Part shown: positions 1 to 20,368 of the stretch, in pieces | How positions within the stretch are numbered: the first letter of the stretch is position 1 | Layout of the letters: the number at the start of each line of letters is the position of its first letter | Virus record (IMG/VR): IMGVR_UViG_2563366803_000006 | Origin: a virus | Lineage: Duplodnaviria; Heunggongvirae; Uroviricota; Caudoviricetes | Reading direction: 5' to 3' (one strand) | Length of the DNA: 20,368 nucleotides | Position numbers and translations under genes: made by a program | Notes under the pieces: generated by a model | The model's database searches: none | What the model was told of the DNA's origin: nothing | What the model saw: only the letters and a program-made list of their open reading frames with translations

Positions 1-930
1 CTATGATAACCGCGCATTCAACATGGCTATCTGTTCGTCGTTCATGTCATCAATCCACATACCGTAAATTTCATACACCATCTGCGCAGTTTCATGCCCC
101 ATTTGGCTGGCTATAAATGCCGGGTTCGCTCCTGCCGTCAACAGCCAGCAGGCAAAAGTATGCCGCGTATGGTACGGATTACGGCGGCGAATACCAGCAC
201 GTTTTACTGCTGCATTCCACCTTGCCCCCAAACTGCTTACCGAGTAATAAGGTTTTTGTTTTCCGTTACACACCCTGGGCATGAAAACAAAATGCAGTTT
301 TTGCTTTTCGGTTCTGCCGTACTCCCGATGATAAAAGGTGATTTCGCTTTTGCGATGATGCCCGGTCAGTTTGTATTGCTCCTTCAGTGCTTCAAGAGCA
401 GGCTGCAGTAGTGTTACTGTCCGGATCCCGGCATTTGTTTTTGGGGGACCGAACATATCAAGTATCGTCAGGTTTCTTCTGACATTCACTATTCCCTTTT
501 CGAGATCCACATCCTCCCACGCCAGAGCTGCCAGTTCCCCGTGACGAAGTCCTGAGTAAACTGCAAATTTCCACATGTTCTGGCTCTGTCCTTTTTCACT
601 TTCCATTAATGCATTGAATTCTGTTTTAGATAACGGATCAGGCTTTATTCTGTTTCGCTGTAATTTTTTTACTCCTTCAAATGGTTTGGTTGATATAAAT
701 CCCGACTGATACGCAAAACGTAACAGCGAACAGAGCAGGGCGATATAGTTATCAACTGTGCGCACGGTTCTTCCTTTTTTGTTGGATCTTGGATTATCCA
801 GGTAAAGCGTTTCTCCATGCAGCAGTTCATTCCGGTAGTTTAAGATATCGCTATAACGAATATGTGATATCAGGGTACTTTCACAAATTATTATTCTGAG
901 TGTTTTTAATTGTGATTTCGTTTTCTTCAT
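1..930 (-). CDS. Phage-type tyrosine recombinase (integrase); catalytic domain intact, 5' end probably truncated by IS1
   Basis: 309-codon minus-strand ORF ending with TAG at 3..1. Translation carries catalytic-domain signatures (LRHGE Arg box, HTRHT His-x-x-Arg box, VYEIYG Tyr region). Frame stays open upstream of the Met at 930 as far as the IS1 end at 965. Confidence 0.85.
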   Translation of the reverse strand: MKKTKSQLKTLRIIICESTLISHIRYSDILNYRNELLHGETLYLDNPRSNKKGRTVRTVDNYIALLCSLLRFAYQSGFISTKPFEGVKKLQRNRIKPDPLSKTEFNALMESEKGQSQNMWKFAVYSGLRHGELAALAWEDVDLEKGIVNVRRNLTILDMFGPPKTNAGIRTVTLLQPALEALKEQYKLTGHHRKSEITFYHREYGRTEKQKLHFVFMPRVCNGKQKPYYSVSSLGARWNAAVKRAGIRRRNPYHTRHTFACWLLTAGANPAFIASQMGHETAQMVYEIYGMWIDDMNDEQIAMLNARLS

Positions 931-1020
931 TGTGTTTGTTGTTAACTCTGTCTCTTTAATTTTTGGGTGATGCTGCCAACTTACTGATTTAGTGTATGAT
1001 GGTGTTTTTGAGGTGCTCCA

Positions 1021-1296
1021 GTGGCTTCTGTTTCTATCAGCTGTCCCTCCTGTTCAGCTACTGACGGGGTGGTGCGTAACGGCAAAAGCACCGCCGGACA
1101 TCAGCGCTATCTCTGCTCTCACTGCCGTAAAACATGGCAACTGCAGTTCACTTACACCGCTTCTCAACCCGGTACGCACCAGAAAATCATTGATATGGCC
1201 ATGAATGGCGTTGGATGCCGGGCAACTGCCCGCATTATGGGCGTTGGCCTCAACACGATTTTACGTCACTTAAAAAACTCAGGCCGCAGTCGGTAA
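1021..1296 (+). CDS. insA: IS1 InsA (transposition inhibitor / DNA-binding N-terminal part of transposase)
   Basis: 91-aa [25 protein letters not shown]... with zinc-finger-like CxxC..CxxC and HTH region, GTG start, typical of IS1 InsA. Confidence 0.95.
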
Positions 1297-1718
1297 CCTC
1301 GCGCATACAGCCGGGCAGTGACGTCATCGTCTGCGCGGAAATGGACGAACAGTGGGGCTATGTCGGGGCTAAATCGCGCCAGCGCTGGCTGTTTTACGCG
1401 TATGACAGGCTCCGGAAGACGGTTGTTGCGCACGTATTCGGTGAACGCACTATGGCGACGCTGGGGCGTCTTATGAGCCTGCTGTCACCCTTTGACGTGG
1501 TGATATGGATGACGGATGGCTGGCCGCTGTATGAATCCCGCCTGAAGGGAAAGCTGCACGTAATCAGCAAGCGATATACGCAGCGAATTGAGCGGCATAA
1601 CCTGAATCTGAGGCAGCACCTGGCACGGCTGGGACGGAAGTCGCTGTCGTTTTCAAAATCGGTGGAGCTGCATGACAAAGTCATCGGGCATTATCTGAAC
1701 ATAAAACACTATCAATAA
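1215..1718 (+). CDS. insB: IS1 InsB frame (expressed as InsAB' transposase by -1 frameshift)
   Basis: 167-codon ORF in the -1 frame relative to insA, overlapping the insA 3' end; A6C slippery motif at 1272-1278. Confidence 0.9.
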
Positions 1719-1780
1719 GTTGGAGTCATTACCGCAAAGCTGTATCGCGAGGCGAATCAAGCGCAATTAAACTTTAATAG

Positions 1781-1810
1781 AACCCGCCATCAAGCGGGTT
1801 TTGTTGTTAT
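1781..1810 (+). terminator. Candidate intrinsic terminator just right of IS1 copy 1
   Basis: Hairpin AACCCGC-CATCAA-GCGGGTT (1781-1800) followed by a T-rich tract TTGTTGTTATT. Confidence 0.4.
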
Positions 1811-1841
1811 TGTGGTGTGATATAAGAAACGACATTTAATA

Positions 1842-1975
1842 TTGCCTTCAAAATAAATTTGTTTATATATTGTCGCGTATATTATAAGTGAAGGTGAAAT
1901 GTTCACATAAAATAAAAATACATAAATAAATTTACATAGCTTGACGCAAAGTGTTGTTGCGATTGGAATATTAAA
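1842..1975 (+). promoter_or_regulatory. AT-rich promoter-like region upstream of the tRNA genes
   Basis: Candidate -35/-10 pairs: TTGCCT (1842-1847) with TATATA 16 nt downstream; TTGACG (1941-1946) with TGGAAT/TATTAA downstream. No single promoter can be fixed by eye. Confidence 0.3.
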
Positions 1976-2047
1976 TCGTATCATCGAAAACGGTTCTGAG
2001 GGGGAACTCTTCTTTGCTCGGTGATATCGCTCCCCTGAAGAACCAAT

Positions 2048-2123
<76 letters not shown>

Positions 2124-2126
2124 TAT

Positions 2127-2201
<75 letters not shown>

Positions 2202-2563
2202 GCATTTAAAACAAGCCTTATTGTATTACGGCACTGGCGTATTTTTTTATTACGTGGGAGCAGGTTGTTTTGAAAAAGCATTCTGTTCTCTGGCTATGAT
2301 TTGAGGCCGGGTGTAGCCTCAGTGCTAATTTTTTACGGCAGCAGAATGGTGCATTATCGGTGGAGATTTTGTATTTCCTGGCAGGGTCGGTGATGCATCA
2401 TTTTGGTGTTGTAAAAGCACCACAGAGGCGCTCCTCAGTGCGAGGGTGGTTTAAAGAGTCGGTTTAGCGGGAAACCACAGTATCCATGCAGCACGGAATA
2501 CTTCGGGAGGCACCCGACGCCTCGGTTTAATAACAATTAAAAAATTCATCCCTTGCATTGACC

Positions 2564-2589
2564 AACCGCCATATCTGGCGGTTTTTTTT
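2564..2589 (+). terminator. Strong rho-independent terminator (candidate tR'-like late terminator or tRNA operon terminator)
   Basis: Perfect hairpin CCGCCA-TATC-TGGCGG (2566-2581) followed immediately by eight T residues (2582-2589). Confidence 0.7.
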
Positions 2590-2977
2590 ATTCCTTTCTC
2601 AGGACAAAAAAAGACACGAGCATACAGGAATACTCGTGGGACAACGTCCTTTAGATAGCAATTTGCGAGAGGGTGAAAAGTAGCGCGGTCGTCGGATTAA
2701 GACCGCGGGACAAAGTCCATGAAGAATAATAAGTATTGGCCCCTTCTGGGGACATGTTCATACTACTAAGCTTCAGAAGTGGTTTAAATCATCAAATTAA
2801 CCTTAATTTTCGATAAGTCTTATTTCATTTCTTTGCGCCACACCTGGCGCGCATCAAATAACGCCACGCAAAGGGCATCTGCGGATGCCGGTGCTTTTGA
2901 CGGGGTGTTTTTTACGGGCCGCTGGTGGCCATTTTTTGTTTCCATTACACAGCGCCCGCATCTGCGAGGTGGGGGTT

Positions 2978-3193
2978 ATGAAATCCATGGATAAGTTAAC
3001 AACAGGTGTCGCCTATGGCACCTCCGCAGGCAGTGCTGGCTACTGGTTTTTACAGTTGCTCGATAGAGTCACGCCCTCACAGTGGGCAGCAATAGGTGTG
3101 CTGGGTAGTCTGGTGTTTGGCCTGTTGACGTATCTGACAAATCTTTATTTCAAGATTAAAGAAGATAAGCGTAAGGCTGCACGGGGAGAGTAA
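2978..3193 (+). CDS. Class II holin (pinholin, phage 21 S-like) with dual-start motif
   Basis: 71-aa product [26 protein letters not shown]... with two TM segments and charged C-terminus. Met1-Lys2-Ser3-Met4 dual start. Strong SD GAGGTGGGGG directly upstream of ATG 2978. Recalled similarity to phage 21 S. Confidence 0.85.
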
Positions 3194-3197
3194 TTCA

Positions 3198-3542
3198 ATG
3201 ACTCAAAACTATGAACTGATTGTGAAAGGGATCCGCAATTTTGAGAATAAAGTTACGGTAACTTTAGCGTTACGGGACAAAAAACGCTTTGACGGTGAAA
3301 TTTTAGACCTGGACATCTCGCTGGACCGTGTTGAAGGTGCCGCGCTGGAGTTTTATGAGGCAGCAGCCAGAAGGAGCATCAGACAGGTCTTCCTGGATGT
3401 TGCTGCCGGGTTATGTGAAGGGGATGAGCAGTCACCGGAAAAGCGCCCCATAATTTTAGAGGCGCAGGGTGTGTGGATAACCTACAAAGGAAAACTGCCG
3501 GGAAGAATTACTGGTTCACTGAAGACTCCGCCGAAATGGTAA
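3198..3542 (+). CDS. Hypothetical protein inserted between holin and endolysin
   Basis: 114-codon ORF starting 5 nt after the holin stop, with a G-rich SD-like tract upstream. Soluble-looking, no recognised motif. Position matches that of unknown-function genes found between S and R in some lambdoid prophages. Confidence 0.6.
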   Translation: MTQNYELIVKGIRNFENKVTVTLALRDKKRFDGEILDLDISLDRVEGAALEFYEAAARRSIRQVFLDVAAGLCEGDEQSPEKRPIILEAQGVWITYKGKLPGRITGSLKTPPKW

Positions 3543-3600
3543 TTTCACCAGCATATTTTTCTTCCAGTAATACCGCCAGCCACTTGAAAGAATTTTGTTG

Positions 3601-3780
3601 TTACTGGGACCATTTGGGGTTGAGTGATTCAAGCTGGAGCGATGCCAGTGTTGGTTGCATTTGTTCCTTGGGAATTGAGAATGCCAGATATGAAAATGCG
3701 ACAGTAAGGGCATTTACATCATCCCGAAGCTTGGAAATGCAGTCGAGCAACTCCTGTAGAGAAATGGTGCTATTGTCCAT
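3601..3780 (-). CDS. Small hypothetical protein (59 aa), convergent with the upstream unknown gene
   Basis: ATG at 3780-3778 preceded by GAGAGGA SD-like sequence at good spacing; product MDNSTISLQELLDCISKLRDDVNAL... looks helical. Not recognisable from sequence alone. Confidence 0.4.
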   Translation of the reverse strand: MDNSTISLQELLDCISKLRDDVNALTVAFSYLAFSIPKEQMQPTLASLQLESLNPKWSQ

Positions 3781-3885
3781 AAACAATCCTCTCTATTGTA
3801 TTTAACTATTCCTTGCCTGATTCAACAGGCCGGGACAGATAAACATATCCAGGGTTCAGAAACCGATAAATCCTGATAAATATCC

Positions 3886-4383
3886 ATGAACGCAAAAATC
3901 AGATACGGCCTGTCGGCTGCCGTTCTGGCACTGATTGCCGTCGGTGCGCCTGCGCCTGATATTCTCGACCAGTTTCTGGATGAAAAAGAAGGTAACCACA
4001 CAACGGCATACCGCGATGGTTCCGGTATATGGACCATCTGTCGTGGTGCCACAATGGTGGATGGTAAGCCCGTCATACCGGGAATGAGGCTGTCGAAGGA
4101 AAAATGCGACCAGGTTAACGCTATTGAACGTGATAAGGCGCTGGCATGGGTGGAGCGCAATATTAAAGTACCACTGACCGAACCACAGAAAGCGGGTATA
4201 GCGTCATTTTGTCCCTATAACATTGGCCCCGGTAAGTGTTTCCCGTCGACGTTTTATAAGCGGCTGAATGCCGGTGATCGTAAGGGTGCATGCGAGGCGA
4301 TTCGCTGGTGGATAAAAGATGGTGGGCGCGATTGCCGCATACGTTCAAATAACTGCTATGGACAGGTTATTCGTCGTGACTAG
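3886..4383 (+). CDS. SAR endolysin (T4-lysozyme-type muramidase with N-terminal signal-anchor-release domain)
   Basis: 165 aa. N-terminal weakly hydrophobic Ala/Gly-rich segment ([17 protein letters not shown]), then E-x8-D-x5-T catalytic spacing ([16 protein letters not shown]). Sits downstream of a pinholin. Confidence 0.85.
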
Positions 4384-4415
4384 GAAAGCGCATTAGCCTG
4401 TTGGGGGATAGATCA

Positions 4416-4880
4416 GTGAGCAGAGTCGCCGCGATTATTTATGCTCTGGTTATCTGCATCATCGTCTGCCTGTCATGGGCTGTTAATCATTACCGTGATA
4501 ACGCCACCGCCTACAAAGAGCAGCGCGACAAAAATGCCAGAGAACTGAAGCTGGCGAACGCGGCAATTACTGACATGCAGATGCGTCAGCGTGATGTTGC
4601 TGCGCTCGATGCAAAATACACGAAGGAGTTAGCTGATGCGAAAGCTGAAAATGATGCTCTGCGTGATGATGTTGCCGCTGGTCGTCGTCGGTTGCACATC
4701 AAAGCAGTCTGTCAGTCAGTGCGTGAAGCCACCACCGCCTCCGGCGTGGATAATGCAGCCTCCCCCCGACTGGCAGACACCGCTGAACGGGATTATTTCA
4801 CCCTCCGGGAACGACTGGTAATGATGCAGGCCCAACTTGAAGGTGCTCAGCAATACATAACCGAACAGTGTTTAAAGTAA
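4416..4880 (+). CDS. Rz: Rz i-spanin
   Basis: 154 aa from GTG 4416 (SD-like GGGGGA upstream): [30 protein letters not shown]... with N-terminal TM helix and coiled-coil periplasmic domain. Near-identical to lambda Rz as I recall it. Confidence 0.9.
4636..4821 (+). CDS. Rz1: Rz1 o-spanin lipoprotein, embedded in the +1 frame of Rz
   Basis: 61 aa [24 protein letters not shown]... with lipobox (VVGC) and proline-rich mature region; lies entirely within Rz. Confidence 0.85.
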
Positions 4881-5017
4881 AATCTTAACTACAATATGAT
4901 TCATTTTGATGATTGTTTCATAAGGAACAGTGAAGTAAGATCTAAGAGGAGTTAAATTTTATACAGTATAATCATAATATTGCAGCAAGGTGGTTATAAT
5001 TGAAAGAATATTTAGAT

Positions 5018-6475
5018 ATGAATACATCTCATGTAAGAGTTGTTACTCATATGTGTGGGTTCCTGGTTTGGCTCTATAGTCTTTCAATGTTGCCACCAAT
5101 GGTTGTAGCATTGTTTTATAAAGAAAAAAGCCTGTTCGTTTTCTTTATAACTTTCGTTATATTTTTTTGTATTGGTGGCGGAGCGTGGTATACAACTAAG
5201 AAATCTGGCATTCAATTACGTACCCGTGATGGGTTTATTATAATTGTAATGTTTTGGATTTTGTTTTCTGTTATTAGTGCATTCCCTTTATGGATTGACT
5301 CAGAACTTAATTTAACGTTCATTGATGCTCTGTTTGAAGGGGTTTCTGGAATAACAACAACAGGAGCAACTGTAATTGATGATGTTAGTTCATTACCTCG
5401 GGCATATTTGTACTATCGGTCACAGTTAAATTTTATAGGTGGTTTAGGAGTTATTGTTCTGGCGGTTGCTGTATTGCCATTATTGGGTATTGGTGGTGCA
5501 AAGCTTTATCAGTCAGAAATGCCGGGGCCATTTAAGGATGACAAACTCACTCCCCGCCTGGCCGATACGTCACGGACACTGTGGATAACTTATTCTTTAT
5601 TAGGTATTGCTTGTATTGTCTGTTATAGACTTGCAGGAATGCCTTTGTTTGATGCTATTTGTCACGGGATTTCCACAGTTTCGCTTGGTGGTTTCTCAAC
5701 TCATAGCGAGAGTATCGGATATTTTAATAACTATTTGGTTGAGCTGGTGGCTGGTTCTTTTTCCCTGCTATCGGCTTTCAACTTCACTCTTTGGTATATT
5801 GTTATTAGCAGGAAAACGATAAAACCTTTAATCAGAGATATTGAACTTCGTTTCTTTCTGTTAATAGCCTTAGGGGTGATCATTGTTACCTCTTTCCAGG
5901 TCTGGCATATAGGTATGTATGACTTGCATGGAAGTTTTATTCATTCGTTTTTTCTTGCCAGCTCCATGCTCACTGATAATGGTTTAGCTACGCAGGATTA
6001 TGCAAGCTGGCCCACGCACACGATAGTGTTTTTGCTGTTGTCAAGTTTCTTTGGGGGATGTATAGGTTCAACTTGTGGTGGAATTAAGTCACTTCGATTT
6101 CTTATACTTTTCAAACAAAGCAAACACGAGATAAATCAGCTTTCTCATCCCAGAGCGTTGTTGAGTGTAAATGTAGGAGGGAAGATAGTTACAGATCGTG
6201 TAATGAGGTCTGTATGGAGTTTCTTTTTTCTTTATACTCTCTTCACGGTGTTTTTTATACTGGTGTTAAATGGTATGGGATATGATTTTCTTACATCATT
6301 TGCAACAGTGGCTGCATGTATTAATAATATGGGATTAGGTTTTGGGGCTACTGCATCGTCATTCGGAGTGCTTAATGACATTGCAAAATATTTAATGTGC
6401 ATAGCTATGATTCTTGGTCGCCTTGAAATTTATCCTGTTATTATATTGTTTTCAGGTTTTTTTTGGCGCTCCTAA
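5018..6475 (+). CDS. trkG: TrkG/TrkH-family K+ uptake membrane protein (prophage-borne trkG)
   Basis: 485 aa from ATG 5018; multi-pass membrane protein with TrkH-type motifs (GITTTGATV, GIGGAKLYQSEMPGP, GSTCGGIK). Markedly AT-rich coding sequence. Alternative TTG start at 5000 has a better SD (AAGGTGG). Confidence 0.9.
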   Translation: MNTSHVRVVTHMCGFLVWLYSLSMLPPMVVALFYKEKSLFVFFITFVIFFCIGGGAWYTTKKSGIQLRTRDGFIIIVMFWILFSVISAFPLWIDSELNLTFIDALFEGVSGITTTGATVIDDVSSLPRAYLYYRSQLNFIGGLGVIVLAVAVLPLLGIGGAKLYQSEMPGPFKDDKLTPRLADTSRTLWITYSLLGIACIVCYRLAGMPLFDAICHGISTVSLGGFSTHSESIGYFNNYLVELVAGSFSLLSAFNFTLWYIVISRKTIKPLIRDIELRFFLLIALGVIIVTSFQVWHIGMYDLHGSFIHSFFLASSMLTDNGLATQDYASWPTHTIVFLLLSSFFGGCIGSTCGGIKSLRFLILFKQSKHEINQLSHPRALLSVNVGGKIVTDRVMRSVWSFFFLYTLFTVFFILVLNGMGYDFLTSFATVAACINNMGLGFGATASSFGVLNDIAKYLMCIAMILGRLEIYPVIILFSGFFWRS

Positions 6476-6561
6476 TATATGGCTGATTTATAATTGTGAG
6501 TTTAATATTATGTTGACTCACTCATTGATCCAATACTTAACTTTACCAGCAACACCTCCGC

Positions 6562-6597
6562 CCCCAGTAGCACTGGCTGCTGGGGTGCGTTTTATTC
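6562..6597 (+). terminator. Candidate terminator after trkG
   Basis: Inverted repeat CCCCAG (6562-6567) / CTGGGG (6580-6585) with a 12-nt loop, followed by GCGTTTTATT. Confidence 0.3.
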
Positions 6598-6612
6598 ATA
6601 AAGCAAGGATGT

Positions 6613-7404
6613 ATGAGCGAGAAATTAAAGATAGTCTATCGCCCATTACAAGAATTGTCACCGTATGCGCACAACGCCAGGACGCACAGCCCTGAGCAGG
6701 TGGCACAACTGGTAGAAAGTATTAAGCAATTCGGCTGGACTAATCCGGTGCTGATTGACGAAAAGGGCGAAATTATTGCGGGTCACGGTCGTGTTATGGC
6801 GGCTGAAATGCTCAAAATGGATTCTGTTCCGGTCATTGTTCTGTCTGGCCTGACGGATGAGCAGAAAAAGGCGTACCGCCTGGCAGATAATCGCCTGCCG
6901 ATGAATGCTGGCTGGGATGAAGATCTGTTGCGGATGGAGCTGTCGGACCTAATCAATGCTGATTTTGATGTCTCCCTGACAGGCTTCATCCCGACAGAAA
7001 TTGATGAACTGTTGACGGATGTTTTGCCCGGTACAGGAAATGAGGAGGAGCCGTATACGACGAAAATTGATACGCCTGTTTATGAGCCGTCGGGCGGTAA
7101 ACCGGATATCAGTGAACTGTACGACGATACGAAAACGCAGGAGCTGATCAGCCGGATACGTTCGGCTTCCCTTGAGCCTGATATTGAGAAATTCCTCCTG
7201 TGTGCGGCAGAACGTCACACGGTGTTTAATTTCAGCAGAATTGCGGACTATTACGCTCACGCCCCCGCTGAAATTCAGTGTTTTTTCGAGGAGTCGGCGC
7301 TGGTGATCATTGATTATCAGCAGGCTATTGAAAATGGATTTGTCCGGATGACGCAGCGCATGGTGGAGATCATGCATGGTGGTGAGGAGGAGGAATATGC
7401 GTGA
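6613..7404 (+). CDS. ParB-like nuclease (ParB/sulfiredoxin N-terminal) domain protein
   Basis: 263 aa. N-terminal region with ParB-box-like GHGR motif (GEIIAGHGRVMAAEM), acidic C-terminus. SD AAGGA upstream of ATG 6613. Confidence 0.75.
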   Translation: MSEKLKIVYRPLQELSPYAHNARTHSPEQVAQLVESIKQFGWTNPVLIDEKGEIIAGHGRVMAAEMLKMDSVPVIVLSGLTDEQKKAYRLADNRLPMNAGWDEDLLRMELSDLINADFDVSLTGFIPTEIDELLTDVLPGTGNEEEPYTTKIDTPVYEPSGGKPDISELYDDTKTQELISRIRSASLEPDIEKFLLCAAERHTVFNFSRIADYYAHAPAEIQCFFEESALVIIDYQQAIENGFVRMTQRMVEIMHGGEEEEYA

Positions 7405-8329
7405 TGATTTTTGCGCCTTTATTCTGACTCACGGGCGACCGGACAAAGTTCTGACTTACCGGACGTTGCGTCGTGCTGGCTATACCGGGAAAATTTTTAT
7501 CGTTGTTGATGATGAAGATAAGACACGGCATCAGTACATGGCTGAATTTGGTGAACAGGTGCTGGTGTTTTCCAAAACCGATATCGCCAGTCGTTTTGAC
7601 GAAGCCGATAATTTCTGTGACCGCCGCTCAATTTTTTACGCCCGTAATGCCTGTTTCGACCTGGCAAAACTGGTCGGGTGTAAATACTTCATTCAGCTCG
7701 ATGATGATTATCACGAGTTCCAGTTTCGGGTGGATCGCAACTATGACCAGGCCTATTTTCCGATAAGGAAACTGGATGCGATCCTTTCTGAAATGCTGGC
7801 GTACTACGAATCAATACCTGCTCTTTCCATCGCTATGTCGCAGGGCGGGGATTTTCTTGGTGACAATGGCGGCCATGCTTCGTGGGTGAAACGCAAGGCA
7901 ATGAACAGCTTTATCTGTTCGGTTGATCGACCGTTCTCATTCATGGGGCGCATTAACGAGGATGTGAATACGTACACGAATCTCGGTCGCTGTGGTGAAT
8001 TGTTTATGACGATCGGTGCTGTCCAGTTAGGGCAGAAACAGACGCAGAAAAACAGCGGCGGAATGACCGAGCTGTATCTGGATTCCGGAACCTACGTTAA
8101 AAGTTTTTACTCCGTCATGTATGCGCCGTCGTGCGTAAAAATTTCACTGATGGGTGCCAGCCATAAACGCATTCACCATCAGGTCACCTGGAACAACGCT
8201 GCAGTAAAAATCCTTCACGAAAAATACAGGAAGAAGACACCCTGCATATCAATGGGGGTGACAAATGATTCCGTATTCGAAAGTCGAGTCTCTGGCAGCG
8301 TGCCGGATGACTGCACAACAAATCGCTGA
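7397..8329 (+). CDS. Hypothetical protein with GT-A-like nucleotide-sugar transferase signature (DxD-type)
   Basis: ATG 7397 preceded by strong SD GAGGAGGAGGAA and overlapping the ParB-like stop (translational coupling). Alternating beta-strand/acidic pattern (FILTHGRPD, IFIVVDDEDK, YFIQLDDDYHEF). Function inferred only from this pattern. Confidence 0.6.
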   Translation: MRDDFCAFILTHGRPDKVLTYRTLRRAGYTGKIFIVVDDEDKTRHQYMAEFGEQVLVFSKTDIASRFDEADNFCDRRSIFYARNACFDLAKLVGCKYFIQLDDDYHEFQFRVDRNYDQAYFPIRKLDAILSEMLAYYESIPALSIAMSQGGDFLGDNGGHASWVKRKAMNSFICSVDRPFSFMGRINEDVNTYTNLGRCGELFMTIGAVQLGQKQTQKNSGGMTELYLDSGTYVKSFYSVMYAPSCVKISLMGASHKRIHHQVTWNNAAVKILHEKYRKKTPCISMGVTNDSVFESRVSGSVPDDCTTNR

Positions 8330-8516
8330 CGTTCTGGATGTTGATCTGAACCGACTGAAAGAAAATCGGGAAGCAATGACAGATTTTTATGCGGCCATCC
8401 GTAAGGGCAGAGCGAAAGGTGAAGCCGAGTTACGAGCGGCATTGTTTAAGCTTGCCAGAAAAGGGGATGCCTTTGCTCTGCGCGAACTACTCAGGGTGGA
8501 TAAAAATCAGGACTAA
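8307..8516 (+). CDS. Small putative DNA-binding (HTH-like) protein upstream of terS
   Basis: 69 aa MTAQQIADVLDVDLNRLKENRE... helical and basic; start overlaps the upstream gene; stop is 3 nt before the terS ATG and in the same frame. Confidence 0.5.
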   Translation: MTAQQIADVLDVDLNRLKENREAMTDFYAAIRKGRAKGEAELRAALFKLARKGDAFALRELLRVDKNQD

Positions 8517-8519
8517 CTG

Positions 8520-9614
8520 ATGAGCAGACCGGACTGGGGGGCGTTGCAGCAGGAGTATATTGCTGAATACACCCGCTCCGGTATATCTCCGGTGGCATGG
8601 TGTGAAGCAAGGGGACTGAATTACGCAACAGCCCGTCGTTACATCAAAAAAACTCCGAAAAATGCGCAGACAGAAATGCGCAAAACTGCGCAAAAAAGTG
8701 CGCAGAAAAAATCTGCGCAGACTGCACAAAAGCGGAACGAAAAATCTCAGGAAAAAAAGCCAGTATTCGATGCGGGCCTGAATGAGGGCGACGCGGAGGA
8801 ATTTTCGTTCTGTCCCGATGAATTCGGCATTTCTGACCAGCAGGCTAAGTTTGCGATGCTTGTTGCTCAGGGTAAAAAGCCGACAGAGGCGTACCGACTA
8901 GCCGGTTATGAGGGGCAAGGTGCGACAGCTAACAGCAACGCCAGTCGTATGCTTAGAAATGCCAGGGTTTATCGTGCTATCAGCTACTTCCGCAATCAGT
9001 ACCAGAAACGCTATACCGCAGACCTGGATTTACTGGTGAGCCAGTTGATGGTCATTGTCCAGGCCGACCCCAATCAGTTGGCACAATTTCGCCGTGTTAA
9101 CTGCCGTTATTGCTGGGGCGAGAATCATCTCTACCAGTGGCGTGATATTGCAGAATTCGATAAGGCTGCGGCACAGGCCTCCAGAGATGGTAAACCCGAG
9201 CCGGAATATGGAGGCCTCGGCTTTGTTGATAACGCCATACCCAATCCGGATTGCCCGAAGTGCTGCGGTGAGGGAACGGGACAGCTTTATATGGCTGATA
9301 CCACACTGCTTGATGGGGATGCGCGGCAATTATATGCAGGGTCAAAGCTCGGAAAATACGGTGTTGAGATCCTGCTGGAGGATAAGGCTGCCGCCCGGCG
9401 TGAATTGTTGCGTTTGCTTTCTGCTGGCGGGGCATTATGTGCAGATAAGCGGCTACAGGAACTGGAAATTGAACGGCGCAGAATAGAAAACCAGAAGCTG
9501 CACAAAGAGATCGAAACGGTGGAAGATAATGAACATCCCCAGCCTGTGGCGATCAATATTAATGTGGTTGATGCCAGAGTAAGGAGTGATGAAGATGATC
9601 TCTCCGACGCTTAA
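8520..9614 (+). CDS. Terminase small subunit (long form with N-terminal HTH, AQK low-complexity linker, Terminase_2-like core and C-terminal Cys cluster)
   Basis: 364 aa. Core motif AYRLAGYEGQGATANSNASRMLRNARVYRAI typical of small terminase subunits; lies immediately upstream of and overlaps terL; CRYC...CPKCC cysteines at 9102-9266. Confidence 0.7.
   Translation: MSRPDWGALQQEYIAEYTRSGISPVAWCEARGLNYATARRYIKKTPKNAQTEMRKTAQKSAQKKSAQTAQKRNEKSQEKKPVFDAGLNEGDAEEFSFCPDEFGISDQQAKFAMLVAQGKKPTEAYRLAGYEGQGATANSNASRMLRNARVYRAISYFRNQYQKRYTADLDLLVSQLMVIVQADPNQLAQFRRVNCRYCWGENHLYQWRDIAEFDKAAAQASRDGKPEPEYGGLGFVDNAIPNPDCPKCCGEGTGQLYMADTTLLDGDARQLYAGSKLGKYGVEILLEDKAAARRELLRLLSAGGALCADKRLQELEIERRRIENQKLHKEIETVEDNEHPQPVAININVVDARVRSDEDDLSDA
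8663..8728. repeat. Cluster of five TGCGCA hexamers (plus one TGCACA) inside terS
   Basis: Exact TGCGCA at 8663, 8677, 8687, 8699 and 8714, each followed by an A-rich tract; encodes the AQK-repeat linker of TerS. Confidence 0.8.
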
Positions 9615-10896
9615 TGTGCCTCAGGCGCGATTTCTTTCAATGCCCCATAAATTTAAAGCCTATATTGCTGGTTTTGGCTCGGGCAAAACATGGGTTGGGT
9701 GTGGCGGCATATGCAAGGGGATTTGGGAGCATCCAGGTATAAATCAGGGATATTTTGCGCCAACGTATCCCCAAATTCGCGATATTTTTTACCCTACAGT
9801 GGAAGAAGTTGCTGCTGACTGGGGATTGAACGTAAAAATTAATGAGGGAAATAAAGAGGTTCACTTTTATTACGGACGCCAGTATCGGGGAACCACTGTC
9901 TGCAGATCGATGGAGAAGCCACAAACGATCGTCGGTTTCAAAATTGGTAATGCGTTGGTGGATGAACTGGACATTTTGCCGAAGGAAAAAGCCAGAACGG
10001 CGTGGCGCAAGATAATTGCACGTATGCGTTATAAGATTGATGGACTTCGCAACGGTATTGACGTTACAACCACGCCGGAAGGATTCAAATTTGTCTACGA
10101 GCAGTTTGTTAAAGCCGTGCGTGAAAAAACAGAGCTGGCCTCACTGTATGGTCTGGTGCAGGCATCTACTTTCGATAATGAAAAGAACCTGCCAGCAGAT
10201 TACATTCCTTCGCTTCTTGAATCATACCCTCCAGAGCTGATTAAAGCCTATCTTCGAGGACAGTTTACTAACCTGACAAGTGGTACTGTTTACCATCAGT
10301 TTGACCGGAAACTGAATAATTGCGAAGAAGTGGAGCAGCCAGGGGAGCCGATTTATATTGGGATGGATTTTAACGTTGGAAAGATGGCGGGAATCGTCCA
10401 TGTGCTGCGTTTGGGGCTTCCATGTGCGGTAACTGAAATCATCAATGCCTACGATACGCCGGATATGATCCGCATCATTAAAGAACGCTTCTGGCTGTAT
10501 GATGGGAATGATTACCGGAAAGTGAGGGAAATTTATATTTATCCAGATGCTTCCGGGGACTCCAGAAAATCAAGTAACGCAAGTACGACGGATATAGCCC
10601 AGCTTAAGCAGGCTGGTTTTAACGTTGTGGTGAACAGCTCGAACCCGCCAGTAAAAGATCGCGTTAACTCAATGAATGCAATGTTCTGCAATGCCAATGG
10701 TGAGCGTCGCTATAAAGTTAATGTGAAGCGTTGCCCGTTATATGCCGAATCTCTGGAGCAACAGGTCTGGGATGAGAAGGGGGAGCCTGATAAAAAATCT
10801 GGCAATGATCACCCGAATGATGCCGGAGGTTATTTCATCGTTAAGCAATTCCCTATTGTCAAACCGACCGGAAGAGTCACATCACTTCGGATTTAA
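9595..10896 (+). CDS. Terminase large subunit
   Basis: Walker A-like YIAGFGSGKTW near the N-terminus; C-terminal nuclease-like region; SD AAGGAG (9581-9586) 8 nt before ATG 9595. In-frame alternatives at GTG 9586 and ATG 9589. Confidence 0.9.
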   Translation: MISPTLNVPQARFLSMPHKFKAYIAGFGSGKTWVGCGGICKGIWEHPGINQGYFAPTYPQIRDIFYPTVEEVAADWGLNVKINEGNKEVHFYYGRQYRGTTVCRSMEKPQTIVGFKIGNALVDELDILPKEKARTAWRKIIARMRYKIDGLRNGIDVTTTPEGFKFVYEQFVKAVREKTELASLYGLVQASTFDNEKNLPADYIPSLLESYPPELIKAYLRGQFTNLTSGTVYHQFDRKLNNCEEVEQPGEPIYIGMDFNVGKMAGIVHVLRLGLPCAVTEIINAYDTPDMIRIIKERFWLYDGNDYRKVREIYIYPDASGDSRKSSNASTTDIAQLKQAGFNVVVNSSNPPVKDRVNSMNAMFCNANGERRYKVNVKRCPLYAESLEQQVWDEKGEPDKKSGNDHPNDAGGYFIVKQFPIVKPTGRVTSLRI

Positions 10897-10898
10897 TT

Positions 10899-12305
10899 AT
10901 GGCTGATATATCAACACCCAACCTCGACTATAACGATATGCTGGAGGCGTGGGATATTAACGACGCACTGATGGGCGGTACGCTTGAAATGCGCAGGCAG
11001 GGGGAAAATTATCTCCCAAAATGGCCTAACGAAGATGAAGACGCTTATAAAAAACGCCTGTCTGTGGCTACGCTACTTCCTGTGTATGAAGAAAGCATCA
11101 AGCAAAATATTGGGCGCATATTTGCAGAGCCGACAGTATTGAGTGAGGAAACGCCGGCAAAAATCAGGGAATATGCAGAAAATATCGACATGGAGGGGAG
11201 CCGACTGGATGTGTGGGCGCAGCAATTTTTCAGCCTCGCATTTCAGTATGGTGTGGCACATGCGCTGGTGGACTATCCACGAACGGATATGAAAGAGATT
11301 CGGACAAAAGCCGATGAAAACGCGACCGGTGGTCGTCCGTACGTTACGATGCTGAATCCACGCCAGGTTATTGGATGGAAATCGAAAGTTGAAAAAGGGA
11401 AAGTTGTTCTCACTGATTTGCGTATAAAAGAGGTCATCATTATTGATGGTGATGATTTCGGGCAGAAGAAGGTGGAGCAGATCCGCCATATTATGCCCCG
11501 TCGAGTTGAAATTTATCGACGTAGCGAAGGCACTAATGGCGAATCTGTCTGGACGCTTCATGAGTCATGGAATACCAGCCGTGATGATATTCCTCTGGTA
11601 ACACTGTACACGAAGAAAACAGGATTTATGCGTGGTACACCGCCATTGCTTAATCTTGGCTTGCTGAATATCAAGCACTGGCAAAGCCAGAGCGAGCAGG
11701 ACAATATTCTTCATGTTGCCCGCGTTCCATTGCTGGTGGCCTACGGGCTGGACAGGAATGAAGAACTGACGGTTGGTGCATCCACCGCTACGATTTTTGA
11801 GGACAGAACAAAAAATGGCCTCGAATATGTTGAACATAGTGGCGCAGCGATAGAATCTGGCGAAACATCACTTGAGAAGCTGGAAAATCAGATGCGTCAT
11901 GCCGGCGCTAAACTTCTGCGTGCTGAAAATACATCCACCAAATCTGTTGATCAGACTAATGAAGAGCGAATGCAGGAAAACTCGCCGCTTTATACAATGG
12001 CGAACTCCCTCGAAGATGCCCTCGATAATATTCTCCAGATAATGGCGGAATGGATCGGAGAGAGTTGCGGTGGCAATGTGGATGTGCGCACTGAACTGGA
12101 TGTATCTGCCCAGGTGTTTGACTCATCCTCCGCGCTGGCTGTTCAGTCATTGCGTCAGGGCGGTGATATACGTCAGATTGATGCGGTTCGGGTGTTGCAG
12201 GCGTTGAAATTTATCGATCAGGATTCCCGTCCAGAGGAAGTGATCGATGAATTAAAAAATCAGAGTGTAATGCTGATGGAAATCAATGATGCAAACCGTG
12301 AATGA
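10899..12305 (+). CDS. Portal protein
   Basis: 468 aa, directly downstream of terL; size and position in the terS-terL-portal order typical of portal proteins. Confidence 0.8.
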   Translation: MADISTPNLDYNDMLEAWDINDALMGGTLEMRRQGENYLPKWPNEDEDAYKKRLSVATLLPVYEESIKQNIGRIFAEPTVLSEETPAKIREYAENIDMEGSRLDVWAQQFFSLAFQYGVAHALVDYPRTDMKEIRTKADENATGGRPYVTMLNPRQVIGWKSKVEKGKVVLTDLRIKEVIIIDGDDFGQKKVEQIRHIMPRRVEIYRRSEGTNGESVWTLHESWNTSRDDIPLVTLYTKKTGFMRGTPPLLNLGLLNIKHWQSQSEQDNILHVARVPLLVAYGLDRNEELTVGASTATIFEDRTKNGLEYVEHSGAAIESGETSLEKLENQMRHAGAKLLRAENTSTKSVDQTNEERMQENSPLYTMANSLEDALDNILQIMAEWIGESCGGNVDVRTELDVSAQVFDSSSALAVQSLRQGGDIRQIDAVRVLQALKFIDQDSRPEEVIDELKNQSVMLMEINDANRE

Positions 12306-13401
12306 ACGGCTGCGTGATGAATCAATTGCTCATGCAGTCTGGATATCCCGCTATAGCACTGGCGTGGCTGCCAGAATGGTGAAAATACTGAATGACAGCG
12401 ATGCGGAACTTACTGCTCGCCTGCTGATAGCACTGGACAGCCTCGATCCAGGTAGTTTTACCGTTAAGCGCCTGGAGTCACTTCTGGCGAGCGTCAGAGA
12501 GGTTAACCGCACTGCTATTAACAGCATGTTTACCAGTCTCTCCGGAGAGCTGAACGAGCTGGCAATTTATGAGGCTGGTTATCAGTTAAGTCTGTTTGAT
12601 TCTATGCTACCTGATTTTGTTGCTGATGTTCACCCTCTGGTTGGTATCTCTCCTGATGCACTTTATGCCGCTGCAATGGCGCGACCATTCCAGGGACGAC
12701 TGCTCAGTGAGTGGGCCTCAGATCTTGAGGCGGATCGGCTCAGACGCATAACAAATACAGTGCGTCAGGGTTTTTTGCTGGGGGATACCAATGAGCAGAT
12801 CGCAAGAAAAATTCGGGGACATGTCAGTAAGGGATTTCAGGATGGTGCATTGCAGATGAGCCGGGCTAATGCGGCCAGCATTGCAAAAACAGCGGTTGGA
12901 CATCTTGCTGCTACTGCCCGTGAGAGTTTTGCCAGCGCGAATAATGATTTGATTAAGGGTAAGCAATGGTTATCAACGCTTGATAATCGTACTACGCCAC
13001 AATGTCGAATCAGGGATCGCCTCAAATATACGCTGAATAATAAACCTGTAGGTCACAGCGTGCCTTATTTGCAGGGGCCGGGAAAAATTCATTTCTGCTG
13101 CCGCTCAACGGAAACGTTCATTCTGAAATCAGCGAAGGAACTGGGTATTGATGTTCGCGATATTTCCCCGGCTGAGCGGGCCAGCATGGATGGCGTGGTG
13201 GCCGGAGATACAACCTACAGGGAATGGTTTTTGCGTCAGCCTTACACCAGACAAAAACAGATTGTGGGGGAAACCCGAGCAAAGCTGATTCGGGATGGTG
13301 GTATGTCGCCAGATGAATTTTACACCGATAAAGGCGAATGGCTGACGCTGAAGCAGCTCCGTGAGCGTGATGCACAGGTATTCAGAAAAGCAGGGATTTA
13401 A
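12286..13401 (+). CDS. Head morphogenesis / minor head protein (SPP1 gp7 / Mu F-like position)
   Basis: 371 aa, overlaps the portal 3' end by 20 nt; called mainly from gene order (portal, then minor head protein, then scaffold, then capsid). Confidence 0.55.
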   Translation: MMQTVNERLRDESIAHAVWISRYSTGVAARMVKILNDSDAELTARLLIALDSLDPGSFTVKRLESLLASVREVNRTAINSMFTSLSGELNELAIYEAGYQLSLFDSMLPDFVADVHPLVGISPDALYAAAMARPFQGRLLSEWASDLEADRLRRITNTVRQGFLLGDTNEQIARKIRGHVSKGFQDGALQMSRANAASIAKTAVGHLAATARESFASANNDLIKGKQWLSTLDNRTTPQCRIRDRLKYTLNNKPVGHSVPYLQGPGKIHFCCRSTETFILKSAKELGIDVRDISPAERASMDGVVAGDTTYREWFLRQPYTRQKQIVGETRAKLIRDGGMSPDEFYTDKGEWLTLKQLRERDAQVFRKAGI

Positions 13402-13420
13402 ATAAATCATTTATTACAAC

Positions 13421-13447
13421 AGGCTACCTTCGGGTGGCCTTTTTTAT
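13421..13447 (+). terminator. Intrinsic terminator between head morphogenesis and scaffold genes
   Basis: Hairpin AGGCTACC-TTCG-GGTGGCCT (one G-U pair, TTCG tetraloop) followed by TTTTTTATT. Confidence 0.7.
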
Positions 13448-13505
13448 TGCTGCGATCCGGATGGTGAGCAGCGTAACTGTCGGAAGACTTAAACCAGGTA
13501 CTAAT

Positions 13506-14270
13506 ATGAAACTGAAAACGGTCGAGATTAACGGAAAACAATACGCAGAAATTGATACTGCTGGCCTGCCAGTTTATGTGCACGACGATGGTAAAGAAAT
13601 TGGCTTCGATGCACCGCTGGCGACAAAAAAAATTACAGAGCTTAATGGCGAGGCAAAAAATCATCGCCTGGCTAAAGAAGCTGCAGAGGAAAAACTGGCT
13701 AAGTTTGCCGCTATCGAAGACCCGAAGAAGGCGATCGAGGCACTGGAAATGCTGTCAAAAATCGACCAGAAAAAGCTGCTCGATGCGGGACAGGTTGACC
13801 AGGTTAAGGCAGAAATTACGAAAAATTTTCAGCAGCAATTAGATGAAGAAAAGCAACGCTCTCAGATGCTGGAGAAGCAGCTTTACGATTCTATGATTGG
13901 CGGTAGTTTTGCGGGTTCAAAATATATTGCCGATAAAATTGCGATCCCGGCAGATTTATTACAAGCCCGCTTCGGGCAGGCATTCAAAGTGGAAGAAGGG
14001 AGGATCGTTGCTTATGACGCTTCCGGCAACAAAATTTATTCCCGCGCGAAGCCTGGCGAACTGGCGCAGTTTGATGAGGCGCTGGAGTTCCTTGTCGAAA
14101 ATTACCCTCAGAAAGACTACATCCTGAAAGCCAGTGGCAACAATGGCGGCGGCTCCCGTCCGACACAGCATGATATTGGTCAGAAAACGATGAAACGCTC
14201 TGCTTTTGATGCACTGGATGTTGCAGGTAAGCAAAACGCATTGAAAGACGGTATCACAATCGTTGATTAA
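13506..14270 (+). CDS. Scaffolding protein (putative)
   Basis: About 254 aa from ATG 13506 (MKLKTVEINGK...), highly charged and helical; lies between the head morphogenesis and capsid genes. The ORF-track start at 13434 overlaps the terminator hairpin and is less likely. Confidence 0.55.
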   Translation: MKLKTVEINGKQYAEIDTAGLPVYVHDDGKEIGFDAPLATKKITELNGEAKNHRLAKEAAEEKLAKFAAIEDPKKAIEALEMLSKIDQKKLLDAGQVDQVKAEITKNFQQQLDEEKQRSQMLEKQLYDSMIGGSFAGSKYIADKIAIPADLLQARFGQAFKVEEGRIVAYDASGNKIYSRAKPGELAQFDEALEFLVENYPQKDYILKASGNNGGGSRPTQHDIGQKTMKRSAFDALDVAGKQNALKDGITIVD

Positions 14271-14368
14271 CACATTTGTCAGCTTCCGGATGGGAGCTGG
14301 TGTCAGGGCTGGATAGCTCATTACTCCATCTATTCACAATTACGCAAATTTTTAAGGAATATTTAATT

Positions 14369-15508
14369 ATGGCTGGAAATACCCTGACCGGGTTGATCCC
14401 GACTATTTATACCGCCCTGGATGTTGTATCCCGTGAGCAGGTAGGTTTTATCCCTGCGGTAGCAAAAAACGCAAAAGCTGACGCCGCAGCAAAAGATCAG
14501 ACGGTAACCGCGCCAGTTGCGCCTGAGGCGAAAACCGAAGATATCGTACCGGGGCCGTCAGCTCCGAATACCGGTGATCAAAATATTGGCACTGTTGATG
14601 TAAAAATTACTAAATCCAAAATGGCACCGGTTAAATGGAATGGTGAAGAACAACTGGCTCTTGGCCCTTCAGGGACTTACAACACCATTCTGGCTGATCA
14701 GTTCAAGCAGGCTTTTCGCGCCCTTGCAAACGAGGTTGAGGCTGATCTTGGTGCGTTGTATTTCGGTGCTTCCCGCGCCGTGGGAACCGCAGGGACAACG
14801 CCGTTTGGTGTTAAAGATGATCTTTCTGATGCTGCTCTGGCTCGTCAGGTTCTGGAGGATAACGGCGCACCGACAACCGATCTGCAGATGGTGCTTGGCT
14901 CCACTGCCATTGCTAATTTGCGCGGAAAACAGTCTGTATTGTTTAAAGTGAATGAATCCGGCACTGAACAGCTACTGCGTGAGGGCGTGTTGGGGCGTCT
15001 GGAGGGATTCAATATTCACAGTTCGGCAGGTGTGAAACGAGCGCCAAAGGTTGCTGCAACTGGTTATCTCGTGAATGGAGAGAAAAAAGAAGGCGATGTT
15101 CTTATTTCCATTGATACTGGTTCGGGGAGTATTTCTGCAGGTCAGATTGTTACGTTCGCTGGTGATCCGAATCAGTATGTTGTGGCAGCAGCGACCAGCA
15201 ATCTGATTACTCTTGCAGCGCCCGGACTGCGTCAGGATCTGGCCGATGATACTGCCATCACAGTTGTTGGGGCCTTTACTGCAAATATGGCGTTTGATCG
15301 CAACGCGTTTCTGCTGGCATCCCGTACTCCGGCAATGCCGGAAGGTGGCGATAATGCTGATGATGTAATGAATGTTACGGACCCGATTTCAGGGATTACG
15401 TTCCAGATTGCACTGTATCGTCAGTATCGCCAGGTGCGCTATGAAGTTGGACTGGCATGGGGTGTTTCATCAGTGAAGCCGGCACATGGTTGTCTGATTC
15501 TTGGTTAA
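14369..15508 (+). CDS. Major capsid protein (putative)
   Basis: About 379 aa from ATG 14369 (SD AAGGAA upstream), MAGNTLTGLIPTIYTALDVV...; position after scaffold and followed by a terminator; size typical of a major capsid protein. Confidence 0.7.
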   Translation: MAGNTLTGLIPTIYTALDVVSREQVGFIPAVAKNAKADAAAKDQTVTAPVAPEAKTEDIVPGPSAPNTGDQNIGTVDVKITKSKMAPVKWNGEEQLALGPSGTYNTILADQFKQAFRALANEVEADLGALYFGASRAVGTAGTTPFGVKDDLSDAALARQVLEDNGAPTTDLQMVLGSTAIANLRGKQSVLFKVNESGTEQLLREGVLGRLEGFNIHSSAGVKRAPKVAATGYLVNGEKKEGDVLISIDTGSGSISAGQIVTFAGDPNQYVVAAATSNLITLAAPGLRQDLADDTAITVVGAFTANMAFDRNAFLLASRTPAMPEGGDNADDVMNVTDPISGITFQIALYRQYRQVRYEVGLAWGVSSVKPAHGCLILG

Positions 15509-15518
15509 ACATTCAAAC

Positions 15519-15538
15519 GGGGCTTCGGCCCCATTTTT
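15519..15538 (+). terminator. Intrinsic terminator after the capsid gene
   Basis: Hairpin GGGGC-TTCG-GCCCC followed by ATTTTTAA, 11 nt after the capsid stop. Confidence 0.65.
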
Positions 15539-15550
15539 AATGGGGGGCAT

Positions 15551-15727
15551 ATGGCCGGATTAACTAAAGAGCAAAGAGCACAGCGTGAAGCCGCACAAAA
15601 AACGCAAATTGAGTTAGTGGTTATGGTGACCGATTATCAGATGTTTCCCGGCGCACCAACTATCGCTAATGTTCATCCTGATGAAGTTGACAACTGGAAG
15701 GCTATGGGCTGGAAAACTCAGGAGTAA
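15551..15727 (+). CDS. Small hypothetical protein (58 aa) between capsid and connector genes
   Basis: ATG 15551 preceded by a G-rich tract; stop TAA 15725-15727 lies 3 nt before the next gene's ATG. Product MAGLTKEQRAQREAAQKTQIELVVMVTDYQMFPGAPTIANVHPDEVDNWKAMGWKTQE. Below the length cutoff of the supplied ORF track. Confidence 0.4.
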   Translation: MAGLTKEQRAQREAAQKTQIELVVMVTDYQMFPGAPTIANVHPDEVDNWKAMGWKTQE

Positions 15728-15730
15728 CAC

Positions 15731-16126
15731 ATGATCACTTACGTGACCTGTGATGACGTTGATAATGCGTTTGGGAACGCCTGGACGAGTGAGAACGCTA
15801 AAAATAAAGCTGTTTTAATGGCTAATGCCTGGCTTAATGGCTTCAACCTGAAAATTAACCCATCCCGTATTCCGGAAGAGGTAAAACTTGCGGGAGCATA
15901 TGCAGCCAGAATTGCCTCATTCGGTAAGTTGTTTCAGCAGAAAAATGATTCTGGCGTTGTTATCAGTAAAGCCGTGTCGGCTGACGGGGTCAGTGTATCG
16001 AAATCATTTTCTGAGTTGCCAGCAAACAGCACTGCATTGCTTGAACCCGATTTACAGCTTGCGATAGCACTGCTGAAACCGTACGGACTTAGTCGCTCAC
16101 AAGTCAGGGTTGTGAGGGGGGGATAA
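15731..16126 (+). CDS. Head-tail connector/adaptor protein (gp6-like, putative)
   Basis: 131 aa, SD AGGAG upstream; first gene after the capsid in a run of four small tightly packed genes. Confidence 0.5.
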   Translation: MITYVTCDDVDNAFGNAWTSENAKNKAVLMANAWLNGFNLKINPSRIPEEVKLAGAYAARIASFGKLFQQKNDSGVVISKAVSADGVSVSKSFSELPANSTALLEPDLQLAIALLKPYGLSRSQVRVVRGG

Positions 16127-16509
16127 TGGGGCTTCGTGAAGAGATTCAGTCAGAGGTTGCCGCTGCTTTTGATGAGGATTTAGCGGACGCCGTGAGTGAT
16201 TTTTCTGGTTCTTACGTTACGCACCGGCACTGGGATCCTGTGACGGAAACTGGCGGCGAATCCACCGCAATCTATACCGGGCGAGGCGTGTTGACACGTT
16301 ATAAGCTGGGCAGAATTGATGGGATTAATATTTTGCATGGTGACCTTAAATTAACCGCTCTGGTATGCGAGGTTACGGATAAACCAGCTGTCGACCATAT
16401 TATTGAGATTTATGATCCTGTATCAAGGCAGTTACAACGATACGAGGTAATTACAGCAAGTGTAGATCCTTCCGCATCAGTTTACTCTATCCAGTTAAGG
16501 AGAGCGTAA
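16126..16509 (+). CDS. Head-tail joining / head closure protein (putative)
   Basis: 127 aa; start overlaps the previous stop (TAATGG); called from position. Confidence 0.45.
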   Translation: MGLREEIQSEVAAAFDEDLADAVSDFSGSYVTHRHWDPVTETGGESTAIYTGRGVLTRYKLGRIDGINILHGDLKLTALVCEVTDKPAVDHIIEIYDPVSRQLQRYEVITASVDPSASVYSIQLRRA

Positions 16510-16890
16510 ATGGCAAAGGCATGGGATATAGAACCGTCAATATTTGCCGGGATGATTGAGGAAGATGTAGGGCTGAAGATTCGCTACATCGCTATGCAGA
16601 TTCTTACTGCTATTGATATTGCTGCTCCGGTTGATACCGGACGTTTCAGAAATAACAACCTGGTGTCGTTACAGCATCCCGATTTTGGTATATCTGATAA
16701 CGTGGATCCGAACGGTACGATTGCTGTTCAGCGTGGGATCGGGGTTATTTCGAAAGCTGCAAATTACGGGGTTATTTATATCCAGAATAACCTTCCTTAT
16801 GCAGAGGCTCTTGAAAACGGTCATTCACAACAAGCGCCAACTGGCGTGTATGCCAACGCTTTTCATGGTGTTTTACAGGCTTACAAATGA
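16510..16890 (+). CDS. Neck/tail component, HK97 gp10-like (putative)
   Basis: 126 aa; position and size; gp10-like assignment is recalled family resemblance, not a search result. Confidence 0.5.
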   Translation: MAKAWDIEPSIFAGMIEEDVGLKIRYIAMQILTAIDIAAPVDTGRFRNNNLVSLQHPDFGISDNVDPNGTIAVQRGIGVISKAANYGVIYIQNNLPYAEALENGHSQQAPTGVYANAFHGVLQAYK

Positions 16891-17279
16891 AGTTTACTGA
16901 AATCAGAAATACGGTTATTTCCAGAATGACGGCACAGACGATTATTGATGGAAAAGACGTATTGTATCCGAACGGGCCAACGTTCGATCCTTCCGGTAAG
17001 TTAATCTGGGCGCGGTTAAGTAATATTCCCGGGCAGGCTGGAGTTAATGAAATTGGCGCGGGGCCGGTTGTTTATCGCACGGGGATAATCATTATTCAGT
17101 TATTTGTCCCCGCAGGTTCTGGTTCAAAACTCATTACTGAGACAGCCGATAAATTGCGGGAACTGTTTGAGTTTCAGGATGACGATCGTCTCAGTTACCA
17201 GGCTGTTTCCTCAATAGCCGTCGGCGAAAAGAATGGCTGGTTCCAGCTTAATCTTCAAATTCCATATCGCGCGCTCTAG
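16887..17279 (+). CDS. Tail completion / tail terminator protein (putative)
   Basis: 130 aa; ATGA start-stop overlap with the previous gene; immediately upstream of the major tail protein gene. Confidence 0.45.
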   Translation: MKFTEIRNTVISRMTAQTIIDGKDVLYPNGPTFDPSGKLIWARLSNIPGQAGVNEIGAGPVVYRTGIIIIQLFVPAGSGSKLITETADKLRELFEFQDDDRLSYQAVSSIAVGEKNGWFQLNLQIPYRAL

Positions 17280-17305
17280 CGCAATTAATGACATAGGAGG
17301 CTCCT

Positions 17306-18268
17306 GTGAGTTCAGGTGCAAAGGTTATCTCGGCATTTATCCGGGAGACGGTTGCAGGCACTACGCCAGCAAGTGGTGACTGGAGTTTATTAAAACGCAC
17401 AAGCTGGGGAGTAAAACCCACCCAGAATAAAGGCGAAAATAATGAGATTGGTGGCTCCCGGATGGCTCAGGGGGCGACGCCTGGCACTGTGGATGTCGGC
17501 GGTGATGTTGGTACCAAATTTCGCTGGGGTCAACATGATGATTTTCTTGCATCCTGTTTCGGCGCGGAATGGTCAGGCGATTCTCTGACAATGGGGAATG
17601 AGCGAATAACATTTTCTCTGGCGACCTATGCGTCCGATGTCGGAATTGCCTCTGTCGTCAGAGGAGCGCAGGTTGGCTCATGGAAAATGCAGATCCCTAA
17701 CGACGGCGATATTACAGCGACCGTAACCTTTGCCGGACTGGACTGGGAATCAAAGGCCGATGATACGAATTTTATCAAAGGCGAACCTGTGGATAGTGCA
17801 GGAAAGCTACGTTATTCGTTTAAGGAGGTTTCAGCAGTAAGCCTGAATGGTGTTGCCGGAGGTAACGGTTTTTGTATCGACAGTTTTGATATTCAGTTCG
17901 ATAACAAACTCCAGACACAGCGTTGTATCGGGACTGGCTCGCCTTATGCAGGAGCAAATATTCCGACTACTTTTACACCGTCCGGTACGGTGACGCTTTC
18001 ATGGTCTAAAGCCGCGTGGGAAATCTGGAGTAAAACACTGACTGGAGAAACAGTTCCGTTCAGCTTCACGCTTTCGAATGGAGAGGGGGCATACACTTTC
18101 AGTTTCCCGAAGGTTCAGGTGTCAGGTGAATGGCCTGATGGGGGTAATAGCGACATTATCCAGGTTCAATTGAGCATTACCGCAGCAGATGAAGCACCTA
18201 CGATAACCAGAAAAAAAAATTCCCCGGCTGCCGTGATCGCAAAAGCCAGTGCTGAGGCGATTAGTTGA
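17306..18268 (+). CDS. Major tail (tube) protein (putative)
   Basis: 320 aa from GTG 17306 with strong SD AGGAGG upstream; lies immediately before the tail assembly chaperone with frameshift site, as expected for a siphovirus-type tail tube gene. Confidence 0.55.
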   Translation: MSSGAKVISAFIRETVAGTTPASGDWSLLKRTSWGVKPTQNKGENNEIGGSRMAQGATPGTVDVGGDVGTKFRWGQHDDFLASCFGAEWSGDSLTMGNERITFSLATYASDVGIASVVRGAQVGSWKMQIPNDGDITATVTFAGLDWESKADDTNFIKGEPVDSAGKLRYSFKEVSAVSLNGVAGGNGFCIDSFDIQFDNKLQTQRCIGTGSPYAGANIPTTFTPSGTVTLSWSKAAWEIWSKTLTGETVPFSFTLSNGEGAYTFSFPKVQVSGEWPDGGNSDIIQVQLSITAADEAPTITRKKNSPAAVIAKASAEAIS

Positions 18269-18316
18269 TTTTCCGTTATTCCTCCTGTGGTACTGCCCTA
18301 CAGGGGGACGCATTGA

Positions 18317-18778
18317 ATGAGGTTATGGATGTTTATTCTTAATCAGAAAATTATCATTGGTGGAGAACGCTGGTTTACGCCAATGAAGGACTTAAAACCT
18401 GTAGACGGGTTAAAACTGTTGGTGGCAAGCAGCGATAACGATCAGTATCGCTCCCGTAATGCATTAATCCGTCGCCACATTGAGAAAATGGATGCCAGTT
18501 TGCACGTCGGAACGAAGGAGTTTGATATTTCAAAGGTTTCCGAGGTGGATTCTGTTGATGATTTACTCATTGATAATGCCGCTCGTTATCTGCTGAAAGA
18601 CTGGAAAGGGGTTGGTGAACTGGTTAATGGTGTTGAGGTTGCACTGGAATATACGGCAGAACGAGGGATCGCGCTGCTCAAGCAGAATCCAGAGTTGTAC
18701 TGGCAGATCCTTGCAGAAGCAGCCAGCATCGCCCAGGGTAAAGAGCAGCAGAAGCAGGATACGATAAAAAAGCCATAG
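18317..18778 (+). CDS. Tail assembly chaperone (gpG-like)
   Basis: 153-codon ORF ending ...TIKKP with slippery heptamer A_AAA_AAG (18766-18772) 4 nt before the stop. In-frame alternative starts at 18329 and 18383. Confidence 0.6.
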   Translation: MRLWMFILNQKIIIGGERWFTPMKDLKPVDGLKLLVASSDNDQYRSRNALIRRHIEKMDASLHVGTKEFDISKVSEVDSVDDLLIDNAARYLLKDWKGVGELVNGVEVALEYTAERGIALLKQNPELYWQILAEAASIAQGKEQQKQDTIKKP

Positions 18779-18935
18779 CTGCCCAGCGGTGGTTATCGGA
18801 GTTCGGGGGAGAAAGGGGGGAAAAGGCAAGATGGAAGCGAGAAAAACTCAGGTTGCCACCGATACCGGAACCAGAAATAGACCCGGTGCTTAAGGAGTTG
18901 TTGTACGCCTATTCGGTAATATCCCGTGCCCGACG
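18766..18935 (+). pseudogene. -1 programmed frameshift extension of the tail assembly chaperone (gpGT-like), truncated by IS1 copy 2
   Basis: From the slippery site the -1 frame is open for about 55 codons (KKAIAAQRWLSEFGGERGEKARWKREKLRLPPIPEPEIDPVLKELLYAYSVISRARR) right up to the IS1 boundary at 18935. Confidence 0.55.
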
Positions 18936-18990
18936 GGTGATGCTGCCAACTTACTGATTTAGTGTATGATGGTGTTTTTGAGGTGCTCCA

Positions 18991-19266
18991 GTGGCTTCTG
19001 TTTCTATCAGCTGTCCCTCCTGTTCAGCTACTGACGGGGTGGTGCGTAACGGCAAAAGCACCGCCGGACATCAGCGCTATCTCTGCTCTCACTGCCGTAA
19101 AACATGGCAACTGCAGTTCACTTACACCGCTTCTCAACCCGGTACGCACCAGAAAATCATAGATATGGCCATGAATGGCGTTGGATGCCGGGCAACAGCC
19201 CGCATTATGGGCGTTGGCCTCAACACGATTTTACGTCACTTAAAAAACTCAGGCCGCAGTCGGTAA
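18991..19266 (+). CDS. insA: IS1 InsA
   Basis: 91-aa product identical to copy 1 InsA; both nucleotide differences are synonymous in this frame. Confidence 0.95.
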
Positions 19267-19688
19267 CCTCGCGCATACAGCCGGGCAGTGACGTCATCGT
19301 CTGCGCGGAAATGGACGAACAGTGGGGCTATGTCGGGGCTAAATCGCGCCAGCGCTGGCTGTTTTACGCGTATGACAGGCTCCGGAAGACGGTTGTTGCG
19401 CACGTATTCGGTGAACGCACTATGGCGACGCTGGGGCGTCTTATGAGCCTGCTGTCACCCTTTGACGTGGTGATATGGATGACGGATGGCTGGCCGCTGT
19501 ATGAATCCCGCCTGAAGGGAAAGCTGCACGTAATCAGCAAGCGATATACGCAGCGAATTGAGCGGCATAACCTGAATCTGAGGCAGCACCTGGCACGGCT
19601 GGGACGGAAGTCGCTGTCGTTTTCAAAATCGGTGGAGCTGCATGACAAAGTCATCGGGCATTATCTGAACATAAAACACTATCAATAA
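19185..19688 (+). CDS. insB: IS1 InsB frame (InsAB' by -1 frameshift)
   Basis: Corresponds to copy 1 coordinates 1215-1718; A6C motif at 19242-19248. In this copy the B frame stays open further upstream (to 19104) because TGA is replaced by AGA. Confidence 0.9.
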
Positions 19689-19703
19689 GTTGGAGTCATT
19701 ACC

Positions 19704-20368
19704 CTGTTGATTTAACCCTTACAAAACAATCAGGGACTGGCAATCGTTTTGTTTTACAGAACTCAGGTAATGCAGAACTACCGTTTTCTGTCAGGGTGTG
19801 GGGTTCCAGTACTCGACAAAACGTTTTTGAGGTTGGCACGTCTGCTGCGTATCTGTTTTATGCGCAAAAAACGTCAGCAGGCCAGTTGTTTGATGTAAAT
19901 GGCGCTATTAATTGCACAACGCTGAATCAGTCATCAGACCGCGACCTTAAAGACGATATTCTCGTTATCAGCGACGCGACGAAAGCAATCCGTAAAATGA
20001 ACGGATACACCTACACGCTCAGGGAAAACGGGATGCCTTATGCTGGCGTTATTGCACAGGAAGTAATGGAGGCGATACCAGAAGCTGTGGGATCGTTTAC
20101 TCATTATGGTGAAGAGTTGCAAGGTCCGACCGTTGACGGCAACGAGCTACGCGAAGAAACGCGCTATCTTAATGTTGACTACGCCGCCGTGACGGGCTTA
20201 CTTGTTCAGTTCGCCCGTGAAACAGATGATCGCGTTACCGCGCTGGAAGAGGAAAACACAACGCTACGTCAAAATCTGGCAACAGCAGACACCCGGATCA
20301 GCACTCTGGAAAATCAGGTAAGCGAACTGGTTGCACTTGTCCGGCAGTTAACAGGAAGCGAACATTGA
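19704..20368 (+). pseudogene. 3' fragment of a tail fibre/tailspike gene with C-terminal intramolecular chaperone (peptidase S74-type) domain
   Basis: Frame open from the IS1 boundary (codons from 19706) to TGA at 20366-20368. Translation contains SDRDLKDDI...YTYTL...GVIAQEVMEAIPEAV, matching the autoproteolytic chaperone domain pattern, then a coiled-coil tail. No start codon context at the 5' end. Confidence 0.7.

Follow-up and report, generated by a model that had tools for sequence, protein, structure and literature searches.

An IS1-truncated integrase gene at the left end of a probably grounded Rac-like prophage in ttcA

The stretch of DNA analysed here, referred to below as the window, is the 20,368-nt IMG/VR virus record IMGVR_UViG_2563366803_000006 (Caudoviricetes), and it begins at the stop codon of an integrase gene (int). 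Positions 1..965, on the minus strand, carry a remnant of intR, the Rac-type tyrosine integrase gene, that retains two nucleotides of codon 91 and all of the gene from codon 92 to the stop codon after codon 411. Contained in this remnant is a residual open reading frame of 309 amino acids (1..930, minus strand; ATG at 928-930, stop at 1-3), the start of which is the internal Met103 of IntR, and which encodes the catalytic domain in full and the greater part of the core-binding domain. The 35 nt that separate Met103 from a neighbouring IS1 element (931..965, minus strand) are leftover intR coding sequence, running from the incomplete codon 91 to codon 102. The initial annotation had read the 309-codon frame as an integrase in possession of its catalytic domain, and a Pfam search is in agreement with this: the sole match is Phage_integrase (PF00589) at residues 103-289 (E = 1.5e-23), and the score of 83.9 bits, against a cut-off of 27.1, places the sequence in the tyrosine recombinase family. 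The catalytic R...K...HxxR...H...Y residues are readable in the frame (GLRHGEL, PPKT, HTRHT and GH...EIYG; GHETAQMVYEIY), and these motifs align with the corresponding motifs of the Tn1549 integrase (6emy).

The identity of positions 1..965 as intR, from a Rac or Rac-like prophage next to ttcA, was established by megablast against 5426 complete E. coli genomes. Compared with intR of E. coli VE-V10-F, this part of the window shows 99.4% DNA identity over 965 nt, and the identity to full-length intR spans the 35 nt ahead of Met103 before breaking exactly at 965/966; past this breakpoint the VE-V10-F reference continues with 271 more nucleotides of intR, whereas the window continues with IS1. At the protein level, 307 of the 309 residues are identical to residues 103-411 of K-12 IntR, the two substitutions being P122L and L221M. 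Full-length IntR has 411 residues in K-12 (b1345), VE-V10-F and JNEC-KY178 alike, with 102 residues preceding the equivalent of the methionine at position 930, and none of these homologues starts at that methionine. In the full-length protein, Pfam assigns residues 5-69 to Arm-DNA-bind_2 (E = 3.9e-26) and residues 82-139 to a SAM-like core-binding domain. The DNA coding for Arm-DNA-bind_2, which a complete IntR would require, is replaced in the window by IS1 from position 966 onwards, and, read from Met103, the remnant is also short of approximately 21 residues of the core-binding domain. The earlier suspicion of a 5'-truncated int, shorter than integrases that carry an N-terminal arm-binding domain, is thereby borne out. 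The accompanying estimate that 60-100 N-terminal residues are missing holds as regards the loss itself but not its extent, which amounts to 102 residues relative to the methionine and, in terms of DNA physically deleted from intR, to 90 codons plus 1 nt.

It had also been pointed out that no stop codon interrupts the 35 nt up to IS1. Positions 931..965 are indeed open in frame (KIKETELTTNT), and the int frame stays open for 30 codons further inside IS1, up to a TGA at 1054-1056. Since a run of 11 stop-free codons is expected by chance in about 59% of cases ((61/64)^11), the open frame is by itself no evidence of truncation; the decisive evidence for truncation is the homology to intR.

The element that abuts the remnant (966..1733, plus strand) is a 768-bp copy of IS1, with insA at 1021-1296, insB at 1215-1718 and an A6C frameshift motif. 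It starts with GGTGATGCTGCC at 966 and ends with GGAGTCATTACC at 1733; the imperfect terminal inverted repeats of about 23 bp (GGTGATGCTGCCAACTTACTGAT and ATCAATAAGTTGGAGTCATTACC) and the A6C site (TTAAAAAAC) mark it as a member of the IS1 family, and it is 99.4-99.7% identical to annotated IS1A elements. No 9-bp target-site duplication is present at this copy (flanks TAATTTTTG and GCAAAGCTG); this absence fits deletion or recombination subsequent to insertion and leaves the assignment to IS1 unaffected.

To the right of IS1, positions 1734..2047 (plus strand) are Rac-like DNA at the right-hand breakpoint of a deletion; in intact relatives this segment starts 38 bp past a DUF1133 gene and leads up to the prophage tRNAs. 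Of the intact relatives found, the closest is the Rac-like prophage at ttcA of E. coli JNEC-KY178 (L002), where 20000..37215 is collinear, at 98.8% identity, with 1733..18935 of the window. The two breakpoints lie 15,065 bp apart in JNEC-KY178 (L002 4936-20000), and no part of that interval has a match in the window. It opens with the 5' part of intR, xisR, a DUF1187 gene, ralR, recT and recE, continues with a hypothetical gene at the position of racC, a ydaE-family gene, kilR, sieB and ydaF, and closes with racR, ydaS, ydaT, ydaU, ydaV, several more genes and a DUF1367-DUF1364-DUF1133 block. Judging from its position, the DUF1133 gene appears to sit where lambdoid phages carry the late antiterminator Q. 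The initial annotation had remarked that the early region is missing, and xisR and the genes that accompany it are absent between IS1 and the late genes. An adjacent xisR, as expected for a complete IntR, does not occur in the window, in contrast to K-12, JNEC-KY178 and VE-V10-F, in all of which xisR directly follows intR (in VE-V10-F beyond an IS1). In the complete genome of the latter strain, this IS1 (L001 5277..6045), a further hit in the same short region, lies between xisR and an intact, untruncated intR of 411 codons.

These arrangements are most simply explained by an IS1-associated deletion that has fused the left inverted repeat of IS1 to codon 91 of intR. An IS1 already in place could have deleted the DNA next to it, or two directly oriented IS1 copies could have recombined; both routes stay under consideration because none of the 5426 complete E. 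coli genomes has IS1 at either junction. By either route, approximately 15 kb was removed, including the arm-binding domain of Int, xisR, genes for recombination, immunity and replication, and the DUF1133 gene.

Since the window begins at the int stop codon, attL lies outside it. The initial annotation had pointed to the left of the window for an attL core, and one is present there. In K-12, an exact direct repeat of 26 bp, TTGTTCAGGTTGTATTGTTCTTTCTT, marks the two ends of the annotated Rac prophage (L011 2400 and 25460). A draft assembly that is 100% identical to window positions 1..6930 (L004; GCA_000408585.1, scaffold KE137162.1, 4.77 Mb) carries an intact attL core, AAGAAAGAACAATACAACCTGAACAA, identical to the K-12 Rac repeat, at L004 7006-7031, inside ttcA (6982-7917); relative to window position 1 it lies 76-101 nt to the left. 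The remnant is thus found, by way of this assembly and outside the window, to be the neighbour of attL in the 5' part of ttcA. For the attR end, searches with the tail-fibre fragment, taken from two alternative starts, and with the YdaY-like protein returned relatives only; in a relative at the same chromosomal site (L022), the core occurs with two mismatches between sitA and uspF. The placement of the remnant corresponds to that of Rac, which is integrated in the 5' end of ttcA with intR adjoining the attachment site attL, and whose excision is driven by XisR (YdaQ), an excisionase encoded beside intR (Liu et al. 2015, PMC4632033).

What, then, could be left of integrase function? A C-terminal IntR fragment may be expressed by read-through across IS1, given that the 309 retained codons are intact, hold all the catalytic motifs and differ from K-12 by two substitutions. 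Any such product would at best bind and cleave the core site; it would lack a partner Xis and would not be expected to form the excisive complex, which depends on arm sites. From the combined loss of the domain, of xisR and of the native upstream int-xis region, we infer that the prophage is unable to excise by itself, that is, that it is grounded. If attR is intact, excision could in principle be brought about in trans by another Rac-type Int/Xis pair. Overall, we hold with high confidence that the left end of this Rac-like lambdoid prophage, in the 5' end of ttcA, consists of an intR truncated by IS1, and that the associated deletion has left a grounded, decaying prophage.

Decay is also apparent in the remainder of the window. 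Upstream of the lysis cassette lie a tRNA-Thr(UGU) at 2048-2123 and a tRNA-Gly(UCC) at 2127-2201, both on the plus strand. The two tRNAs are situated between the position of the DUF1133 gene and the holin gene, and are absent from K-12 Rac. At least 80% of window positions 1734-3300 is present in about 150 complete E. coli genomes, in which the tRNAs are conserved; they are annotated in the 25 matches listed. The lysozyme frame (3886..4383) carries a CAG to TAG change (C to T) at 4381-4383, giving 165 residues as opposed to 177 in JNEC-KY178 and in a 1.06-Mb contig (L005) that is closely related to the window; this nonsense codon likewise points to decay of the late region. Farther to the right, a second copy of IS1 (18936..19703, plus strand) has the same orientation as the first and differs from it by 2 nt. 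Here too a target duplication is absent (flanks TGCCCGACG and CTGTTGATT), and the element joins DNA 157 nt past a YdaY-like open reading frame to the last ~190 codons of a tail-fibre gene with a Peptidase_S74 domain. The tape-measure, minor-tail, J and lom genes of intact relatives are missing at this point, which indicates that the second copy marks another IS1-associated deletion, which starts with the tape-measure gene and takes in the greater part of the tail-fibre gene. The window ends at the exact stop codon of the tail-fibre gene, still inside the prophage. When 5000..18778 is set against K-12 Rac (L011), the window is seen to retain modules that K-12 Rac has lost, namely holin, lysozyme, terminase, portal, capsid and tail-tube genes, while K-12 Rac keeps what the window lacks: xisR, ralR, recET, kilR, sieB, racR and ydaS-V. 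The two remnants are nearly complementary, with trkG present in both.

The truncation reading must be weighed against the possibility that the 309-residue frame is a genuine, functional short tyrosine recombinase of the Xer/integron type, devoid of an arm-binding domain and starting at the methionine at 930. Many tyrosine recombinases of about 300 residues do function without an arm-binding domain, and the catalytic domain here is complete and undamaged. However, the 35 nt upstream of the methionine are intR coding sequence cut by IS1, the homologues at the ttcA locus are without exception either 411 residues long or annotated as pseudogenes, and a start at this methionine would fall 21 residues into the SAM-like core-binding domain. 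Nor does the DNA ahead of it show signs of initiation: there is no start codon in 931..965 and no obvious Shine-Dalgarno sequence before Met103, the 30-codon open stretch inside IS1 contains no ATG, GTG or TTG, and a promoter scan returned no minus-strand site upstream of the ATG, with a total count of sites that does not exceed that of shuffled sequence. A natural short integrase is hence hardly credible, and we reject it; the 309-residue frame is an annotation artefact of the first in-frame methionine. A different objection is that the junction itself is not real, in other words that IS1 simply inserted into a complete intR, that the early region lies beyond IS1, and that the join arose when two copies of IS1 were collapsed during assembly. 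At 768 bp, IS1 is a repeat that occurs at least twice in the window, the assembly in which attL was located is a draft-assembly scaffold, and short-read contigs do break at IS1. Against this, the right flank of IS1 is not intR but collinear prophage DNA 15 kb further on, and the 9-bp duplication expected of a simple insertion is absent. The exact 309-residue product is, moreover, recorded in 43 blocks of the assembly collection, and among the eight loci examined the same left junction is found in five independent assemblies or metagenomes (L004, L005 and L008-L010). In three of these (L008, L009 and L010), all assembled from short reads, the contig shows this left junction and stops within IS1; the other two, L004 and L005 (the latter 99.8% identical to the window through both junctions), are large independent sequences, contiguous through IS1 into the late genes, which read both junctions identically. 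A third close relative, a 1.96-Mb contig (L003), likewise lacks the early region. As the identical join recurs in independent assemblies, misassembly of the collapse type is very unlikely, and together with the collinear right flank and the missing duplication this leads us to discard simple insertion. Less probably, the early region may have been relocated in the source genome rather than lost. Megablast of the two junctions against the 5426 complete E. coli genomes found no contiguous match, and scanning the GTDB species-representative genomes for an exact 40-nt junction sequence gave none either; this precise join is common to several draft and metagenome assemblies.

Lesions of the same kind are found elsewhere. 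In RefSeq, PGAP annotates IS1-truncated intR pseudogenes at ttcA as "incomplete; missing N-terminus". In one of them, IQS20_RS06145 of E. coli EH10-18-47, IS1 lies directly at the break of a 5'-truncated intR, as in the window, but intR is kept to nt 848 rather than 965; in another, NMD61_RS13100 of E. coli ET979, IS1 is again at the break, though inverted, and intR is kept to nt 879. In both cases the DNA beyond IS1 differs from that of the window, being a flxA/relBE/hokD-type region. The corresponding loci, L025 5001..5848 and L026 5001..5879, come from two RefSeq complete genomes with IS1 at intR nt 848 and 879. In L003 (GCA_900450385.1), an inverted IS1 at 5214..5982 forms its junction at window position 948, 17 nt closer to the int ATG, and its other side joins at window position 2579, both tRNAs also having been lost. 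Over 6930 nt of flank, a single nucleotide separates this sequence from L004, which suggests a further IS1 event, either on top of the event seen in the window or parallel to it. Two further loci show damage of other kinds: in L006 (1..740), codon 33 of the same intR allele is changed from TGG to the stop codon TAG, xisR being intact, and in a metagenome scaffold (L007 1..250) foreign DNA is joined to intR at about codon 36, the 43 nt of this foreign DNA having no match in our search.

Such recurrence raises the question of whether the lesion has been selected instead of arising by neutral decay, with repeated IS1 hits immobilising a prophage whose cargo (trkG, the prophage-type N-terminus of TtcA, the tRNAs) benefits the host. 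Four distinct IS1-intR junctions (intR nt 848, 879, 948 and 965), in both IS1 orientations, together with the TGG to TAG allele at codon 33, can be cited in its favour. The G+C content of intR is nevertheless 34.5% at nt 800-1000 compared with 46% at nt 1-800, and all four junctions fall in this most A+T-rich part of the gene. IS1 prefers A+T-rich targets, and as the junctions fit this preference no selective explanation is needed: a mutational hot spot suffices. Decay that looks unselected is, in addition, present elsewhere in the window in the form of the lysozyme nonsense mutation and the second deletion. We therefore consider selection for the lesion unlikely. More elaborate proposals are more improbable still, whether that of recurrent selection that immobilises Rac-like prophages while keeping the intact catalytic fragment, which would serve for recombination without arm sites or would act in dominant-negative fashion on incoming Rac-type integrases, or, alternatively, that of an 18.7-kb composite transposon at 966..19703 carrying trkG and head genes.

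Truncation of intR by IS1 is, then, an ordinary, well-understood and already annotated kind of prophage decay, and its consequences are mainly practical. The open reading frame should be labelled an intR pseudogene (N-terminus missing, IS1-truncated) rather than an integrase, and the element is to be classed as the remnant of a Rac-like prophage, defective and non-excising, whose inner limits are two IS1-associated deletions. The clustering of these breakpoints between intR nt 848 and 965 in different IS1-truncated copies also offers a small, reusable marker for lineage typing, and illustrates the erosion of prophages by IS1.

Comparison with characterised integrases helps to place the remnant. 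With K-12 IntR (b1345) it shares the stop codon, the position 51 nt from ttcA, and the 26-bp attL core at that gene's 5' end; it differs in having no DNA for residues 1-90 and no adjacent xisR, and in that IS1 abuts codon 91. A functional parallel is provided by lambda Int, fragments of which that lack the N-terminal domain keep core-site cleavage and topoisomerase activity and are not known to carry out arm-dependent integrative or excisive recombination. The C-terminal fragments of lambda Int resemble the intR remnant in being a tyrosine recombinase without the arm-type DNA-binding domain, but they are engineered and derive from another integrase, and the intR remnant loses in addition the ~21 core-binding residues. 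As a PDB sequence search with IntR matched only Tn1549 Int (best, E = 2.5e-7) and XerA and did not reach lambda Int, this comparison draws on domain architecture. At the level of the whole element, "grounded" prophages have been described as fixed in the chromosome by mutation of the recombinase gene or of an att site, including by IS insertion or rearrangement (Ramisetty & Sudhakari 2019, PMC6379469). Between such prophages, among them the IS-disrupted lambdoid prophage of Shigella dysenteriae, and the Rac-like prophage in the window we see no difference in kind, and the latter is best regarded as one more instance.

Follow-up and report, generated by a model that had tools for sequence, protein, structure and literature searches.

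The window, the whole 20,368-nucleotide stretch of DNA analysed herein, is a crippled remnant of a Rac-type lambdoid prophage of E. coli. As summarized in Table 1, its left part holds a truncated integrase gene, a first copy of IS1 (a second copy in the same orientation lies at 18936-19703), a phage tRNA operon, the interval 2202-2977 with which this study is concerned, and the gene of a holin, which is followed in order by ydfR, the endolysin gene, Rz, trkG, and the terminase and structural genes. The endolysin gene carries an amber codon by which the last 12 residues are lost, and this fits relaxed selection on lysis. By its position, the interval corresponds to the "moron site" known from Stx phages; protein-coding cargo is absent from it in the window.

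Table 1. Features in the left part of the window and the evidence on which each was assigned.
Feature	Position	Strand	Evidence
intR, truncated	1-930	-	Pfam integrase; name intR from relatives
IS1 copy 1	966-1733	+	Ends read directly; sequence match
tR'-like intrinsic terminator, surviving	1775-1806	+	Terminator scan; conserved 3' of two different gene 3' ends
Promoter-like site for tRNA operon ("pT" equivalent), TTGCGA-16-TATCAT	1957-1984	+	Scans; conserved in relatives
tRNA-Thr(TGT)	2048-2123	+	ARAGORN and Rfam
tRNA-Gly(TCC)	2127-2201	+	ARAGORN and Rfam
Module A1, tRNA trailer: branched structure closed by GGCACUG 2230-2236 / CAGUGCU 2320-2326, then U6 run (terminator T1)	2202-2334	+	RNAalifold, 28 variants
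Module A2, long imperfect hairpin of ~36 bp	2332-2415	+ only	RNAalifold pair table
Module B, putative STnc100/EcOnc27-like small RNA	2398-2593	+	Rfam RF02076 and RNAalifold
Module C (optional), candidate small RNA gene	2605-2788 (transcript ~2753 to 2606)	-	Terminator, covariation, strand bias
Module D: hairpin 2835-2850; hairpin/terminator-like 2871-2898 (inner 2874-2889); terminator T4 2917-2930 + AUUUUUUGUUU	2835-2941	+	Scan and alignment
S21-type holin gene (essD-like), first gene of the lysis cassette	2978-3193	+	Pfam PF04971, E-value 4.8e-35; essD in relatives

The preliminary description, made from the letters of the window, held that 2202-2977 is free of open reading frames of plausible size, and this was borne out, the longest ORFs being 53 aa (plus strand), 44 aa (minus strand) and 41 aa (both strands). 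In the alignments of the relatives, the interval was interrupted by frequent indels of 1, 2, 5 and 6 nt (single-base and other lengths not divisible by three among them), and the "hypothetical proteins" annotated across it in some genomes read through the terminator hairpin. Given the shortness of the ORFs, the frame-breaking indels and the course of the annotated ORFs across the terminator, the interval is non-coding. A conserved protein-coding gene was also looked for at this place in the relatives and was not found, and among the 59 variants no ORF in the interval was conserved in frame. Translation of the ORFs annotated there in two relatives (L005 and L007) led us to reject them as spurious.

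The 776-nt block was found in 373 of the 5426 complete E. coli genomes (~7%) with 77-100% identity, in these genomes always 3' of a phage tRNA-Gly gene, and additionally in two phage records and many IMG/VR contigs; it was frequent among human, animal and wastewater isolates for which no pathotype is recorded. From 122 loci, 59 distinct sequence versions were obtained. These variants represent a few recombining lineages, and the number of independent compensatory events described below is consequently small. The genes upstream of the tRNAs and the block varied (encoding DUF1133, either of two further proteins with a Q annotation, or a DNA methyltransferase), the block was paired with either of two holin types, and its modules were present, absent or replaced as units. 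A decayed protein-coding moron, i.e., what is left, as a pseudogene, of cargo formerly placed between the tRNAs and the holin gene, might be read from the ORFs of 103-132 aa annotated there in some genomes, and from the fact that protein-coding cargo (TerB and DUF3927) inserts in the region in relatives. Those ORFs, however, start at GTG, cross the terminator hairpin, are broken by indels between close relatives and have junk-like sequence, and neither the level of identity given above nor the compensatory base-pair changes would be expected of decay; we regard such an origin as scarcely probable at all.

The interval had been likened to the lambda pR'/tR' late leader, with the remark that no Q-like gene is left upstream, where the first IS1 copy sits. 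The remark on Q was correct for the window, in which a cognate Q antiterminator gene is absent, a DUF1133 Q being present in relatives. In the relative L001, which is 100% identical across the block, the DUF1133 protein, with a weak match to Phage_antitermQ, ends 365 nt upstream of tRNA-Thr; compared with solved structures, the Q protein gave only a marginal match to Q21 (E = 0.25). To the right of the IS1 junction, the sequence of the window resumes 38 nt past the Q stop codon of L001. Q is thus absent because IS1 replaced everything from 38 bp downstream of the relatives' Q stop codon, and the insertion, by which intR was also truncated, takes the place that the Rac early region, Q and a candidate pR' have in the relatives; a target-site duplication was not present at IS1 copy 1. 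In the relatives, the final bases of Q together with the 38 nt missing from the window hold TTGATT-17-TTCAAT followed by TACGCT, a stretch conserved behind two different upstream coding-sequence 3' ends. This stretch, assigned by eye and not flagged by the promoter scan of L001, is a candidate pR' whose exact position is provisional, and pR' was probably lost together with Q.

The terminator at 1775-1806 would be the only surviving part of the pR'/tR' unit and would have ended a short pR' transcript, and its position equals that of the terminators annotated after pR' in 933W. STnc370 gave a weak full-length match at 1744-1810 (30 bits versus a gathering score of 54). The promoter-like site of the tRNA operon is preceded by an AT-rich stretch and followed by a conserved leader hairpin (~1993-2045), which might conceivably be a put-like RNA that antiterminates without a protein; TTGAAA-16-TAATAT occupies its place in P27-type relatives (by eye), and the annotated tRNA promoter pT of 933W has the same relative position. 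The relatives share the order of Q (DUF1133), a short conserved stretch, a terminator, the tRNA promoter-like site and two tRNAs.

Were 2202-2977 itself the pR'/tR' unit, the late promoter and the Q-utilisation site would lie in 2202-2560 and tR' would be 2564-2589, as a strong terminator upstream of the holin gene and a superficially lambda-like layout might suggest. The Q regions of the relatives argue otherwise, in that the Q-proximal conserved stretch and its terminator lie upstream of the tRNAs and outside the interval, where 933W has pR', qut and terminators, so that 2202-2977 is downstream of all parts of that unit. Promoter prediction for 2202-2560, which the preliminary description had proposed as a check, found no plus-strand promoter-like site, and the block stands behind several unrelated Q types and a methyltransferase gene, which a Q-specific qut site would not tolerate. 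The likeness to the lambda unit was therefore not upheld, and a pR'/tR' unit within the interval is very improbable. A block of late expression, one of the two outcomes envisaged at the outset, is plausible, since Q and the candidate pR' are deleted, at least three plus-strand terminators lie ahead of the holin gene, and the endolysin gene has the amber codon.

Six terminator-like sites were detected in 1700-3300, as compared with 1.5 ± 1.1 in shuffles. The perfect 8-bp stem at 2564-2583 with its T8 run (site 2564-2589/2591), on which the earlier reading was centered, was recovered by the terminator scan, and its hairpin was kept in 59 of 59 variants, including those with replaced flanks. The hairpin at 2835-2850 also stood, with the compensatory changes GCGCC/GGCGC to GCGTC/GACGC and GCGCT/AGCGC. 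That at 2874-2889 held in the lineage of the window but not in other lineages, in which a 6-nt deletion is accompanied by use of the outer helix 2871-2879/2890-2898. Four further structures had been overlooked: the terminator 2917-2930 with T6, the terminator-like structure closed by 2230-2236/2320-2326, the 36-bp hairpin at 2332-2415, and a minus-strand terminator at 2638-2615. In the comparison of strands, G.U cells outnumbered A.C cells in Module A as a whole (324 versus 19), Module B (71 versus 7), Module D (70 versus 5) and, on the minus strand, Module C (78 versus 3), counts in which the structures had been predicted on the favoured strand.

Module A (2202-2415) was always present, its first 100 nt occurring in two unrelated versions. 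The closing helix of A1 was invariant even when the enclosed sequence was replaced, its inner helices showed compensatory changes among the 28 variants, and the scan placed a terminator-like site at 2301-2322 within it. The long hairpin A2 had an alifold energy of -31.0 on the plus strand versus -6.1 on the minus strand and a folding z-score of -6.9, and is a candidate RNase III-type processing site or barrier. At the other end of the interval, the bounds of Module D among variants were 2826-2944, and a 678-nt TerB and DUF3927 cassette was inserted at 2858 in some relatives. Its terminator T4 was invariant in 23 variants, lies directly before the holin ribosome-binding region, and in other phages, whose holin is of another type, stands ~10 nt ahead of the RBS.

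Module B comprises a multi-helix 5' domain, closed by 2425-2430/2518-2523 and containing the GGGAGGCACCC hairpin, an A/U-rich single-stranded stretch at 2527-2563 (~40 nt), and the terminator 2564-2583 with U8. The covariance-model and small-RNA searches that had been called for returned only the two tRNAs at the Rfam gathering thresholds, both in the window and in 14 relatives. Below threshold, the Rfam STnc100 model (RF02076) aligned over its full length (model 1-206) to 2398-2593 on the plus strand with 22.0 bits, the gathering score being 47 (E = 0.031 when 1.5 kb was searched and 0.004 when the search was confined to 205 nt); in this alignment the CGGGAGGCACCCG hairpin was identical, and the outer helix and the terminator matched. 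STnc100, also termed EcOnc27 in Sakai and sRNA103 in EDL933, is an Hfq-binding RNA whose confirmation by Northern blot and Hfq-CRAC is confined to EHEC (PMC7873438), and is located 75 nt 3' of stx2B (PMC12370729, PMC12711010); PasD of EPEC has been proposed as a further relative (bioRxiv 10.64898/2026.05.13.724894). An independent RNAalifold analysis of 26 variants yielded the same layout, with an outer helix around four hairpins, 98.5% pairing, and four pairs changed on both sides. Module B occurred in two forms, the long one seen here and a short unrelated one, and the T8 terminator was present in both. Other matches obtained in the E-value mode of Rfam (miRNA, STnc240, AbsR28 and tmRNA) were dismissed as generic hairpin or terminator similarity.

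Neither the block nor its relatives reached the gathering score of RF02076. Among relatives chosen by BLAST, the scores rose from 22 bits in the window to 27.3 in L246 and 35.5 in L247 (E = 1.4e-4), the latter being the best obtained, and both loci matched R1, a covariance model built only from sequences of this block, strongly at 105-113 bits. R1 in turn matched STnc100 loci that lie above the Rfam gathering score, at the same coordinates and with E from 4.7e-5 to 0.1 (e.g., L136 from Salmonella diarizonae at 4.7e-5, L127 and L173), scores that are inflated by the pre-selection of these loci for a shared 18-nt motif. The pattern scan from which the loci came gave mostly chance matches in high-GC genomes, and only Enterobacteriaceae loci were kept. 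In L136, the element again lies 3' of two Rfam tRNA matches, of which ARAGORN calls only the first, and the trailer has TTTATTACGTG in common with the window. In the STnc100 of 933W, R1 recognised only the 15-nt hairpin motif (10.5 bits), R1 gave no match to PasD, and BLAST detected no similarity of Module B to the 933W STnc100 or PasD copies. Directly upstream of Module B, no convincing sigma-70 promoter was seen and none exceeded the scan threshold. Taken together, Module B is most likely a distant relative of STnc100, and by the Rfam criterion not a member of that family. The other outcome envisaged at the outset, a small RNA encoded in the region, is hence the reading that the evidence favours, with the putative STnc100-like element ending exactly at the T8 terminator.

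On the opposite strand, Module C is predicted to form four hairpins with a variable single-stranded centre and ends in the terminator 2638-2615 + UCUUUUUUU, which was also found in the other lineage. Its promoter-like site, TTTAAA (2788-2783), 17 nt and TAGTAT (2765-2760), is conserved, with TAGTAT or TAATAT as its downstream element, agrees with 8 of 12 consensus positions, and lies below the scan threshold, so that it was not flagged; the transcription start, and hence the length of ~150 nt, are estimates drawn from this site. Five helices were 98.7% paired in alignments A3 and A6 (33 distinct sequences), with six pairs changed on both sides, a covariation score that was reached by none of 500 shuffles, slid controls pairing at 33-46%; the folding z-score was -3.71. 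The segment ~2595-2820 was gained or lost as a whole, variants without it having another small plus-strand terminator at that place, and the single-stranded centre occurred in two unrelated versions that recombined with either 5' half. R2, the covariance model of Module C, had no matches in 933W, the EPEC Pas loci or 13 enterobacterial STnc100 loci, and AsxR (RF02703) and AgvB (RF02702) had no match in the window even at E = 10. These properties suggest that Module C is most likely a second, opposite-strand sRNA of ~150 nt, convergent with Module B.

The explanation that we favour, and regard as reasonably probable when taken whole, is that 2202-2977 is a non-coding moron-site segment of the late-operon leader, between the phage tRNA operon and the holin gene, and a mosaic of the four RNA modules, not a single leader. 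The late transcript of intact relatives would start at pR' just after Q, and the Q-modified polymerase would cross T1 and the terminators at 2589, 2898 and 2940 to reach the holin gene. In a lysogen, the same terminators would stop read-through and fix where the small RNAs end; transcripts begun at the tRNA promoter would stop at T1 or 2589 and yield the tRNAs, and the STnc100-like RNA would perhaps be freed by cleavage at the long hairpin. The tRNAs probably have their own promoter, from which Module B is probably transcribed too, and the minus-strand RNA would arise from its own weak promoter, the terminators of Modules B and C thus standing back to back. We infer that both modules are transcribed and processed, depend on Hfq and act on targets. 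In the window, the tRNA promoter-like site, the tRNAs and both sRNA modules are intact; IS1 has removed Q and almost certainly pR', and the lysis and structural genes would no longer be switched on in that way.

A purely cis-acting leader would account for some of the same observations. Its hairpins and terminators would insulate the lysis genes, enforce Q dependence and maybe direct the processing or stability of the tRNAs or the late transcript, without any stable trans-acting sRNA; the three or more plus-strand terminator-like sites within 0.8 kb, of which an invariant one immediately precedes the holin RBS, the lack of a clear promoter for Module B and the weakness of that for Module C, and the resemblance of the long hairpin to a processing site are all consistent with such a leader. 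However, a minus-strand terminator and a minus-strand G.U bias would be useless to a plus-strand leader, and Module C is gained or lost as a unit. Moreover, Module B is built like an Hfq-type sRNA (structured 5' domain, A/U-rich linker and terminator) and appears related to an RNA seen by Northern blot and Hfq-CRAC in EHEC (PMC7873438), and terminated leader transcripts of Stx phages are functional sRNAs (StxS, PMC7547250). We thus consider a leader acting solely in cis unlikely, and prefer the mosaic with a convergent pair of small RNAs.

A more specific version of this preferred reading is possible, and we put it forward tentatively. Module C would represent an undescribed family of ~150-nt sRNAs and, with its divergent STnc100 partner, would form a convergent pair in Rac-type and P27-holin-type prophages (~7% of E. 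coli genomes). The scaffold with an exchangeable centre would be that of a seed- or sponge-swapping regulator, similar to AsxR and AgvB and of independent origin, and the 36-bp hairpin would be the processing site that frees the STnc100-like RNA from the tRNA operon transcript.

In EHEC and EPEC, work on convergent Hfq-binding sRNAs of the moron site has tied them to virulence and to the retuning of core regulators such as FnrS and GcvB. The block suggests that Rac-type prophages of E. coli of diverse origin may often have this architecture, with partners of divergent sequence that are missed by current annotation pipelines, and that it may outlast the destruction of the lytic switch (Q and probably pR') in defective prophages. 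Such survival would fit the idea that these sRNAs and tRNAs are cryptic-prophage parts that the host keeps. The T8 terminator is no longer read as tR'.

Among known late leaders, the lambda pR'-6S RNA-tR' unit and the StxS unit of Stx phages resemble the block in having terminators crossed by Q-modified RNA polymerase and terminated transcripts that can be functional RNAs, the terminated leader transcripts of Stx phages being themselves functional sRNAs (StxS, PMC7547250). In contrast to those systems, the corresponding unit lies here upstream of the tRNAs, with only the terminator 1775-1806 left, and the interval has no promoter or qut candidate. PasA and PasC of EPEC are comparable to Module C in lying on the strand opposite to the late operon, just upstream of the lysis cassette, and in having an intrinsic terminator, but they are 84 nt rather than ~150 nt long and share no sequence or covariance-model similarity with it; BLAST with a word size of 7 for PasA, PasC and PasD of E2348/69 (including PasD1 and PasD2) yielded nothing beyond chance, and R1 and R2 had no match in the EPEC Pas loci L123, L124 and L245.

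With STnc100, Module B shares the length of ~200 nt, the late-operon strand, a location that is preceded by pR'/tRNAs (or a moron) and followed by the lysis genes, and the outer helix around several hairpins including GGGAGGCACCC, with an A/U-rich linker and then an intrinsic terminator and its U-run on the 3' side; it also lies 3' of tRNA genes, as does the Salmonella diarizonae copy. It differs in scoring 22 bits versus the gathering score of 47, in having no evident promoter of its own, and in that its 5' end overlaps the 3' arm of the 36-bp hairpin, which is outside the Rfam model.

In 933W, the order is Q, pR', qut, terminators, pT, three tRNAs, a terminator, stx2AB, STnc100 on the plus strand, AsxR on the minus strand, and the lysis genes (S and R much later); STnc100 (3278-3483, plus strand, 207.7 bits) and AsxR (3485-3537, minus strand, 88.1 bits) stand back to back after stx2B. 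The window has the same order without stx, and the two 3' ends are ~10 nt apart (~2591 on the plus strand and ~2606 on the minus strand). In at least eight Sakai prophages, Sp5 among them, convergent pairs of Hfq-binding sRNAs have been described at the moron site, which lies 3' of the Q-antiterminated pR' (Tree et al., 2014, PMC4104026; PMC7873438). Two opposed candidate sRNA genes with adjacent 3' ends ahead of the lysis genes, the arrangement that defines these dyads, are found here at the sequence level (terminators 2564-2591 on the plus strand and 2638-2606 on the minus strand). Compared with the EHEC dyads, the antisense candidate is ~150 nt rather than 51-60 nt long, it varies in its centre and not at its 5' end, and the host element is a Rac-type prophage without stx or another protein-coding moron; Module C has no match to the AsxR/AgvB anti-sRNA group, defined by a conserved 3' region of ~42 nt, and is not a member of it. 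As in the EcOnc27/AsxR dyads of Sp5 and 933W and in EcOnc06/AgvB, a few nt separate the facing terminators, which lie past the late promoter and ahead of the lysis genes, the putative sense partner is STnc100-like, and the antisense partner would combine conserved hairpins with a variable single-stranded segment. The locus would thus belong to a known kind, the convergent prophage sRNA pair, and what is new here is the divergence of the partners, a candidate pair of RNA genes accompanied by a probable processing hairpin.

In the window, a 17.2-kb stretch of prophage late DNA lies between two IS1 copies in direct orientation; this stretch comprises tR' (the terminator of the short late transcript from promoter pR'), the tRNAs, the lysis genes, trkG, and the terminase, head and tail genes. 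No target-site duplication was found at either copy, and none of 5426 complete E. coli genomes covered the intR-IS1-tR' junction at 80% or more. These features suggest IS1-mediated deletion or recombination; the IS1 pair together with the intervening 17.2 kb also suggests a unit that is formally composite-transposon-like.

Within this stretch, the endolysin gene was identical to that of L001, a related locus, except for a CAG to TAG change, which shortens the product from the 177 aa of L001 to 165 aa by loss of its 12 C-terminal residues. This stop codon may be a sign that the lysis cassette is decaying, the prophage being devoid of Q, the late antiterminator, and probably of pR'. Unlike relatives such as L002 and L006, in which the endolysin gene directly follows the holin gene, the window carries a ydfR insertion between the two.

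Coordinates of features in the window and in related loci
Feature	Window	Related loci	Remarks
IS1 copies	966-1733; 18936-19703		direct orientation
tR'-like unit	1744-1810		surviving
Conserved hairpin, ~50 nt	1993-2045	L001 5779-5846	GGUUCUGAGGGG...CCCCUGAAGAACC
Hypothetical proteins (RefSeq/GenBank records)	2820-2945 (minus strand; = L001 ORF)	L001 6619-6744; L005 2618-3016; L007 2619-2930; L002 5189-5506	probably spurious
TerB-family + DUF3927 cassette, 678 nt	2858 (insertion point)	L008 2791-3365; also L246, L249	
ydfR (DUF1327) + small ORF in opposite orientation	3198-3885		between holin and endolysin
Endolysin TAG	4381-4383		
trkG (potassium transporter)	5000-6475		between Rz and terminase genes
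STnc100-like copy		L247 (plasmid pWY517IncF) 2209-2671	

The surviving tR'-like unit gave a full-length but weak match to Rfam STnc370 (30.4 bits vs a gathering score of 54). By analogy with StxS, the Stx-phage small RNA derived from a terminated leader transcript, the Salmonella sRNA STnc370 might have a relative in the short, pR'-terminated RNA of these phages, a question on which a literature search returned nothing useful. The conserved hairpin, placed after a tRNA promoter-like site and before tRNA-Thr, was present in compensated versions in P27-type relatives, and its L001 version contained a 13-bp tandem duplication.

STnc100-like copies related to module B, the STnc100-like small RNA candidate of the non-coding block before the holin gene, were also found on E. 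coli plasmids (38 places); the one in L247 adjoins a degenerate tRNA and is flanked by IS elements, not among lysis genes. The hypothetical proteins annotated across the block (e.g., WP_258056483.1 and WP_064226585.1) overlap terminators and show no conservation of frame; they are probably spurious gene calls.

In several relatives, the TerB/DUF3927 cassette enters module D, the hairpins and terminators just before the holin gene, at a single exact point; a DUF3927 gene likewise lies upstream of PasD, a prophage sRNA, in EPEC E2348/69. trkG has the same position in K-12 Rac, and its location represents a second site for cargo in this Rac-type prophage family.

Follow-up and report, generated by a model that had tools for sequence, protein, structure and literature searches.

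In the Qin prophage of Escherichia coli K-12, the segment essQ-ydfR-rrrQ encodes in this order a pinholin, YdfR and a SAR (signal-anchor-release) lysozyme. The locus analysed here lies within a window of 20,368 nucleotides, i.e. the whole stretch of DNA that was analysed, from a virus assigned to Caudoviricetes (IMG/VR record IMGVR_UViG_2563366803_000006), and shows the same gene order with a holin and a lysozyme each 93% identical to their Qin counterparts EssQ and RrrQ and with a conserved core of YdfR (residues 1-72). Unlike in the window, ydfR abuts rrrQ in Qin and no antisense gene is present, the C-terminus of YdfR differs, the spanins RzpQ (a DUF2514 protein) and RzoQ belong to a different family, and the lysozyme is full length (177 aa). 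Phage 21 and DLP12 (S21/EssD, R21/RrrD, Rz/Rz1) share with the window the MKSM dual start, the logic of a pinholin combined with a SAR endolysin and the embedded Rz/Rz1 pair, whereas RrrD/R21 are only 37% identical to the lysozyme of the window and neither ydfR nor an antisense gene lies between S and R. Lambda differs by having a canonical three-TMD holin and a soluble transglycosylase instead of a pinholin and a SAR lysozyme, and the DNA homology of the window to lambda begins sharply, exactly at the start codon of Rz, which is GTG in the window and ATG in lambda. The K-12 Rac prophage (rzpR/rzoR-trkG) has in common with the window an Rz1 protein that is 100% identical to RzoR as well as the downstream spacer and trkG; unlike the window, it has no holin, ydfR or lysozyme annotated, its rzpR is marked as a pseudogene and ydaW is located just upstream. 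At the level of DNA, the Rac-type prophages of the E. coli strains Yu5, KK05-19, ATCC 8739 and 1428 carry the cassette at 99.8-99.9% identity, and the phages BP-4795, mEp460 and Chlobot show the order holin-ydfR-(antisense)-lysozyme as in the window. In contrast to these strain and phage copies, in which the lysozyme and the antisense gene are full length and the DUF1367-YbcO-Q region is kept, the window has the nonsense mutations Q166* and Q60* and an IS1 element replacing the early region.

We assign positions 2,978 to 4,880 of the window to the late lysis operon of an E. coli Rac-family lambdoid prophage, i.e. to a known cassette type present in a copy that is probably silent and decaying, and we estimate the probability of this reading at roughly 0.88. 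As judged from its sequence, the cassette combines a pinholin of the phage 21 type with YdfR, a SAR endolysin and embedded spanins of the lambda type, which together constitute an already known system (Table 1). An initial annotation had described the locus as a mosaic lysis cassette. All features it described were found in place with family matches far beyond chance, and its view of a mosaic ancestry is supported by profile and pairwise comparisons; the profile searches, the transmembrane and lipobox predictions and the comparisons with lambda and the phage 21 family placed neither the holin nor the lysozyme in an unrelated family and located the expected SAR or transmembrane segments in both. 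Annotations of this cassette and of its arrangement already exist for thousands of E. coli genomes and for several isolated phages, and their occurrence here matters little. The value of the analysis lies in a corrected annotation, comprising the strand of the second gene within the holin-lysozyme gap, the GTG start of Rz and two pseudogenising stops, in a clear case of a prophage decaying through an IS1-associated deletion and nonsense mutations, and in the reminder that YdfR (DUF1327) is constant in this lysis cassette and yet has no assigned function.

Table 1. Features of the lysis cassette and of its surroundings, with positions in the window.
Feature	Position	Strand	Basis of the assignment
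Prophage integrase	1-930	-	left of IS1
IS1 element	967..1734	+	inverted-repeat ends; InsB ORF 1215-1718
tRNA-Thr(TGT)	2048-2123	+	ARAGORN and Rfam; annotated alike in relatives
tRNA-Gly(TCC)	2127-2201	+	ARAGORN and Rfam; annotated alike in relatives
Strongest terminator-like hairpin with T-run upstream of the holin gene	2564..2583	+	consensus scan only
Class II holin, phage 21 S (pinholin) family, dual start	2978..3193	+	PF04971 'Bacteriophage P21 holin S', phrog_9876, phrog_20
YdfR family protein (DUF1327), 114 aa	3198..3542	+	PF07041, phrog_406
Remnant of antisense 90-aa gene, 59 codons and TAA	3601..3780	-	phrog_2411, annotation of relatives
SAR endolysin, T4-lysozyme/GH24 type, RrrQ allele	3886..4383	+	PF00959, identity to RrrQ
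Rz i-spanin, 154 aa, GTG start	4416..4880	+	PF03245, identity to lambda Rz
Rz1 o-spanin lipoprotein, 61 aa, in +1 frame inside Rz	4636..4821	+	PF06085, identity to RzoR
trkG potassium transporter	5018..6475	+	PF02386 at 3.8e-144; annotated trkG in all relatives and K-12 Rac

The first gene of the cassette had been proposed to encode a pinholin with an MKSM dual start and two transmembrane segments, and family match, hydropathy and sequence identity all agree with this proposal. Its product matches PF04971 with an E-value of 4.8e-35 (119.8 bits at a cut-off of 26) over profile positions 1-63 of 64, both matched PHROG families are holin families, and it is 99% identical to K-12 EssD; the comparison with the phage 21 S protein was made via the Pfam family and this identity to EssD. 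The N-terminus M1-K2-S3-M4 contains the dual-start motif which, by giving rise to an antiholin that carries one further positive charge at its N-terminus, characterises pinholins (PMC9636201). Initiation at Met1 (position 2978) would give a 71-aa antiholin and initiation at Met4 (position 2987) a 68-aa holin; RNA structure at the dual start was not significant (z-score -0.38). Two transmembrane segments were found in silico, the first being SAR-like and weakly hydrophobic (residues 8-27; mean Kyte-Doolittle 0.38; G/A/S/T 12/20) and the second being hydrophobic (residues 36-57; mean Kyte-Doolittle 1.44) with the motif G40xxxS44xxxG48, and the protein ends with a charged C-terminal tail ([14 protein letters not shown]).

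For the endolysin, the match to PF00959 (E-value 4.5e-24; 85.6 bits at a cut-off of 22.3) covers residues 33-150, and the matches in the PDB are R21 (3hde/3hdf) and RrrD (4zpu), with the alignment continuing through the tail that is lost in the window. SAR endolysins are recognised by a catalytic triad of the form E-x8-D/C-x5-T, the definitive test being their release by a pinholin (PMC9239132). The enzyme of the window has the spacing E35-x8-D44-x5-T50, and its N-terminus carries the basic residues K4 and R6 ahead of a charge-free, weakly hydrophobic stretch ([17 protein letters not shown]), the Gly/Ala-rich segment at residues 8-25 having G, A, S or T at 9 of its 18 positions, a composition in agreement with a SAR segment. 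The SAR-like N-terminus and the T4-lysozyme spacing described initially are thereby confirmed, and because the SAR segment contains no Cys the enzyme falls outside the disulfide-caged type represented by P1 Lyz. Two nonsense mutations had been missed, one of them in this gene: a CAG to TAG exchange at 4381-4383 (Q166*) results in a product of 165 aa lacking the last 12 residues, the ancestral stop being the TGA at 4417-4419 (177 aa), as in the relatives. The shortened frame bears on function and not on family membership. The lost tail includes the eighth cysteine (C172) as well as residues (E, W-G) that recur in the distant R21/RrrD branch. On viral contigs, 47 of the 48 lysozyme genes that could be recognised specify a product of 177 aa and not one specifies the 165-aa form, and an exact-pattern scan of one-genome-per-species contigs gave no match to the TAG allele. 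The exact 165-aa protein is encoded on at least 18 contigs, the carriers including prophages whose Q region is intact (L013, L014 and L016) and, in L017, another lambdoid backbone, suggesting that the truncation may be tolerated. A suppressor tRNA reading the amber codon was ruled out, the tRNAs of the prophage being Thr(TGT) and Gly(TCC).

The spanins are as close to those of lambda as the initial annotation had stated. Rz matches PF03245 (E-value 8.5e-53; 178 bits) and is 93% identical to lambda Rz; its correct start is the GTG at 4416 and not the TTG at 4401, the relatives being annotated from the same GTG, and this start is preceded by a GGGGGA ribosome-binding site 7-8 nt upstream and overlaps the ancestral lysozyme stop (GTGA). 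An i-spanin is defined by a transmembrane segment at its N-terminus together with a periplasmic domain containing C99 and C152 (PMC6139136); in Rz of the window, residues 4-24 form such a segment (mean KD 2.5) and both cysteines are present. Rz1 matches PF06085 (E-value 2e-19), is 98% identical to lambda Rz1 and shows the features of an embedded o-spanin, i.e. the lipobox VVGC (C20; pattern [LVI][ASTVI][GAS]C), C29 and the penta-proline stretch PPPPP.

By analogy to the well-studied homologues, lysis by such a cassette would start with translation of the holin gene from both Met1 and Met4, the antiholin and the holin building up in the inner membrane, where the weakly hydrophobic first helix would exit the bilayer and the second helix would oligomerise to form nanometre-scale pinholes, resulting in collapse of the membrane potential. 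The lysozyme, presumably exported earlier by Sec and kept tethered and inactive via its N-terminal SAR segment, would be freed by the depolarisation and refold to the active muramidase (E35/D44/T50) degrading the cell wall, after which Rz in the inner membrane and the outer-membrane lipoprotein Rz1 would fuse both membranes. In the copy described here, the IS1-associated deletion has taken out the repressor, replication and Q-antiterminator region, and the amber codon has cost the lysozyme, apart from its last 12 residues, the stop/start overlap with Rz.

The prophage is assigned to the Rac family because trkG comes after the spanin genes. The start of trkG and the spacer preceding it are identical to K-12 Rac, forming the rzoR-trkG junction, and the position of the integrase next to ttcA is in agreement with this assignment: on contig L015, which carries both nonsense mutations of the window and the identical order integrase-IS1-holin, the genes follow each other as dbpA-like, ATP_bind_3 (ttcA-like), integrase and IS1. 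As a hallmark of the Rac prophage, trkG provides context and is outside the lysis machinery; inserted directly after the spanins and with a GC content of 0.377, it is the only clearly foreign gene nearby.

In the window, IS1 adjoins the integrase and the early region and Q are missing, which had been overlooked in the initial annotation. Homology to intact relatives restarts at position 1733, 51 bp past the stop of the relatives' Q-like gene, and therefore the whole early region including Q is absent here. Upstream of the lysis genes, the relatives have DUF1367-YbcO-DUF1133, of which DUF1133 gives a faint Phage_antitermQ match. Compared to strain 1428, about 22 SNPs were found in 17.2 kb, Q166* and Q60* being the only nonsense changes, and holin, ydfR, Rz, Rz1 as well as the head and tail genes are intact. 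Exact 61-mer matches searched in 5,426 complete E. coli genomes gave 0/1,327 genomes with the surrounding sequence for Q166* and 0/599 for Q60*, ruling out that the two nonsense SNPs are widespread polymorphisms, while the occurrence of the 165-aa protein on several contigs rules out that they are unique to this genome. We consider this copy of the cassette as probably silent and decaying on account of the lost early region, the amber codon in the lysozyme gene and the Q60* stop in the antisense gene. It speaks against silence that Q supplied in trans by a different prophage could act on the cassette.

The possibility that the cassette still works, with the 165-aa lysozyme being active and the operon being fired by read-through or by the Q protein of another lambdoid prophage, has to be weighed against the deletion of the cognate Q gene and the presence of a second nonsense mutation within the same 2 kb. 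The truncation itself can be read both ways: it falls outside the Pfam lysozyme domain, but it removes the residues shared with R21/RrrD and C172; likewise, the amber allele is retained in prophages that are complete in other respects, as well as on a second backbone, but it is rare, being absent from the complete genomes and the viral loci mentioned above. As holin, YdfR, Rz and Rz1 are intact and Rz retains its ribosome-binding site, we regard a working cassette as possible, although doubtful. Such a cassette might be kept for a host-level role, a proposal of this kind existing for the lysis genes of DLP12 in K-12.

Holin and endolysin had been described as separated by about 690 bp carrying two extra ORFs. 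The distance from the holin stop to the lysozyme start is 692 bp, in agreement with this value; regarding the two ORFs, ydfR was confirmed, whereas the second plus-strand ORF was not, the real second gene being located on the minus strand, so that the gap contains one plus-strand gene (ydfR) and one minus-strand gene encoding a member of a 90-aa family. YdfR matches the DUF1327 family PF07041 with an E-value of 8e-42 (141.8 bits at a cut-off of 25) and its gene is located between the pinholin and the SAR lysozyme genes. It is 64% identical to K-12 YdfR, the divergence starting after about residue 72, and consists of a conserved core (residues 1-73) and a variable C-terminus; the AF2 model predicts three strands and a long helix, with residues 74-114 being disordered, the AF2 models of the two proteins encoded in the gap being of moderate quality (pLDDT 61 and 77). 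Among the 80 closest viral contigs, ydfR is directly downstream of the holin gene in 76/76 loci and the lysozyme gene is downstream of ydfR in 72/72, the loci being close relatives and the counts therefore not independent. The same layout over at least 80% of the region is present in 554/5,426 complete E. coli genomes, i.e. about a tenth. Cassettes of this type normally run holin-ydfR-lysozyme, YdfR being a constant companion gene and the antisense 90-aa gene being optional. The GC content of ydfR (0.478) equals that of the holin gene (0.477), ruling out the ydfR region as compositionally foreign.

This strict synteny, together with the gap of only 4 nt between the holin stop and ydfR, which suggests co-translation, would be compatible with YdfR, and perhaps also the antisense 90-aa protein, being a dedicated regulator of pinholin/SAR-endolysin lysis, acting e.g. 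on timing or endolysin release. A precedent is the 'releasin' gp25 of Mu, an extra lysis regulator of SAR endolysins (PMC9239132). We consider this role unlikely: phage 21 and DLP12 with their contiguous S and R genes lyse without YdfR, a sequence check revealed neither a transmembrane segment nor a signal peptide in YdfR, and the non-independence of the synteny counts weakens the argument from gene order. Neither YdfR nor the 90-aa protein has a match in NCBIfam or PADLOC, no family, defence or structural match of YdfR points to a function, and our literature search on YdfR/DUF1327 found no functional work. More speculative, and in our view quite improbable, is an extension of this idea in which the slot between pinholin and SAR endolysin would be a conserved regulatory position, at which both YdfR, by means of C-terminal modules that can be exchanged, and the convergent 90-aa gene, where present, would tune lysis timing or endolysin release, and in which the rare Q166* allele, found on two prophage backbones, would reflect selection for weakened lysis in domesticated prophages.

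The antisense gene, annotated as 273 bp in the relatives, has an ancestral ORF at 3780..3508 overlapping the 3' end of ydfR by 35 bp, and a GAGAGGA ribosome-binding site is located 5 nt ahead of its ATG. Its stop Q60* results from a CAA to TAA exchange, base 3603 of the window being A and that of the relatives G. The full-length product matches phrog_2411 at 4.3e-59, and its AF2 model suggests a three-helix bundle, of which the Q60* truncation would lose helix 3; searching the PDB with Foldseek returned nothing at E <= 0.001 for this protein. In 72 viral loci with enough downstream sequence, the gene is present in 43 and absent in 29. The GC content is slightly lower in the region of the antisense gene (0.44), and it is 0.38 in the spacer to the lysozyme gene. 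The plus-strand ORF 3473-3805 was rejected as the second gene: it has no Pfam or PHROG match and gains a stop in the 87%-identical phage 783R2, in which the minus-strand ORF remains open.

The initial annotation had regarded ydfR and the second ORF as foreign genes splitting a once-contiguous holin-endolysin pair in an unusual event, which is not supported and in our view improbable: the contiguity of holin and lysozyme genes in phage 21 and DLP12, the optional nature of the antisense gene and the lower GC content of its region and of the lysozyme spacer would fit, but ydfR accompanies the RrrQ-type lysozyme in every locus examined, is found likewise in K-12 Qin, in active phages (the order recurring in BP-4795, mEp460 and Chlobot) and in a tenth of the complete E. 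coli genomes, and has the GC content of the holin gene, leaving trkG as the sole clearly foreign neighbour.

Both tRNA genes are located between the former Q gene and the lysis genes, and an Rfam search of the window returned nothing beyond these two. A candidate late promoter region (about 1940-1985) survives together with the tRNAs. The hairpin upstream of the holin gene is a candidate late-operon terminator that would be read through by the Q antiterminator.

Listing ORFs in all six frames and reading the raw sequence gave a tight group of lysis genes across 2978-4880, which were compared with Pfam and PHROG profiles (see table). PHROG agrees with Pfam on the holin, the endolysin and the Rz-like spanins and labels YdfR as being of 'unknown function'. 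We consider it very probable (roughly 0.88) that this is a pinholin/SAR endolysin cassette and that the version present here is a remnant in decay and probably silent. The functional state is the weakest part of this joint reading, it being doubtful that the cassette could still lyse cells if transcribed.

Lysis genes and the adjoining transporter gene with their Pfam matches
Gene	Position	Pfam match	E value
Holin	2978-3193	PF04971, Bacteriophage P21 holin S	4.8e-35
YdfR	3198-3542	PF07041, DUF1327	8e-42
Lysozyme	3886-4383	PF00959, phage lysozyme	4.5e-24
Rz	4416-4880	PF03245	8.5e-53
Rz1	4636-4821	PF06085	2e-19
TrkH-family transporter	ORF next after Rz/Rz1	PF02386	3.8e-144

The holin starts with M-K-S-M. 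Its first segment (residues 8-27) is weakly hydrophobic, with a mean Kyte-Doolittle value of 0.38 and 12 of 20 residues being Gly, Ala, Ser or Thr, the second (residues 36-57) is an ordinary transmembrane helix containing G40xxxS44xxxG48, and the tail following it is highly charged. These features fit the published phage 21 pinholin with its dual-start antiholin (PMC9636201) and bear out the dual-start, two-TM pinholin proposed in the initial annotation. Identity is 99% to K-12 EssD (DLP12) and 93% to EssQ. An in-frame ATG upstream at 2885 would lengthen the holin ORF to 102 aa; this extension (2885-2977) contains two terminator-like hairpins (2874-2889 and 2917-2930), the holin of relatives is annotated from 2978 and, counted on the short form, the Pfam match begins at residue 5. 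The extension is probably not translated.

The lysozyme has K4 and R6 preceding a SAR-like segment, followed by E35-x8-D44-x5-T50, corresponding to the SAR endolysin features described in the literature (PMC9239132) and to the SAR-like N-terminus and T4-lysozyme catalytic spacing recognised earlier. It can be aligned with R21 and RrrD, whose structures are solved (3hde/3hdf and 4zpu, respectively), and its identity is 93% to K-12 RrrQ (Qin) and only 37% to RrrD. Rz has an N-terminal transmembrane segment and the cysteines C99 and C152, and in Rz1, located in the +1 frame within Rz, the lipobox VVGC (C20) is accompanied by C29 and five consecutive prolines, all matching the lambda spanin criteria (PMC6139136). 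Identity to lambda amounts to 93% for Rz and 98% for Rz1, the latter being 100% identical to K-12 RzoR. The homology to lambda DNA begins exactly at the Rz start codon, forming a sharp mosaic joint. Profile matches, sequence features and lambda identity thus confirm the initial assignment of a mosaic cassette with pinholin, SAR endolysin and close relatives of the lambda spanins. The coordinates given there are right, and so is the gap size, computed as 692 bp from holin stop to lysozyme start.

The view that holin and lysozyme are unusually separated, by foreign genes, proved wrong. K-12 Qin has the same gene order (essQ-ydfR-rrrQ), and so do isolated or induced phages, among them Chlobot, vB_EcoS-783R2, mEp460 and, with an additional antirepressor gene separating R from Rz, the Stx1 phage BP-4795. 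Among the 5,426 E. coli genomes that are complete, 554 have a place covering 80% or more of window 2800-5000. YdfR relatives are encoded on at least 580 IMG/VR contigs, and among the closest 80 the holin lies directly upstream in all 76 with room upstream and a lysozyme downstream in all 72 with room downstream, counts which, the loci being closely related, describe the norm and not independent conservation. The GC content of ydfR (0.478) equals that of the holin gene (0.477). By composition, the clearly foreign gene of the region is trkG (5018-6475; GC 0.377 versus 0.47-0.52 in its neighbours), directly following Rz/Rz1 as in K-12 Rac. A role of YdfR as lysis regulator is improbable.

Of the two extra ORFs initially placed in the gap, ydfR is real and the other is replaced by a gene on the opposite strand. 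Neither Pfam nor PHROG gives a match for the plus-strand ORF 3473-3805, and it gains a stop in the 87%-identical phage 783R2, in which the minus-strand ORF 3780..3508 stays open despite 32 changed codons. Relatives have this antisense gene annotated as coding for a hypothetical protein of 90 aa. It matches phrog_2411 from end to end (E 4.3e-59), is preceded by a good ribosome-binding site and overlaps the 3' end of ydfR tail-to-tail. The family is small, comprising 63 proteins that have no Pfam domain and come almost without exception from Escherichia or Shigella, a single fragment carrying the label Pseudomonas; the AF2 model is a three-helix bundle (pLDDT 77) with no meaningful match among the solved structures searched. 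The gene is optional: of the 72 viral loci that extend far enough downstream, 43 have it and 29 do not. Some YdfR relatives (P0085, P0145, P0160 and P0110 in alignment A7) are longer, with 176-183 aa, and have a helical-looking extension after the shared '...SLKTPP' in place of the short tail. Since the antisense gene in the window also comes after this junction, the sequences suggest a recombination hot spot there.

The earlier picture left out the damage, i.e. two nonsense mutations and a lost control region. Compared with ATCC 8739, window 2800-5000 contains five differences, two of which create stops. At 3603 a coding-strand C to T change (CAA to TAA) ends the antisense gene at codon 60, removing the third helix, and at 4381 C to T (CAG to TAG) shortens the lysozyme from 177 to 165 aa. 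In alignments the lost lysozyme tail corresponds to the R21/RrrD C-terminus, with which it has E, W and G in common, and it includes C172, the eighth cysteine. Translational coupling to Rz is probably lost as well, because the Rz GTG, which in the normal arrangement overlaps the lysozyme TGA (GTGA), here lies 33 nt beyond the point where translation stops. Compared with strain 1428, about 22 SNPs are found over 17.2 kb, and these two stops are the only nonsense changes. Neither allele occurs in any complete E. coli genome with the surrounding 61-mer (denominators for the two variants, 1,327 and 599), and 47 of 48 recognisable lysozyme genes of viral contigs encode 177 aa, none 165 aa. The exact 165-aa lysozyme is encoded on at least 18 contigs, sharing the same TAG. 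Among them are Rac-type prophages whose Q region is intact (L013, L014, L016) and a different lambdoid prophage with RusA, Antiterm-type Q and Nu1-type terminase (L017; ENA ERZ27292113, contig k141_49545, 6001-6498, with two additional synonymous differences). As the same TAG recurs on other contigs, one with a different prophage backbone, the truncation may be tolerated; the allele either spread by recombination or had more than one independent origin. Both stops are found together on L015 (GCA_000408585.1) and L018, two further contigs encoding this lysozyme.

The element is a Rac-family prophage, the spacer and trkG start being those of K-12 Rac, with tRNA-Thr and tRNA-Gly upstream of the cassette and ParB-like, terminase, portal, P22-type capsid and tail genes downstream of trkG; unlike K-12 Rac, it still has its lysis and structural genes. 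An IS1 (967-1734) lies 37 bp from the start of the integrase gene (1-930, minus strand). L015 shows the same integrase-IS1-holin order, with ttcA-like and dbpA-like genes beyond the integrase, and is probably the origin of the window or closely related to it. Right of IS1, homology to intact relatives restarts 51 bp past the stop codon of a DUF1133 gene that, in those relatives, faintly matches Phage_antitermQ; the whole early region (recombination, immunity, replication and Q-like antiterminator) that the relatives still have is therefore absent, with IS1 in its place. The prophage keeps lysis, head and tail genes and cannot be a self-sufficient phage. Promoter-like and terminator-like sites, consensus matches only, survive between IS1 and the holin.

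From work on phage 21, P1 and lambda we infer a pathway for which the sequence prerequisites of each step are present. Dual-start holin and antiholin would build up in the inner membrane until pinholes form and depolarise it, the Sec-exported, membrane-tethered SAR lysozyme would be released and refold, and Rz and Rz1 would fuse inner and outer membranes. This cassette type is common and already known; what we add is small: corrected gene models, two private or rare stops and a control region lost in connection with IS1.

The tRNA-Thr(TGT)/tRNA-Gly(TCC) pair (2048-2201) belongs to the late operon, where it lies after the Q position and before the holin, and is kept in all close relatives, neither being a suppressor. 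Just upstream of tRNA-Thr, strain 1428 (L012, 3284-3296) has an extra 13 bp (GCTCGGTGATATC) relative to window position 2015, a tandem duplication of adjoining sequence present as one copy in the window. Ahead of the terminase genes, at 6613-8329, a ParB/Srx-domain gene of full length (263 aa) precedes one of 310-317 aa, the product of which carries PF20691 (TAGT) according to precomputed annotations and has the RefSeq name 'GREB1-related protein'. In K-12 just the fragment ynaK is left. The two genes may constitute a module for DNA modification.

Follow-up and report, generated by a model that had tools for sequence, protein, structure and literature searches.

Organization of the lysis cassette

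The window, which is the whole 20,368-nt stretch of viral DNA analysed here (IMG/VR record IMGVR_UViG_2563366803_000006), originates from an E. coli Rac-type lambdoid prophage. At the locus under study, the genes are arranged in the order holin, ydfR-family ORF, minus-strand ORF, SAR-type lysozyme, Rz/Rz1, trkG and ynaK. This arrangement is that of an ordinary phage-21-type lysis cassette, composed of a holin, a YdfR-family gene, a SAR lysozyme and Rz/Rz1. The features discussed below are located as follows.

1 to 930, minus strand: intR
About 1021 to 1718: IS1
2978 to 3193, plus strand: class II (phage 21 S-type) holin, 71 aa (Pfam PF04971, E = 4.8e-35)
3198 to 3542, plus strand: YdfR-family (DUF1327) gene, 114 aa (Pfam PF07041, PHROG 406)
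3473 to 3805, plus strand: 'shadow' ORF of 110 aa, antisense to ORF90 and sharing wobble positions with it
3508 to 3780, minus strand: ancestral full-length 90-aa frame, termed ORF90 (RefSeq WP_000370546.1)
3601 to 3603, minus strand: premature TAA stop, Gln60 to stop (3603 is A in the window and G in the closest relative)
3601 to 3780, minus strand: 59-aa ORF, or 61 aa from an upstream TTG (PHROG 2411, E = 6.8e-38, profile positions 1-59 of 90)
3781 to 3885, no strand: divergent intergenic region of 105 nt between the ORF90 ATG and the lysozyme ATG, 38% G+C
3787 to 3793, minus strand: Shine-Dalgarno-like GAGAGGA, 6 nt 5' of the ATG
3886 to 4383, plus strand: SAR-type phage lysozyme (Pfam PF00959, E = 4.5e-24)

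The stop codon of the holin gene occupies 3191-3193, and the protein begins with MKSMDK, a dual-start motif. Its counterpart in the 99.9%-identical genome NZ_CP080260 is annotated as essD. The holin forms the context of the finding and lies outside the insert. The initial annotation of this locus described a 114-codon ORF closely following the holin gene and a convergent 59-aa ORF with a good Shine-Dalgarno sequence, and the coordinates of both check out. The 114-codon ORF starts at 3198, 5 nt beyond the end of the holin stop codon, and the minus-strand ORF carries GAGAGGA at 3793-3787, 6 nt ahead of its ATG at 3780.

The 114-aa ORF is a YdfR-family gene

The 114-aa ORF is an ordinary YdfR that is native to its slot. 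Its product matches Pfam PF07041 with an E value of 8e-42 (141.8 bits, compared with a cut-off of 25) over profile positions 1-92 of 93, and PHROG 406 with an E value of 2.5e-67. The RefSeq label in the closest genomes is 'YdfR family protein', and residues 1-74 share 80% identity with YdfR of the K-12 Qin prophage (BLASTP). The AF2 model comprises three strands and a helix for residues 5-74, followed by a tail with a pLDDT below 50. Members of the YdfR family have lengths of 103/104, 112, 114, 116, 176 and 183 aa. The tail ...ITYKGKLPGRITGSLKTPPKW of the 114-aa ORF is common to the 114-, 116-, 176- and 183-aa variants, and most YdfR variants retain the same tail up to ...GSLKTPP and diverge beyond it.

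The position of the gene between a class II holin and a lysozyme follows the same order in K-12 (essQ-ydfR-rrrQ) and in all related loci, and in lambdoid prophages DUF1327/YdfR genes normally occupy the slot that separates the class II holin gene from the SAR lysozyme gene. Like the 114-aa ORF, K-12 Qin ydfR lies directly after the class II holin gene and before the lysozyme gene. Compared with Qin YdfR, the 114-aa ORF exhibits certain discrepancies. Its tail (aa 75-114) is longer and unlike the Qin tail, and the ATGA shared by Qin ydfR and rrrQ has no equivalent in the window, where ydfR does not overlap the lysozyme start. The convergent pair had been proposed to be inserted together between the holin and endolysin genes. 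This proposal fails, because ydfR is a resident of the slot and only the minus-strand gene with its flanks constitutes the insert. The statement that neither product has a recognisable motif is incorrect for the 114-aa ORF, which belongs to DUF1327/YdfR; the minus-strand ORF has no Pfam or NCBIfam match.

In the literature on ydfR/DUF1327, an RNase E interactome paper was the sole source of functional data found (PMC13232886). Residues 1-72 of K-12 YdfR bind the N-terminal catalytic half of RNase E, and the protein co-purifies with RNA and alters few transcripts upon overexpression (PMC13232886). The K-12 homologue may bind RNA.

The 59-aa ORF as a nonsense allele of a 90-aa gene

The nearest relative of the window, NZ_CP080260, differs from it at one base in 421 nt, namely A in the window and G in the relative at position 3603. 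This change (G to A on the plus strand, C to T on the coding strand) turns CAA, which encodes Gln60, into TAA; the differing base was compared directly in NZ_CP080260 only. The 90-aa form of the nearest relative matches PHROG 2411 with an E value of 4.3e-59. In the nearest genomes, RefSeq records the product as the 90-aa 'hypothetical protein' WP_000370546.1, and one UniRef entry names it 'Ybl58'.

A set of 195 related loci from IMG/VR and GenBank, which align without gaps over window positions 3400-3900, was used for comparison. The Gln60 stop is found in the window only. Three further loci each have a nonsense mutation of their own, and approximately 98% are intact, a fraction that is skewed towards intact copies because the loci were found by protein similarity. 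In all loci with a readable ydfR, this gene encodes 114 aa ending in PPKW and overlaps ORF90 by 35 nt, and the lysozyme ATG lies 105 nt from the ORF90 ATG in all loci but one. The overlap is formed by the last 35 nt of ORF90 (3508-3542) and the 3´ end of ydfR. The 58 nt (3543-3600) that had been noted between the two stops are thus present in the window and limited to it, because the intact gene overlaps ydfR in relatives. Among 5,426 complete E. coli genomes, 1,120 (approximately 21%) contain at least 80% of segment 3414-3875. The best identity is 99.8%, and therefore none of the 5,426 genomes holds this segment unchanged.

Judged from these sequence comparisons, the 59-aa ORF is a nonsense-truncated, pseudogene-like allele of a 90-aa gene and not a native product. 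The length of 59 aa given for the gene in the initial annotation is private to the window and is replaced by 90 aa in relatives. The identity of both genes, together with the truncated status of the minus-strand copy, can be assigned with high confidence. The window copy is probably a decaying or loss-of-function allele, and the stop at 3601-3603 could be a sequencing error.

The state of the prophage was also considered. From position 1733, the window is 99.3% identical to an intact relative, and the match begins 38 nt past the relative's Q-like gene. It follows from this junction that the early region is missing in its entirety, the late-gene activator included; it was lost through IS1. The 1733 junction was found in no complete genome of the collection searched. 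Prophage decay of this kind is in keeping with the nonsense allele of the accessory gene.

Coding status of the 90-aa frame

A lone 59-codon ORF is not above chance, because the window contains dozens of ORFs of similar size. The reality of the minus-strand gene rests on conservation and not on the presence of an ORF. In the part of ORF90 that is clear of the ydfR overlap, the dN/dS of the ORF90 frame is 0.30 across 58 haplotypes, compared with 1.06 and 1.51 for the other two same-strand frames in the same haplotypes. The alignment of the 58 ORF90 haplotypes is gap-free, and the variable sites are distributed as 18/14/37 over codon positions 1/2/3, position 2 being the least variable. The plus-strand frame at 3473-3805 also has a low dN/dS in these haplotypes (0.24), because its third positions coincide with the wobble positions of ORF90. 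This frame was rejected as a real gene and is a shadow ORF, since one or two stops interrupt it in the commonest clades.

As assessed by its pattern of substitution, the 90-aa frame is shown to be a real protein-coding gene under purifying selection. The initial annotation had treated the conservation of the minus-strand ORF and of its Shine-Dalgarno sequence in relatives as the point on which its proposal would stand or fall. The ORF is kept there under purifying selection, and a GAGG core is present in all upstream haplotypes. The opposite reading, in which the ORF would be a chance or shadow ORF in spacer or decayed DNA, could appeal to the frequency of chance ORFs of approximately 60 codons in the window, to the stop in this copy, to the promoter scan described below, which found none, and to the absence of a Pfam or NCBIfam family. 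It is already contradicted by the dN/dS of 0.30 and the least variable position 2, by an ORF that is intact in approximately 98% of the 195 loci across clades of 76-100% identity, by the stops in the competing plus-strand frame and by distant homologues of the same length with a gap-free core, and it is hardly credible.

A variable slot between ydfR and the lysozyme gene

The K-12 Qin slot, in which ydfR overlaps rrrQ (ATGA), has no ORF90. Compared with Qin, homology is lost at approximately 3413 (ydfR codon 72) and regained at approximately 3876, just before the lysozyme ATG, where it restarts at ATAAATATC-ATG. The lysozyme gene thus forms the right edge of the variable slot. In an O22:H8 strain, 36 nt separate the gene for a 112-aa YdfR from the lysozyme gene that follows, and the extra DNA in the window extends from approximately 3531 to 3875. 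In an O145:H28 strain, the slot contains a 183-aa YdfR (PHROG 2091) that is convergent with an 86-aa antisense ORF, ORF86 (PHROG 2572), with an overlap of 53 nt. ORF86 was rejected as a homologue of ORF90, the hhalign probability being 1%. In an Stx2k phage, the holin-ydfR-ORF90 block is joined to a different holin/endolysin set.

The Qin, O22, O145 and Stx2k comparisons indicate that ydfR is resident and that the junction preceding the lysozyme gene is a variable site accepting alternative antisense genes. In terms of these alignments, the insert is one small accessory gene acquired between ydfR and the lysozyme gene. The G+C content is 43.7% in the gene and 38.1% upstream, compared with 47-52% in the flanks, a modest difference.

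The predicted ORF90 protein and its truncated forms

The AF2 model of ORF90 comprises helices at residues 8-34, 38-52 and 59-76 and a disordered tail, with a mean pLDDT of 77. The protein is acidic (pI 4.4) and has no signal sequence, and its peak 19-residue Kyte-Doolittle mean of 0.88 reveals no membrane-spanning stretch. The ORF90 product is thus predicted to be a soluble, acidic three-helix protein. These properties lend no support to the small toxin-like protein that had been listed among the candidate roles, the product being acidic, soluble and devoid of a transmembrane segment. Searches of Pfam and NCBIfam with the 59- and 90-aa forms gave no family match; the best match, NigD_C (E = 0.12), was dismissed. 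No entry at E <= 10 was returned when the PDB was searched with a profile of the broad family alignment. A scan with the PADLOC defence models covered ORF90, the 114-aa YdfR, ORF86 and three distant homologues; the sole match was a weak one, of the distant homologue P0077 to PDC-M71B (E = 0.0049, 13.6 bits).

The window allele retains predicted helices 1 and 2, which form the N-terminal two thirds, and loses predicted helix 3 (59-76). Within ORF90, dN/dS is 0.44 for codons 60-79, compared with 0.26 for codons 1-59.

Truncated forms were also observed in other strains. Alleles of 56 aa that end at Lys56 are present in the protein collection in four sequence backgrounds. The DNA retrieved for two of them reveals four distinct events at Trp57: TGG to TGA, TGG to TAG and two indel variants. 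The Gln60 stop of the window lies three codons beyond this truncation site, and frameshifted 94-aa forms and an IS1 insertion were also found among the alleles. The 59-aa form might not be a simple loss of function, because truncations after helix 2 recur independently. Decay that is tolerated, a mutational hotspot and selection favouring a two-helix form are each possible causes of the clustering of stops after helix 2.

Distant homologues and their surroundings

A profile search of 1.84 billion representative proteins returned only 20 matches. Eight of these are distant homologues of 64-97 aa (seven of them 81-97 aa) with 25-55% identity, which share the gap-free core ELL..I..LR..VN.L..AF.YL.FS...E.....T(L/I).(S/A)L.FES.N. 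Seven distant homologues were scanned independently, and all seven match PHROG 2411.

The homologues are found in several surroundings. The homologue of an Atlantibacter hermannii prophage, like that of a metagenomic contig, is located antisense between tail genes M and L, where it is convergent with an ORF of 71 or 60 aa and overlaps it by 7-15 nt. In a lambda-like contig, the homologue is opposite in strand to every late gene called there (those for portal and terminase and two unnamed ORFs) and lies 1.1 kb from the terminase genes. Two homologues stand alone, one adjoining a heavy-metal ATPase gene and one an autotransporter gene. Six Serratia species and an Enterobacterales MAG share the chromosomal synteny pyrC-dinI-X-bssS-solA, in which X is the homologue. 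The location of homologues in tail clusters and on the Serratia chromosome favours a portable accessory gene over a lysis-specific role. A homologue search with the 71-aa Atlantibacter partner identified six clusters and no DUF1327 member. The convergent partners were rejected as relatives of YdfR, BLASTP and Pfam being negative and a shuffle test being marginal for one of four.

Expression signals and comparison with known systems

A consensus scan for a sigma-70 promoter upstream of ORF90, in the window and three to four related loci, gave nothing better than shuffles. The sole conserved promoter-like element, which does not exceed chance in the consensus scan, is composed of TTGAAT (3825-3820) and TACAAT (3800-3795) separated by 19 nt. 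Its spacing is poor, and it ends 14 nt before the ORF90 ATG; an mRNA from this element would begin inside or after the Shine-Dalgarno sequence. No terminator-like hairpin was observed downstream of ORF90 in the window and related loci, no convincing hairpin was found by an inverted-repeat search between the two genes, and an Rfam scan of 2,700-4,400 identified no RNA family.

A classic moron is defined by its own promoter and terminator, and lambda bor and HK97 gp15 are reportedly morons carried by prophages. Lambda bor reads against the late operon. Like these two genes, ORF90 is small and is present or absent among closely related lambdoid genomes. It further resembles lambda bor in its location in the late region beside the lysis genes and its antisense orientation, and its G+C content is modestly below that of its neighbours. 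In contrast to bor-type morons, ORF90 has no identified promoter or terminator, its 3´ end overlaps the neighbouring gene, and its product has no lipoprotein or membrane signal. The 'classic moron position' of the initial annotation is borne out in part: presence or absence with sharp boundaries and retained flanking homology is observed in the comparisons with Qin, O22 and O145, and neither a promoter nor a terminator, two defining features of a moron, was identified in the scans.

Type I toxin-antitoxin systems with convergent, 3´-overlapping transcripts include the prophage-borne txpA/ratA and bsrG/SR4 of B. subtilis. The locus shares with these systems two small convergent units with overlapping 3´ ends in a prophage. 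It differs in that neither window product is a small hydrophobic membrane peptide, both frames encode conserved proteins, and no RNA family match exists at the window locus.

The minus-strand ORF is a member of the PHROG 2411 family (WP_000370546.1). The architecture of the window locus is that of the 1,120 complete E. coli genomes described above, and the window copy differs in being cut at codon 60 of a family profile of 90 positions. PHROG 2411 has no Pfam model, and a literature search on the family found no paper. A search on ybl58 and on antisense morons in lysis cassettes likewise found no paper, transcript or protein data.

Interpretation and alternative explanations

The best explanation is that the minus-strand ORF is a moron-type accessory gene antisense to the late operon, here truncated in a decayed prophage, to which a probability of approximately 0.65 is assigned. 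The PHROG 2411 gene, encoding 90 aa when intact, reads against the late operon, and the 3´ end of intact copies reaches 35 nt into ydfR. It would form no part of the lysis machinery, and the window copy would yield at most a helix 1-2 hairpin. The mode of action is a more tentative matter, and a soluble binder made in the lysogen is possible rather than probable. Of the modes considered, the ORF90 product would most likely act by binding another protein, and not by catalysis or membrane insertion, because it is predicted to be soluble, acidic and three-helical. Because its orientation opposes late transcription, as does that of lambda bor, the gene would most likely be expressed from a weak promoter of its own in the silent prophage and would benefit the lysogen.

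An RNA-level role, in which the antisense transcript would damp leaky holin expression in the lysogen by collision or double-stranded RNA and the ORF would be secondary, appears unlikely. The convergent orientation suits such a role, and an antisense transcript would run into ydfR and the holin gene, because no terminator-like site lies between ORF90 and the latter. A 3´ overlap with the upstream late-strand ORF also recurs in independent contexts: it measures 35 nt for intact ORF90, 53 nt for ORF86 and 7-20 nt in four unrelated loci. What is conserved, however, is the protein: it is under purifying selection, and its core persists at 25-40% identity, a divergence at which the DNA can no longer be aligned. 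Stand-alone chromosomal homologues have no convergent partner, and neither the promoter scan nor Rfam gave a match. A lysis regulator, with the 90-aa protein acting as a cytoplasmic antiholin-like holin binder or as a modulator of the SAR lysozyme, had been listed as a candidate role and is improbable to a greater degree. The location between the holin and endolysin genes would agree with it, as would the rigid linkage in E. coli to a phage-21-type holin and to the SAR lysozyme, the latter at a distance of exactly 105 nt in every locus except one. The gene nevertheless opposes the late transcript encoding the lysis proteins, the holin has its own dual-start antiholin motif (MKSMDK), many related cassettes have no such gene, and the product has no membrane segment or signal sequence. 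The occurrence of homologues in tail-gene clusters and on the non-phage Serratia chromosome weighs against this role.

The consistent pairing of ORF90 with the 114-aa YdfR ending in PPKW, in all readable E. coli loci, raises the question of whether the two genes function together, for example with ORF90 neutralising or directing YdfR, within a portable, convergent cassette that would add a tail to the upstream ORF at each site of entry. The tail of the 71-aa Atlantibacter partner (FSIKGNIFSDQIFGDLKKPPSY) resembles the YdfR tail (ITYKGKLPGRITGSLKTPPKW), and relatives of this partner keep the N-terminal 46 aa and carry other tails. The tail similarity is nevertheless weak: its score is reached by 30 of 2,000 shuffles, four partners in all were tested in this way, and neither BLASTP nor Pfam detects a similarity between the partner and YdfR. 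The YdfR tail up to LKTPP is also present in the 116-, 176- and 183-aa variants, and the 183-aa variant, the only one of these with its locus read, is not accompanied by ORF90. YdfR is widespread without ORF90, ORF90 homologues occur without a partner, and physical overlap alone accounts for the linkage, so that a functional pair is very doubtful. A broader proposal is that PHROG 2411 would represent a hitherto unrecognised class of small effectors, expressed in the lysogen and carried on a portable antisense cassette. The cassette would repeatedly enter late operons (at the lysis slot and the M/L tail junction), the Serratia lineage would have been domesticated beside dinI, and the truncations (four at Trp57 and that at Gln60) would mark selection for two helices or escape from a costly immunity or abortive activity. 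As a whole, this proposal is speculative and has a low probability.

Implications

The finding leaves the knowledge of lysis unchanged. It corrects the annotation of the locus: the 59-aa ORF is read as a pseudogene-like allele, the 114-aa ORF as YdfR and the 110-aa plus-strand ORF as a shadow. It also marks the ydfR-lysozyme junction of phage-21-type cassettes as a slot for alternative antisense accessory genes. Strains with intact alleles exist, for example ATCC 8739, and the analysis provides a sound coding-potential case for an uncharacterised family that is present in approximately 21% of complete E. coli genomes.

Recurrent truncation of ORF90

ORF90, the ancestral 90-aa minus-strand frame of PHROG 2411, is truncated recurrently at its codon 57 (window 3610-3612), where at least four independent mutations on differing sequence backgrounds end the product at Lys56 (L228-L233 among the comparison loci). 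These events comprise TGG to TGA, TGG to TAG and two indel variants. The Gln60 stop of the window lies three codons beyond the codon-57 truncations, and both positions are grouped immediately past helix 2, the second of the three helices predicted (AF2) for the protein.

Homologues of PHROG 2411 also occur in other settings. In six Serratia species, a homologue (X) is syntenic in the chromosome and flanked by dinI and bssS, in the order pyrC-dinI-X-bssS-solA. This synteny indicates that the phage family has a fixed cellular member adjoining an SOS gene. The chromosomal homologues are 92-98 aa long (L216, L217 and L221-L227, from Serratia spp. and an Enterobacterales MAG). At two further loci, tail genes M and L are separated by a homologue that faces a small partner ORF in convergent orientation:

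L208, 5261-5476: Atlantibacter hermannii prophage
L215, 687-869: second such locus

The N-terminal 46 aa of the small partner are kept among its relatives, and its tail is variable. In the variant adjoining the PHROG 2411 homologue, the tail …IKGNIFSDQIFGDLKKPPSY is similar to the YdfR tail …YKGKLPGRITGSLKTPPKW, a likeness that is statistically weak.

The ydfR-lysozyme slot and its flanks

The variable slot between ydfR and the lysozyme gene has a different occupant in O145:H28 (L218, NZ_CP007133):

L218, within 1785-2544: 183-aa YdfR variant, PHROG 2091, flagged partial by RefSeq
L218, within 1785-2544: 86-aa antisense ORF, PHROG 2572, WP_001306174.1

The two are convergent and overlap by 53 nt. 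The 86-aa ORF is unrelated to ORF90 and is a second antisense accessory gene at this slot.

The holin N-terminus (window 2978-2989) reads MKSMDK, with a dual start at Met1 and Met4 as in phage 21 S, in which one gene yields both antiholin and holin; the lysis cassette therefore already carries its own timing control. Across the lysozyme start, a block of approximately 60 nt (window 3838-3900) shows almost no variation in any haplotype, and no recognisable Shine-Dalgarno sequence was seen upstream of the lysozyme ATG (..CCTGATAAATATCCATG). In the K-12 prophage Qin, the same bases form the end of ydfR, which is coupled to the lysozyme gene via ATGA, whereas 343 nt separate the ydfR stop from the lysozyme gene in the window.

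The following features flank the cassette:

1-930, minus: intR, the Rac integrase gene, abutting IS1
about 1021-1718: IS1, beside intR
2048-2120 and 2127-2198: two tRNA genes upstream of the holin, Thr and Gly by the annotation of a relative
5000-6475: trkG, potassium transporter gene carried by Rac, directly after Rz/Rz1

From position 1733, the window continues with DNA that is found 38 nt past the Q-like antiterminator gene in the intact relative, a closely similar prophage that retains the early region. Since intR-IS1 is joined to DNA beyond this gene, the early region from xis to Q has been wholly deleted. The IS1/1733 junction was absent from every complete E. coli genome of the collection searched. 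The tRNA position upstream of the holin is typical of lambdoid late-leader tRNA clusters. trkG, a known large accessory gene in Rac-type prophages, has a G+C content of 37.7%, compared with 47% for the window.

A shadow ORF opposite ORF90

A further frame lies antisense to ORF90 and has wobble positions in common with it:

3473-3805, plus: 110-aa ORF

Its dN/dS of 0.24 is seemingly low. The frame was rejected as a gene, given these common wobble positions and the stops that interrupt it in most clades. It is a textbook shadow ORF, which could misdirect gene callers.

Follow-up and report, generated by a model that had tools for sequence, protein, structure and literature searches.

The window, by which we mean the whole stretch of viral DNA analysed (20,368 nucleotides, IMG/VR record IMGVR_UViG_2563366803_000006), carries a potassium transporter gene, trkG, within the late region of a Rac-type prophage. 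As the initial annotation had placed it, the gene lies between the lysis genes and the packaging module: Rz ends at 4880 and a ParB-like gene starts at 6613. The features of the window are these.

1–965, minus strand: 3′ part of intR, the Rac integrase gene, cut by IS1; 99.4% identical to K-12 intR (K-12 locus L001, 3001–3965); Pfam Phage_integrase
966–1733, plus: IS1 copy A, 768 bp, insA/insB; direct repeat of 18936–19703 at 99.7%; Pfam DDE_Tnp_IS1
2048–2201, plus: tRNA-Thr(TGT) and tRNA-Gly(TCC), 5′ of the lysis cassette; ARAGORN
2885–4880, plus: lysis cassette (holin, YdfR/DUF1327, lysozyme, Rz, embedded Rz1)
2885–3193, plus: holin; Pfam Phage_holin_2_1
3198–3542, plus: YdfR/DUF1327; Pfam DUF1327
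3886–4383, plus: lysozyme; Pfam Phage_lysozyme
4416–4880, plus: Rz i-spanin; Pfam Phage_lysis
4636–4821, plus: Rz1 o-spanin inside Rz; lipobox LVVVGC in the translation
4881–5017, plus: AT-rich spacer 5′ of trkG, its promoter region; 25.5% G+C; AAGGTGG at 4986–4992
5018–6475, plus: trkG, membrane subunit of the Trk K+ uptake system, 485 aa; Pfam TrkH, E=3.8e-144
6476–6545, plus: 3′ end of the insert, AT-rich; not similar to the M8 prophage, which lacks trkG
6562–6595, plus: terminator-like hairpin and T-run, in the backbone stretch before the ParB-like gene; consensus scan, fold
6613–7404, plus: ParB/Srx-like gene, 263 aa, full-length form of K-12 ynaK; Pfam ParB_N; phrog_620
7397–8329, plus: TAGT-family (‘GREB1-related’) glycosyltransferase; PF20691 TAGT, E=3.3e-35; phrog_842, E=7e-104; RefSeq product name
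8520–18268, plus: packaging, head and proximal tail genes missing from K-12; Pfam and the annotation of a 99.6%-identical prophage (L002)
8520–9614, plus: terS
9595–10896, plus: terL
10899–12305, plus: portal
12289–13401, plus: MuF-like minor head
13434–14270, plus: DUF6651
14369–15508, plus: major capsid, P22-type
between major capsid and tail tube, plus: connector and terminator genes
17306–18268, plus: tail tube
18317–18778, plus: tail assembly chaperone; phrog_313, E=4e-46; 3′ part is K-12 ydaY
18936–19703, plus: IS1 copy B, direct repeat of copy A

The prophage and its boundaries

Membership of the Rac type is evident from the 99.4% identity of intR and from synteny with Rac. Window position 1 corresponds to position 3001 of the K-12 locus, the last base of intR; the attachment site and ttcA fall outside the window. 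The two IS1 copies, which are in direct orientation and differ from each other at two bases, bracket the late region, and the left copy truncates intR. Their terminal repeats are present, while the flanks show no matching target duplication. No early region and no Q-type antiterminator gene remain between intR and the tRNA genes, and the window also lacks the distal tail genes. The window prophage is a remnant: the integrase gene is cut short by IS1, and the two copies stand where the early and distal tail regions would be. The exact IS1 configuration occurs in none of the complete E. coli genomes searched, the best records covering 1733–18945 only, a result that points to a host lineage rich in IS1. 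The source may be a relative with many IS1 copies, such as Shigella; the single Shigella locus compared is only 97% identical to the window. Beyond IS1 copy B, at 19796–20368, an unrelated tail-fibre gene is represented by its 3′ part, which includes a Peptidase_S74 intramolecular chaperone domain and has no match in either Rac reference locus.

Several smaller features of the map deserve mention. The tRNA-Thr(TGT)/tRNA-Gly(TCC) pair is also annotated in full-length Rac-type prophages. From the tRNAs to the holin, some 760 bases (2202–2966) differ from the corresponding 280 bases of the prophage of strain EC1722-1 and recur, 99.8% identical, in genomes such as that of strain 1428. Just 5′ of terS (8307–8516), an open reading frame of 69 residues matches the middle of phrog_309 (157–218 of 319, E=1e-17); this is a small-terminase family, and the frame could, by its sequence, be a split or duplicated piece of terS. 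The ParB/Srx-like gene overlaps the TAGT glycosyltransferase gene (6613–8329), likewise just 5′ of terS, and such a pair adjoins the terminase also in the Lactobacillus phages phiLdb, c5 and jlb1. ParB-like proteins activate phage DNA-modifying dioxygenases according to a 2026 paper (PMC13229309); no dioxygenase gene lies within the window.

The trkG gene and its product

Which member of the Trk family does the gene encode? The protein matches Pfam PF02386 (TrkH) over its full length, at profile positions 3–500 of 502 (481 bits, cut-off 27), and scores 414 bits against the NCBIfam TrkH-family subfamily model TIGR00933, above the cut-off of 331. Against the TrkH equivalog NF008020 it reaches 452 bits, below the cut-off of 866. 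It is identical to K-12 TrkG at 484 of 485 residues, the single change being C458Y. The full-length Pfam match and this near-identity bear out the earlier assignment to the TrkG/TrkH family; the near-identity, together with the failure to reach the TrkH equivalog cut-off, identifies the gene by sequence comparison as Rac TrkG, the orthologue of b1363, and not TrkH. The trkG gene also has a PHROG family of its own, phrog_1916.

The protein aligns end to end with the solved Vibrio TrkH (4j9u/3pjz, E=4e-121). The TrkH proteins of E. coli and Vibrio parahaemolyticus share its fold family and align over the full length, but they are paralogues of TrkG, not orthologues. The four pore-loop motifs TTTGAT, SLGGFS, TDNGLA and NNMGLG, which we take from the TrkH structure to be those of the selectivity filter, match their Vibrio counterparts with all four glycines kept, and these glycine motifs are invariant in 11 homologues.

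The N-terminus may extend further than annotated. A TTG at 5000 has the Shine–Dalgarno-like AAGGTGG (4986–4992) 7 bases upstream; nothing comparable precedes the annotated ATG at 5018. Many homologues, and phrog_1916, are 491 residues long, with a six-residue extension. The true start may thus be TTG 5000, giving 491 rather than 485 residues.

The first description of trkG is reportedly a paper of 1991. For K-12, both the 38% G+C of the gene and its location in Rac are published, and its product, which shares with the host system the host-encoded cytoplasmic gating protein TrkA, mediates Na+-dependent K+ uptake and also takes up Na+; its role in K+ supply is only a supporting one, exerted when Na+ is present (PMC9898762).

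Base composition and borders of the insert

The initial annotation had judged trkG, by eye, to be lower in G+C than its neighbours and had proposed a windowed calculation. The calculation agrees: the G+C of trkG is 0.380, against 0.491 for the lysis genes on the left and 0.496 for the 3 kb on the right. The segment 4881–6610 as a whole stands at 0.372, and the lowest value among 1518 other intervals of 1730 bases is 0.445, so that in composition the segment deviates from the surrounding phage genes as a moron does. The upstream region, also described earlier as AT-rich, is the extreme case, with a G+C of 0.255 at 4881–5017. At third codon positions the value for trkG is 0.323, compared with 0.42–0.55 for the adjoining genes. 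The dip is therefore steepest at the third codon positions of trkG and in the non-coding spacer.

If the segment is an insertion, where does it begin and end? The prophage of E. coli M8 is informative here. It has a Q-type gene, a tRNA pair of identical type, a different lysis cassette and the ParB–TAGT–terS block at 94.6% identity, with no trkG before that block. Its similarity to the window starts near 6547 and covers the hairpin region and the ParB ribosome-binding site, which puts the right border of the trkG insert at about 6545. On the left, since the M8 lysis cassette is different, the border is fixed only by the stop codon of Rz and the step in composition. Other relatives fill the same slot differently: phage PhiR49_2 has a lysis cassette of the window's type followed by different cargo, and Klebsiella phages with an 85–87% identical large terminase have other small genes there. 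A slot that lacks trkG in one relative (M8) and is otherwise occupied in others is a further moron trait. Direct or inverted repeats flanking the borders amounted to short, chance-level pairs only, and so give no sign of a transposon or an integration scar. We conclude that the insert comprises about 4881–6545, some 1.66 kb of foreign composition, in a variable slot between the lysis cassette and the ParB–TAGT–terminase genes.

Promoter and downstream hairpin

How is the gene likely to be transcribed? A consensus promoter scan of 4300–7000 returned 6 sites, against 6.6 expected from shuffled sequences, and the best site near trkG (TTTAAA-18-TATGAT, 4871–4900) is weak. The evidence for a promoter belonging to trkG therefore comes not from the scan but from published experiments on K-12, whose upstream spacer is the same as that of the window at 137 of 137 bases. 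There, RNA polymerase sigma-70 holoenzyme gives a constitutive SELEX binding peak at the trkG promoter, and trkG is stated to have entered Rac together with its promoter (PMC5811629). The region upstream of trkG is active in promoter–reporter assays, uninduced K-12 shows both trkG promoter activity and transcript, and H-NS/StpA partly repress the gene (PMC9898762). The high-affinity H-NS motif TCGATAAATT, with up to two mismatches allowed, matched 30 times against 26 expected, and none of the matches lies in the upstream spacer. An Rfam scan of 4600–6900, at E up to 1, returned no match, hence no known riboswitch or small RNA beside trkG.

A terminator-like hairpin downstream of trkG, which had been attributed to the gene, does exist: the consensus terminator scan places a stem at 6562–6585, followed by TGCGTTTTAT, with a folding energy of −27 kcal/mol (z=−3.0 relative to shuffled sequences). 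It is not private to trkG: the M8 prophage, which lacks the gene, has this stretch too, and this assigns the hairpin to the backbone before the ParB-like gene. Together with the ParB ribosome-binding site it makes up a conserved intergenic unit (6547–6612), present in M8 (L033, about 7001–7071) 3′ of a different gene, with a weaker stem and a longer T-run.

Comparison with Rac of K-12 and with full-length prophages

The Rac prophage of K-12 is known to be incomplete, and a fuller version has been described in another strain (PMC6379469). What exactly has K-12 lost? In the alignment, which the initial annotation had called for, K-12 Rac is syntenic with the window and matches it at 4443–6866 (99.3%) and at 18427–18945, both stretches at 99.2–99.3%. 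Since the matches end at 6866 and resume at 18427, K-12 lost 6867–18426, or 11.56 kb. This right-hand deletion took the last two-thirds of the ParB-like gene, the glycosyltransferase (whose gene, 7397–8329, is missing from K-12), every packaging and head gene, the tail tube gene and the opening 37 codons of the gene for the tail assembly chaperone; at its junction GATGAGCAGAA meets GCAGCGAT, with two bases shared. A left-hand deletion of 8.6 kb starts midway through ydaW and stops at codon 10 of Rz.

These deletions account for two K-12 genes. YnaK is a truncated form, the first ~85 residues, of the window's ParB-like protein, and the placing of trkG in Rac beside a ParB-like gene proves correct, ynaK being the start of the gene at 6613–7404. 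YdaY consists of residues 39–153 of the chaperone open reading frame, preceded by MSRS from the ynaK region. K-12 ydaY (L001, 16622–16981) is thus a chimera made by the deletion, with its ATG taken from another frame of ynaK and the remainder from the 3′ part of the chaperone gene. Of the two neighbours that had been named for trkG, ynaK stands; ydaY lies 11.6 kb downstream in the undeleted arrangement and was brought beside ynaK by the K-12 deletion.

Around trkG itself K-12 and the window agree closely. In both, a Rz gene (a remnant in K-12) adjoins on the left and the start of the ParB-like gene on the right. No base differs between the two in the spacer upstream of trkG, and three do in the one downstream. 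K-12 lacks most of the late regulatory and lysis genes (the 8.6 kb) as well as 6867–18426, while the window keeps both stretches. Unlike K-12 Rac, the window is without the early region and distal tail genes, and IS1 copies lie at its edges. The earlier view of the window as a more complete version of the Rac arrangement therefore holds for the terminase, portal, head and tail-tube genes, all of which are kept; it does not extend to an intact Rac.

Full-length prophages of this type are integrated at ttcA, as in E. coli EC1722-1 (NZ_CP081192), whose prophage is 99.6% identical to window 2966–18945, and in the phage record vB_EcoS-683R6 (ON470595). From the holin to the tail assembly chaperone their gene order is that of the window; they have in addition recET, repressor and replication genes, a Q-type gene, the tape measure and the tail tip, all of which the window lacks.

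Homologues and distribution of trkG

Proteins 62–79% identical to TrkG occur across the Enterobacterales. Five close homologues whose context we examined are chromosomal and non-phage, in five different neighbourhoods with a G+C of 0.42–0.57. These loci (L024, L027, L030, L031 and L032; E. fergusonii, Enterobacter, Citrobacter, Pectobacterium and a metagenome contig) each hold a single TrkG-type gene, 70–79% identical, amid unrelated neighbours, a pattern which suggests that a TrkG-type gene moves on its own among Enterobacterales. The Enterobacter homologue, 70% identical, has a G+C of 0.567 and a GC3 of 0.72, from which it follows that the protein sequence does not force a low G+C. None of the proteins qualifies as the donor, the nearest one outside the E. 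coli cluster being only 79% identical.

How often is the element retained? At 80% coverage or more it is present, as a single copy, in 1542 of 5426 complete E. coli genomes, with 1517 records at 99% identity or better, although these counts are not of independent events, owing to shared ancestry and the over-representation of K-12 and B strains. Coverage falls below 80% in only 9 of the 1551 genomes with a match. The ParB–glycosyltransferase block, on the other hand, is complete in 907 of the 1638 genomes with any match to it; in about 45% it has been shortened or is gone. Of the 5426 genomes, 847 contain at least 80% of the 4-kb block that runs from Rz to the glycosyltransferase, as do ten phage records. 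Forty of the genomes that match the ParB–glycosyltransferase block, taken as a spread sample, show right-hand matches ending 3′ of the trkG stop codon at no fewer than nine different positions, and each of these end-points leaves trkG whole. Fifteen matches to the trkG element are on records labelled plasmid.

Discussion

We are highly confident that trkG is a moron, a self-contained additional gene carried by a Rac-type lambdoid prophage of Escherichia coli. How might such a gene work? Published work on the identical K-12 sequence points to a sigma-70 promoter of its own in the AT-rich spacer, from which trkG would be expressed in the lysogen independently of the phage late operon. The hairpin at 6562–6585 would restrict the passage of transcription into the packaging genes. 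Were the phage complete, late transcription modified by Q would presumably traverse trkG as well; in the window, a remnant that lacks the Q gene, its own promoter is the only evident route to expression. The gene was probably captured from a bacterial chromosome of lower G+C than that of E. coli, since those close homologues whose context we examined are chromosomal genes of other Enterobacterales, with non-phage surroundings.

Might trkG instead be an old, native gene of the phage lineage, its low G+C reflecting the hydrophobic make-up of a membrane protein or a drift towards AT? Among phage-collection records, trkG is present in every one that covers most of the 4-kb query from Rz to the glycosyltransferase, and also in the Escherichia/Shigella loci with a near-identical ParB gene among species-representative genomes, and the separate family phrog_1916 fits a long residence in phages. 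But hydrophobicity does not explain the G+C-rich Enterobacter homologue, nor a drop that is strongest at third codon positions and in non-coding DNA; moreover, M8 has ParB–TAGT–terS without trkG, and all five of the close homologues examined are chromosomal. We regard a native origin as extremely improbable. A mainly lytic function, in which a late-transcript gene tunes host K+ or membrane potential for the timing of lysis, for packaging or for phage exclusion rather than raising the fitness of the lysogen, has in its favour the late-operon orientation of trkG directly 3′ of the spanin genes, by virtue of which late transcripts would include it. Such a function sits poorly with an intact trkG in remnants unable to grow lytically, both K-12 Rac and the window without its Q-type gene, with the contrast between 9 incomplete elements in 1551 genomes and the frequent erosion of the adjacent ParB–glycosyltransferase block, and with the promoter activity and transcript of uninduced K-12 (PMC9898762). 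We think it very unlikely.

There remains the question of why the gene persists. Were it neutral cargo that survives by position, the deletions sparing it would reflect no more than the removal of harmful late genes; H-NS repression and the modest published contribution to K+ supply (PMC9898762) agree with that, and many of the 1542 genomes are related, K-12 and B strains being over-represented. Yet trkG has kept an unbroken reading frame whose product differs by one amino acid between the window and K-12, the K-12 deletions stop short of trkG on both sides, and the varied right-hand end-points in the 40 sampled genomes all leave it whole, so that we judge neutrality unlikely. More tentatively, and with more doubt than conviction, we suggest that decaying Rac prophages have been whittled around trkG by independent deletions and IS1 events, in K-12, B strains, the window and others, which took away lytic genes on either side but left the 1.66-kb insert, and that trkG, our moron, now serves the host as a domesticated gene that is selected for, perhaps because it supplies K+ in the Na+-rich gut. 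If this were true, Rac would offer a quantified example of prophage domestication around one cargo gene, given a survey of breakpoints and phylogeny.

Much of this is ordinary. The trkG gene, its low G+C, its prophage location, promoter, H-NS repression and transport properties are already known, and fuller Rac-type prophages are annotated in hundreds of genomes, so that the significance of another goes little beyond bookkeeping. A search for literature treating trkG as a ‘moron’ found nothing relevant. The by-products of the analysis are the exact K-12 loss, ydaY as a chimera, the right-hand border of the insert and the five differing chromosomal neighbourhoods of TrkG-type genes.

How does trkG compare with morons as they are usually understood? 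The concept is said to come from the HK97/HK022 comparisons of Juhala et al. 2000, and a terminator of its own is part of the classical definition of a moron. In this respect trkG differs from the classical cases, for its downstream hairpin is common to a relative without trkG and may not have come with the insert. It differs also in direction from lambda bor: trkG has the orientation of the late operon, bor the opposite one. Otherwise it resembles the classical lambdoid morons, lambda bor and lom: like them it is an added late-region gene whose composition stands out and which relatives lack, and in the lysogen it is probably expressed from a promoter of its own.

Follow-up and report, generated by a model that had tools for sequence, protein, structure and literature searches.

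Introduction

The TAGT family of glycosyltransferases was reportedly defined by Iyer et al. in 2013, who are also said to have proposed that ParB proteins 'direct' modification enzymes. To our knowledge, every characterised DNA glycosyltransferase needs a hydroxyl, provided either by a modified base or by a sugar already on the DNA. Among the characterised relatives, the phage GT-A enzymes associated with 5mYOX glycosylate 5hmC; JGT also acts on DNA, as does the T6 TAGT (PMC13216743). GREB1, a member of the same family, glycosylates a protein (PMC7968844), an observation that speaks against DNA as the target. 'Solitary' TAGT glycosyltransferases, present in 288 of the 753 phage genomes that encode a TAGT, have been flagged as unexplained (PMC13216743), and a base-hydroxylating enzyme is missing from about 65% of phage glycosyltransferase contigs (bioRxiv 10.1101/2023.12.21.572611).

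The phage T-dioxygenase 5mYOX176 needs a ParB without a helix-turn-helix (HTH), ParB176, to act on dsDNA; both the N- and C-terminal parts of ParB176 are needed, and cognate pairs are specific (PMC13229309). Fusions of ParB_N with DNA methyltransferases are enriched in prophages (PMC12704722). Here we describe a two-gene locus of a common E. coli Rac-type prophage, contained in a 20,368-nucleotide stretch of DNA (the window), that encodes a TAGT-family enzyme and an adjoining ParB-like protein.

Results

Gene 2 (7397..8329, + strand) encodes a 310-aa TAGT/GREB1-related GT-A glycosyltransferase. Its product matches TAGT (PF20691) over aa 8-222 with 122.5 bits (cut-off 27.5, E=3e-35) and phrog_842 with E=7e-104. 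The GT-A fold had previously been guessed from the pattern LDDDY, part of QLDDDY at aa 100-105, and the guess proved right: the protein has the GT-A (nucleotide-diphospho-sugar transferase) fold with a DxD metal/donor-binding motif, and its conserved residues are R83, D102-D103-D104 (nt 7700-7708), E188-D189 (nt 7958-7963) and H260-H261. From E. coli to Haloarcula viruses the catalytic R, DDD and HH never vary, and of the two acidic residues at 188-189, D189 is retained. Profile and structure comparisons of the 7397-8329 product led to this family and to no non-transferase fold; all hits of a fold search of BFVD were other TAGT-domain proteins. Confidence in the structure model is low for its C-terminal half, and the structural neighbours include TarP and other envelope GT-A enzymes. 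Searching the PDB by sequence gave no significant match, PADLOC assigned the transferase to no defence system, and no membrane or hydrophobic segment is evident in the translation. TAGT identity is 40-47% across Gram-negative, Gram-positive, actinobacterial and haloarchaeal hosts.

Gene 1 (6613..7404, + strand) is of the ynaK type, and its 263-aa product consists of a ParB/Srx N-terminal domain, a linker and a C-terminal TAGT-partner domain. It matches phrog_620 (E=1e-90) and is named 'ParB/Srx family N-terminal domain-containing protein' by PGAP. The N-terminal domain, with the NTP-binding fold (aa 1-135; 6613..7017, + strand), scores above the gathering threshold of ParB_N (PF02195; 28.9 bits, cut-off 26.3), and aa 10-144 resemble the ParB moiety found in phage fusions of ParB with methyltransferases (phrog_498, E=1e-50; PADLOC MTase_II, E=2.5e-38). 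The GHGR-type motif already remarked on in this ParB-like protein is Box II, G57-H-G-R60 (nt 6781-6792); Box I is N21-A-R23 and Box III D92-N93. Among 180 distinct partners, N21 is kept in 98%, G57 in 99%, R60 in 84% and N93 in 97%. 'Nuclease' is a historical label of the ParB/Srx fold, and the nuclease activity implied by the preliminary description finds no support, as the conserved motifs are those of the NTP-binding ParB/Srx fold. Pfam finds nothing but ParB_N in the protein, with no HTH DNA-binding domain. A partition ParB of the ParABS kind was considered and rejected: TIGR00180 scores 38.4 bits against a cut-off of 58.45, the HTH is missing, and no parA is annotated in the whole prophage. 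Given the scores against ParB_N, phrog_620, PF20691 and phrog_842, the features of the two genes are not chance matches.

The genes overlap by 8 nt (ATGCGTGA), from the ATG of gene 2 at 7397 to the TGA of gene 1 at 7402-7404, and a Shine-Dalgarno-like run, GAGGAGGAGGAA (7384..7395, + strand), can be read directly within the end of gene 1. Both the overlap and the very strong Shine-Dalgarno run had been pointed out before; together they give the pair a geometry of translational coupling, and the PGAP boundaries of both genes are identical in a near-identical genome (99.9%). Upstream, a terminator-like hairpin picked up by consensus scan only (6562..6595, + strand; 10-bp stem with 7 G-C pairs and a T-rich tail) follows the trkG moron, 27 nt 5' of the ParB-like gene. 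The hairpin may insulate the module from trkG transcription, in which case the pair would be transcribed together with the late operon, where it lies between the lysis and terminase genes of the prophage. The pair had been placed just upstream of terS; it does precede the packaging genes, but a small ORF intervenes (8307..8516, + strand; 69 aa by PGAP, phrog_309). The ORF starts within gene 2, sharing 23 nt with it, and resembles part of a small terminase subunit; an 83-aa version of the ORF matches phrog_309 (E=8e-23). The packaging operon then begins with the small terminase subunit (8520..9614, + strand; Terminase_2, E=3.5e-8; phrog_51, E=8e-76), followed by the large subunit (9595..10896, + strand, PGAP boundaries; Terminase_6N, E=1e-32, and Terminase_6C).

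The C-terminal domain of gene 1 (aa 146-263; 7048..7401, + strand) is newly described here. At about 115 aa in this position, it consists of a conserved peptide, Y-T-x-K-I-x-x-P-x-Y-E-P-x-G, followed by a bundle of helices and a tail, both acidic. The peptide is unstructured, and its Y3, P10, Y12 and P19 are invariant in 106 sequences. The domain matches no Pfam family and no PDB fold, and we found no mention of a dedicated partner domain in the TAGT literature consulted. The TAGT enzymes, at a median pI of 8.8, are basic, unlike their acidic partner. That the partner is acidic and carries no DNA-binding domain speaks against a DNA target.

The partner C-domain was found in all 233 of 233 informative loci. 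It is fused to ParB_N in about 79%, and the ParB part is missing in about 20% of lineages; the free-standing form (about 130 aa) belongs to larger phages, often with their own DNA polymerase. Its gene usually overlaps the TAGT start, and in one locus (L265) the partner is fused in-frame to TAGT. The partner does not directly precede TAGT in 15 loci, comprising one fusion, one with the partner downstream and the rest split by intervening genes, which are mostly extra TAGT paralogues. Some loci carry 2-5 tandem TAGT paralogues, which we count as support for a DNA target by comparison with sequential DNA-glycan pathways. The C-domain co-evolves with TAGT, their identities correlating with a Spearman coefficient of 0.42-0.47 versus 0.12 for ParB_N and 0.13 for TerL. 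In line with the preliminary description, the two genes occur together across very distant phages; its pairing of ParB with the transferase has to be redrawn, however, since the constant partner of the transferase is the C-terminal domain of gene 1 and ParB is an optional N-terminal add-on.

ParB-fused versions are present in phages of five phyla, archaea included, with TerL no more than 3.5 kb downstream in 127 of 144 loci (88%) and the terminases belonging to several unrelated families. C-only partners adjoin DNA polymerase A (10 of 22) and also sugar-activating enzymes, and one of them (locus L370) adjoins SHMT and a ThyX-like gene as well. The module is also found in virulent-type and archaeal viruses and is uncoupled from the terminase in larger phages. 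Some Lactobacillus delbrueckii phages carry a decayed copy, and the module is therefore not essential for packaging.

The hallmark of the TAGT family, a TET/JBP (5mYOX) or other source of 5-hydroxymethyl-pyrimidine nearby, was not seen at this locus. Neither the annotation nor our searches revealed a TET/5mYOX, dNMP hydroxymethylase or DNA methyltransferase in the complete Rac-type prophage or in Lactobacillus phage c5 (31.8 kb), and across 51 lineages no such gene is a recurrent neighbour of the module at a distance of up to three genes. The unknown ORFs of the prophage gave no TET_JBP match. Our literature search turned up no modified base reported for any phage with the module and nothing on modified DNA in the module-bearing L. 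delbrueckii phages. The prophage has no recognisable maker of a hydroxylated base, and DNA base glycosylation is still something that we infer.

Discussion

The pair is tentatively read as a self-contained, late-expressed two-gene glycosylation module whose most likely substrate is the dsDNA of the phage itself, shortly before packaging, a reading to which we give a probability of about 0.45. Gene 2, a member of the TAGT/GREB1/base-J family with the GT-A fold, would be a metal-dependent (DxD) glycosyltransferase using a host nucleotide-sugar as donor, and gene 1 would be its adaptor. The acidic helical C-terminal domain, as the dedicated co-evolving partner, probably binds or activates the enzyme, and the ParB/Srx nucleotide-binding domain may load or hold it on dsDNA, a role suggested by likeness to the ParB-like proteins that serve a subclass of the thymine dioxygenases of phages. 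In phages that have a replisome of their own, the ParB part is absent. DNA is favoured as the target because the characterised relatives (T6 TAGT, the 5mYOX-associated GT-A enzymes and JGT) act on DNA; the ParB part is linked to DNA modification because it matches the ParB-methyltransferase fusions and has mostly kept its NTP-binding motifs. Also counted in favour of this reading are the obligate pairing and co-evolution of TAGT with the C-domain, the gene neighbourhoods of the ParB-fused and C-only versions, and the opposite charges of enzyme and partner. The modification may have a protective role.

The main rival to a DNA target, which we consider rather unlikely, is a protein acceptor: the enzyme may glycosylate its own partner at the Y-T-x-K-I-x-x-P-x-Y-E-P-x-G peptide, or a packaging, virion or host protein, with the paralogues extending the glycan. 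GREB1 O-GlcNAcylates ER-alpha (PMC7968844), and a pair of enzyme and substrate would explain obligate pairing with no other conserved gene, the four invariant residues in an unstructured peptide and the failure to find a source of hydroxylated base in the prophage. However, a docking peptide would be just as likely to show conserved Tyr and Pro, ParB domains of this type occur fused to DNA methyltransferases, and C-only versions adjoin DNA polymerase and nucleotide-metabolism genes. The phage relatives with determined targets, T6 TAGT and the 5mYOX-associated GT-A enzymes, also act on DNA.

It is unlikely, but conceivable, that the pair glycosylates unmodified dsDNA directly, at a canonical base or, for example, a terminus. 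The enzyme would then need a host nucleotide-sugar only, and the adaptor would open or present the DNA.

An improbable alternative is that the substrate is DNA hydroxymethylated or glycosylated by others, either that of superinfecting T-even-like phages, making the module an exclusion or anti-phage system, or rare host lesions. The family name and PHROG label do come from enzymes acting on 5hmC or glucosyl-5hmC, and the idea has been raised for prophage glycosyltransferases (bioRxiv 10.1101/2023.12.21.572611). The module nevertheless sits not in a lysogen-expressed position but in the late operon, preceded by a terminator-like hairpin, it is shared with virulent-type and archaeal viruses, and the T6 TAGT belongs to the family only weakly (37 bits), shows no detectable similarity in direct comparison and lacks a partner gene.

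Modification of a cell-envelope glycan to block superinfection (seroconversion of the TarP or Gtr kind) is very improbable. The structural neighbours do include envelope GT-A enzymes such as TarP, but Gtr and TarP enzymes are lysogen-expressed, membrane- or envelope-directed and near the attachment site, a pattern that gene 2 does not follow: it lies in a late/replication module and not beside the integrase, has no evident membrane segment, is paired with a ParB/Srx protein and keeps 40-47% identity across hosts with no common envelope acceptor. Least credible of all is a packaging or partition accessory in which ParB marks pac/cos or segregates DNA and the transferase fold is dead or structural since, although the place directly upstream of terS/terL is kept in 88% of ParB-fused versions, the catalytic R, DDD and HH show no variation between E. 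coli and Haloarcula viruses and D189 is kept, the terminases alongside are of several unrelated families, larger phages have the module uncoupled from the terminase, some L. delbrueckii phages have a decayed copy, and gene 1 has no HTH, no ParA and a TIGR00180 score under the cut-off.

The inducible-type Rac prophage of E. coli offers a tractable setting for a solitary TAGT, and what is new is a TAGT subfamily that always travels with a small domain of no assigned family or known fold. Intact copies of the genes are present, for example, in the Rac-type prophage of strain 537-20 (NZ_CP091534); E. coli K-12 lacks the transferase. With DNA as the target, the pair would amount to a two-gene hypermodification system independent of any precursor pathway, of interest for restriction evasion, phage therapy and DNA-labelling tools; with a protein target, it would define a new phage glycoprotein system. 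If unmodified dsDNA is glycosylated directly, the chemistry would be new among DNA modifications, and about one in six sequenced E. coli strains would carry it, as would viruses of bacteria and archaea. With either target, the module extends an emerging theme of ParB-fold proteins as accessories of DNA-modifying enzymes.

Among known systems, the ParB of ParABS shares with gene 1 the N-terminal nucleotide-binding fold and box motifs, but gene 1 lacks an HTH, a ParA partner and a parS context. The T2/T6 beta-glucosyl-HMC-alpha-glucosyltransferase, source of the phrog_842 label, shares the Pfam family and fold class with gene 2. The T6 enzyme is a marginal PF20691 member (37 bits), and hhalign gives it a probability of 0.1% against the present subfamily; its gene is flanked by those for the hydroxymethylase and uvsX, and no partner gene accompanies it. 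It requires alpha-glucosyl-5hmC, which the Rac-type prophage cannot make, no dCMP hydroxymethylase or alpha-GT gene being present in the prophage. A tblastn search with the transferase (E of 1e-5 or better) found no T-even phage. Given the missing direct similarity and the missing partner gene in T6, we rejected the idea that gene 2 has the T6 function.

The other PF20691 TAGTs, including the 5mYOX-associated phage GT-A enzymes, are likewise phage-encoded, soluble proteins of about 285-310 aa with the GT-A fold and R...DDD...ED motifs, sometimes in tandem arrays. They differ in that here the genome has no TET/5mYOX, C5-methyltransferase or hydroxymethylase and the dedicated partner domain is always present. 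The ParB_N-DNA methyltransferase fusions (phrog_498, PADLOC MTase_II) have a closely related ParB domain, whereas here the catalytic module is separate, is a glycosyltransferase and is joined via an adaptor domain instead of by fusion. The 5mYOX176/ParB176 system has a dioxygenase in place of the glycosyltransferase, and here the conserved element is the C-terminal domain, which is also free-standing. Both systems have an HTH-less ParB-fold gene beside an enzyme that modifies DNA post-replicatively, here a putative one, and the pairing and co-evolution seen here agree with the cognate specificity of 5mYOX176/ParB176. As in ParB-activated systems, an HTH-less ParB lies beside its enzyme and is specifically paired with it, the co-evolution in this case running via the C-terminal part.

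The paired genes and their locus

The region comes from a Rac-type lambdoid prophage of E. coli and covers its early/late junction, where the holin, lysozyme and Rz genes are followed by the trkG moron (end 6475), a terminator-like hairpin, gene 1, gene 2, a 69-aa ORF, terS, terL, and the portal and head genes. The hairpin between trkG and gene 1 (6562-6595; a 10-bp stem with 7 G-C pairs and a T-rich tail) suggests that trkG is an insulated insertion inside the late transcript. As in the preliminary description, gene 1 (6613-7404, + strand) encodes 263 aa with GHGR at residues 57-60, and its stop overlaps the ATG of gene 2 (7397-8329, + strand; overlap ATGCGTGA), which is preceded by a strong SD-like run, GAGGAGGAGGAA, at 7384-7395 and encodes 310 aa with QLDDDY at residues 100-105. 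Both assignments proposed there, a ParB-like protein and a transferase, score far above chance: gene 1 matches Pfam ParB_N above its cut-off and phrog_620 (1e-90), and gene 2 matches the TET-associated glycosyltransferase (TAGT) family PF20691 (122.5 bits, the cut-off being 27.5; E=3e-35) and phrog_842 (7e-104).

In a megablast against 5426 complete E. coli genomes, positions 6400-8600 matched 1619 of them at 95-100% identity, and 867 of these 1619 contain at least 80% of the stretch; about 16% of complete E. coli genomes carry the module, which we did not find described in the literature. PGAP names the products "ParB/Srx family N-terminal domain-containing protein" (ynaK) and "GREB1-related protein". 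The 87-aa ynaK of K-12 is a 5' remnant of gene 1. In one genome with a 100% match to the queried 2.2-kb stretch, PGAP calls ynaK a 258-nt pseudogene "missing C-terminus" (L088:20214-20471) even though the 263-aa ORF is intact there; this is consistent with such an origin, and the K-12 remnant appears to have served as the reference for the call. Full-length gene 1 is annotated by PGAP in other genomes.

Gene 2 is followed by a small ORF of 69 aa (8307-8516; 83 aa if it begins at the alternative start, 8265), which shares its first 23 nt with the end of gene 2. It matches the central part of phrog_309, a family of small terminases (E=8e-23), and this raises the possibility that the small terminase is split or has a further DNA-binding subunit. 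The translation of terS itself (8520-9614) is unusually long (364 aa) and contains a cysteine-rich stretch, NCRYCWGENH ... CPKCCGEG, resembling a zinc ribbon.

A predicted GT-A transferase

An AlphaFold2 model of gene 2 built with 27 homologues is confident in its N-terminal half (pLDDT 85-97) and poor in its C-terminal half; searching a viral structure library with it returned TAGT-domain proteins. At least 8000 homologues occur in a set of 5.8 billion proteins. Those at 26-48% identity, from Lactobacillus, Nocardia, Vibrio and Porphyromonas phages and the haloarchaeal virus HHTV-2, keep R83, D102-D103-D104, D189 and H260-H261, which correspond to the R...DDD...ED motifs reported for phage GT-A glycosyltransferases acting on 5hmC in DNA (bioRxiv 10.1101/2023.12.21.572611).

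The PHROG label "beta-glucosyl-HMC-alpha-glucosyltransferase" originates with phage T6, whose enzyme is a marginal PF20691 member (37 bits). No direct similarity was found between the T6 enzyme and the gene 2 subfamily (hhalign probability 0.1%), and no partner gene lies beside it. We therefore rejected the T6 substrate for gene 2; it should not be transferred.

In several dairy phages of Lactobacillus delbrueckii (phiLdb, Ld17, LL-Ku and Ld25A; search hits H49-H61) the transferase gene is in two pieces or survives as a 45-aa remnant, and it is intact in relatives such as Lactobacillus phage c5. Phages can therefore grow on laboratory or dairy hosts without the module.

The C-terminal domain of the partner co-occurs with the transferase

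The preliminary description had treated the two genes as a pair. Five differently anchored enzyme alignments were used to gather 368 loci from IMG/VR and GenBank phages, which were scanned with HMMs from six partner proteins divided into N-terminal (ParB) and C-terminal parts; among 239 distinct enzymes, flanks sufficed for judgement in 233. The C-domain (residues ~146-263 of the gene 1 protein) is encoded on the same strand in 233 of 233 judgeable loci, a figure that holds for the TAGT subfamily of gene 2, by similarity to which the loci were picked, and not for all of PF20691. The pairing thus stands for the C-domain, but not for the ParB part, as ParB_N is fused in only 184 of these loci. 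The C-domain is free-standing (~130 aa) in roughly 42-49 others; in Vibrio phage pv27, for instance, it is encoded by an unannotated gene (L086:5459-5878) that lies upstream of the enzyme. In a single metagenome case to be read with caution (L265:5287-6855), ParB_N, C-domain and TAGT share one 522-aa ORF, perhaps a fusion that occurs in nature, perhaps the product of a frameshift error in the assembly.

Pairwise-identity matrices of enzyme and C-domain correlate (Spearman 0.42-0.47) more strongly than those of enzyme and ParB domain (0.12) or of enzyme and neighbouring large terminase (0.13). Enzyme and C-domain therefore form the co-evolving unit, with the ParB domain as an exchangeable addition to it. 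The C-domain has no family in Pfam or NCBIfam. It is acidic (median pI 4.7 versus 8.8 for the enzyme) and is modelled as a compact helical bundle (core pLDDT > 90). The peptide in front of the bundle, Y-T-x-K-I-x-x-P-x-Y-E-P-x-G, is unstructured in the model and highly conserved. When 1.84 billion cluster representatives were searched exhaustively with a profile of the domain, 1413 members were found, 876 with E <= 1e-30; among the best 150 of the 1413, lengths are mostly about 130-170 or 240-310 aa.

Fifteen loci have 2-5 tandem TAGT paralogues, with five beside a single C-domain gene in L306:4249-9218, and such arrays suggest an oligosaccharide built stepwise. Arrays of 2-5 TAGTs with one C-domain gene also occur in loci L309, L317, L288, L281 and others, often with cytidylyltransferase-like genes.

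Two genomic settings

Where the partner is ParB-fused, a large terminase gene follows within 3.5 kb in 127 of 144 loci, and none of 96 loci has DNA polymerase A in the vicinity. Where it is C-only, a terminase gene follows in 5 of 32 loci and DNA polymerase A is close by in 10 of 22. The neighbouring terminases belong to several unrelated families (Terminase_6N, 20; Terminase_3, 16; GpA, 3; T7-type, 2) and the genes upstream of the module are variable; what stays constant is that the module opens the late operon, not which packaging enzyme it accompanies. In larger phages, the neighbours of the C-domain and its one or more TAGTs include DNA polymerase A, nucleotidyltransferases and CofD-like genes. 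One 123-kb gut phage metagenome contig (L370:1-20402) encodes, in order, SHMT, a weak ThyX-like hit, DnaB, primase, DNA polymerase A, an unknown gene, the C-domain, a CofD-like protein, an NTP transferase, two TAGTs and RecA, which looks like a full DNA hypermodification cluster around the C-domain/TAGT pair.

The ParB domain of gene 1 has no HTH and no ParA partner and scores under the partition-ParB cut-off. It is most closely related to the ParB domains of phage DNA-methyltransferase fusions (phrog_498, E=1e-50; PADLOC MTase_II, E=2.5e-38). Most of the 180 distinct fused partners retain the motifs for nucleotide binding (N21 98%, R23 77%, G57 99%, H/N58 98%, R60 84%, D92 85%, N93 97%). Some lineages, among them Nocardia phage NTR1 (L005:3-1720) and Porphyromonas phages (L087:5136-5993), have lost the box II arginine, with GNHT and GNKT replacing GHGR in these two, and kept the C-domain. 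The ParB part may thus not have to bind a nucleotide in every lineage.

Possible substrates and relation to known systems

The best-supported reading is a glycosylation system with two components, a GT-A enzyme and an adaptor dedicated to it. Where a phage depends on the host replisome, the adaptor would be extended by a ParB-type nucleotide switch and the pair expressed with the packaging genes, while phages with their own replication module would not need the ParB part. The phage's own dsDNA would then be modified after replication and before packaging. By analogy, ParB-methyltransferase fusions, dioxygenases that depend on a ParB protein and those relatives of the enzyme that act on DNA all point to such a substrate, to which we give a probability of roughly 0.45, and only that because the acceptor problem is real. 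No TET/5mYOX, dNMP hydroxymethylase or cytosine methyltransferase is annotated in the complete Rac-type prophage or in the 31.8-kb phage c5, and no TET_JBP match was found among the scanned larger unassigned ORFs of both; hence the usual acceptor of DNA glycosyltransferases is likely not made by this phage. "Solitary" glycosyltransferases have already been flagged as unexplained (PMC13216743; bioRxiv 10.1101/2023.12.21.572611).

The main alternative, less probable than the DNA reading, is that the sugar goes to a protein, which could be the partner itself at its invariant Tyr/Thr peptide. GREB1, a family member, has a protein as its glycosylation target (PMC7968844). Lower probabilities go to action on foreign hydroxymethylated DNA, to modification of an envelope glycan and to a role in packaging without catalysis.

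A subclass of phage thymine dioxygenases was shown to require a cognate ParB-like protein for dsDNA activity, with both the N- and C-terminal parts of that protein needed (PMC13229309, 2026); like the gene 1 product, this protein is HTH-less. A 2025 survey of the ParB-CTPase fold (PMC12704722) describes methyltransferase and DUF fusions in phages and names no glycosyltransferase among the partners. Previous work already covers the enzyme family and the ParB fold, as well as the proposal that ParB proteins assist DNA-modifying enzymes, and the gene had already been named by PGAP. New relative to the literature we found are the occurrence of the module without any precursor pathway, the split between ParB-fused, terminase-linked partners and free-standing, often polymerase-linked ones, and the obligate pairing of the TAGT subfamily of gene 2 with an undescribed domain.

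Follow-up and report, generated by a model that had tools for sequence, protein, structure and literature searches.

The 20,368-nt stretch of DNA analyzed here, referred to below as the window, represents a Rac-like prophage of E. coli in which the genes for TerS, TerL, the portal and a MuF-like protein follow one another in that order, as assigned from Pfam and phrog matches. The features that concern us lie within and beside the first of these genes:

8520-9614, plus strand: terS, the small terminase subunit, 364 aa (Pfam PF03592, phrog_51 and annotation)
8520-8651, plus strand: three-helix HTH, residues 1-44 of TerS, the proposed reader of the hexamers (AlphaFold2 model and conservation)
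8655-8735, no strand assigned: hexamer array of five perfect sites and one decayed site with A-rich spacers between them, encoding the start of the TerS linker, PKNAQTEMRKTAQKSAQKKSAQTAQK
8663-8668, no strand assigned: TGCGCA site 1, read AAT GCG CAG (NAQ)
8677-8682, no strand assigned: TGCGCA site 2, in a frame unlike that of the other sites, read ATG CGC AAA (MRK)
8687-8692, no strand assigned: TGCGCA site 3, read ACT GCG CAA (TAQ)
8699-8704, no strand assigned: TGCGCA site 4, read AGT GCG CAG (SAQ)
8714-8719, no strand assigned: TGCGCA site 5, read TCT GCG CAG (SAQ)
8723-8728, no strand assigned: decayed site 6, TGCACA, where most of the 32 unique close relatives that were aligned have TGCGCA
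9586-10896, plus strand: terL, the large terminase, with Terminase_6N and Terminase_6C domains (Pfam E = 1.1e-32 and 3.4e-10)

Three parts make up TerS: the HTH at its N terminus, a low-complexity linker of basic character and a Terminase_2 domain that carries a four-Cys insertion. Residues 122-316 match Pfam Terminase_2 (PF03592) with 34.6 bits against a cut-off of 26.1, the full-length protein matches phrog_51 with E = 8e-76, and 912 E. coli genomes have the gene annotated as “terminase small subunit”. The 281-nt 5' region of terS is found in 912 of the 5,426 complete genomes of E. coli, most of which carry it at a single location. The closest characterized relatives of the TerL protein (40-44% identity) are those of Jersey-like and EP23-like siphophages, which we take to be headful packagers. 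The gene order and the Terminase_6 type of TerL fit the SPP1-like headful context that the initial annotation had suggested for this module, though they do not amount to proof of the mechanism. The window also contains two direct copies of IS1 (966-1733 and 18936-19703), and the prophage is without the early region between the integrase and lysis genes and without most tail genes. The IS1-disrupted prophage probably packages nothing by itself any more, and the array in this particular genome is probably a relic, unless it is used by a helper phage.

The N-terminal domain matched no Pfam family and, by sequence, no PDB entry, and its description relies on structure prediction and conservation. 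The AlphaFold2 model of residues 1-60 has moderate confidence (pLDDT 73.5) and places helices at residues 6-20, 24-31 and 35-38, the third of which is short; the domain is thus predicted to be a three-helix HTH with a turn at G32-L33-N34 and with R39 on the recognition helix (residues A38, R39, R40 and Y41, the R39 codon being 8634-8636). All of the PDB matches returned by Foldseek for this model are HTH DNA-binding domains, of the LuxR/FixJ, sigma region 4, DeoR and IstA types, and since none is significant (E >= 0.9) we assign the fold class only as a generic three-helix HTH. The domain is conserved in the 311 loci that were fetched. A database profile search with the N-terminal alignment added only truncated proteins of 44-84 aa, which served for the structure alignment, and no new classes. 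The hexamer array starts directly 3' of the DNA that encodes this domain, after residue 44.

The five exact copies of TGCGCA reported in the initial annotation, at 8663, 8677, 8687, 8699 and 8714 with spacings of 14, 10, 12 and 15 bp, are indeed present, as is the degenerate TGCACA at 8723, and the A-rich tracts beside the hexamers can be specified as runs of A5-A7 at 8646, 8658, 8692, 8706, 8740 and 8752. It had also been suggested that the hexamer be counted across the window to gauge enrichment. The count is 13, where shuffled sequences give 9.0 +/- 2.9, and there is no overall enrichment; nevertheless 5 of the 13 lie in a single 57-bp cluster, which was reproduced in none of 200,000 uniform placements. 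Two of the eight copies outside the array fall within the IS1 elements (1427 and 19397), and the 20-kb window contains no second TGCGCA cluster. With a background of about one TGCGCA per 2.5 kb, a 4.6-Mb E. coli genome should contain about 0.004 clusters that have at least four copies in 60 bp. The array is effectively unique, being the sole cluster in the window and part of a 281-nt region with a median of one location per genome. Tandem Repeats Finder calls an imperfect 36-nt repeat of 2.1 copies at this position.

That coding constraint alone does not explain the identity of the hexamers, as had been claimed, is borne out by a recoding null model and by the out-of-frame site at 8677. When residues 44-78 were redrawn synonymously with the codon usage of the window itself, the mean number of TGCGCA copies was 0.69 and five or more were obtained in 1 of 100,000 draws (P = 1e-5). 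Four of the perfect sites and the decayed one are spelled nnT GCG CAR, encoding xAQ, in which the preceding residue varies (N, T, S, S and T) and its silent T is kept. However, a pattern of this kind within one lineage could also arise by recent tandem duplication, so the decisive evidence must be comparative. Across homologues, the Ala-Gln dipeptide is spelled T|GCG|CA in 385 of 419 cases (92%) in the array zone and in 89 of 313 cases (28%) elsewhere in the same genes. The hexamers of the TGCGCA class are distributed over all three reading frames (397, 92 and 25), giving TAQ, [LMV]R[KTN] or CA, and one hexamer therefore encodes unrelated peptides: TAQ, LRK and CAE from TGCGCA, and SAN or NCE from TGCGAA. 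In Klebsiella arrays all three frames occur within 65 nt (PTAQTAQKPAQKKLRTAQKEKCAEE), and TGCGAA is read nnT GCG AAT in enterobacterial TerS proteins with Lys at position 39 (peptide SANKSAN) and TGC GAA in those of the Pasteurella type (peptide NCETNCESNCET). The number of copies ranges from 3 to 9 and their spacing peaks at 7, 9, 10, 12, 14, 15 and 16 bp (mean about 11.6), free variation that indicates a turnover of the arrays in which the hexamer itself is preserved. Taken together, the comparisons indicate that the hexamers are selected at the level of DNA and not of the peptide. At short range, an alignment of 32 unique close relatives did not show hexamer columns to be clearly more conserved than spacers (0.038 versus 0.050): individual hexamers have become TGTGCA, TGCGCG or TACGCA, and units of 9 and 27 bp have been deleted. 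Single sites thus seem to be dispensable. This is what redundancy would lead one to expect, yet it is not positive evidence for it.

Homologous loci were fetched by the N-terminal domain alone from 80 species-level genomes, IMG/VR viral contigs and named phages, and the final tally comprises 213 unique combinations of HTH and array from phages of Enterobacterales, Pasteurella, Vibrio and Aeromonas and from unassigned viral contigs. In nearly all cases the HTH has an array of short repeats directly after it, and the hexamer that dominates this array varies with residues 39-41 of helix 3:

A-RRY: TGCGCA dominant in 139 of 143 loci
A-KRY: TGCGAA/TTCGCA dominant in 52 of 53 loci
A-RRH: TGCGCA dominant in 5 of 5 loci
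A-RTR (Stx phages): GATCAT dominant in 11 of 11 loci

One further locus, an HRY variant of the Rac-like sequence, has TGCGCA. The few exceptions are decayed arrays (some of them with RRY), pseudogenes or a contig end, and no cross-class exception occurs among the 213 loci. Residue 39 is the only position of the 43-residue HTH that separates the TGCGCA class from the TGCGAA class. Klebsiella prophages, E. coli phage PHB10 and one E. coli prophage whose C-terminal domain is of another kind encode TerS homologues of only 35-45% identity, all of which have clustered TGCGCA copies in the corresponding position, right behind the conserved N-terminal ...WCEAQGLNYATARRYIKK, while the Yersinia and Providencia phages, in which the helix reads ...STAKRYIKI, have TGCGAA(T) instead. 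Over the wider range of 35-60% identity (Klebsiella, Yersinia, Providencia, Pasteurella, Aeromonas and Vibrio phages), the arrays differ in copy number and spacing; among phages with R39, that of Aeromonas has seven copies of TGCGCA and that of Vibrio five. The pairing of K39 with TGCGAA is found in Enterobacterales and, in another frame and sequence context, in Pasteurella-type phages. What appears from these sequences to be the clearest natural experiment for a switch of hexamer is the Stx-phage lineage. Its HTHs (beginning MAKLDWKKLEQAFRREH, with the helix NTARTRIKM) are followed by four or five copies of (C/T)GATCAT at a spacing of 12 bp together with two relic TGCGCA sites, whereas their sisters, which are 72-76% identical and have the helix GTARRYIKL, are followed by five to seven copies of TGCGCA and no GATCAT.

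How many independent events underlie this covariation has to be judged with care. The HTH adjoins the array, so part of the covariation may be linkage that descends from a few ancestral switches, and a tree of the 42-residue HTH is too poorly resolved for a reliable count of independent switches. Single-linkage clustering of the C-terminal domains merged nearly all of them into one family, and a tree-based count was used instead. The C-terminal-domain tree requires at least eight changes between R and K, and members of both classes share the same C-terminal families, which indicates that the HTH and its array travel together as one module. We therefore regard the independent support from these alignments as amounting to about three clearly separate contexts and not to 213 events. 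TerS proteins that have the same C-terminal part (Terminase_2 with four Cys) and no HTH (Pseudomonas F116, Acinetobacter 4316 and Serratia Parlo) are encoded by genes without TGCGCA; within these genes and upstream of them, the density of any hexamer stays at or below 3 copies per 100 nt, whereas HTH-bearing genes reach 4-7.

Since the hexamers track the residues of the HTH helix and appear to be selected as DNA, they most likely form the recognition site of TerS for packaging. Specifically, we propose, with a probability of roughly 0.7, that the array at 8655-8735 is a TerS recognition element (pac) that is used for packaging. The candidate pac site of short repeats within terS that had been put forward in the initial annotation thus gains support, at the level of sequence, from DNA-level selection, from the adjacency of the HTH, from covariation and from the absence of the hexamers where the HTH is absent. 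In the proposed mechanism, several HTHs of one TerS oligomer, each tethered by its flexible linker, would bind neighbouring hexamers together. Because a lone TGCGCA is common and a cluster is rare, we infer that recognition is multivalent. The sites lie roughly one helical turn (about 12 bp) apart in DNA that is rich in A-tracts and bendable, and this DNA would probably be bent or wrapped by the oligomer. TerL, which would cut and translocate the DNA that TerS has marked, would then cleave near the array and initiate packaging by headfuls. The choice of hexamer would depend on residues 39-41 of helix 3, Arg39 specifying TGCGCA, Lys39 specifying TGCGAA and Arg-Thr-Arg specifying GATCAT, and it would be chemically reasonable for Arg to pair with the G of a C:G at hexamer position 5 and Lys with an A:T. 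Physical binding, multivalent recognition, wrapping of the DNA and the link to the packaging cut are thus the parts of the mechanism that we infer. In the literature searched, which covered few subscription journals, we found no binding, footprint, packaging-end or transduction data for members of the family and no description of the TGCGCA array. The LF82 prophage Gally, in which a coverage step has been mapped inside terS (10.1101/2022.10.28.514194), was considered as a relative with a mapped pac site and rejected, as its TerS is a 140-aa protein of the Sf6 type outside the family that has the HTH and array.

The same arrays might be read in other ways, and the evidence above bears differently on each. 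The one that stays closest to our proposal accepts that the TerS HTH binds the array but assigns it a regulatory role, in autoregulation or timing of the terminase, with the packaging site elsewhere. Covariation shows only that HTH and hexamer are paired and not what the binding achieves, and a protein bound to an array inside the terS-terL transcription unit could block RNA polymerase. Nevertheless, we consider this unlikely, because TerS DNA-binding domains have the established job of recognizing pac or cos, because the pac sites known from P22, SPP1 and P1 are located within or next to terS (PMC11260489, PMC4737164) and because the 20-kb window offers no second hexamer cluster. If instead the array were a by-product of slippage or unequal crossing-over that built an Ala/Gln/Lys linker, the hexamers would be identical owing to recent duplication and concerted evolution, and as DNA they would serve no purpose. 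The 36-nt repeat, the whole-unit deletions that distinguish close relatives and the simple composition of the linker would all fit such an origin. A plain coding tandem repeat, however, would keep to one frame and decay synonymously between lineages, and the arrays use three frames that give unrelated peptides, spell the same dipeptide with a strong codon-level bias (92% versus 28%), retain one hexamer in lineages whose arrays cannot be aligned, and switch hexamer exactly with residues 39-41 of the HTH. An origin without DNA-level function is already disfavoured by these data, and we regard it as quite improbable.

A role in the mRNA, in which UGCGCA copies pair into hairpins that modulate the translation, stability or frameshifting of terS, comes out as slightly less probable again. 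The RNA of 8650-8745 does fold at -31.7 kcal/mol (z = -5.35 relative to shuffled sequences), with runs of six or seven A between the stems, but good folding follows automatically from palindromes in repeated copies, the arrays of the GATCAT class are direct repeats, and an RNA structure would not be expected to covary with a residue of the HTH. Moreover, the Pasteurella array of the non-palindromic TGCGAA has no excess folding (z = +1.36), which argues that RNA structure is not the property that is conserved. Least probable of all, in our estimation, is that the hexamers are bound by another protein. A candidate for such a binder among phage products is an 83-aa HTH ORF immediately upstream (8265-8516), which adjoins terS and matches phrog_309, “terminase small subunit”, with E = 8e-23. 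Only 64 of the 255 loci that were fetched contain a homologue of this ORF, while nearly all of the 255 have arrays, so it is not the conserved partner, and a host factor would fail to explain why the class switches among phages of the same hosts.

Returning to the proposed pac site, the broader form of our proposal is that the HTH and the array make up a portable, self-contained cassette for packaging specificity, in which the binding sites double as the DNA that encodes the linker and the specificity is dictated by two or three residues of the helix. We put this forward tentatively, at slightly less than even odds. If it is true, pac specificity could be read from sequence in prophages of Enterobacterales, Pasteurellaceae, Vibrio and Aeromonas, the GATC-containing array of the Stx phages would put their packaging under the control of Dam methylation, as in P1, and specificity could be re-programmed by a single R39K change together with a matching array. 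To our knowledge, the pac site is unknown for most headful phages. That of ES18, for example, is “not known yet” (PMC11260489), and, given that the SF6 domain binds DNA without specificity (PMC4737164), what makes TerS HTH rings sequence-specific is likewise an open question. The family described here would provide a readable case, having a short site in many copies and natural switches tied to one to three residues, and it covers a large set of prophages that includes the Stx-converting phages. If the proposal is confirmed, the start points of lateral and generalized transduction and the satellites or plasmids that can be mobilized would become predictable, and packaging signals could be designed for phage-based delivery. 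The arrays also illustrate how a DNA signal can sit within a coding sequence, by way of a disordered linker that tolerates any frame.

The proposed site has several counterparts among known packaging systems. The hexamers of P1 form two groups that flank the cut, are controlled by Dam methylation and work with IHF. Like the pac site of P1 (TGATCA/G in pacA), the array in the window would be a cluster of repeated hexamers inside the gene of the recognition subunit of the terminase, with specificity arising from copy number and not from a single extended site, and the Stx-phage members of the family use a hexamer, (C/T)GATCAT, that contains GATC. Unlike that of P1, the array in the window is a single cluster without GATC, which is absent from 8650-8740, and PacA is unrelated to the TerS protein of the window. 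The pac site of P1 contains seven hexanucleotide repeats (PMC11260489). With SPP1 and SF6 (pacL and pacR boxes, G1P) the array shares the Terminase_2 C-terminal part of the protein, the location inside terS and the alternation of A-tracts and GC cores. In SPP1 the sets of direct repeats lie at the start of the TerS gene, and the alternation of A/T runs with GC steps favours wrapping of the DNA around a ring of HTHs spaced by about one helical turn (PMC4737164). The repeats in the window differ in lying wholly within linker-coding DNA. The SF6 DNA-binding domain binds weakly and is not sequence-specific (PMC4737164), whereas the TerS protein of the window has an additional N-terminal HTH for which the covariation of helix and repeat would imply base-specific reading.

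In lambda, the HTH of gpNu1 at the R-sites of cosB anchors TerL for a nearby cut. The resemblance to lambda cosB lies in the N-terminal HTH of the small subunit (a winged HTH in gpNu1) and in the multiple short elements by or in its own gene. The differences are that cos packaging is not headful, that the three 16-bp R elements are outside the coding region and depend on IHF, and that the proteins have no sequence similarity; the cos subsites of lambda are named in PMC4669245. As in the headful phage P22, the recognition site would lie within the coding sequence of terS, but the pac site of P22, a 22-bp site within gene 3 (PMC11260489), is a single asymmetric site and not a repeat array, and P22 TerS is structurally different. 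Packaging signals made up of several short elements that TerS binds, located within or next to terS, are an already known kind, as in P1, SPP1 and lambda cosB. What appears to be new is a widespread extra N-terminal HTH with a candidate array of binding sites inside the DNA for its own linker, a specificity that, judging from the alignments, appears legible from two or three residues, and the inclusion of the Stx-converting phages, which appear to have a GATC-containing variant that recalls P1.

The gene content of the window describes a prophage that looks defective, because both the early genes and most of the tail genes are absent. Two copies of IS1 lie within it in direct orientation, ~99% identical and separated by 17,970 bp. 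The features that frame and accompany the terminase genes are as follows.

Window features outside the array (plus or minus strand where stated)
1-930, minus strand: integrase gene, adjoining the first IS1
966-1733: IS1 copy 1, 768 bp, direct orientation relative to copy 2
5000-6475: full-length TrkH/TrkG potassium-transporter gene, flanked by the lysis genes on one side and the ParB-like gene on the other
6613-7404: gene for a ParB-like nuclease-domain protein, overlapping the next gene
7376-8329: TET-associated glycosyltransferase gene (TAGT, 'GREB1-related'), just 5' of the terminase genes
8265-8516: 83-aa ORF, matching phrog_309 'terminase small subunit' (E = 8e-23)
9102-9266: four-cysteine motif CRYC ... 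CPKCC (TerS aa 195-249), an insertion within the Terminase_2 domain
18317-18778: tail assembly chaperone, on one side of the second IS1
18936-19703: IS1 copy 2, 768 bp, direct orientation relative to copy 1
19796-20368: C-terminal fragment of a tail fibre, across the second IS1 from the chaperone

The two IS1 copies enclose the lysis, trkG, and head genes, and together with them are like a composite element. The K-12 Rac prophage likewise carries a TrkH/TrkG gene inside the prophage. The overlapping ParB-like and TAGT genes may constitute a module for DNA modification; the neighbourhood of window 6613-8329 showed no TET/JBP gene. Only 3 nt separate the end of the 83-aa ORF, which includes an HTH-like segment (MTAQQIADVLDV...), from terS, and homologues of this ORF are confined to 64 of the 255 related loci.

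Within TerS itself, the four cysteines probably form a zinc ribbon, the first CxxC of which is common to the TerS proteins of F116, Acinetobacter 4316, and Serratia Parlo, as compared over their N-terminal sequences. In the C-terminal part of terS, a 590-nt stretch of the E. coli prophage is 92% identical in nucleotide sequence to vB_Apl-pPE4 (PP818812.1, 20956-21570; hits H12 and H22), a phage of Actinobacillus pleuropneumoniae. This is unexpectedly high for hosts so distant and suggests either recent transfer or contamination.

The hexamer array is rich in runs of six to nine adenines (window 8646-8758; related loci L020, L030, L036, L128, and L200), and many database 'proteins' of 44-84 aa consist of the TerS N-terminal domain followed by a frameshifted reading of the array (P0121-P0240). 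These may stem from errors in sequencing, be genuine pseudogenes, or mark sites prone to slippage, and at sites of the last kind an HTH-only product could arise.

In phage Rac-SA53 (L003; KU052037.1, 1450-2478), a deletion that fused the terS homologue to another gene (annotated 'gpOterS') has removed the N-terminal HTH, only two of the array TGCGCA hexamers are kept, and the LT-IIa toxin genes lie directly 5'. Klebsiella-type terS genes (L005, L006, and L008; positions 348-403) contain a second group of three TGCGCA ~160 nt 3' of the main array, where the DNA encodes NVAQAIAQQQKA; this group, which is absent from the window, may serve as a second cluster for recognition or may have arisen by chance from AQ dipeptides. 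One viral contig (L201, IMGVR_UViG_3300015188_000008) ends inside the array and reads AGATCGGAAGAGC, which is Illumina adapter sequence remaining in a public record.

The TerS proteins of Shiga-toxin phages (933W-like; L173, L175, and L260-L298) have an N-terminal HTH of the same family, with the helix NTARTRIKM. Their terS array comprises four or five (C/T)GATCAT units at 12-bp spacing, encodes IDHEIDHKTDHEIDH, and is followed on its 3' side by two TGCGCA. A Dam site (GATC) is present in every unit, a feature reminiscent of the pac hexamers of P1.

Follow-up and report, generated by a model that had tools for sequence, protein, structure and literature searches.

A conserved four-cysteine insertion, putatively metal-binding, within the core of a small terminase subunit from a Rac-like Escherichia coli prophage

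The small terminase gene (terS) of a 20,368-nucleotide stretch of viral DNA (IMG/VR record IMGVR_UViG_2563366803_000006, referred to here in its entirety as the window) encodes a 364-aa protein with two groups of cysteines, CRYC and CPKCC. This raises the question of where in the small terminase subunit (TerS) the cysteines lie, whether they form a metal site, and whether they serve DNA binding or the assembly of the protein. A preliminary description had placed them downstream of the small-terminase core, followed by a charged coiled-coil tail, and had read them as compatible with a zinc-ribbon-like metal site that suggested an extra module for DNA binding or oligomerisation. The reading frame it gave is correct, and positions 9102-9266 encode precisely aa 195-249, where a spacer of 46 residues separates the two CxxC pairs. 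These residues hold five of the eight cysteines of the protein, which occur at aa 28, 98, 195, 198, 245, 248, 249 and 307. Its estimate of about twice the usual TerS length is also fair: solved Terminase_2-type TerS chains comprise 134-164 aa, and the subfamily that shares the four-cysteine (Cys4) module has a median length of 259 aa. The features discussed below are collected in Table 1.

Table 1. Features of terS and the adjoining terL gene, with positions in the window. AF2, AlphaFold2 model; HTH, helix-turn-helix; DBD, DNA-binding domain.
Feature	Residues	Positions	Strand	Basis
terS, small terminase subunit	1-364	8520..9614 (stop codon included)	+	ORF list and translation
Extra N-terminal helical HTH-like domain	1-45	8520..8654	+	AF2 helices 6-20, 24-30 and 35-38, pLDDT 89-96
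Lys/Gln/Ala-rich linker	46-100	8655..8819	+	AF2 single helix 47-76, disorder 77-87 (pLDDT <50)
Terminase_2 HTH DNA-binding domain	104-147	8829..8960	+	Profile match to SF6 TerS DBD and Pam5 TerS; AF2 helices 106-146
First long core helix, joining HTH to oligomerisation core	148-182	8961..9065	+	AF2 helix 148-181, pLDDT 86-98
Cys4 insertion module	183-262	9066..9305	+	Profile gap against SF6, conservation, AF2 (strand 188-193, helix 210-222, strand 253-258)
First knuckle, C195-R-Y-C198	195-198	9102..9113	+	Kept in 148/149 representatives
Second knuckle, C245-P-K-C248, followed by C249 and a G-E-G motif	245-248	9252..9263	+	Invariant in intact homologues
Beta-hairpin and second Terminase_2 core helix	263-316	9306..9467	+	AF2 strands 272-278 and 281-286, helix from 289
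Variable C-terminal helix extension and disordered acidic tail	317-364	9468..9611	+	AF2 helix to 336, then pLDDT <55
terL, large terminase		9586..10896	+	Pfam Terminase_6N (E 1.1e-32) and Terminase_6C (E 3.4e-10)

The identity of the gene is clear. Pfam Terminase_2 (PF03592) covers aa 122-316 at 34.6 bits against a cut-off of 26.1 (E 3.5e-8), phrog_51 ('terminase small subunit') matches at E 8e-76, and NCBI names 98% identical proteins terminase small subunit. Because the Pfam match lies above the cut-off, phrog_51 agrees, and the genes for the large terminase (TerL) and the portal lie directly downstream, we identify the product as a Terminase_2 TerS of the SF6 G1P type, encoded by a Rac-like lambdoid E. 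coli prophage with P22-like head genes. The gene stands immediately upstream of terL, which overlaps its 3' end by 20-29 nt; the annotation of phage vB_EcoS-666R9 starts terL at the ATG that corresponds to window position 9595. A DUF4055 portal gene follows terL, and the window further carries a Mu-F-like protein, a scaffold and a P22-like coat. Other genes of this Rac-like lambdoid segment are an integrase, an IS1 element, a lysis cassette, TrkH/TrkG, a ParB_N protein and a TAGT glycosyltransferase. The existing annotation of the gene as a small terminase is already correct, and the gene is an ordinary and abundant one. Since the terS frame is the conserved one, the open reading frames that overlap it on both strands within 9030-9486 were treated as spurious. 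An 83-aa open reading frame upstream of terS was compared with the TerS N-terminus and showed no similarity to it, so we rejected the idea that it is a duplicate of that part.

The cysteines lie within the small-terminase core and not downstream of it. The Pfam Terminase_2 match aligns its 195 residues to just 111 profile positions. A profile of the family compared with the TerS of Bacillus phage SF6 (3zqp, E 6e-17) likewise gives a match that is split into two stretches around the cysteine cluster: profile positions 14-96 correspond to SF6 chain residues 20-101 (the HTH and the first core helix, whose end is the end of this stretch), and positions 193-229 correspond to residues 117-153 (a strand and the second core helix, in the region of the hairpin). 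About 97 profile positions of the Cys4 subfamily thus stand in place of some 16 residues in SF6. Given the two-part SF6 match and the stretched Pfam alignment, the Cys4 module is an insertion of roughly 80-95 residues within the Terminase_2 oligomerisation core. The core does not follow the DNA-binding domain as one compact, contiguous unit; both of its halves are present, separated by the insertion, and we therefore regard the protein as a variant architecture that remains compatible with membership in Terminase_2. The proposal of an extra module is thereby upheld, although its place is inside the core and it is not a C-terminal addition. What had been called a charged coiled-coil tail is in part the second Terminase_2 core helix, up to about aa 316, where the Pfam match ends; a variable helix and a disordered acidic tail come after it.

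Three additions account for the unusual length of the window protein. One is the N-terminal HTH-like domain, which together with its linker makes up ~100 aa; the others are the Cys4 insert and a C-terminal helix and tail that are longer and mosaic. The N-terminal domain matches the N-terminus of the phrog_370 TerS, and aa 11-55 give a weak match below the cut-off to an IS66 TnpA-like HTH in NCBIfam (E 2.3e-4). N-terminal extensions of at least 80 aa occur in 21 of 132 representatives, and the HTH-like domain is absent from most family members. Part of the linker is encoded by short direct DNA repeats at 8645-8721, and its identity among close alleles is low (83%, with 15% of alleles below 70%). 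The Terminase_2 HTH that follows is recognised by the family profile in SF6 DNA-binding domain entries (3zqp, E 6e-17; 4zc3, E 1e-10; 2cmp, E 7.5e-10) and has a basic net charge, with a median of +3 across homologues. At the other end, 84 residues follow G281, compared with a median of 63, and the acidic tail has a net charge of -5. By analogy with work on P22 and Sf6 that is cited in PMC7672466, the variable helix extension and tail of the window protein may be its TerL-contact region.

To assess the cysteines across the family, we exhaustively searched 1.84 billion cluster representatives at 50% identity with HMMER, using aa 100-330 of the window protein as the query. This matched 1636 clusters at E <=1e-3 and 1208 at E <=1e-10, with a typical match of ~250 aa and 31-54% identity to the query. 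When the 149 best representatives are aligned with MAFFT, C195 and C198 are each kept in 148, C245 in 138 and C248 in 140. The 11 apparent exceptions are all truncated, frameshifted or chimeric entries that are near-identical to the query up to the break point; the only one affecting the first knuckle is a 75-aa fragment. All four cysteines are therefore invariant in every intact homologue examined (~140 cluster representatives). The same invariance holds in three curated alignments, two of them with 56 and 91 sequences at 26-61% identity to the query and the third with 38. Five glycines (G200, G231, G232, G250 and G252) are invariant alongside them. The fifth cysteine of the cluster as first described does not belong to the set: C249 is a cysteine in 16 of the 149 and is not conserved outside close relatives, and C28, C98 and C307 are not conserved either. 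The set of four is therefore real, and C249 is incidental.

The surroundings of the cysteines are conserved as well. R191, R192 and R196 flank the first knuckle and are nearly invariant (R196 is 98% conserved), and the subfamily can be described by the motif ADPNEL..RR.NCR.CWG..H.YQW...E...A...(variable loop)...P...GG.GF.....PNPDCP.C.GEG......DT..L. Along the module, the order of elements is a strand, the CxxC knuckle, YQW, a helix, the variable loop, GGxGF, PNPD, the CPxCxGxG knuckle and a second strand. The CxxC pairs are 46-47 residues apart in most members, with insertions and deletions limited to the one loop. A chance origin of the two pairs was rejected, since only 0.85% of 200,000 shuffles of TerS gave at least two CxxC motifs and, more decisively, the cysteines are invariant across homologues.

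We then considered whether the module resembles known metal sites. An AF2 monomer model built from the 56-sequence alignment has a mean pLDDT of 86.8 for the whole protein and of 95-98 for aa 100-300, and the isolated domain (aa 180-299) is modelled at 95.8, so that the module appears as a compact, confidently predicted unit. Each CxxC adjoins a beta-strand as assigned by DSSP (188-193 precedes C195/C198, and C245/C248 precede 253-258; pLDDT 98), an arrangement that in the model looks like that of ribbon-type knuckles. A Foldseek search of the whole TerS model against the PDB returned weak TerS HTH matches alone (E 0.3 or worse), with the TerS of PaP3 in first place (TMt 0.44) and the SF6 DNA-binding domain at a TMt of 0.73, and no match for the insert. 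The Cys4 domain model likewise found no fold match in the PDB, whether to a solved zinc ribbon or to any other fold. Pfam scans of the query's cysteine segment, N-terminal domain and tail at E values up to 10 gave nothing meaningful and no zinc-ribbon profile, and neither Pfam nor NCBIfam has a model dedicated to the module.

Weak but consistent likenesses, to zinc knuckles only, emerged when 38 homologous modules were scanned singly. DnaJ_CXXCXGXG (PF00684) was matched by 26 of the 38 over short segments (best E 1.6e-4), the rubredoxin-like zf-ChsH2 by 15 and Anti-TRAP by 13, and there were hits to Zn_ribbon_8 and similar profiles, all of them sub-threshold. A profile of the module against the PDB retrieved mostly zinc-knuckle proteins at non-significant scores (anti-TRAP, E 0.19; DnaJ, E 1.5; UvrA), and the printed alignments sit on CP.C.G.G. 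The second knuckle, CPKCCGEG, does fit the CXXCXGXG repeat of the DnaJ cysteine-rich domain and of anti-TRAP (PF00684, PF15777; PDB 1EXK, 3LCZ). However, the likeness covers no more than ~15 residues and stays below threshold, the query segment gives no match of its own, and the first knuckle, CRYCWGEN, is CxxCxG only, so that the paired repeats and the above-threshold profile of a DnaJ-type domain are both lacking. DnaJ also has no counterpart of the 46-residue spacer with its helix and GGxGF, and no fold match. As judged from sequence, the resemblance to zinc knuckles is thus one of motif, and the label zinc-ribbon-like is apt at that level but does not extend to a zinc-ribbon family or fold. 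Four invariant cysteines in two CxxC pairs of a cytoplasmic protein most often mark a structural Zn(Cys)4 site, and we consider the module probably metal-binding, with a rubredoxin-like iron site as a less likely alternative to zinc.

The module is widespread. Of 5426 complete E. coli genomes, 896 contain the terS sequence, nearly always at 90-99.8% nucleotide identity, and among the matches listed it is annotated 'terminase small subunit'. With tblastn we found the module in 67 phage records, whose named hosts are all Proteobacteria; among the matches listed, all but two of the annotated records place it under a TerS gene or a hypothetical protein in the TerS position. These phages include Pseudomonas F116, Burkholderia Bcep22, BcepIL02, BcepB1A, BcepC6B and DC1, Erwinia PEp14, and phages of Klebsiella, Yersinia and Serratia. 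A module-only profile run against a set of 5.8 billion proteins, by a word-index search that is weak for a profile of 82 aa, gave eight matches, all of them TerS fragments, pseudogene remnants or chimeras and none outside TerS. One of these matches is mis-named 'nudix hydrolase'.

Comparison with solved proteins sets the variant apart. In G1P of Bacillus phages SF6 and SPP1 (PDB 3ZQP/3ZQQ, 4ZC3, 2CMP), the HTH, first core helix and second core segment are homologous to those of the window TerS, the Pfam family is the same, and the gene likewise lies upstream of that for the large terminase. The SF6 protein, however, has ~145 aa and no cysteine cluster, whereas the window TerS has in addition the insert and, at its N-terminus, the HTH-like domain and linker, and its helical C-terminus is longer. 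TerS proteins of the G1P type form ring oligomers, usually nonamers, that bind pac DNA and stimulate the TerL ATPase. The TerS proteins of Pseudomonas phages PaP3 and NV1 (PDB 6W7T, 7JOQ) and of Pam5 (PDB 21di) share the architecture of an HTH and a helical hairpin, but have 134-157 aa and lack the Cys4 insert. In PaP3 a beta-barrel strand comes straight after the helical hairpin, and the protein has an acidic, disordered C-terminal tail as the window TerS does (PMC7672466).

True members of the Cys4 subfamily are found in F116 (gp38), Bcep22, BcepIL02, BcepB1A and DC1. F116 gp38 and Bcep22 gp36 share 31-34% identity with the query and have retained the full set of four cysteines as well as the GGxGF and PNPxCPxCxGxG motifs, and F116 has the same TerS-TerL-portal gene order as the window. 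These proteins are shorter (~260-270 aa), without the N-terminal HTH-like domain and the Lys/Gln-rich linker. We found no structure or biochemistry for the F116/Bcep cysteine module in the literature. Full-text literature searches for zinc sites in small terminases turned up those of herpesvirus TerS only, and nothing on a Cys4 module in the TerS of tailed phages. The Cys4 module is therefore an uncharacterised variant architecture of a known kind of protein, widespread in phages and with no description found in the literature.

To approach its function, we compared regional identity to the query in 104 full-length close alleles and 130 distant representatives. Among the close alleles, the module has a mean identity of 99.1%, the HTH of 82.6%, the C-terminal helix of 67.9% and the tail of 43.5%; the corresponding values for the distant representatives are 47%, 28.5%, 12.7% and 2.4%. 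Some alleles (e.g. P0047) are 100% identical to the query up to aa 270 and just 30-50% after aa 300, and in others the HTH diverges over a block at aa 121-150. The Cys4 module is thus the most conserved segment of TerS, and the HTH and C-terminal tail, from which specificity for DNA and for TerL would be expected, are mosaic. In 79% of homologues the module carries a net negative charge; the median is -3 and the query value -4. Being acidic, most conserved and located in the ring-forming core, it is better suited to a generic, essential structural role than to sequence-specific DNA recognition, and of the two functions originally suggested for it, its position favours the structural or oligomerisation role over DNA binding.

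We consider it probable that the module is a structural domain stapled by a Zn(Cys)4 site and built into the core of the TerS ring, and that it is not the reader of the pac sequence. At its base, the insert would have the four cysteines in two CxxC knuckles, each beside a beta-strand. Brought close together there, C195, C198, C245 and C248 would most likely bind a single structural metal, probably a Zn2+ ion, and this putative ion would staple the insert into a compact domain. The insert may then be a structural part of a TerS ring, contributing one extra domain per subunit and serving an essential purpose that the whole subfamily shares, for example in ring assembly and stability or as a conserved protein-protein surface. 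Recognition of pac would stay with the basic HTH, or HTHs, and specificity for TerL with the variable C-terminal tail.

Other readings share some of this evidence. Many zinc ribbons bind nucleic acid, and the module could be an additional DNA-binding ribbon that helps TerS to recognise or wrap pac DNA. The conserved R191, R192 and R196 beside the first knuckle would suit such a part; despite the acidity of the module they could make up a local patch that binds DNA or phosphate, or instead contact a neighbouring subunit. There is also a parallel in the terminase DNA-recognition subunits of herpesviruses, pUL28 (HSV-1) and pUL56 (HCMV), which have cysteine-based zinc sites in the form of zinc fingers, that of pUL56 being linked to DNA binding (PMC9611059). 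These proteins, however, are of ~85 kDa, all-helical and unrelated to the window TerS in sequence and architecture, so that the comparison is one of analogy only. A DNA-binding ribbon seems improbable, given a module that is acidic in most homologues and matches no family of DNA-binding zinc ribbons, in a protein that already possesses a canonical HTH and a second HTH-like domain. The module is moreover near-constant across alleles and phages in which the HTH differs, and is thus unlike what would be expected of a specificity determinant.

A docking surface for the ATPase domain of TerL or for the portal would share the structural metal with the explanation we prefer, the ion just shaping the surface, and would differ from it solely in downstream function. 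An acidic and highly conserved surface suits a protein-protein interface, an insertion in the ring core would present it once per subunit, and the strong conservation of the module fits any essential role, contact with TerL or the portal included. Yet the TerL-proximal tail is swapped among close alleles while the module stays constant, which suggests that TerL specificity resides in the tail, and in Bcep22 some 3 kb of small genes separate TerS from TerL; we regard docking as possible but unlikely. The cysteines might finally act as a redox element that senses the state of the cell, through disulfides or through a rubredoxin-like Fe(Cys)4 or Fe-S centre, since CxxC...CPxC with following glycines is also a rubredoxin pattern and zf-ChsH2 was among the weak matches noted above. 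This is very improbable: TerS is cytoplasmic, so stable disulfides are unlikely, the CxxCxxC pattern of [4Fe-4S] centres is absent, no rubredoxin profile scored significantly, and no redox partners are evident near terS. In summary, the metal-stapled structural domain in the ring core remains our preferred reading, with the module more likely structural than DNA-binding.

Small terminases pick the DNA that phages package, and they thereby govern generalised transduction. The solved phage TerS proteins that match the Cys4 subfamily here are all small rings of 134-164 aa without a cysteine cluster. The subfamily itself is large, with at least 1,208 clusters at 50% identity (E <=1e-10) that include the transducing phage F116 and the Burkholderia Bcep phages, and a prophage with this terS is carried by about one in six complete E. 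coli genomes. The Cys4 insert in the ring core is the best-conserved part of the subfamily, and the PDB offers no structural precedent for it. Should the insert prove to bind zinc and to shape the ring, it would widen the range of structures known for TerS, and cysteine mutants or chelators would offer a simple handle on ring assembly and the initiation of packaging. In a bolder reading, which we think doubtful, the module would be an undescribed metal-stapled fold without PDB counterpart that forms an extra crown on the TerS ring and is the conserved functional heart of the subfamily, for example as a switch or docking platform through which recognition of pac is coupled to activation of TerL. 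Were that true, a dependence on a zinc site would be known for the first time in small terminases of tailed phages, as a counterpart to the zinc fingers of pUL28 and pUL56.

The alleles of terS, which encodes the small terminase TerS, form a mosaic. We found a large group of E. coli and Salmonella alleles, including the database relatives P0047 and P0096, that is approximately 100% identical to the window's TerS up to residue 270 and retains an identity of only 30-50% over the last ~60 residues. In part of this group the HTH is divergent as well, over residues 121-150. The mosaic pattern suggests that the TerL-binding and DNA-recognition segments of TerS are exchanged as modules. The linker is also among the more variable regions across alleles, with homologues ranging from 349 to 365 aa in length, and its reiterated K-[ST]-AQK peptide is encoded by short direct DNA repeats.

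Several public "proteins" related to TerS (entries P0006, P0033, P0035 and P0274) are chimeras or mis-annotations of the protein encoded here. Among them are a 616-aa fusion of TerS to a tail fibre, fusions of TAGT with TerS (565 aa), and a frameshifted TerS fragment of 163 aa that carries the database name "nudix hydrolase".

Features of the window discussed here
Feature	Position (nt)	Strand	Remarks
Tyrosine integrase	1-930	-	adjoins IS1 transposase ORF
IS1 transposase ORF	1215-1718		adjoins integrase
TrkH/TrkG potassium-uptake gene	5000-6475	+	Pfam E 3.8e-144
ParB_N-domain protein	6613-7404	+	Pfam E 1.2e-6
TAGT (TET-associated glycosyltransferase)	7376-8329	+	PF20691, E 3.3e-35; phrog_842 "beta-glucosyl-HMC-alpha-glucosyltransferase"
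Small ORF (69-83 aa)	8265-8516	+	between TAGT and terS; start 8307 by annotation in related phages
Direct repeats, AAAAAAGTGCGCAGA-like (15-31 nt)	8645-8721	+	within TerS linker coding sequence
Mosaic segments of terS	8880-8970; 9420-9611	+
terS/terL overlap (20-29 nt)	9586-9614	+
Mu-F-like head morphogenesis protein	12286-13401	+	PF04233, E 1.3e-8

At its 3' end, terS overlaps terL and contains an internal Shine-Dalgarno motif, AAGGAG, an arrangement consistent with translational coupling of the two genes. The start codon of terL is probably the ATG at 9595 rather than the GTG at 9586. On the other side of terS, the product of the small ORF aligns with the central part of phrog_309 ("terminase small subunit", E 8e-23); it has no Pfam match and no similarity to the neighbouring TerS. 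This product may be an accessory protein of HTH type, acting in packaging or regulation.

The overlapping genes for the ParB_N-domain protein and TAGT lie directly upstream of the terminase genes, and the pair resembles a DNA-modification module; a TET/JBP gene was not seen in the window. The TrkH/TrkG gene is cargo in the late operon region, with the lysis cassette on one side and the packaging genes on the other, and the Rac prophage likewise carries TrkH/TrkG between these two sets of genes. In related phage records, the Mu-F-like head morphogenesis protein bears the database label "NAD+--asparagine ADP-ribosyltransferase".

The window appears to lack the early and regulatory region of related phages such as vB_EcoS-666R9, or to have had it replaced, which suggests a rearranged or degraded prophage.

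Follow-up and report, generated by a model that had tools for sequence, protein, structure and literature searches.

A conserved small gene between the capsid and head–tail adaptor genes of an IS1-disrupted prophage, and a tentative case for a gpFI-like role

A 58-codon gene lies between the capsid and connector genes

The open reading frame that runs on the plus strand from an ATG at position 15551 to a TAA at 15725–15727 of the window (the whole 20,368-nucleotide stretch of DNA analysed) is almost certainly a genuine phage gene of the expressed type that belongs to the head-assembly module. Its 58 codons were read from the sequence and translated as the protein MAGLTKEQRAQREAAQKTQIELVVMVTDYQMFPGAPTIANVHPDEVDNWKAMGWKTQE. 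The gene is already known, being catalogued in PHROG 1514, RefSeq and GenBank as a hypothetical protein, and the main value of recognising it here is that the open reading frame track of the window is corrected. As for what the product does, a role comparable to that of the lambda packaging chaperone gpFI is put forward below as a tentative proposal. The features of the region are listed here.

14369..15508, plus strand: major capsid protein gene (phrog_283, P22-coat-like), the constant upstream partner
15519..15539, plus strand: terminator-like hairpin GGGGC-TTCG-GCCCC followed by ATTTTTA, between the capsid stop codon and the small gene
15542..15547, plus strand: Shine-Dalgarno-like run GGGGGG, 3 nt 5' of the ATG; GGAGG there in relatives
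15551..15727, plus strand: small protein-coding gene, 58 aa plus stop, a member of PHROG 1514
15551..15595, plus strand: N-terminal module MAGLTKEQRAQREAA, codons 1–15, near-invariant, with a predicted helix at residues 6–13
15596..15613, plus strand: linker remnant QKTQIE, codons 16–21, among the shortest linkers of the family
15614..15724, plus strand: C-terminal globular domain, codons 22–58, conserved; a putative capsid-docking module
15731..16126, plus strand: head–tail adaptor Ad1 gene (phrog_493), the downstream neighbour, whose family differs among relatives

A sequence-only reading of this DNA had described a 58-codon frame opening at 15551 and ending 3 nt before the next start codon. 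These coordinates are correct: the trinucleotide CAC is all that separates the small gene from the ATG of the downstream gene at 15731, and 42 nt lie between the end of the capsid gene at 15508 and the small open reading frame. The frame's absence from the supplied track had been put down to its length, which fits a product of 58 residues and the usual cut-off of 60, and the description of a tightly packed head-module gene between capsid and connector genes is borne out by the phrog_283 and phrog_493 flanks. The upstream gene encodes the major head protein, with matches to phrog_283 (E 2e-136) and to Pfam P22_CoatProtein; its start at 14369 follows the PGAP annotation in relatives, the mechanically derived frame beginning with a TTG at 14276. 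The module has an SPP1-like order, in which the genes for the portal (10899–12305), a MuF-like head morphogenesis protein (12286–13401) and a DUF6651 scaffold-like protein (13434–14270) are followed by those for the capsid protein, the small protein, Ad1, Hc1, Neck1/tail completion, the tail terminator and the tail tube.

Positions 6300–18935 of the window are collinear at 99.4% with Escherichia phage vB_EcoS-666R9, the record of which is a Rac-like element with trkG, a ParB-like gene and ydaY. Two direct repeats of 769 bp, which have IS1-type ends and differ from each other at 2 positions, are found at 965–1733 and 18935–19703. The second of these ends the homology just past the ydaY-like gene, and the tape-measure and tail-tip genes do not follow it; for this reason the window copy is assigned to an IS1-disrupted, probably defective prophage. 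An identical copy of the small gene is present in a Shigella flexneri chromosome, and the viable lambdoid phage HK639 carries the gene as HK639_07.

The reading frame is conserved as protein and belongs to PHROG 1514

The full length of the protein was matched by PHROG 1514 (labelled 'unknown function'), with residues 1–58 aligned to profile positions 1–58 of 58 (E 3.5e-43, 146.5 bits). The frame had been called unlisted, which is so for the supplied track but not for the databases: beyond PHROGs, ten GenBank 'phage' records that are nearly identical to one another carry the gene with the label hypothetical protein, and PGAP labels it in E. coli chromosomes as hypothetical protein WP_000908084.1 of RefSeq. 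The window protein was taken as identical to WP_000908084.1 because a 281-nt query spanning the whole open reading frame matched the record at 100%. Of 5426 complete E. coli genomes, 761 (14%) contain this query, 710 of them at an identity of at least 99%. Homologues fall into 416 clusters at 90% identity in the protein search and 492 clusters at 50% identity in the profile search (E up to 1e-3), and they come from HK639, Klebsiella phages, beta-proteobacterial and Nitrospinota prophages, and cyanophages. The HK639 homologue (gp07, YP_004934037.1) occupies the same genome place and is 62% identical in protein sequence to the window copy; apart from the short linker, nothing substantive separates the window copy from PHROG 1514, WP_000908084.1 and HK639 gp07. 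With its presence in about one in seven complete E. coli genomes, about 490 clusters at 50% identity and a tie to one capsid family, this is a common uncharacterised small protein.

Substitution patterns were compared over 29 loci. In the frame of the gene, pN/pS amounts to 0.134 for codons 1–15 and 0.40 for the C-terminal 34 codons, while the same DNA gives values of 1.2–2.1 in the two other frames. The synonymous sites are near saturation (pS 0.62–0.65), and the combination of a pN/pS of 0.134 with a pS of 0.65 in the N-terminal block therefore indicates conservation at the protein level. Judged from these ratios, purifying selection acts in the frame of the gene only. The comparison of synonymous and non-synonymous change in relatives, which had been suggested earlier as a way to check the frame, is thus positive for both parts of the protein. 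The start codon is fixed by the conserved N-terminal Met-Ala-Gly-Leu-Thr, and a Shine-Dalgarno sequence is found 5' of the ATG, as GGAGG in relatives and as GGGGGG in the window.

Architecture of the protein family

Alignments were made from 120 homologues and then from 44 further ones, and the architecture of the family was surveyed in 144 representatives at 50% identity, 132 of which contain the core motif. According to the alignments and a structural model, the protein is composed of an N-terminal helix, a variable linker and a C-terminal domain of 37 residues.

Enterobacteria show hardly any variation in the N-terminal peptide MAGLTKEQRAQR(E/A)A, with M1, A2, L4, T5, Q8, R9, A10 and R12 invariant among 63 sequences. 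The same peptide is found in Methyloversatilis, Pandoraea, Variovorax and another betaproteobacterial prophage, and it also opens an otherwise unrelated Runella protein of 168 aa. In an AlphaFold2 model calculated with the family alignment, residues 6–13 form a helix at pLDDT 57–62, and because of this low confidence the module is probably flexible or folds on a partner. The N-terminus is basic in 54% of the family representatives; a generally basic N-terminus was therefore dropped as a family-wide argument.

The linker is rich in glutamine and glutamate, ranges from 0 to about 150 aa across the family and is net negative in 79% of the representatives. It is absent or nearly so in the forms of 57–61 aa (those of the window, HK639 and Atlantibacter) and 16 residues longer in the E. 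coli forms of 74 aa. QQEQ tandem repeats extend the linker to about 150 aa in a protein from an Enterobacter hormaechei locus (L029), whose total of 197 aa is the upper end of the range for relatives, most of which have 70–82 aa; the window protein is the short-linker form of 58 aa.

The C-terminal domain has the consensus LVxMVTDxxxFPGAPTxAxVHPDEVxNWKAxGW within its 37 residues, with M25, P36, A39, V41, H42, P43, E45, V46, N48, W49 and W54 invariant. It is predicted by the same AlphaFold2 procedure as a strand, a long loop, a second strand, a helix and a third strand at pLDDT 93–95. The domain stands at the C-terminal end in 97 representatives and at the N-terminal end, with a C-terminal extension, in 21. 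A few representatives carry it twice, it also occurs alone, and some relatives have basic tails.

In 9 of the 144 representatives the phrog_1514 domain is followed by an acidic linker and then a tail of the form LsxxELRaxAkexGIxf....a.kLiaxI. Compared by hhalign, this tail matches the HeH domain in ORF60 of Pasteurella phage Pm86 with a probability of 94.9% and an E of 4e-8; the ORF60 domain was itself verified with Pfam at 34.1 bits against a cut-off of 28.9. Pm86 ORF60 and an Acinetobacter qsb1 protein noted as 'LEM-like' occupy the same slot after the phrog_283 capsid gene in phages without phrog_1514. Small HeH/LEM proteins of this kind (Pm86 ORF60, qsb1; phrog_1539, 1772 and 2101) and the small protein thus share the slot between capsid and adaptor genes, but the window protein has no HeH motif and no match to the HeH profile (PF12949). 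The notion that its N-terminal helix is half of an HeH motif is unsupported, as the hhalign probability between the alignment A1 and that of the HeH tails (A4) is 0.08%. The N-terminal part of Pm86 ORF60 was considered as a homologue of the C-terminal domain; the two stretches (VHQSTLSEHESLGW and VHPDEVDNWKAMGW) are suggestive by eye, with a non-significant hhalign probability of 0.85%.

The window protein has no match in Pfam, even at E 10, or in NCBIfam, and a profile search of PDB sequences returned none. Foldseek identified no significant structural neighbour with known function in the PDB (best E 3.3), and in the BFVD it returned family members only, such as a 97-aa homologue from Me-ZS1. 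As regards the capsid protein, no solved capsid with a homologous protein was found with phmmer, and the profile search gave weak matches to 8e16 and 8zdh only. No proteomics, mutant or functional data on any member were found in the literature on HK639, Me-ZS1 and HeH proteins; the proteome paper on YongM concerns an unrelated myovirus.

The small gene travels with the capsid gene

A homologue is located between a P22-coat-type capsid gene and the first connector gene in HK639 and in Klebsiella phage ST405-OXA48phi1.3, and the same slot is used in Flyfo siphovirus Tbat2_3 and Microcystis phage Me-ZS1. In ORF maps of 13 more distant loci, a capsid-sized frame (about 380 aa) immediately precedes the small gene in 12 cases. 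The upstream gene was assigned to phrog_283 in prophages of Methyloversatilis (L037), Nitrospinota (L041) and Variovorax (L046). The downstream family changes from phrog_477 (Ad1) in L037 and L046 to phrog_82 (Hc1) in L041 and phrog_493 in the window. With the upstream partner constant and the downstream one exchanged, the small gene thus moves together with the shell gene and not with the connector, and the mosaic boundary falls after the small gene.

The 42 nt between the capsid stop codon and the small gene contain, upstream of the Shine-Dalgarno sequence, the hairpin GGGGCTTCGGCCCC with a stem of 5 bp and a UUCG loop, followed by a run of T. The same hairpin is found in nearly all of the 29 loci; stems that are longer or different occur in Photorhabdus (GGGGGATTAACCCCC), Betaproteobacteria (CCGGGGCCTTCGGGTCCCGG) and Pandoraea (GCCGGGGCGTAAGCCCCGGC). 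We infer a hairpin of the usual kind, a terminator or an mRNA stabiliser at the end of a very highly expressed capsid gene; it would place the small gene in a lower-expression group with the connector genes. The size of such an effect is uncertain in lambdoid late transcription under antitermination (Q or put).

A possible analogue of the packaging chaperone gpFI

The product of the small gene may be a non-homologous analogue of lambda gpFI, a reading that we advance tentatively and that has, in our judgement, a substantial but minority chance of being correct. In lambda gpFI, the N-terminal part is reportedly helical, and a flexible linker joins it to a C-terminal domain through which gpFI binds the major head protein. 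The gene for gpFI stands between the capsid gene and the head-completion gene FII in the order E – FI – FII, which corresponds to the slot of the small gene between the major capsid and connector genes. Both proteins are small and acidic, with a helical N-terminal part and a small C-terminal domain. In addition, each group has members associated with SAP/HeH-like motifs: the first 41 residues of gpFI (MTKDELIARLRSLGEQLNRDVSLTGTKEELALRVAEL) give weak signals of this type (Pfam SAP, E 0.0018), and the HeH-tail alignment A4 compared with gpFI gives an hhalign E of 0.005 at a probability of 7%. The likeness does not extend to homology. The alignment A1 compared with gpFI has an hhalign probability of 0.4%, the small protein matches neither of the gpFI families (PF14000 and phrog_92), no fold match was found to the gpFI C-terminal domain (PDB code: 2lsm), and the small protein is less than half the size (58 versus 132 aa). 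It is also paired with a different capsid family, the P22-coat-like phrog_283 rather than lambda gpE. Since position, size class and domain grammar resemble those of gpFI and sequence and fold do not, a non-homologous analogue is proposed. The involvement of gpFI itself in DNA packaging is taken from Popovic et al. 2012, as quoted in PMC4493119.

Given that the small gene keeps strictly to one capsid family, the folded C-terminal domain may bind the phrog_283 capsid protein, and in the proposed mechanism it would dock on this protein in the procapsid. The other end, which is the N-terminal helix here and a DNA-binding-type HeH motif in some relatives, would contact the DNA–terminase complex or DNA. 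The small protein could in this way be a non-structural accessory through which the procapsid and the packaging machinery meet. The hairpin would set the expression of the small gene and the connector genes below that of the capsid protein. A linker that is free to vary from 0 to about 150 aa implies that there is no fixed spacing between the ends, as would be expected of a tether or recruiter more than of a protein that cements a lattice. An assembly or packaging accessory outside the virion fits the architecture at least as well as does a virion component, which is what the 'small head protein' of the sequence-only reading would be. Further points count against the analogy with gpFI. The pairing with HeH is a minority architecture (9 of 144), the window protein itself has no such motif and an N-terminal helix unrelated to HeH, and the small gene lies in a disrupted and probably defective prophage.

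In a broader form of the proposal, the phrog_1514 domain would be a new capsid-docking fold to which swappable modules (the MAGLTKEQRA helix, HeH and basic tails) are joined through elastic acidic linkers. Such proteins would be widespread 'post-capsid-gene adaptors' that do the job of gpFI, the coupling of procapsid, DNA and terminase, in P22-coat-type siphophages from Enterobacteria to cyanobacteria, and the partner bound by the N-terminal peptide, which is identical across phyla, would be one that is universally conserved. This wider picture is in our view unlikely to hold.

If the small protein is an analogue of gpFI with an unrelated fold, packaging chaperones would be a general and repeatedly invented feature of tailed-phage assembly, and the 37-aa domain could be a compact handle for capsid display. 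The family is of mild interest to specialists in phage assembly, as a large one with no Pfam entry or structural neighbour that is tied to one capsid lineage across phyla. Its N-terminal peptide is identical between distant hosts, its linker is among the most length-variable in phage structural modules, and an HeH partner module is common to the family and to the proteins that replace it in sister phages. Together, these features make a testable case for a gpFI-like role.

Decoration and head-completion roles

The main rival to a gpFI analogue is a capsid decoration or accessory protein that is kept in the virion, with its C-terminal domain on the exterior of the mature shell and the linker and N-terminal helix projecting as a stabiliser, an anti-aggregation 'bristle' or an adhesin-like tip. 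Such a role is possible, if on the unlikely side. It would account for the strict linkage to one capsid protein family, and hypervariable repeat linkers are typical of exposed regions. Scaffold-type shells that are made without a prohead protease often need extra stabilisation; in this phage a scaffold is present and no prohead protease was identified. The positional counterpart in qsb1 is noted in its record as 'structural protein', which is an annotation only. A precedent for a decoration gene in this position is provided by JBD30, in which gp39, with a disordered N-terminal part and a small beta-rich domain, is encoded right after the capsid gene gp38 (PMC11445458).

The likeness of the small protein to decoration proteins such as JBD30 gp39, the T4 Soc beta-tadpole and lambda gpD lies in small size, in adjacency to the capsid gene for JBD30 gp39, and in a disordered N-terminal part joined to a small sheet-and-helix domain, which for the small protein is that of the model. 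The differences are that its folded domain has only 37 aa, that its linker is hypervariable and that a hairpin separates its gene from the capsid gene. No fold or sequence similarity was found to gpD, Soc/beta-tadpole or Dec, nor any structural match in the PDB to a solved decoration protein. The terminator-like hairpin argues against the synthesis of the small protein in equimolar amounts with the capsid protein, with the reservation about antitermination given above. Linkers of 0–150 aa and pairing with HeH-type motifs are hard to reconcile with the cementing of a lattice, and an N-terminal peptide that is identical across phyla is unexpected in an adhesin for host surfaces. Were the protein nevertheless to decorate the capsid, its length-variable Q/E linker would be a natural display spacer.

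A low-copy head-completion, internal or DNA-associated protein, for example one that sits at the portal vertex or on packaged DNA and is made at connector-like levels, would be in keeping with a gene that, like the connector genes, is located downstream of the hairpin and that stops 3 nt from the start of Ad1. The basic tails or HeH motifs of some relatives could bind DNA. We consider this role improbable, as the small gene stays with the capsid gene when connector families are swapped, a strongly acidic linker is unfavourable beside packaged DNA, and the protein has no similarity to known connector, plug or ejection proteins.

Readings based on the hairpin, on read-through and on an accessory gene

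That hairpin and gene are conserved as a pair in nearly all loci, and that basic residues are spaced along one face of the N-terminal helix, could point to a small RNA-binding regulator. The basic face (K6, R9 and R12) would bind the hairpin RNA GGGGCUUCGGCCCC and so tune late-gene termination, mRNA stability or translation. This is very unlikely. Hairpins are common after capsid genes with high expression, the folding energy of this one alone is unexceptional (z -1.06), it has no match in Rfam, and the near-invariance of its stem leaves little covariation. Members that lack the N-terminal motif keep a hairpin at the same position, and the helix has four basic residues only, with an equal number of acidic ones.

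The small frame is in frame with the capsid gene in the window, where the TAA at 15506–15508 is the sole stop codon and 14 codons intervene, and 20 of the 29 loci are in frame, which invites the idea of a C-terminal capsid extension made by stop-codon read-through. As a conserved mode of expression this is refuted by the frame statistics, with 9 of the 29 loci out of frame, and as an explanation of the gene it is extremely improbable. A single T more or less in the T-run switches the frame between two E. coli loci that are otherwise nearly identical (L008 and L009), several in-frame loci (L012, L004 and L046) have two consecutive stops, and the conserved Shine-Dalgarno sequence and initiator methionine show independent initiation. 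In the window, read-through would add 58 residues to the capsid protein.

The sequence-only reading had also raised the possibility of a moron, an accessory gene for the lysogen; this, or an untranslated chance frame, might be thought of in view of the small size, the terminator-like hairpin on one side and the lack of a known function, and it can hardly be right. No promoter-like site was found on the plus strand between 14000 and 17000, the GC content of 0.47 is that of the neighbourhood (0.44–0.54), and the position beside the capsid gene is kept from Enterobacteria to Betaproteobacteria, Nitrospinota and cyanophages, from which we conclude that the gene is not a moron. The in-frame purifying selection and the presence of the gene in a viable phage, as HK639_07, are likewise at odds with an accessory or chance origin.

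Modular variation of the small protein

The enterobacterial form of the N-terminal module of the small protein (codons 1–15) was encountered outside the family, and the linker (codons 16–21) was found to vary in length among homologues. The two loci are:
L047:3001-3507, Runella salmonicolor (Bacteroidota), 168-aa protein starting with the enterobacterial N-terminal module
L029:2527-3120, Enterobacter hormaechei, small-gene homologue with an expanded linker

The Runella protein opens with MAGLTKEQRAQRAAEKS, the same residues as in the enterobacterial module, and the remainder of its chain is unrelated in sequence to the small protein. Its neighbours gave no PHROG or Pfam match. The occurrence of an identical peptide at the start of an otherwise unrelated protein suggests that the N-terminal peptide is an independent, transferable module. 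In the Enterobacter homologue, as in those of loci L024, L026, L028, L033 and L034, the linker is lengthened by tandem QQEQ or QQDQ repeats to as many as ~150 residues, giving total lengths of up to 197 aa versus 58 aa in the window. Judged from these sequences, the length polymorphism of the linker is extreme and repeat-driven, within a gene of the head module.

The C-domain (codons 22–58) carries the motif MVTD...FPGAP..A.VHPDEV. Similar repeats, five in number and of the form CxxC...M.TDITTLTG.FG.AE.HP.CV, are present in P0162, a SAM-domain protein of 588 aa that is eukaryotic in appearance, but there they include Cys and His residues resembling zinc ligands. The betaproteobacterial variants at loci L043 and L046 have VHPTCV..H in the C-domain. 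The phage C-domain might descend from the same stock as treble-clef or LIM-like fingers and lack the zinc; alternatively, the likeness to the P0162 repeats may be a convergent match.

The entire small protein is also found fused in frame to the first ~165 residues of a ParB-like protein in a single database protein, P0123 (223 aa). The counterparts of its two halves in the window are:
6613-7404, ParB-like gene
15551-15727, + strand, small gene

From this arrangement, the fusion appears to have arisen in a Rac-like prophage through deletion of the entire terminase-to-capsid region.

Neighbouring genes and their annotation

Read mechanically, the capsid ORF opens with TTG 14276 (410 aa), and its PHROG alignment begins at residue 34; both this alignment and PGAP favour a start at ATG 14369 (379 aa, MAGNTLTGLIP...). 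Within window positions 15506-15553 the capsid gene and the small ORF share a frame, the capsid TAA being the sole intervening stop; this was shown to be a coincidence, one that relatives do not conserve.

Relatives of the downstream Ad1 head-tail adaptor gene (window 15731-16126) in RefSeq, such as L007:1752-2147, are named 'protein singed' by PGAP in some E. coli (WP_370612440.1) and 'hypothetical protein' in other E. coli genomes. The former name looks like a propagated misannotation. Two further genes are:
12286-13401, MuF-like head morphogenesis gene (phrog_241, Pfam Phage_Mu_F)
5000-6475, trkG-like potassium uptake gene, within the prophage and upstream of the ParB-like gene

GenBank ON470614 labels the MuF-like gene 'NAD+--asparagine ADP-ribosyltransferase'. 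The placement of the trkG-like gene, trkG being a classic cargo gene, matches Rac and has no relation to the small-gene finding.

IS1-type repeats and the state of the prophage

Two 769-bp elements lie in direct orientation relative to each other:
965-1733, element with IS1-type ends, copy 1
18935-19703, element with IS1-type ends, copy 2

The elements begin at one end with GGTGATGCTGCC and finish at the other with GGAGTCATTACC, contain ORFs of InsA/InsB size, and differ from each other at 2 positions. Together they flank ~17.2 kb of prophage in a composite transposon-like arrangement. Homology to the intact relative vB_EcoS-666R9, an Escherichia phage, ends exactly at the second copy (18935), so that the tape-measure and tail-tip genes are absent and the prophage is probably defective.

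Follow-up and report, generated by a model that had tools for sequence, protein, structure and literature searches.

A probable programmed -1 frameshift site of a G/GT-type tail assembly chaperone, cut off next to IS1, in a Rac-like prophage

Does a slippery heptamer at the 3' end of a phage tail gene direct the programmed -1 frameshift of a G/GT-type tail assembly chaperone, and what has become of the extension in a DNA in which IS1 follows within a few dozen codons? Frameshifting between G and T is common to long-tailed dsDNA phages and widely conserved (PMC5009743), and a preliminary description of this locus had read it as such a case. We examined the locus in the window, meaning the whole 20,368-nt stretch of DNA that was analysed. 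Our reading, held with high confidence, is that the window carries the programmed -1 frameshift of a G/GT-type chaperone of a Rac-like (YdaY-family) siphovirus prophage, cut by an IS1-associated deletion or by IS1 recombination. The tail-chaperone interpretation was borne out by a match to phrog_313, a tail tube gene on the 5' side, a conserved in-phase heptamer, and a 104-codon extension in an intact relative. The comparisons presented below establish how the locus is built and what it is homologous to, that the slip site is conserved and the -1 frame coding, and where the deletion has its boundaries. Coordinates of the features are collected in Table 1.

Table 1. Features of the tail chaperone locus and of the IS1 junctions, in window coordinates.
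Feature	Position	Strand	Basis or remark
Integrase ORF, 309 aa, apparently N-terminally shortened	1-930	minus	adjoins IS1 copy 1
IS1 copy 1, 768 bp	966..1733	+	same orientation as copy 2
Tail terminator gene	16887-17279		upstream of tail tube gene
Tail tube (major tail) protein gene	17306..18268	+	Pfam Phage_tube_2 E=9e-32; phrog_290 E=3e-112
Tail assembly chaperone G, 153 codons, YdaY family	18317..18778	+	phrog_313 E=4e-46; PF27119
AGGA, Shine-Dalgarno-like, 6 nt 5' of the heptamer	18756..18759	+	kept in 31/31 distinct enterobacterial contexts
Slippery heptamer A_AAA_AAG, then CC; probable programmed -1 site	18766..18772	+	phase, conservation in relatives
Remnant of the T extension, 55/104 codons	18772..18935	+	identical to start of SPF_0923 T; phrog_1189 partial match
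IS1 copy 2, 768 bp, left inverted repeat adjoining T	18936..19703	+	exact string search
Side tail fibre gene, last 221 codons, S74 intramolecular chaperone domain	19704..20368	+	Pfam Peptidase_S74

Reading of the sequence showed that AAAAAAG starts at a third codon position of the chaperone ORF and hence has the phase A_AAA_AAG, in the X_XXY_YYZ pattern. The ORF ends GAT ACG ATA AAA AAG CCA TAG; a single codon (CCA, 3 nt) separates the heptamer from the stop codon (18776-18778), which starts 4 nt past the final base of the heptamer, exactly the coordinates, phase, and spacing that the preliminary description had given. The open stretch of the -1 frame starts at 18742 and overlaps the G ORF by 37 nt; after the slip the frame is read from 18772, with the sequence AIAAQRWLSEFGGERGEKARWKREKLRLPPIPEPEIDPVLKELLYAYSVISRARR. 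Its phage part comprises 54 full codons and 2 nt up to 18935, the final phage base, and codon 55 is finished by the first base of IS1 with its Arg retained, in agreement with the earlier estimate of about 55 open codons before IS1. Inside the element the frame continues for six codons (VMLPTY) to a TGA at 18955-18957, both supplied by the first 22 nt of IS1, for a total of 61 codons past the slip in the window versus 104 in intact relatives. The +1 frame was also considered; it has 37 open codons past the G stop in the window and shuts immediately in the Erwinia and Acinetobacter relatives, so it was set aside as not conserved.

The ORF that carries the heptamer lies immediately 3' of the tail tube gene, and public records start it at 18329, giving a protein of 149 aa. 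G alone matched phrog_313, a tail assembly chaperone family, with 158.7 bits, and the conceptual GT fusion matched the same profile with E=6e-51 (174.4 bits, profile positions 13-246 of 258). A further tail assembly chaperone profile, phrog_8233, went from E=0.008 for G to 4e-08 for GT. Through these two profiles the protein belongs to annotated tail assembly chaperone families, and T alone is assigned to phrog_1189, a family labelled 'unknown function' and built of gene-caller fragments. The precomputed Pfam match of the identical protein in public assemblies is Phage_YdaY (PF27119), and RefSeq labels the ORF 'protein YdaY' in close relatives, after the Rac prophage gene. In an index of public assemblies, 25,060 blocks list the identical 149-aa chaperone. 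No named family in the local Pfam copy scored above threshold for the chaperone (Phage_TAC_18 reached 18 bits versus a cut-off of 27), an NCBIfam search gave no match, and a search of the PDB by sequence returned no relative.

An intact version of the locus is present in the record of 'Salmonella phage SPF_0923' (ON032529), which is 99.5% identical to positions 8300-18935 of the window and 99.9% identical over 17300-18935. There the -1 frame runs for 104 codons past the slip and yields a 256-aa GT fusion. Downstream of T come a 165-nt gap and a 1077-aa tape measure gene, followed by lambda-like M, L, K, I, and J, by lom, and by a side tail fibre gene with its assembly gene. The same tape measure gene, with Pfam TMP_2, TMP_4, and Tape_meas_lam_C matches, follows the chaperone in 9 of the 10 genomic places listed. 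The comparison with intact prophages that had been proposed thus found the expected gene after the chaperone. The associated claim that the extension normally continues up to the tape measure gene holds in part: the tape measure gene does follow, but in close relatives T ends 165 nt short of it.

The interval between T and the tape measure gene has features of its own. In SPF_0923, where T stops at 10787 and the tape measure gene starts at 10953, a 10-pair hairpin with a T-run lies between them at 10907-10930, with the sequence GAAACCCACTTCGCGGTGGGTTTT TTGTTG; the corresponding region is deleted in the window. This hairpin looks like an intrinsic terminator or an attenuator within the tail operon. 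In more distant relatives from Klebsiella, Pseudomonas, and Acinetobacter (L004 and L006-L009), the interval holds 0.5-2.4 kb of small accessory genes, among others those for a membrane protein, a Rha/Arc-like regulator, and an anti-repressor. The interval is an accessory-gene insertion site, and these genes are absent from the close E. coli relatives. The SPF_0923 'complete genome' also carries sitABCD, uspF, ompN, and the gene for pyruvate-flavodoxin oxidoreductase past the tail fibre genes (ON032529.1, 28143-35262). Since these are chromosomal genes, the record is a prophage at the Rac position, excised in silico together with host flank, and not a packaged phage genome.

Comparison across phages was carried out at two depths. 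The GT fusion was used as a tblastn query against 50,697 phage records, and matches extending through both frames were obtained in phages of Klebsiella (64%), Erwinia (55%), Pseudomonas (32%), and Acinetobacter (31%). A scan of IMG/VR gave 80 loci on viral contigs with 63-98% protein identity. In 79 of the 80, T lies in the -1 frame and AAAAAAG is in phase and unchanged; the lone exception, L010, has single-base deletions in two homopolymer runs. The distance from the heptamer to the 0-frame stop takes values of 3, 21, 75, or 105 nt among the 79 loci. As the heptamer is fixed while the position of the stop shifts, it is the heptamer, not the stop, that is the conserved element. Neither the heptamer nor the CC after it varied among 31 distinct nucleotide contexts, in which adjacent synonymous sites did vary.

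Relatives at 25-57% identity place the slip at the same aligned lysine on other shift-prone sequences, namely C_GCA_AAG followed by TAA in Erwinia phage Gungnir39, G_GAA_AAG in the Pseudomonas phages, and G_GGA_AAG, the lambda heptamer, in Acinetobacter phages TCUAN1 and TRS1. In an alignment of six fusions the slip-site lysine, K152, was invariant, and the residues right after it were conserved (KAIAAQRW, KAIARFQW, KVVSLYEW). The -1 product could be aligned to the T extensions of relatives ranging from E. coli to Acinetobacter, a check that the preliminary description had proposed, and the early closure of the -1 frame that this description had named as contrary evidence was seen in no relative examined, the frame staying open for 68-116 codons past the chaperone stop in all of them. 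The substitution pattern agrees with this picture. The 87 nt that follow the G stop make 29 codons of the T frame, of which 27 vary at the third position, 11 at the first, and 8 at the second (chi-square p=5e-7). This stretch lies upstream of all the start codons chosen by gene callers, and the third-position variation within it therefore points to a -1 frame that is coding all the way from the slip site.

The locus was also set beside the definition of G/GT-type chaperones, which is said to come from Xu et al. 2004. The pair of ORFs sits between the major tail and tape measure genes, the downstream partner being deleted in the window; the second ORF overlaps the first and has no conserved start of its own, the called starts varying between records; and a conserved, in-phase, shift-prone sequence lies in the overlap, where A_AAG is kept at the aligned lysine.

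Public records present T differently, as a separate gene with its own internal start that encodes a 'hypothetical protein' of 61-77 aa, which would make the heptamer incidental. Small ORFs are indeed called in GenBank or by gene callers, at 10602-10787 in SPF_0923 (L001), at 5163-5339 in L004, and as 66- and 77-aa products elsewhere, and PHROGs keeps the T fragments as a family of their own, phrog_1189. The called starts, however, vary by record (TTG in SPF_0923) and fall approximately 45-60 codons past the slip site, whereas amino-acid conservation reaches right to the slip site and third-position variation is already present in the first 87 nt after the G stop. The heptamer also stays unchanged in 79 loci despite a shifting G stop, and the GT fusion outscores each of its parts against phrog_313. 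On this evidence we consider a separate T gene highly unlikely. A coincidence of heptamer and open -1 frame, with no recoding function, draws on the frequency of the motif: AAAAAAG occurs 9 times on both strands of the window versus 5.9 expected, 15 of 100 shuffles get to 9, and the heptamer by itself is not beyond chance expectation for the window. The only other in-phase genic copy of A_AAA_AAG, at 8753-8759 in the small terminase ORF (8520-9614), can be cited for the same view, but it served us as a negative control, and its -1 frame shuts after 8 codons, against the 104 that are open at the chaperone in intact relatives. What is beyond chance is the combination of phase, place at the 3' end of the chaperone gene, a long open -1 frame, and conservation. 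With a -1 frame that is coding by its substitution pattern, conserved across five genera, and placed as in known G/GT systems, mere coincidence is scarcely credible.

A frameshifted product might also arise before translation, if GT came mainly from transcriptional slippage in which RNA polymerase adds one A in the A6 run. A-runs promote polymerase slippage in bacteria and in IS elements (PMC5009743), the run at the chaperone is six As long, and the protein product would be nearly the same. Relatives that shift at this place with three As (G_GGA_AAG, C_GCA_AAG, G_GAA_AAG), too short for polymerase slippage, argue against this route, and it follows from these sites that the conserved element is A_AAG, a tRNA-Lys slip site of the ribosome. 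Efficient transcriptional slippage usually needs runs of more than six. We regard slippage by the polymerase as the main source of GT as very improbable, and we retain programmed ribosomal frameshifting as the reading of the locus.

Few heptamers in E. coli are as prone to shifting as A_AAA_AAG, since AAA is a better pairing partner than AAG for the single tRNA-Lys. Lambda G/GT is not known to require a downstream structure. A downstream stimulatory structure had been proposed as a check on the present site; the search was run, and none was conserved. With RNAalifold, 19 distinct relatives yielded neither a stem-loop nor a pseudoknot conserved downstream, the consensus consisting of only two 4-pair helices at -5.35 kcal/mol with a covariation term of -0.05. 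The single-sequence fold of 18766-18885 gave a weak, G-U-rich hairpin that starts at the heptamer and is no better than shuffles (z=+0.32). Neither calculation produced a dnaX-type stem-loop or pseudoknot, 5-9 nt past the heptamer and with covariation. A GCCA...UGGC pairing was rejected as an RNA structure, as it is accounted for by conserved Ala and Trp codons. On the upstream side, the AGGA 6 nt 5' of the heptamer is, from its sequence, a candidate stimulator; its conservation is confounded with Gln-Asp/Glu coding, and its spacing is shorter than the 10 nt of dnaX.

In the window, the phage sequence ends within ...CCCGACG, where the intact phage goes on TTATGCTGG. The element that takes over is IS1 by its length of 768 bp, its terminal inverted repeats (GGTGATGCTGCC... 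and ...GGAGTCATTACC), and its insA/insB ORFs, and the two copies in the window differ at 2 of 768 positions. Copy 2 lies between ...TGCCCGACG and CTGTTGATT..., and copy 1 between ...TAATTTTTG and GCAAAGCTG.... No 9-bp target duplication was found at either copy in any combination of flanks, and both therefore mark deletions or IS1-IS1 recombination and not simple insertions. A missing 9-bp duplication is the expected outcome of an IS1 adjacent deletion or of recombination between IS1 copies. A composite transposon of the form IS1-phage-IS1 was ruled out, as the outer flanks lack a target duplication.

The break removes T residues 56-104 (49 of 104), which contain 7 of the 9 invariant columns of the T part and its most conserved block. 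The right-hand edge of the deletion is the fibre remnant, which shares 94.3% identity with the 3'-terminal 665 nt of the tail fibre gene (3609 nt) of phage mEp460; megablast found no match to it (19704-20368) in SPF_0923. This resemblance to mEp460, unmatched in SPF_0923, marks the fibre tip as a mosaic exchange module. Measured on the SPF_0923 map, the missing stretch comes to approximately 12.4 kb and takes in half of T, the tape measure gene, M, L, K, I, J, lom, and approximately 80% of the side tail fibre gene. The preliminary description was right that the tape measure and distal tail genes are gone, but it understated the extent, since half of T and most of the fibre gene are lost as well. 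At the other end of the prophage, the side of IS1 copy 1 facing away from the integrase leads directly into lysis/late genes (holin at 2885, endolysin, spanin), and the entire early/immunity region seems to have been deleted too. The resulting order is int', IS1, lysis, terminase, head, tail tube, G, T', IS1, 'stf. The prophage cannot build tails, and its frameshift site is a non-functional relic.

The right IS1 junction and the whole IS1 arrangement were not found in complete E. coli genomes, nor were the exact junction patterns found in GTDB representative genomes or in IMG/VR. The DNA may come from a Shigella or from an E. coli rich in IS1. Left ends of IS1 do recur near this position. Relative to the heptamer they lie at +149 nt in E. 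coli GPEC1446, +170 in the window, and +172 in E. coli HCP6S3_I1, and two further genomes have them at +481 and +961. In all five loci compared (window 18915-18937, L003 at 6616, L091 at 4153, L029, and L092) IS1 has one and the same orientation; the right-hand junction, examined in four of them, differs each time, lying in gpM, at the side fibre C-terminus, near ydfK, and on the pinR side. The target TTCGGTAATATCCCGTGCCCGACGTTATGCTGG includes GGTAATAT, which resembles the right end of IS1, GGTAATGA, and GTTATGCTGG, which resembles its left end. IS1 has struck the same small stretch of T independently, and an IS1 hot spot or microhomology is suggested by these findings. IS1 copy 2 also has a -1 heptamer of its own, the A_AAA_AAC of insA-insB' at 19242-19248, so that two unrelated -1 signals, of the chaperone and of IS1, lie on the same strand approximately 480 nt apart.

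In an intact phage, the majority of ribosomes would halt at the TAG and release the 153-aa chaperone G. A minority would slip by -1 on A_AAA_AAG, the single E. coli tRNA-Lys re-pairing from AAG to AAA, and would translate 104 more codons to give the 256-aa GT; with a slip on the Lys codons the junction peptide would read ...QDTIKKAIAAQR. Frameshifting probably takes place at A_AAA_AAG, with an efficiency of perhaps a few percent. In lambda, G binds the tape measure protein both on its own and as part of GT, T is the binding partner of the major tail protein, and the ratio is approximately 30:1 (PMC5009743). By analogy, the G part of the present chaperone likely binds the tape measure protein and the T part likely recruits the tail tube protein, and a fixed G:GT ratio would set up tail assembly. 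The slip signal itself is intact in the window, but an IS1-associated deletion or IS1-IS1 recombination has cut away the last 49 codons of T, along with the tape measure and tail tip genes and the greater part of the fibre gene; the order of the IS1 events is one that we infer. Any frameshift product of the window would now be a 213-aa GT', with the last six residues encoded by IS1.

A residual function can be imagined for this product. The defective prophage might express G and the 213-aa GT', and GT' might poison the tail assembly of superinfecting relatives in a dominant-negative manner, as it would retain the G part that binds the tape measure protein but not the conserved half of T with which, in lambda, the tail tube protein is recruited. 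If true, this would give an exclusion role to a frameshift gene truncated by IS1 and a possible reason for the region being 99.9% intact. A recent deletion accounts for the high identity equally well, and we think such a role extremely doubtful.

The frameshift feature itself is textbook, the prophage family is a very common one, and the frameshift is already annotated in relatives. The value of the locus is mainly one of annotation. The YdaY-family ORF, present in very many E. coli assemblies, is a tail assembly chaperone, and the 'hypothetical protein' that follows a ydaY-type ORF is its -1 extension; the two should be joined, and RefSeq and GenBank entries of close relatives leave them apart. 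The prophage of the window is doubly crippled by IS1, and its frameshift relic neither challenges nor extends the current understanding of recoding.

Among known systems, the closest in layout is lambda G/GT, reportedly worked out by Levin, Hendrix and Casjens in 1993 and by Xu, Hendrix and Duda in 2004, 2013, and 2014. Both have two overlapping ORFs between the major tail and tape measure genes, a -1 slip near the end of G on an X_XXY_YYZ sequence ending in A_AAG, a T without its own start, a G of approximately 140-150 aa, and an extension of approximately 100-145 aa. They differ in that the lambda heptamer is G_GGA_AAG, 15 nt before the G stop, and the present one is A_AAA_AAG, one codon before it. 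Lambda T overlaps the start of H, whereas T ends 165 nt before the tape measure gene in the intact relative; in the window T is halved and the tape measure gene absent. Comparison of the GT alignment with lambda GT by hhalign detected no homology to lambda gpG/gpGT (probability 0.1%, E=0.55). By analogy of layout, the chaperone pair would work like lambda G/GT while standing outside the lambda sequence family.

Similarity at the sequence level is found in gp18/gp19 of Acinetobacter phage vB_AbaS_TRS1 (NC_031098), whose T part is 38.8% identical (tblastn E=4e-6). TRS1 shares the gene order and the slip at the same aligned lysine, and its chaperone is annotated as a joined frameshift CDS. It differs in having G_GGA_AAG, located 87 nt before the G stop, approximately 2.4 kb of additional genes that separate T from the tape measure gene, and an intact locus. 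The ydaY gene of the Rac prophage in E. coli K-12 (PF27119, Phage_YdaY) belongs to the same protein family as the chaperone ORF, but its annotations give a shorter ORF (119 aa) and state no function or frameshift. In the searchable literature we found no published link of ydaY to tail assembly or frameshifting.

For the slip site itself, the counterpart is E. coli dnaX (tau/gamma), which has the identical A_AAA_AAG decoded by a single tRNA-Lys (PMC5009743). In dnaX, strong stimulators are present, a Shine-Dalgarno-like element 10 nt upstream and a downstream stem-loop, and approximately 50% of ribosomes shift into a frame that stops almost at once. The chaperone has only the AGGA 6 nt upstream, no conserved downstream structure, and a long extension. 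The insA-insB' frameshift of IS1, in turn, is unrelated to that of the chaperone; at this locus IS1 is the agent of damage.

Follow-up and report, generated by a model that had tools for sequence, protein, structure and literature searches.

The stretch of DNA analysed here, 20,368 nucleotides long and referred to below as the window, ends in an open frame that begins where an insertion sequence, IS1, stops. Is this frame a gene in its own right or a piece of one, and how did it come to lie against IS1? Nucleotide and protein identity to E. coli fibres places the interval 19704..20368 (plus strand) as the 3'-terminal 665 bp of a side tail fibre gene (stf), a pseudogene truncated at its 5' end. 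It very probably represents the final 220 codons of stf from a lambdoid prophage of the Rac/Qin type, left behind as a non-functional remnant.

The extent of the stf fragment and its full-length relatives

Homology to tail fibre genes begins precisely at 19704, and IS1 copy 2 ends at 19703, thus the fragment does start directly at the IS1 boundary, as a sequence-only reading of the window had proposed. Comparison with intact genes indicates that the bases 19704-19705 are the final two of a Thr codon (ACT) that was split by IS1. The codon phase is therefore counted from 19706, and the frame that begins at 19704 has many stops. The fragment consists of two bases of the split codon, 220 sense codons and a TGA at 20366-20368, which are the final three bases of the window. 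The sequence-only reading counted 221 codons open from 19704 to the window end; the open frame is real, but its phase and count change as given here and it is closed by the native stop. Because this TGA lies inside the window, the 3' end of the gene is complete and the frame does not run off the end.

The fragment is 100% identical in nucleotide sequence to annotated fibre genes in at least 23 complete E. coli genome records among the matches listed, a number of which are repeat sequencings or derivatives of the strains HS and EC0880B. At least 80% of the 665 bp is present in 679 of the 5,426 complete E. coli genomes, and the median number of places that match this 3' end is 2 per E. coli genome. 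Among phages, mEp460 (94.3% nucleotide identity) and Ayreon (92.8%) match best with their side tail fibre genes. PHROG 6578, 'tail fiber protein', matches with an E value of 1.3e-107, and the match is confined to the final 209 of 1210 profile positions, so the fragment encodes the C-terminal piece of a long protein.

Full-length genes were found in relatives, as had been asked for in order to define the missing 5' portion. In E. coli HS the fibre is ECHS_RS26290 (WP_000290867.1), a protein of 1258 residues of which the fragment corresponds to residues 1039-1258 with 100% identity. In FDAARGOS_1058 it is I6I15_RS17720, with 1091 residues, and the fragment corresponds to residues 872-1091. The protein is identical in this case as well, and the nucleotide identity to this stf at the Rac site is 99.85%, a difference of one nucleotide. 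The order of a distal fibre domain, an S74 core and a coiled coil is shared by the fragment and the C-termini of Stf of HS, FDAARGOS_1058 and mEp460. Unlike full-length Stf, the fragment lacks residues 1-871 in FDAARGOS numbering, or 1-1038 in HS numbering, and with them the PF08400 domain, the shaft, the start codon and the promoter.

Which end of the fibre has been lost? Both full-length fibres, that of HS and that of FDAARGOS_1058, carry PF08400 ('prophage tail fibre N-terminal') at residues 1-134 and S74 near the C-terminus. The PF08400 domain attaches the fibre to the tail. Its position at the N-terminus of the relatives means that the lost end comprised the tail attachment and the shaft and not the receptor-binding part. 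The N-terminal portion is indeed absent, but it had been described as receptor-binding and this description does not hold. The receptor-facing end is the distal one, which lies directly upstream of the S74 serine, and of it the last 76 residues are retained. A tblastn search did not find the PF08400 region in any part of the window, and no further piece of stf is present anywhere in the window.

The 5' part of the gene is gone as had been stated, but the loss is far larger than one gene and takes in about 12.75 kb of tail genes. Aligned with the prophage of FDAARGOS_1058, the window forms two collinear blocks, 1733-18945 and 19704-20368, and the 12,754 bp that lie between these blocks in FDAARGOS_1058 are absent from the window. 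They hold the rest of a small ORF, the tape measure, M, L, K, I, J, lom and stf codons 1-871. In the relatives stf sits after J and lom in the tail operon. In the window J and lom are absent, and IS1 precedes the fragment.

In relatives the fibre gene that ends in S74 is followed by a short remnant of tfa, the N-terminus of which is missing (L001 6714-6839, L002 6182-6316, L009 5714-5839). The position of this remnant behind an S74-ended fibre suggests that recombination exchanged a fibre end dependent on tfa for an S74 module that brings its own chaperone.

Domains of the encoded C-terminal piece

The distal end of the mature fibre is encoded by 19706..19933 (plus strand). These 76 residues are related to a domain of T4 gp34. 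Residues 22-77 of the fragment match the PDB entries 5nxf, 4uxe and 5nxh, all from the T4 proximal fibre protein gp34, and a Foldseek search with the predicted model gave the gp34 structures 4uxe, 5nxf, 5nxh and 4uxg with E values of 1.5e-3 to 4.9e-3.

The core of the Peptidase_S74 intramolecular chaperone follows at 19934..20089 (plus strand), residues 77-128. The match to Pfam PF13884 has an E value of 1e-12 and a score of 48.6 bits against a gathering cut-off of 22, and it covers positions 1-57 of the 58 in the profile. The pattern from which the domain had first been recognised is present, with SDRDLKDDI at residues 77-85 (19934-19960) and GVIAQEV at residues 114-120. The domain had been placed at the IS1 boundary; its core starts 230 nucleotides inside the fragment. 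Ser77 (codon 19934-19936) and Lys82 (codon 19949-19951) form an intact pair, and in an alignment of 18 homologues the residues S77, D78, L81 and K82 of SDRDLK are at least 90% conserved.

A profile built from this alignment matches 6f45, the tip of the long tail fibre of phage S16 including its chaperone domain, with an E value of 5.6e-14, and the SDRDLK motif aligns with the SSDRRIKKDI stretch of that structure. The same profile matches 7dc3, the auto-processing domain of myelin regulatory factor, with an E value of 7.2e-06. The fragment is alike to the chaperone domains of the K1F endosialidase (3GW6), S16 gp37 (6F45) and MYRF ICA (7DC3) in its S-D-x-x-L-K motif, with Ser and Lys five residues apart, and as in these structures a C-terminal helix comes after the core. 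It differs from the solved domains in that sequence identity to them is low and the domain has no fibre left to fold.

The long C-terminal helix, a predicted coiled coil, is encoded by 20180..20353 (plus strand). The predicted helix spans residues 159-216, with block means of pLDDT over ten residues of 86-94 across residues 171-210, and coiled-coil Pfam profiles match residues 170-218. A coiled coil after S74 had been noticed from the sequence and these matches bear it out. The AlphaFold model of the monomer has a mean pLDDT of 67 and a pTM of 0.38. A fold search with this low-confidence monomer model returned 3gw6 and 3gud at E values of 0.3-3, which are not significant; the expected form of the protein is an intertwined trimer.

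The chaperone domain is said, in work of 2007 by Schwarzer and of 2010 by Schulz, to work within its own chain and to need trimerisation. The S74 domain catalyses a trimerisation-dependent auto-proteolysis that uses a conserved Ser and Lys (PMC11058221). In an intact stf product the S74 chaperone would drive the folding of the trimer and would then release itself at the conserved serine by means of the Ser/Lys pair. The fragment is a piece of a member of the S74 family and not a working member, as the fibre part is down to 76 residues.

IS1 junctions in a Rac-type prophage

The rest of the window belongs to a prophage of the Rac type. At its left end, 1..965 on the minus strand holds the 3' part of intR, the Rac integrase gene, with an ORF at 1..930 on the same strand. 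Over 964 bp it matches the annotated intR of many E. coli genomes with 100% identity, and its 5' end is cut by IS1 copy 1. The late region occupies 1734..18935 (plus strand) and along its whole length shows 99.3-99.8% identity to prophages of the Rac type in complete E. coli genomes. It contains two tRNAs, lysis genes, trkG, and genes for terminase, portal, head, tail tube and tail assembly chaperone. The last feature before IS1 copy 2 is a small ORF (PHROG 1189; 18853..18935, plus strand), of which the first 83 of 234 nucleotides remain. It is 77 residues long when intact and sits between the tail assembly chaperone and tape-measure genes, and it is collinear with I6I15_RS17760 of FDAARGOS_1058 until ...CCCGTGCCCGACG, where IS1 copy 2 cuts it.

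Several features of this region can be noted in their own right. The tRNA genes, tRNA-Thr(TGT) and tRNA-Gly(TCC), lie at 2048-2201, a short way ahead of the lysis genes. Within the late operon, trkG (5000-6475), which encodes a potassium transporter, is a cargo gene of host type and lies between the lysis and terminase genes, as it does in other Rac-type prophages. The window begins exactly at the stop of intR and ends exactly at the stop of stf, as though a prophage predictor had trimmed it to whole gene ends.

IS1 copy 2 occupies 18936..19703 (plus strand). It is 768 bp long and IS1A-like, with the IS1 terminal repeats in its ends GGTGATGCTGCC...GGAGTCATTACC, the ORFs for insA/insB' at 18991-19266 and 19104-19688, and 99.5% identity to the annotated IS1A of strain T28R. 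Its flanks read TGCCCGACG, IS1, CTGTTGATT, and there is no 9-bp target-site duplication. A BLAST alignment at the left junction extends 10 bases into IS1 and could be taken for microhomology; this is a gapped chance extension and the break lies after ...CCCGACG. In T28R, an IS1 lies 637 bp to the right of the window junction (L006 3788-4555), and the duplication expected of a simple insertion, ACAGAGGAA, is present there.

IS1 copy 1 lies at 966..1733 (plus strand). It too is 768 bp long, has flanks that read TAATTTTTG, IS1, GCAAAGCTG, shows no target-site duplication and marks a second deletion junction. The two copies differ by 2 nucleotides, have equal orientation and are separated by 17 kb. 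As neither has a 9-bp target duplication, both are rearrangement junctions. FDAARGOS_1058 has a complete Rac-type prophage that runs from intR, adjoining ttcA, through to stf. Compared with it, the window sequence resumes to the right of IS1 copy 1 at 45 bp beyond the DUF1133 gene, and the 5' end of intR is gone together with about 16 kb of early genes (xisR, recET, kilR, racR, ydaS-V and others), a length estimated from the annotation coordinates of FDAARGOS_1058 and not from an alignment. Because this second junction removed the 5' end of the integrase gene and the early region, the element as a whole is defective, and the window is a doubly deleted, defective Rac-type prophage.

The exact junction of IS1 and stf had no match in the 5,426 complete E. 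coli genomes, the GTDB species representatives, IMG/VR or the JGI metagenomes, and an IS1 at this site of stf was not found in the set of complete E. coli genomes. Similar junctions lie close to the left breakpoint in other strains. In HCP6S3_I1 an IS1 of another isoform, with about 94% identity, sits 2 bp right of the window junction next to a larger deletion that reaches ydfK, and in GPEC1446 an IS1 sits 21 bp left of the window junction and the deletion takes the tape measure as far as gene M. A shared ancestral IS1 was considered for these strains and rejected, as the junctions are off by 2 bp and 21 bp and the right ends are others; right ends that differ from that of the window point to independent events. 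IS1 deletion junctions thus cluster in the small ORF of Rac-type prophages between the tail assembly chaperone and tape-measure genes (window 18915-18937, L005 4153, L008 2630). The cluster could be a hot spot or could reflect serial adjacent deletions. A look at the literature on Rac, IS1 and tail fibre deletions found nothing specific.

The remnant resembles other lambdoid prophages of E. coli that have decayed through insertion sequences, namely the K-12 Rac remnant and the prophages of strain 127, HCP6S3_I1 and GPEC1446. In these a truncated tail or fibre gene likewise borders on an insertion sequence, genes for morphogenesis have gone and the deletion junctions lack a target duplication. 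The stf of strain 127, for example, is split by IS2 and is labelled by PGAP as a pseudogene, 'missing N-terminus'. The breakpoints of the window are different from those of the other decayed prophages and unique to it.

Origin, expression and meaning of the remnant

How did the fragment reach its present position? An IS1-associated rearrangement probably joined the right end of IS1 to stf within one of its Thr codons. The likeliest route would be an adjacent deletion by IS1, or a recombination between two IS1 copies. In an adjacent deletion a resident IS1 would have transposed intramolecularly into stf, which would join the small ORF to stf codon 871/872. Both routes would leave one IS1 without a duplication and look the same here. 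By either of them the fibre would have lost its tail-attachment domain and its shaft, and the prophage every tail gene from the tape measure up to and including lom. The fragment has no mutations relative to intact alleles, and the event is therefore recent.

There is a Rac-type prophage that has the two parts in cis and arranges them in the same order and orientation, thus a local deletion needs only one event, and an origin of the fragment within the same prophage is the parsimonious reading. Strain 1428, which at 99.8% comes closest to the late region, carries another fibre module, and an in-cis origin is therefore parsimonious and not proven. Strain 1428 was considered as a test of the prophage from which the fibre end came, and owing to its different module it is uninformative. 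It encodes a Stf of 791 residues followed by a separate S74-ended fibre protein of 346 residues (L010 5619-6659). The latter appears to belong to a family of 346-residue proteins, about 55% identical to the fragment, that is very common in E. coli.

Could the 3' end have come from another prophage instead? Recombination between IS1 copies of two prophages, by an inversion or a large deletion, would bring in the end of a fibre gene from, for example, a prophage at the Qin or ydfJ site, and the 5' part would then have been displaced and not lost. Identity is 100% to the fibre genes that HS and strain 127 carry at the Qin site, as against 99.85% to the Rac-site copy of FDAARGOS_1058, but one nucleotide in 665 cannot discriminate between the two origins. 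The other fibre module of strain 1428, the lack of a target duplication at both IS1 copies and the two places in the median E. coli genome that match the 665-bp end all fit such an exchange. Set against them are the known Rac-type prophage with both parts in cis and the single local event that it requires, and an origin in a second prophage is unlikely. The window ends at the stf stop, and the flank that tells a Rac-site gene from one of another prophage lies beyond this end; at the Rac site of relatives it consists of a tfa fragment and then sitDCBA or uspF/ompN. A different kind of doubt concerns the assembly. If the small ORF and stf had each received an IS1 of its own and the tail genes between them were still complete, a collapse at the 768-bp repeat would join the left junction of one copy to the right junction of the other without a duplication, which is the pattern seen; repeats of this kind are a classic cause of collapse, and the junction pair is unique to the window sequence. 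However, two IS1 copies that differ by 2 nucleotides and lie 17 kb apart were retained, which suggests that the assembly could tell repeats apart, complete genomes contain real IS1 deletion junctions of this type 2-21 bp away, and the E. coli genome set has no IS1 at the stf site that this explanation calls for. A collapsed assembly is very unlikely. These alternative origins leave the main conclusion unchanged; under each of them the fragment is a non-functional, truncated part of a gene whose kind is well known.

Is the fragment expressed? Followed upstream into IS1, the stf frame meets no stop for 20 codons until a TGA at 19643-19645, and these IS1-derived codons contain no ATG, GTG or TTG. 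The earlier observation that the junction offers no start context is thus upheld. The first in-frame start is a GTG at 19796, directly after CTGTCAGG, and it has no usable spacing to a ribosome-binding site. A consensus scan of 19300-20368 found no sigma-70-like promoter site. The significant S74 match and the failure to find an upstream start or promoter leave the sequence-only reading of a broken fibre gene standing. No fibre can be made from the fragment, because the promoter, the start and the 870-1040 residues of the N-terminal part are all missing. To judge from these signals the fragment is most likely silent.

It might still be asked whether an internal start (GTG 19796 or ATG 19997, 20033 or 20066) has made this an independent small gene for a free chaperone or a mini-fibre. 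Gene callers do report a 190-residue ORF from the GTG where the upstream part is disrupted, AGGAAG precedes the ATG at 20066, and the complete fibre proteins of 346 residues have a related C-terminus. The 346-residue proteins, however, own an N-terminal part of 150 residues that is absent from the fragment, and the two contigs with the 190-residue ORF are full-length genes with frameshifts of one nucleotide in a homopolymer. The protein matches to this ORF in these two Logan contigs had been considered as IS1 junctions, and this was rejected because they are full-length fibre genes in which a G-run reads GGGG as against GGG (L003 ~1900, L004 ~420); the G-run differences are probably sequencing errors. 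Moreover, a promoter-like site and a ribosome-binding site at the first start are lacking, the fragment is identical to the interior of a long gene, and the S74 domain acts in its own chain, with an auto-proteolysis that depends on trimerisation (PMC11058221). An independent gene is extremely improbable. It is equally hard to credit that the fragment is expressed weakly, by read-through from IS1 or from an internal start, and that a free S74/coiled-coil trimer assembles together with the fibres of incoming phages and poisons them. If this were true the fragment would be a decoy for superinfection interference against lambdoid phages that carry the same module.

The stf remnant is a product of ordinary prophage decay, already known in kind. 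Its correct annotation is a pseudogene, a tail fibre without its N-terminus, and not a peptidase or a tail fibre gene. The element, for its part, should count as a defective prophage, unable to build tails, to excise or to replicate. As the fragment is identical to live alleles, an incoming lambdoid phage could in principle recombine it into its own genome. The window adds another case of insertion sequences dismantling Rac-type prophages.
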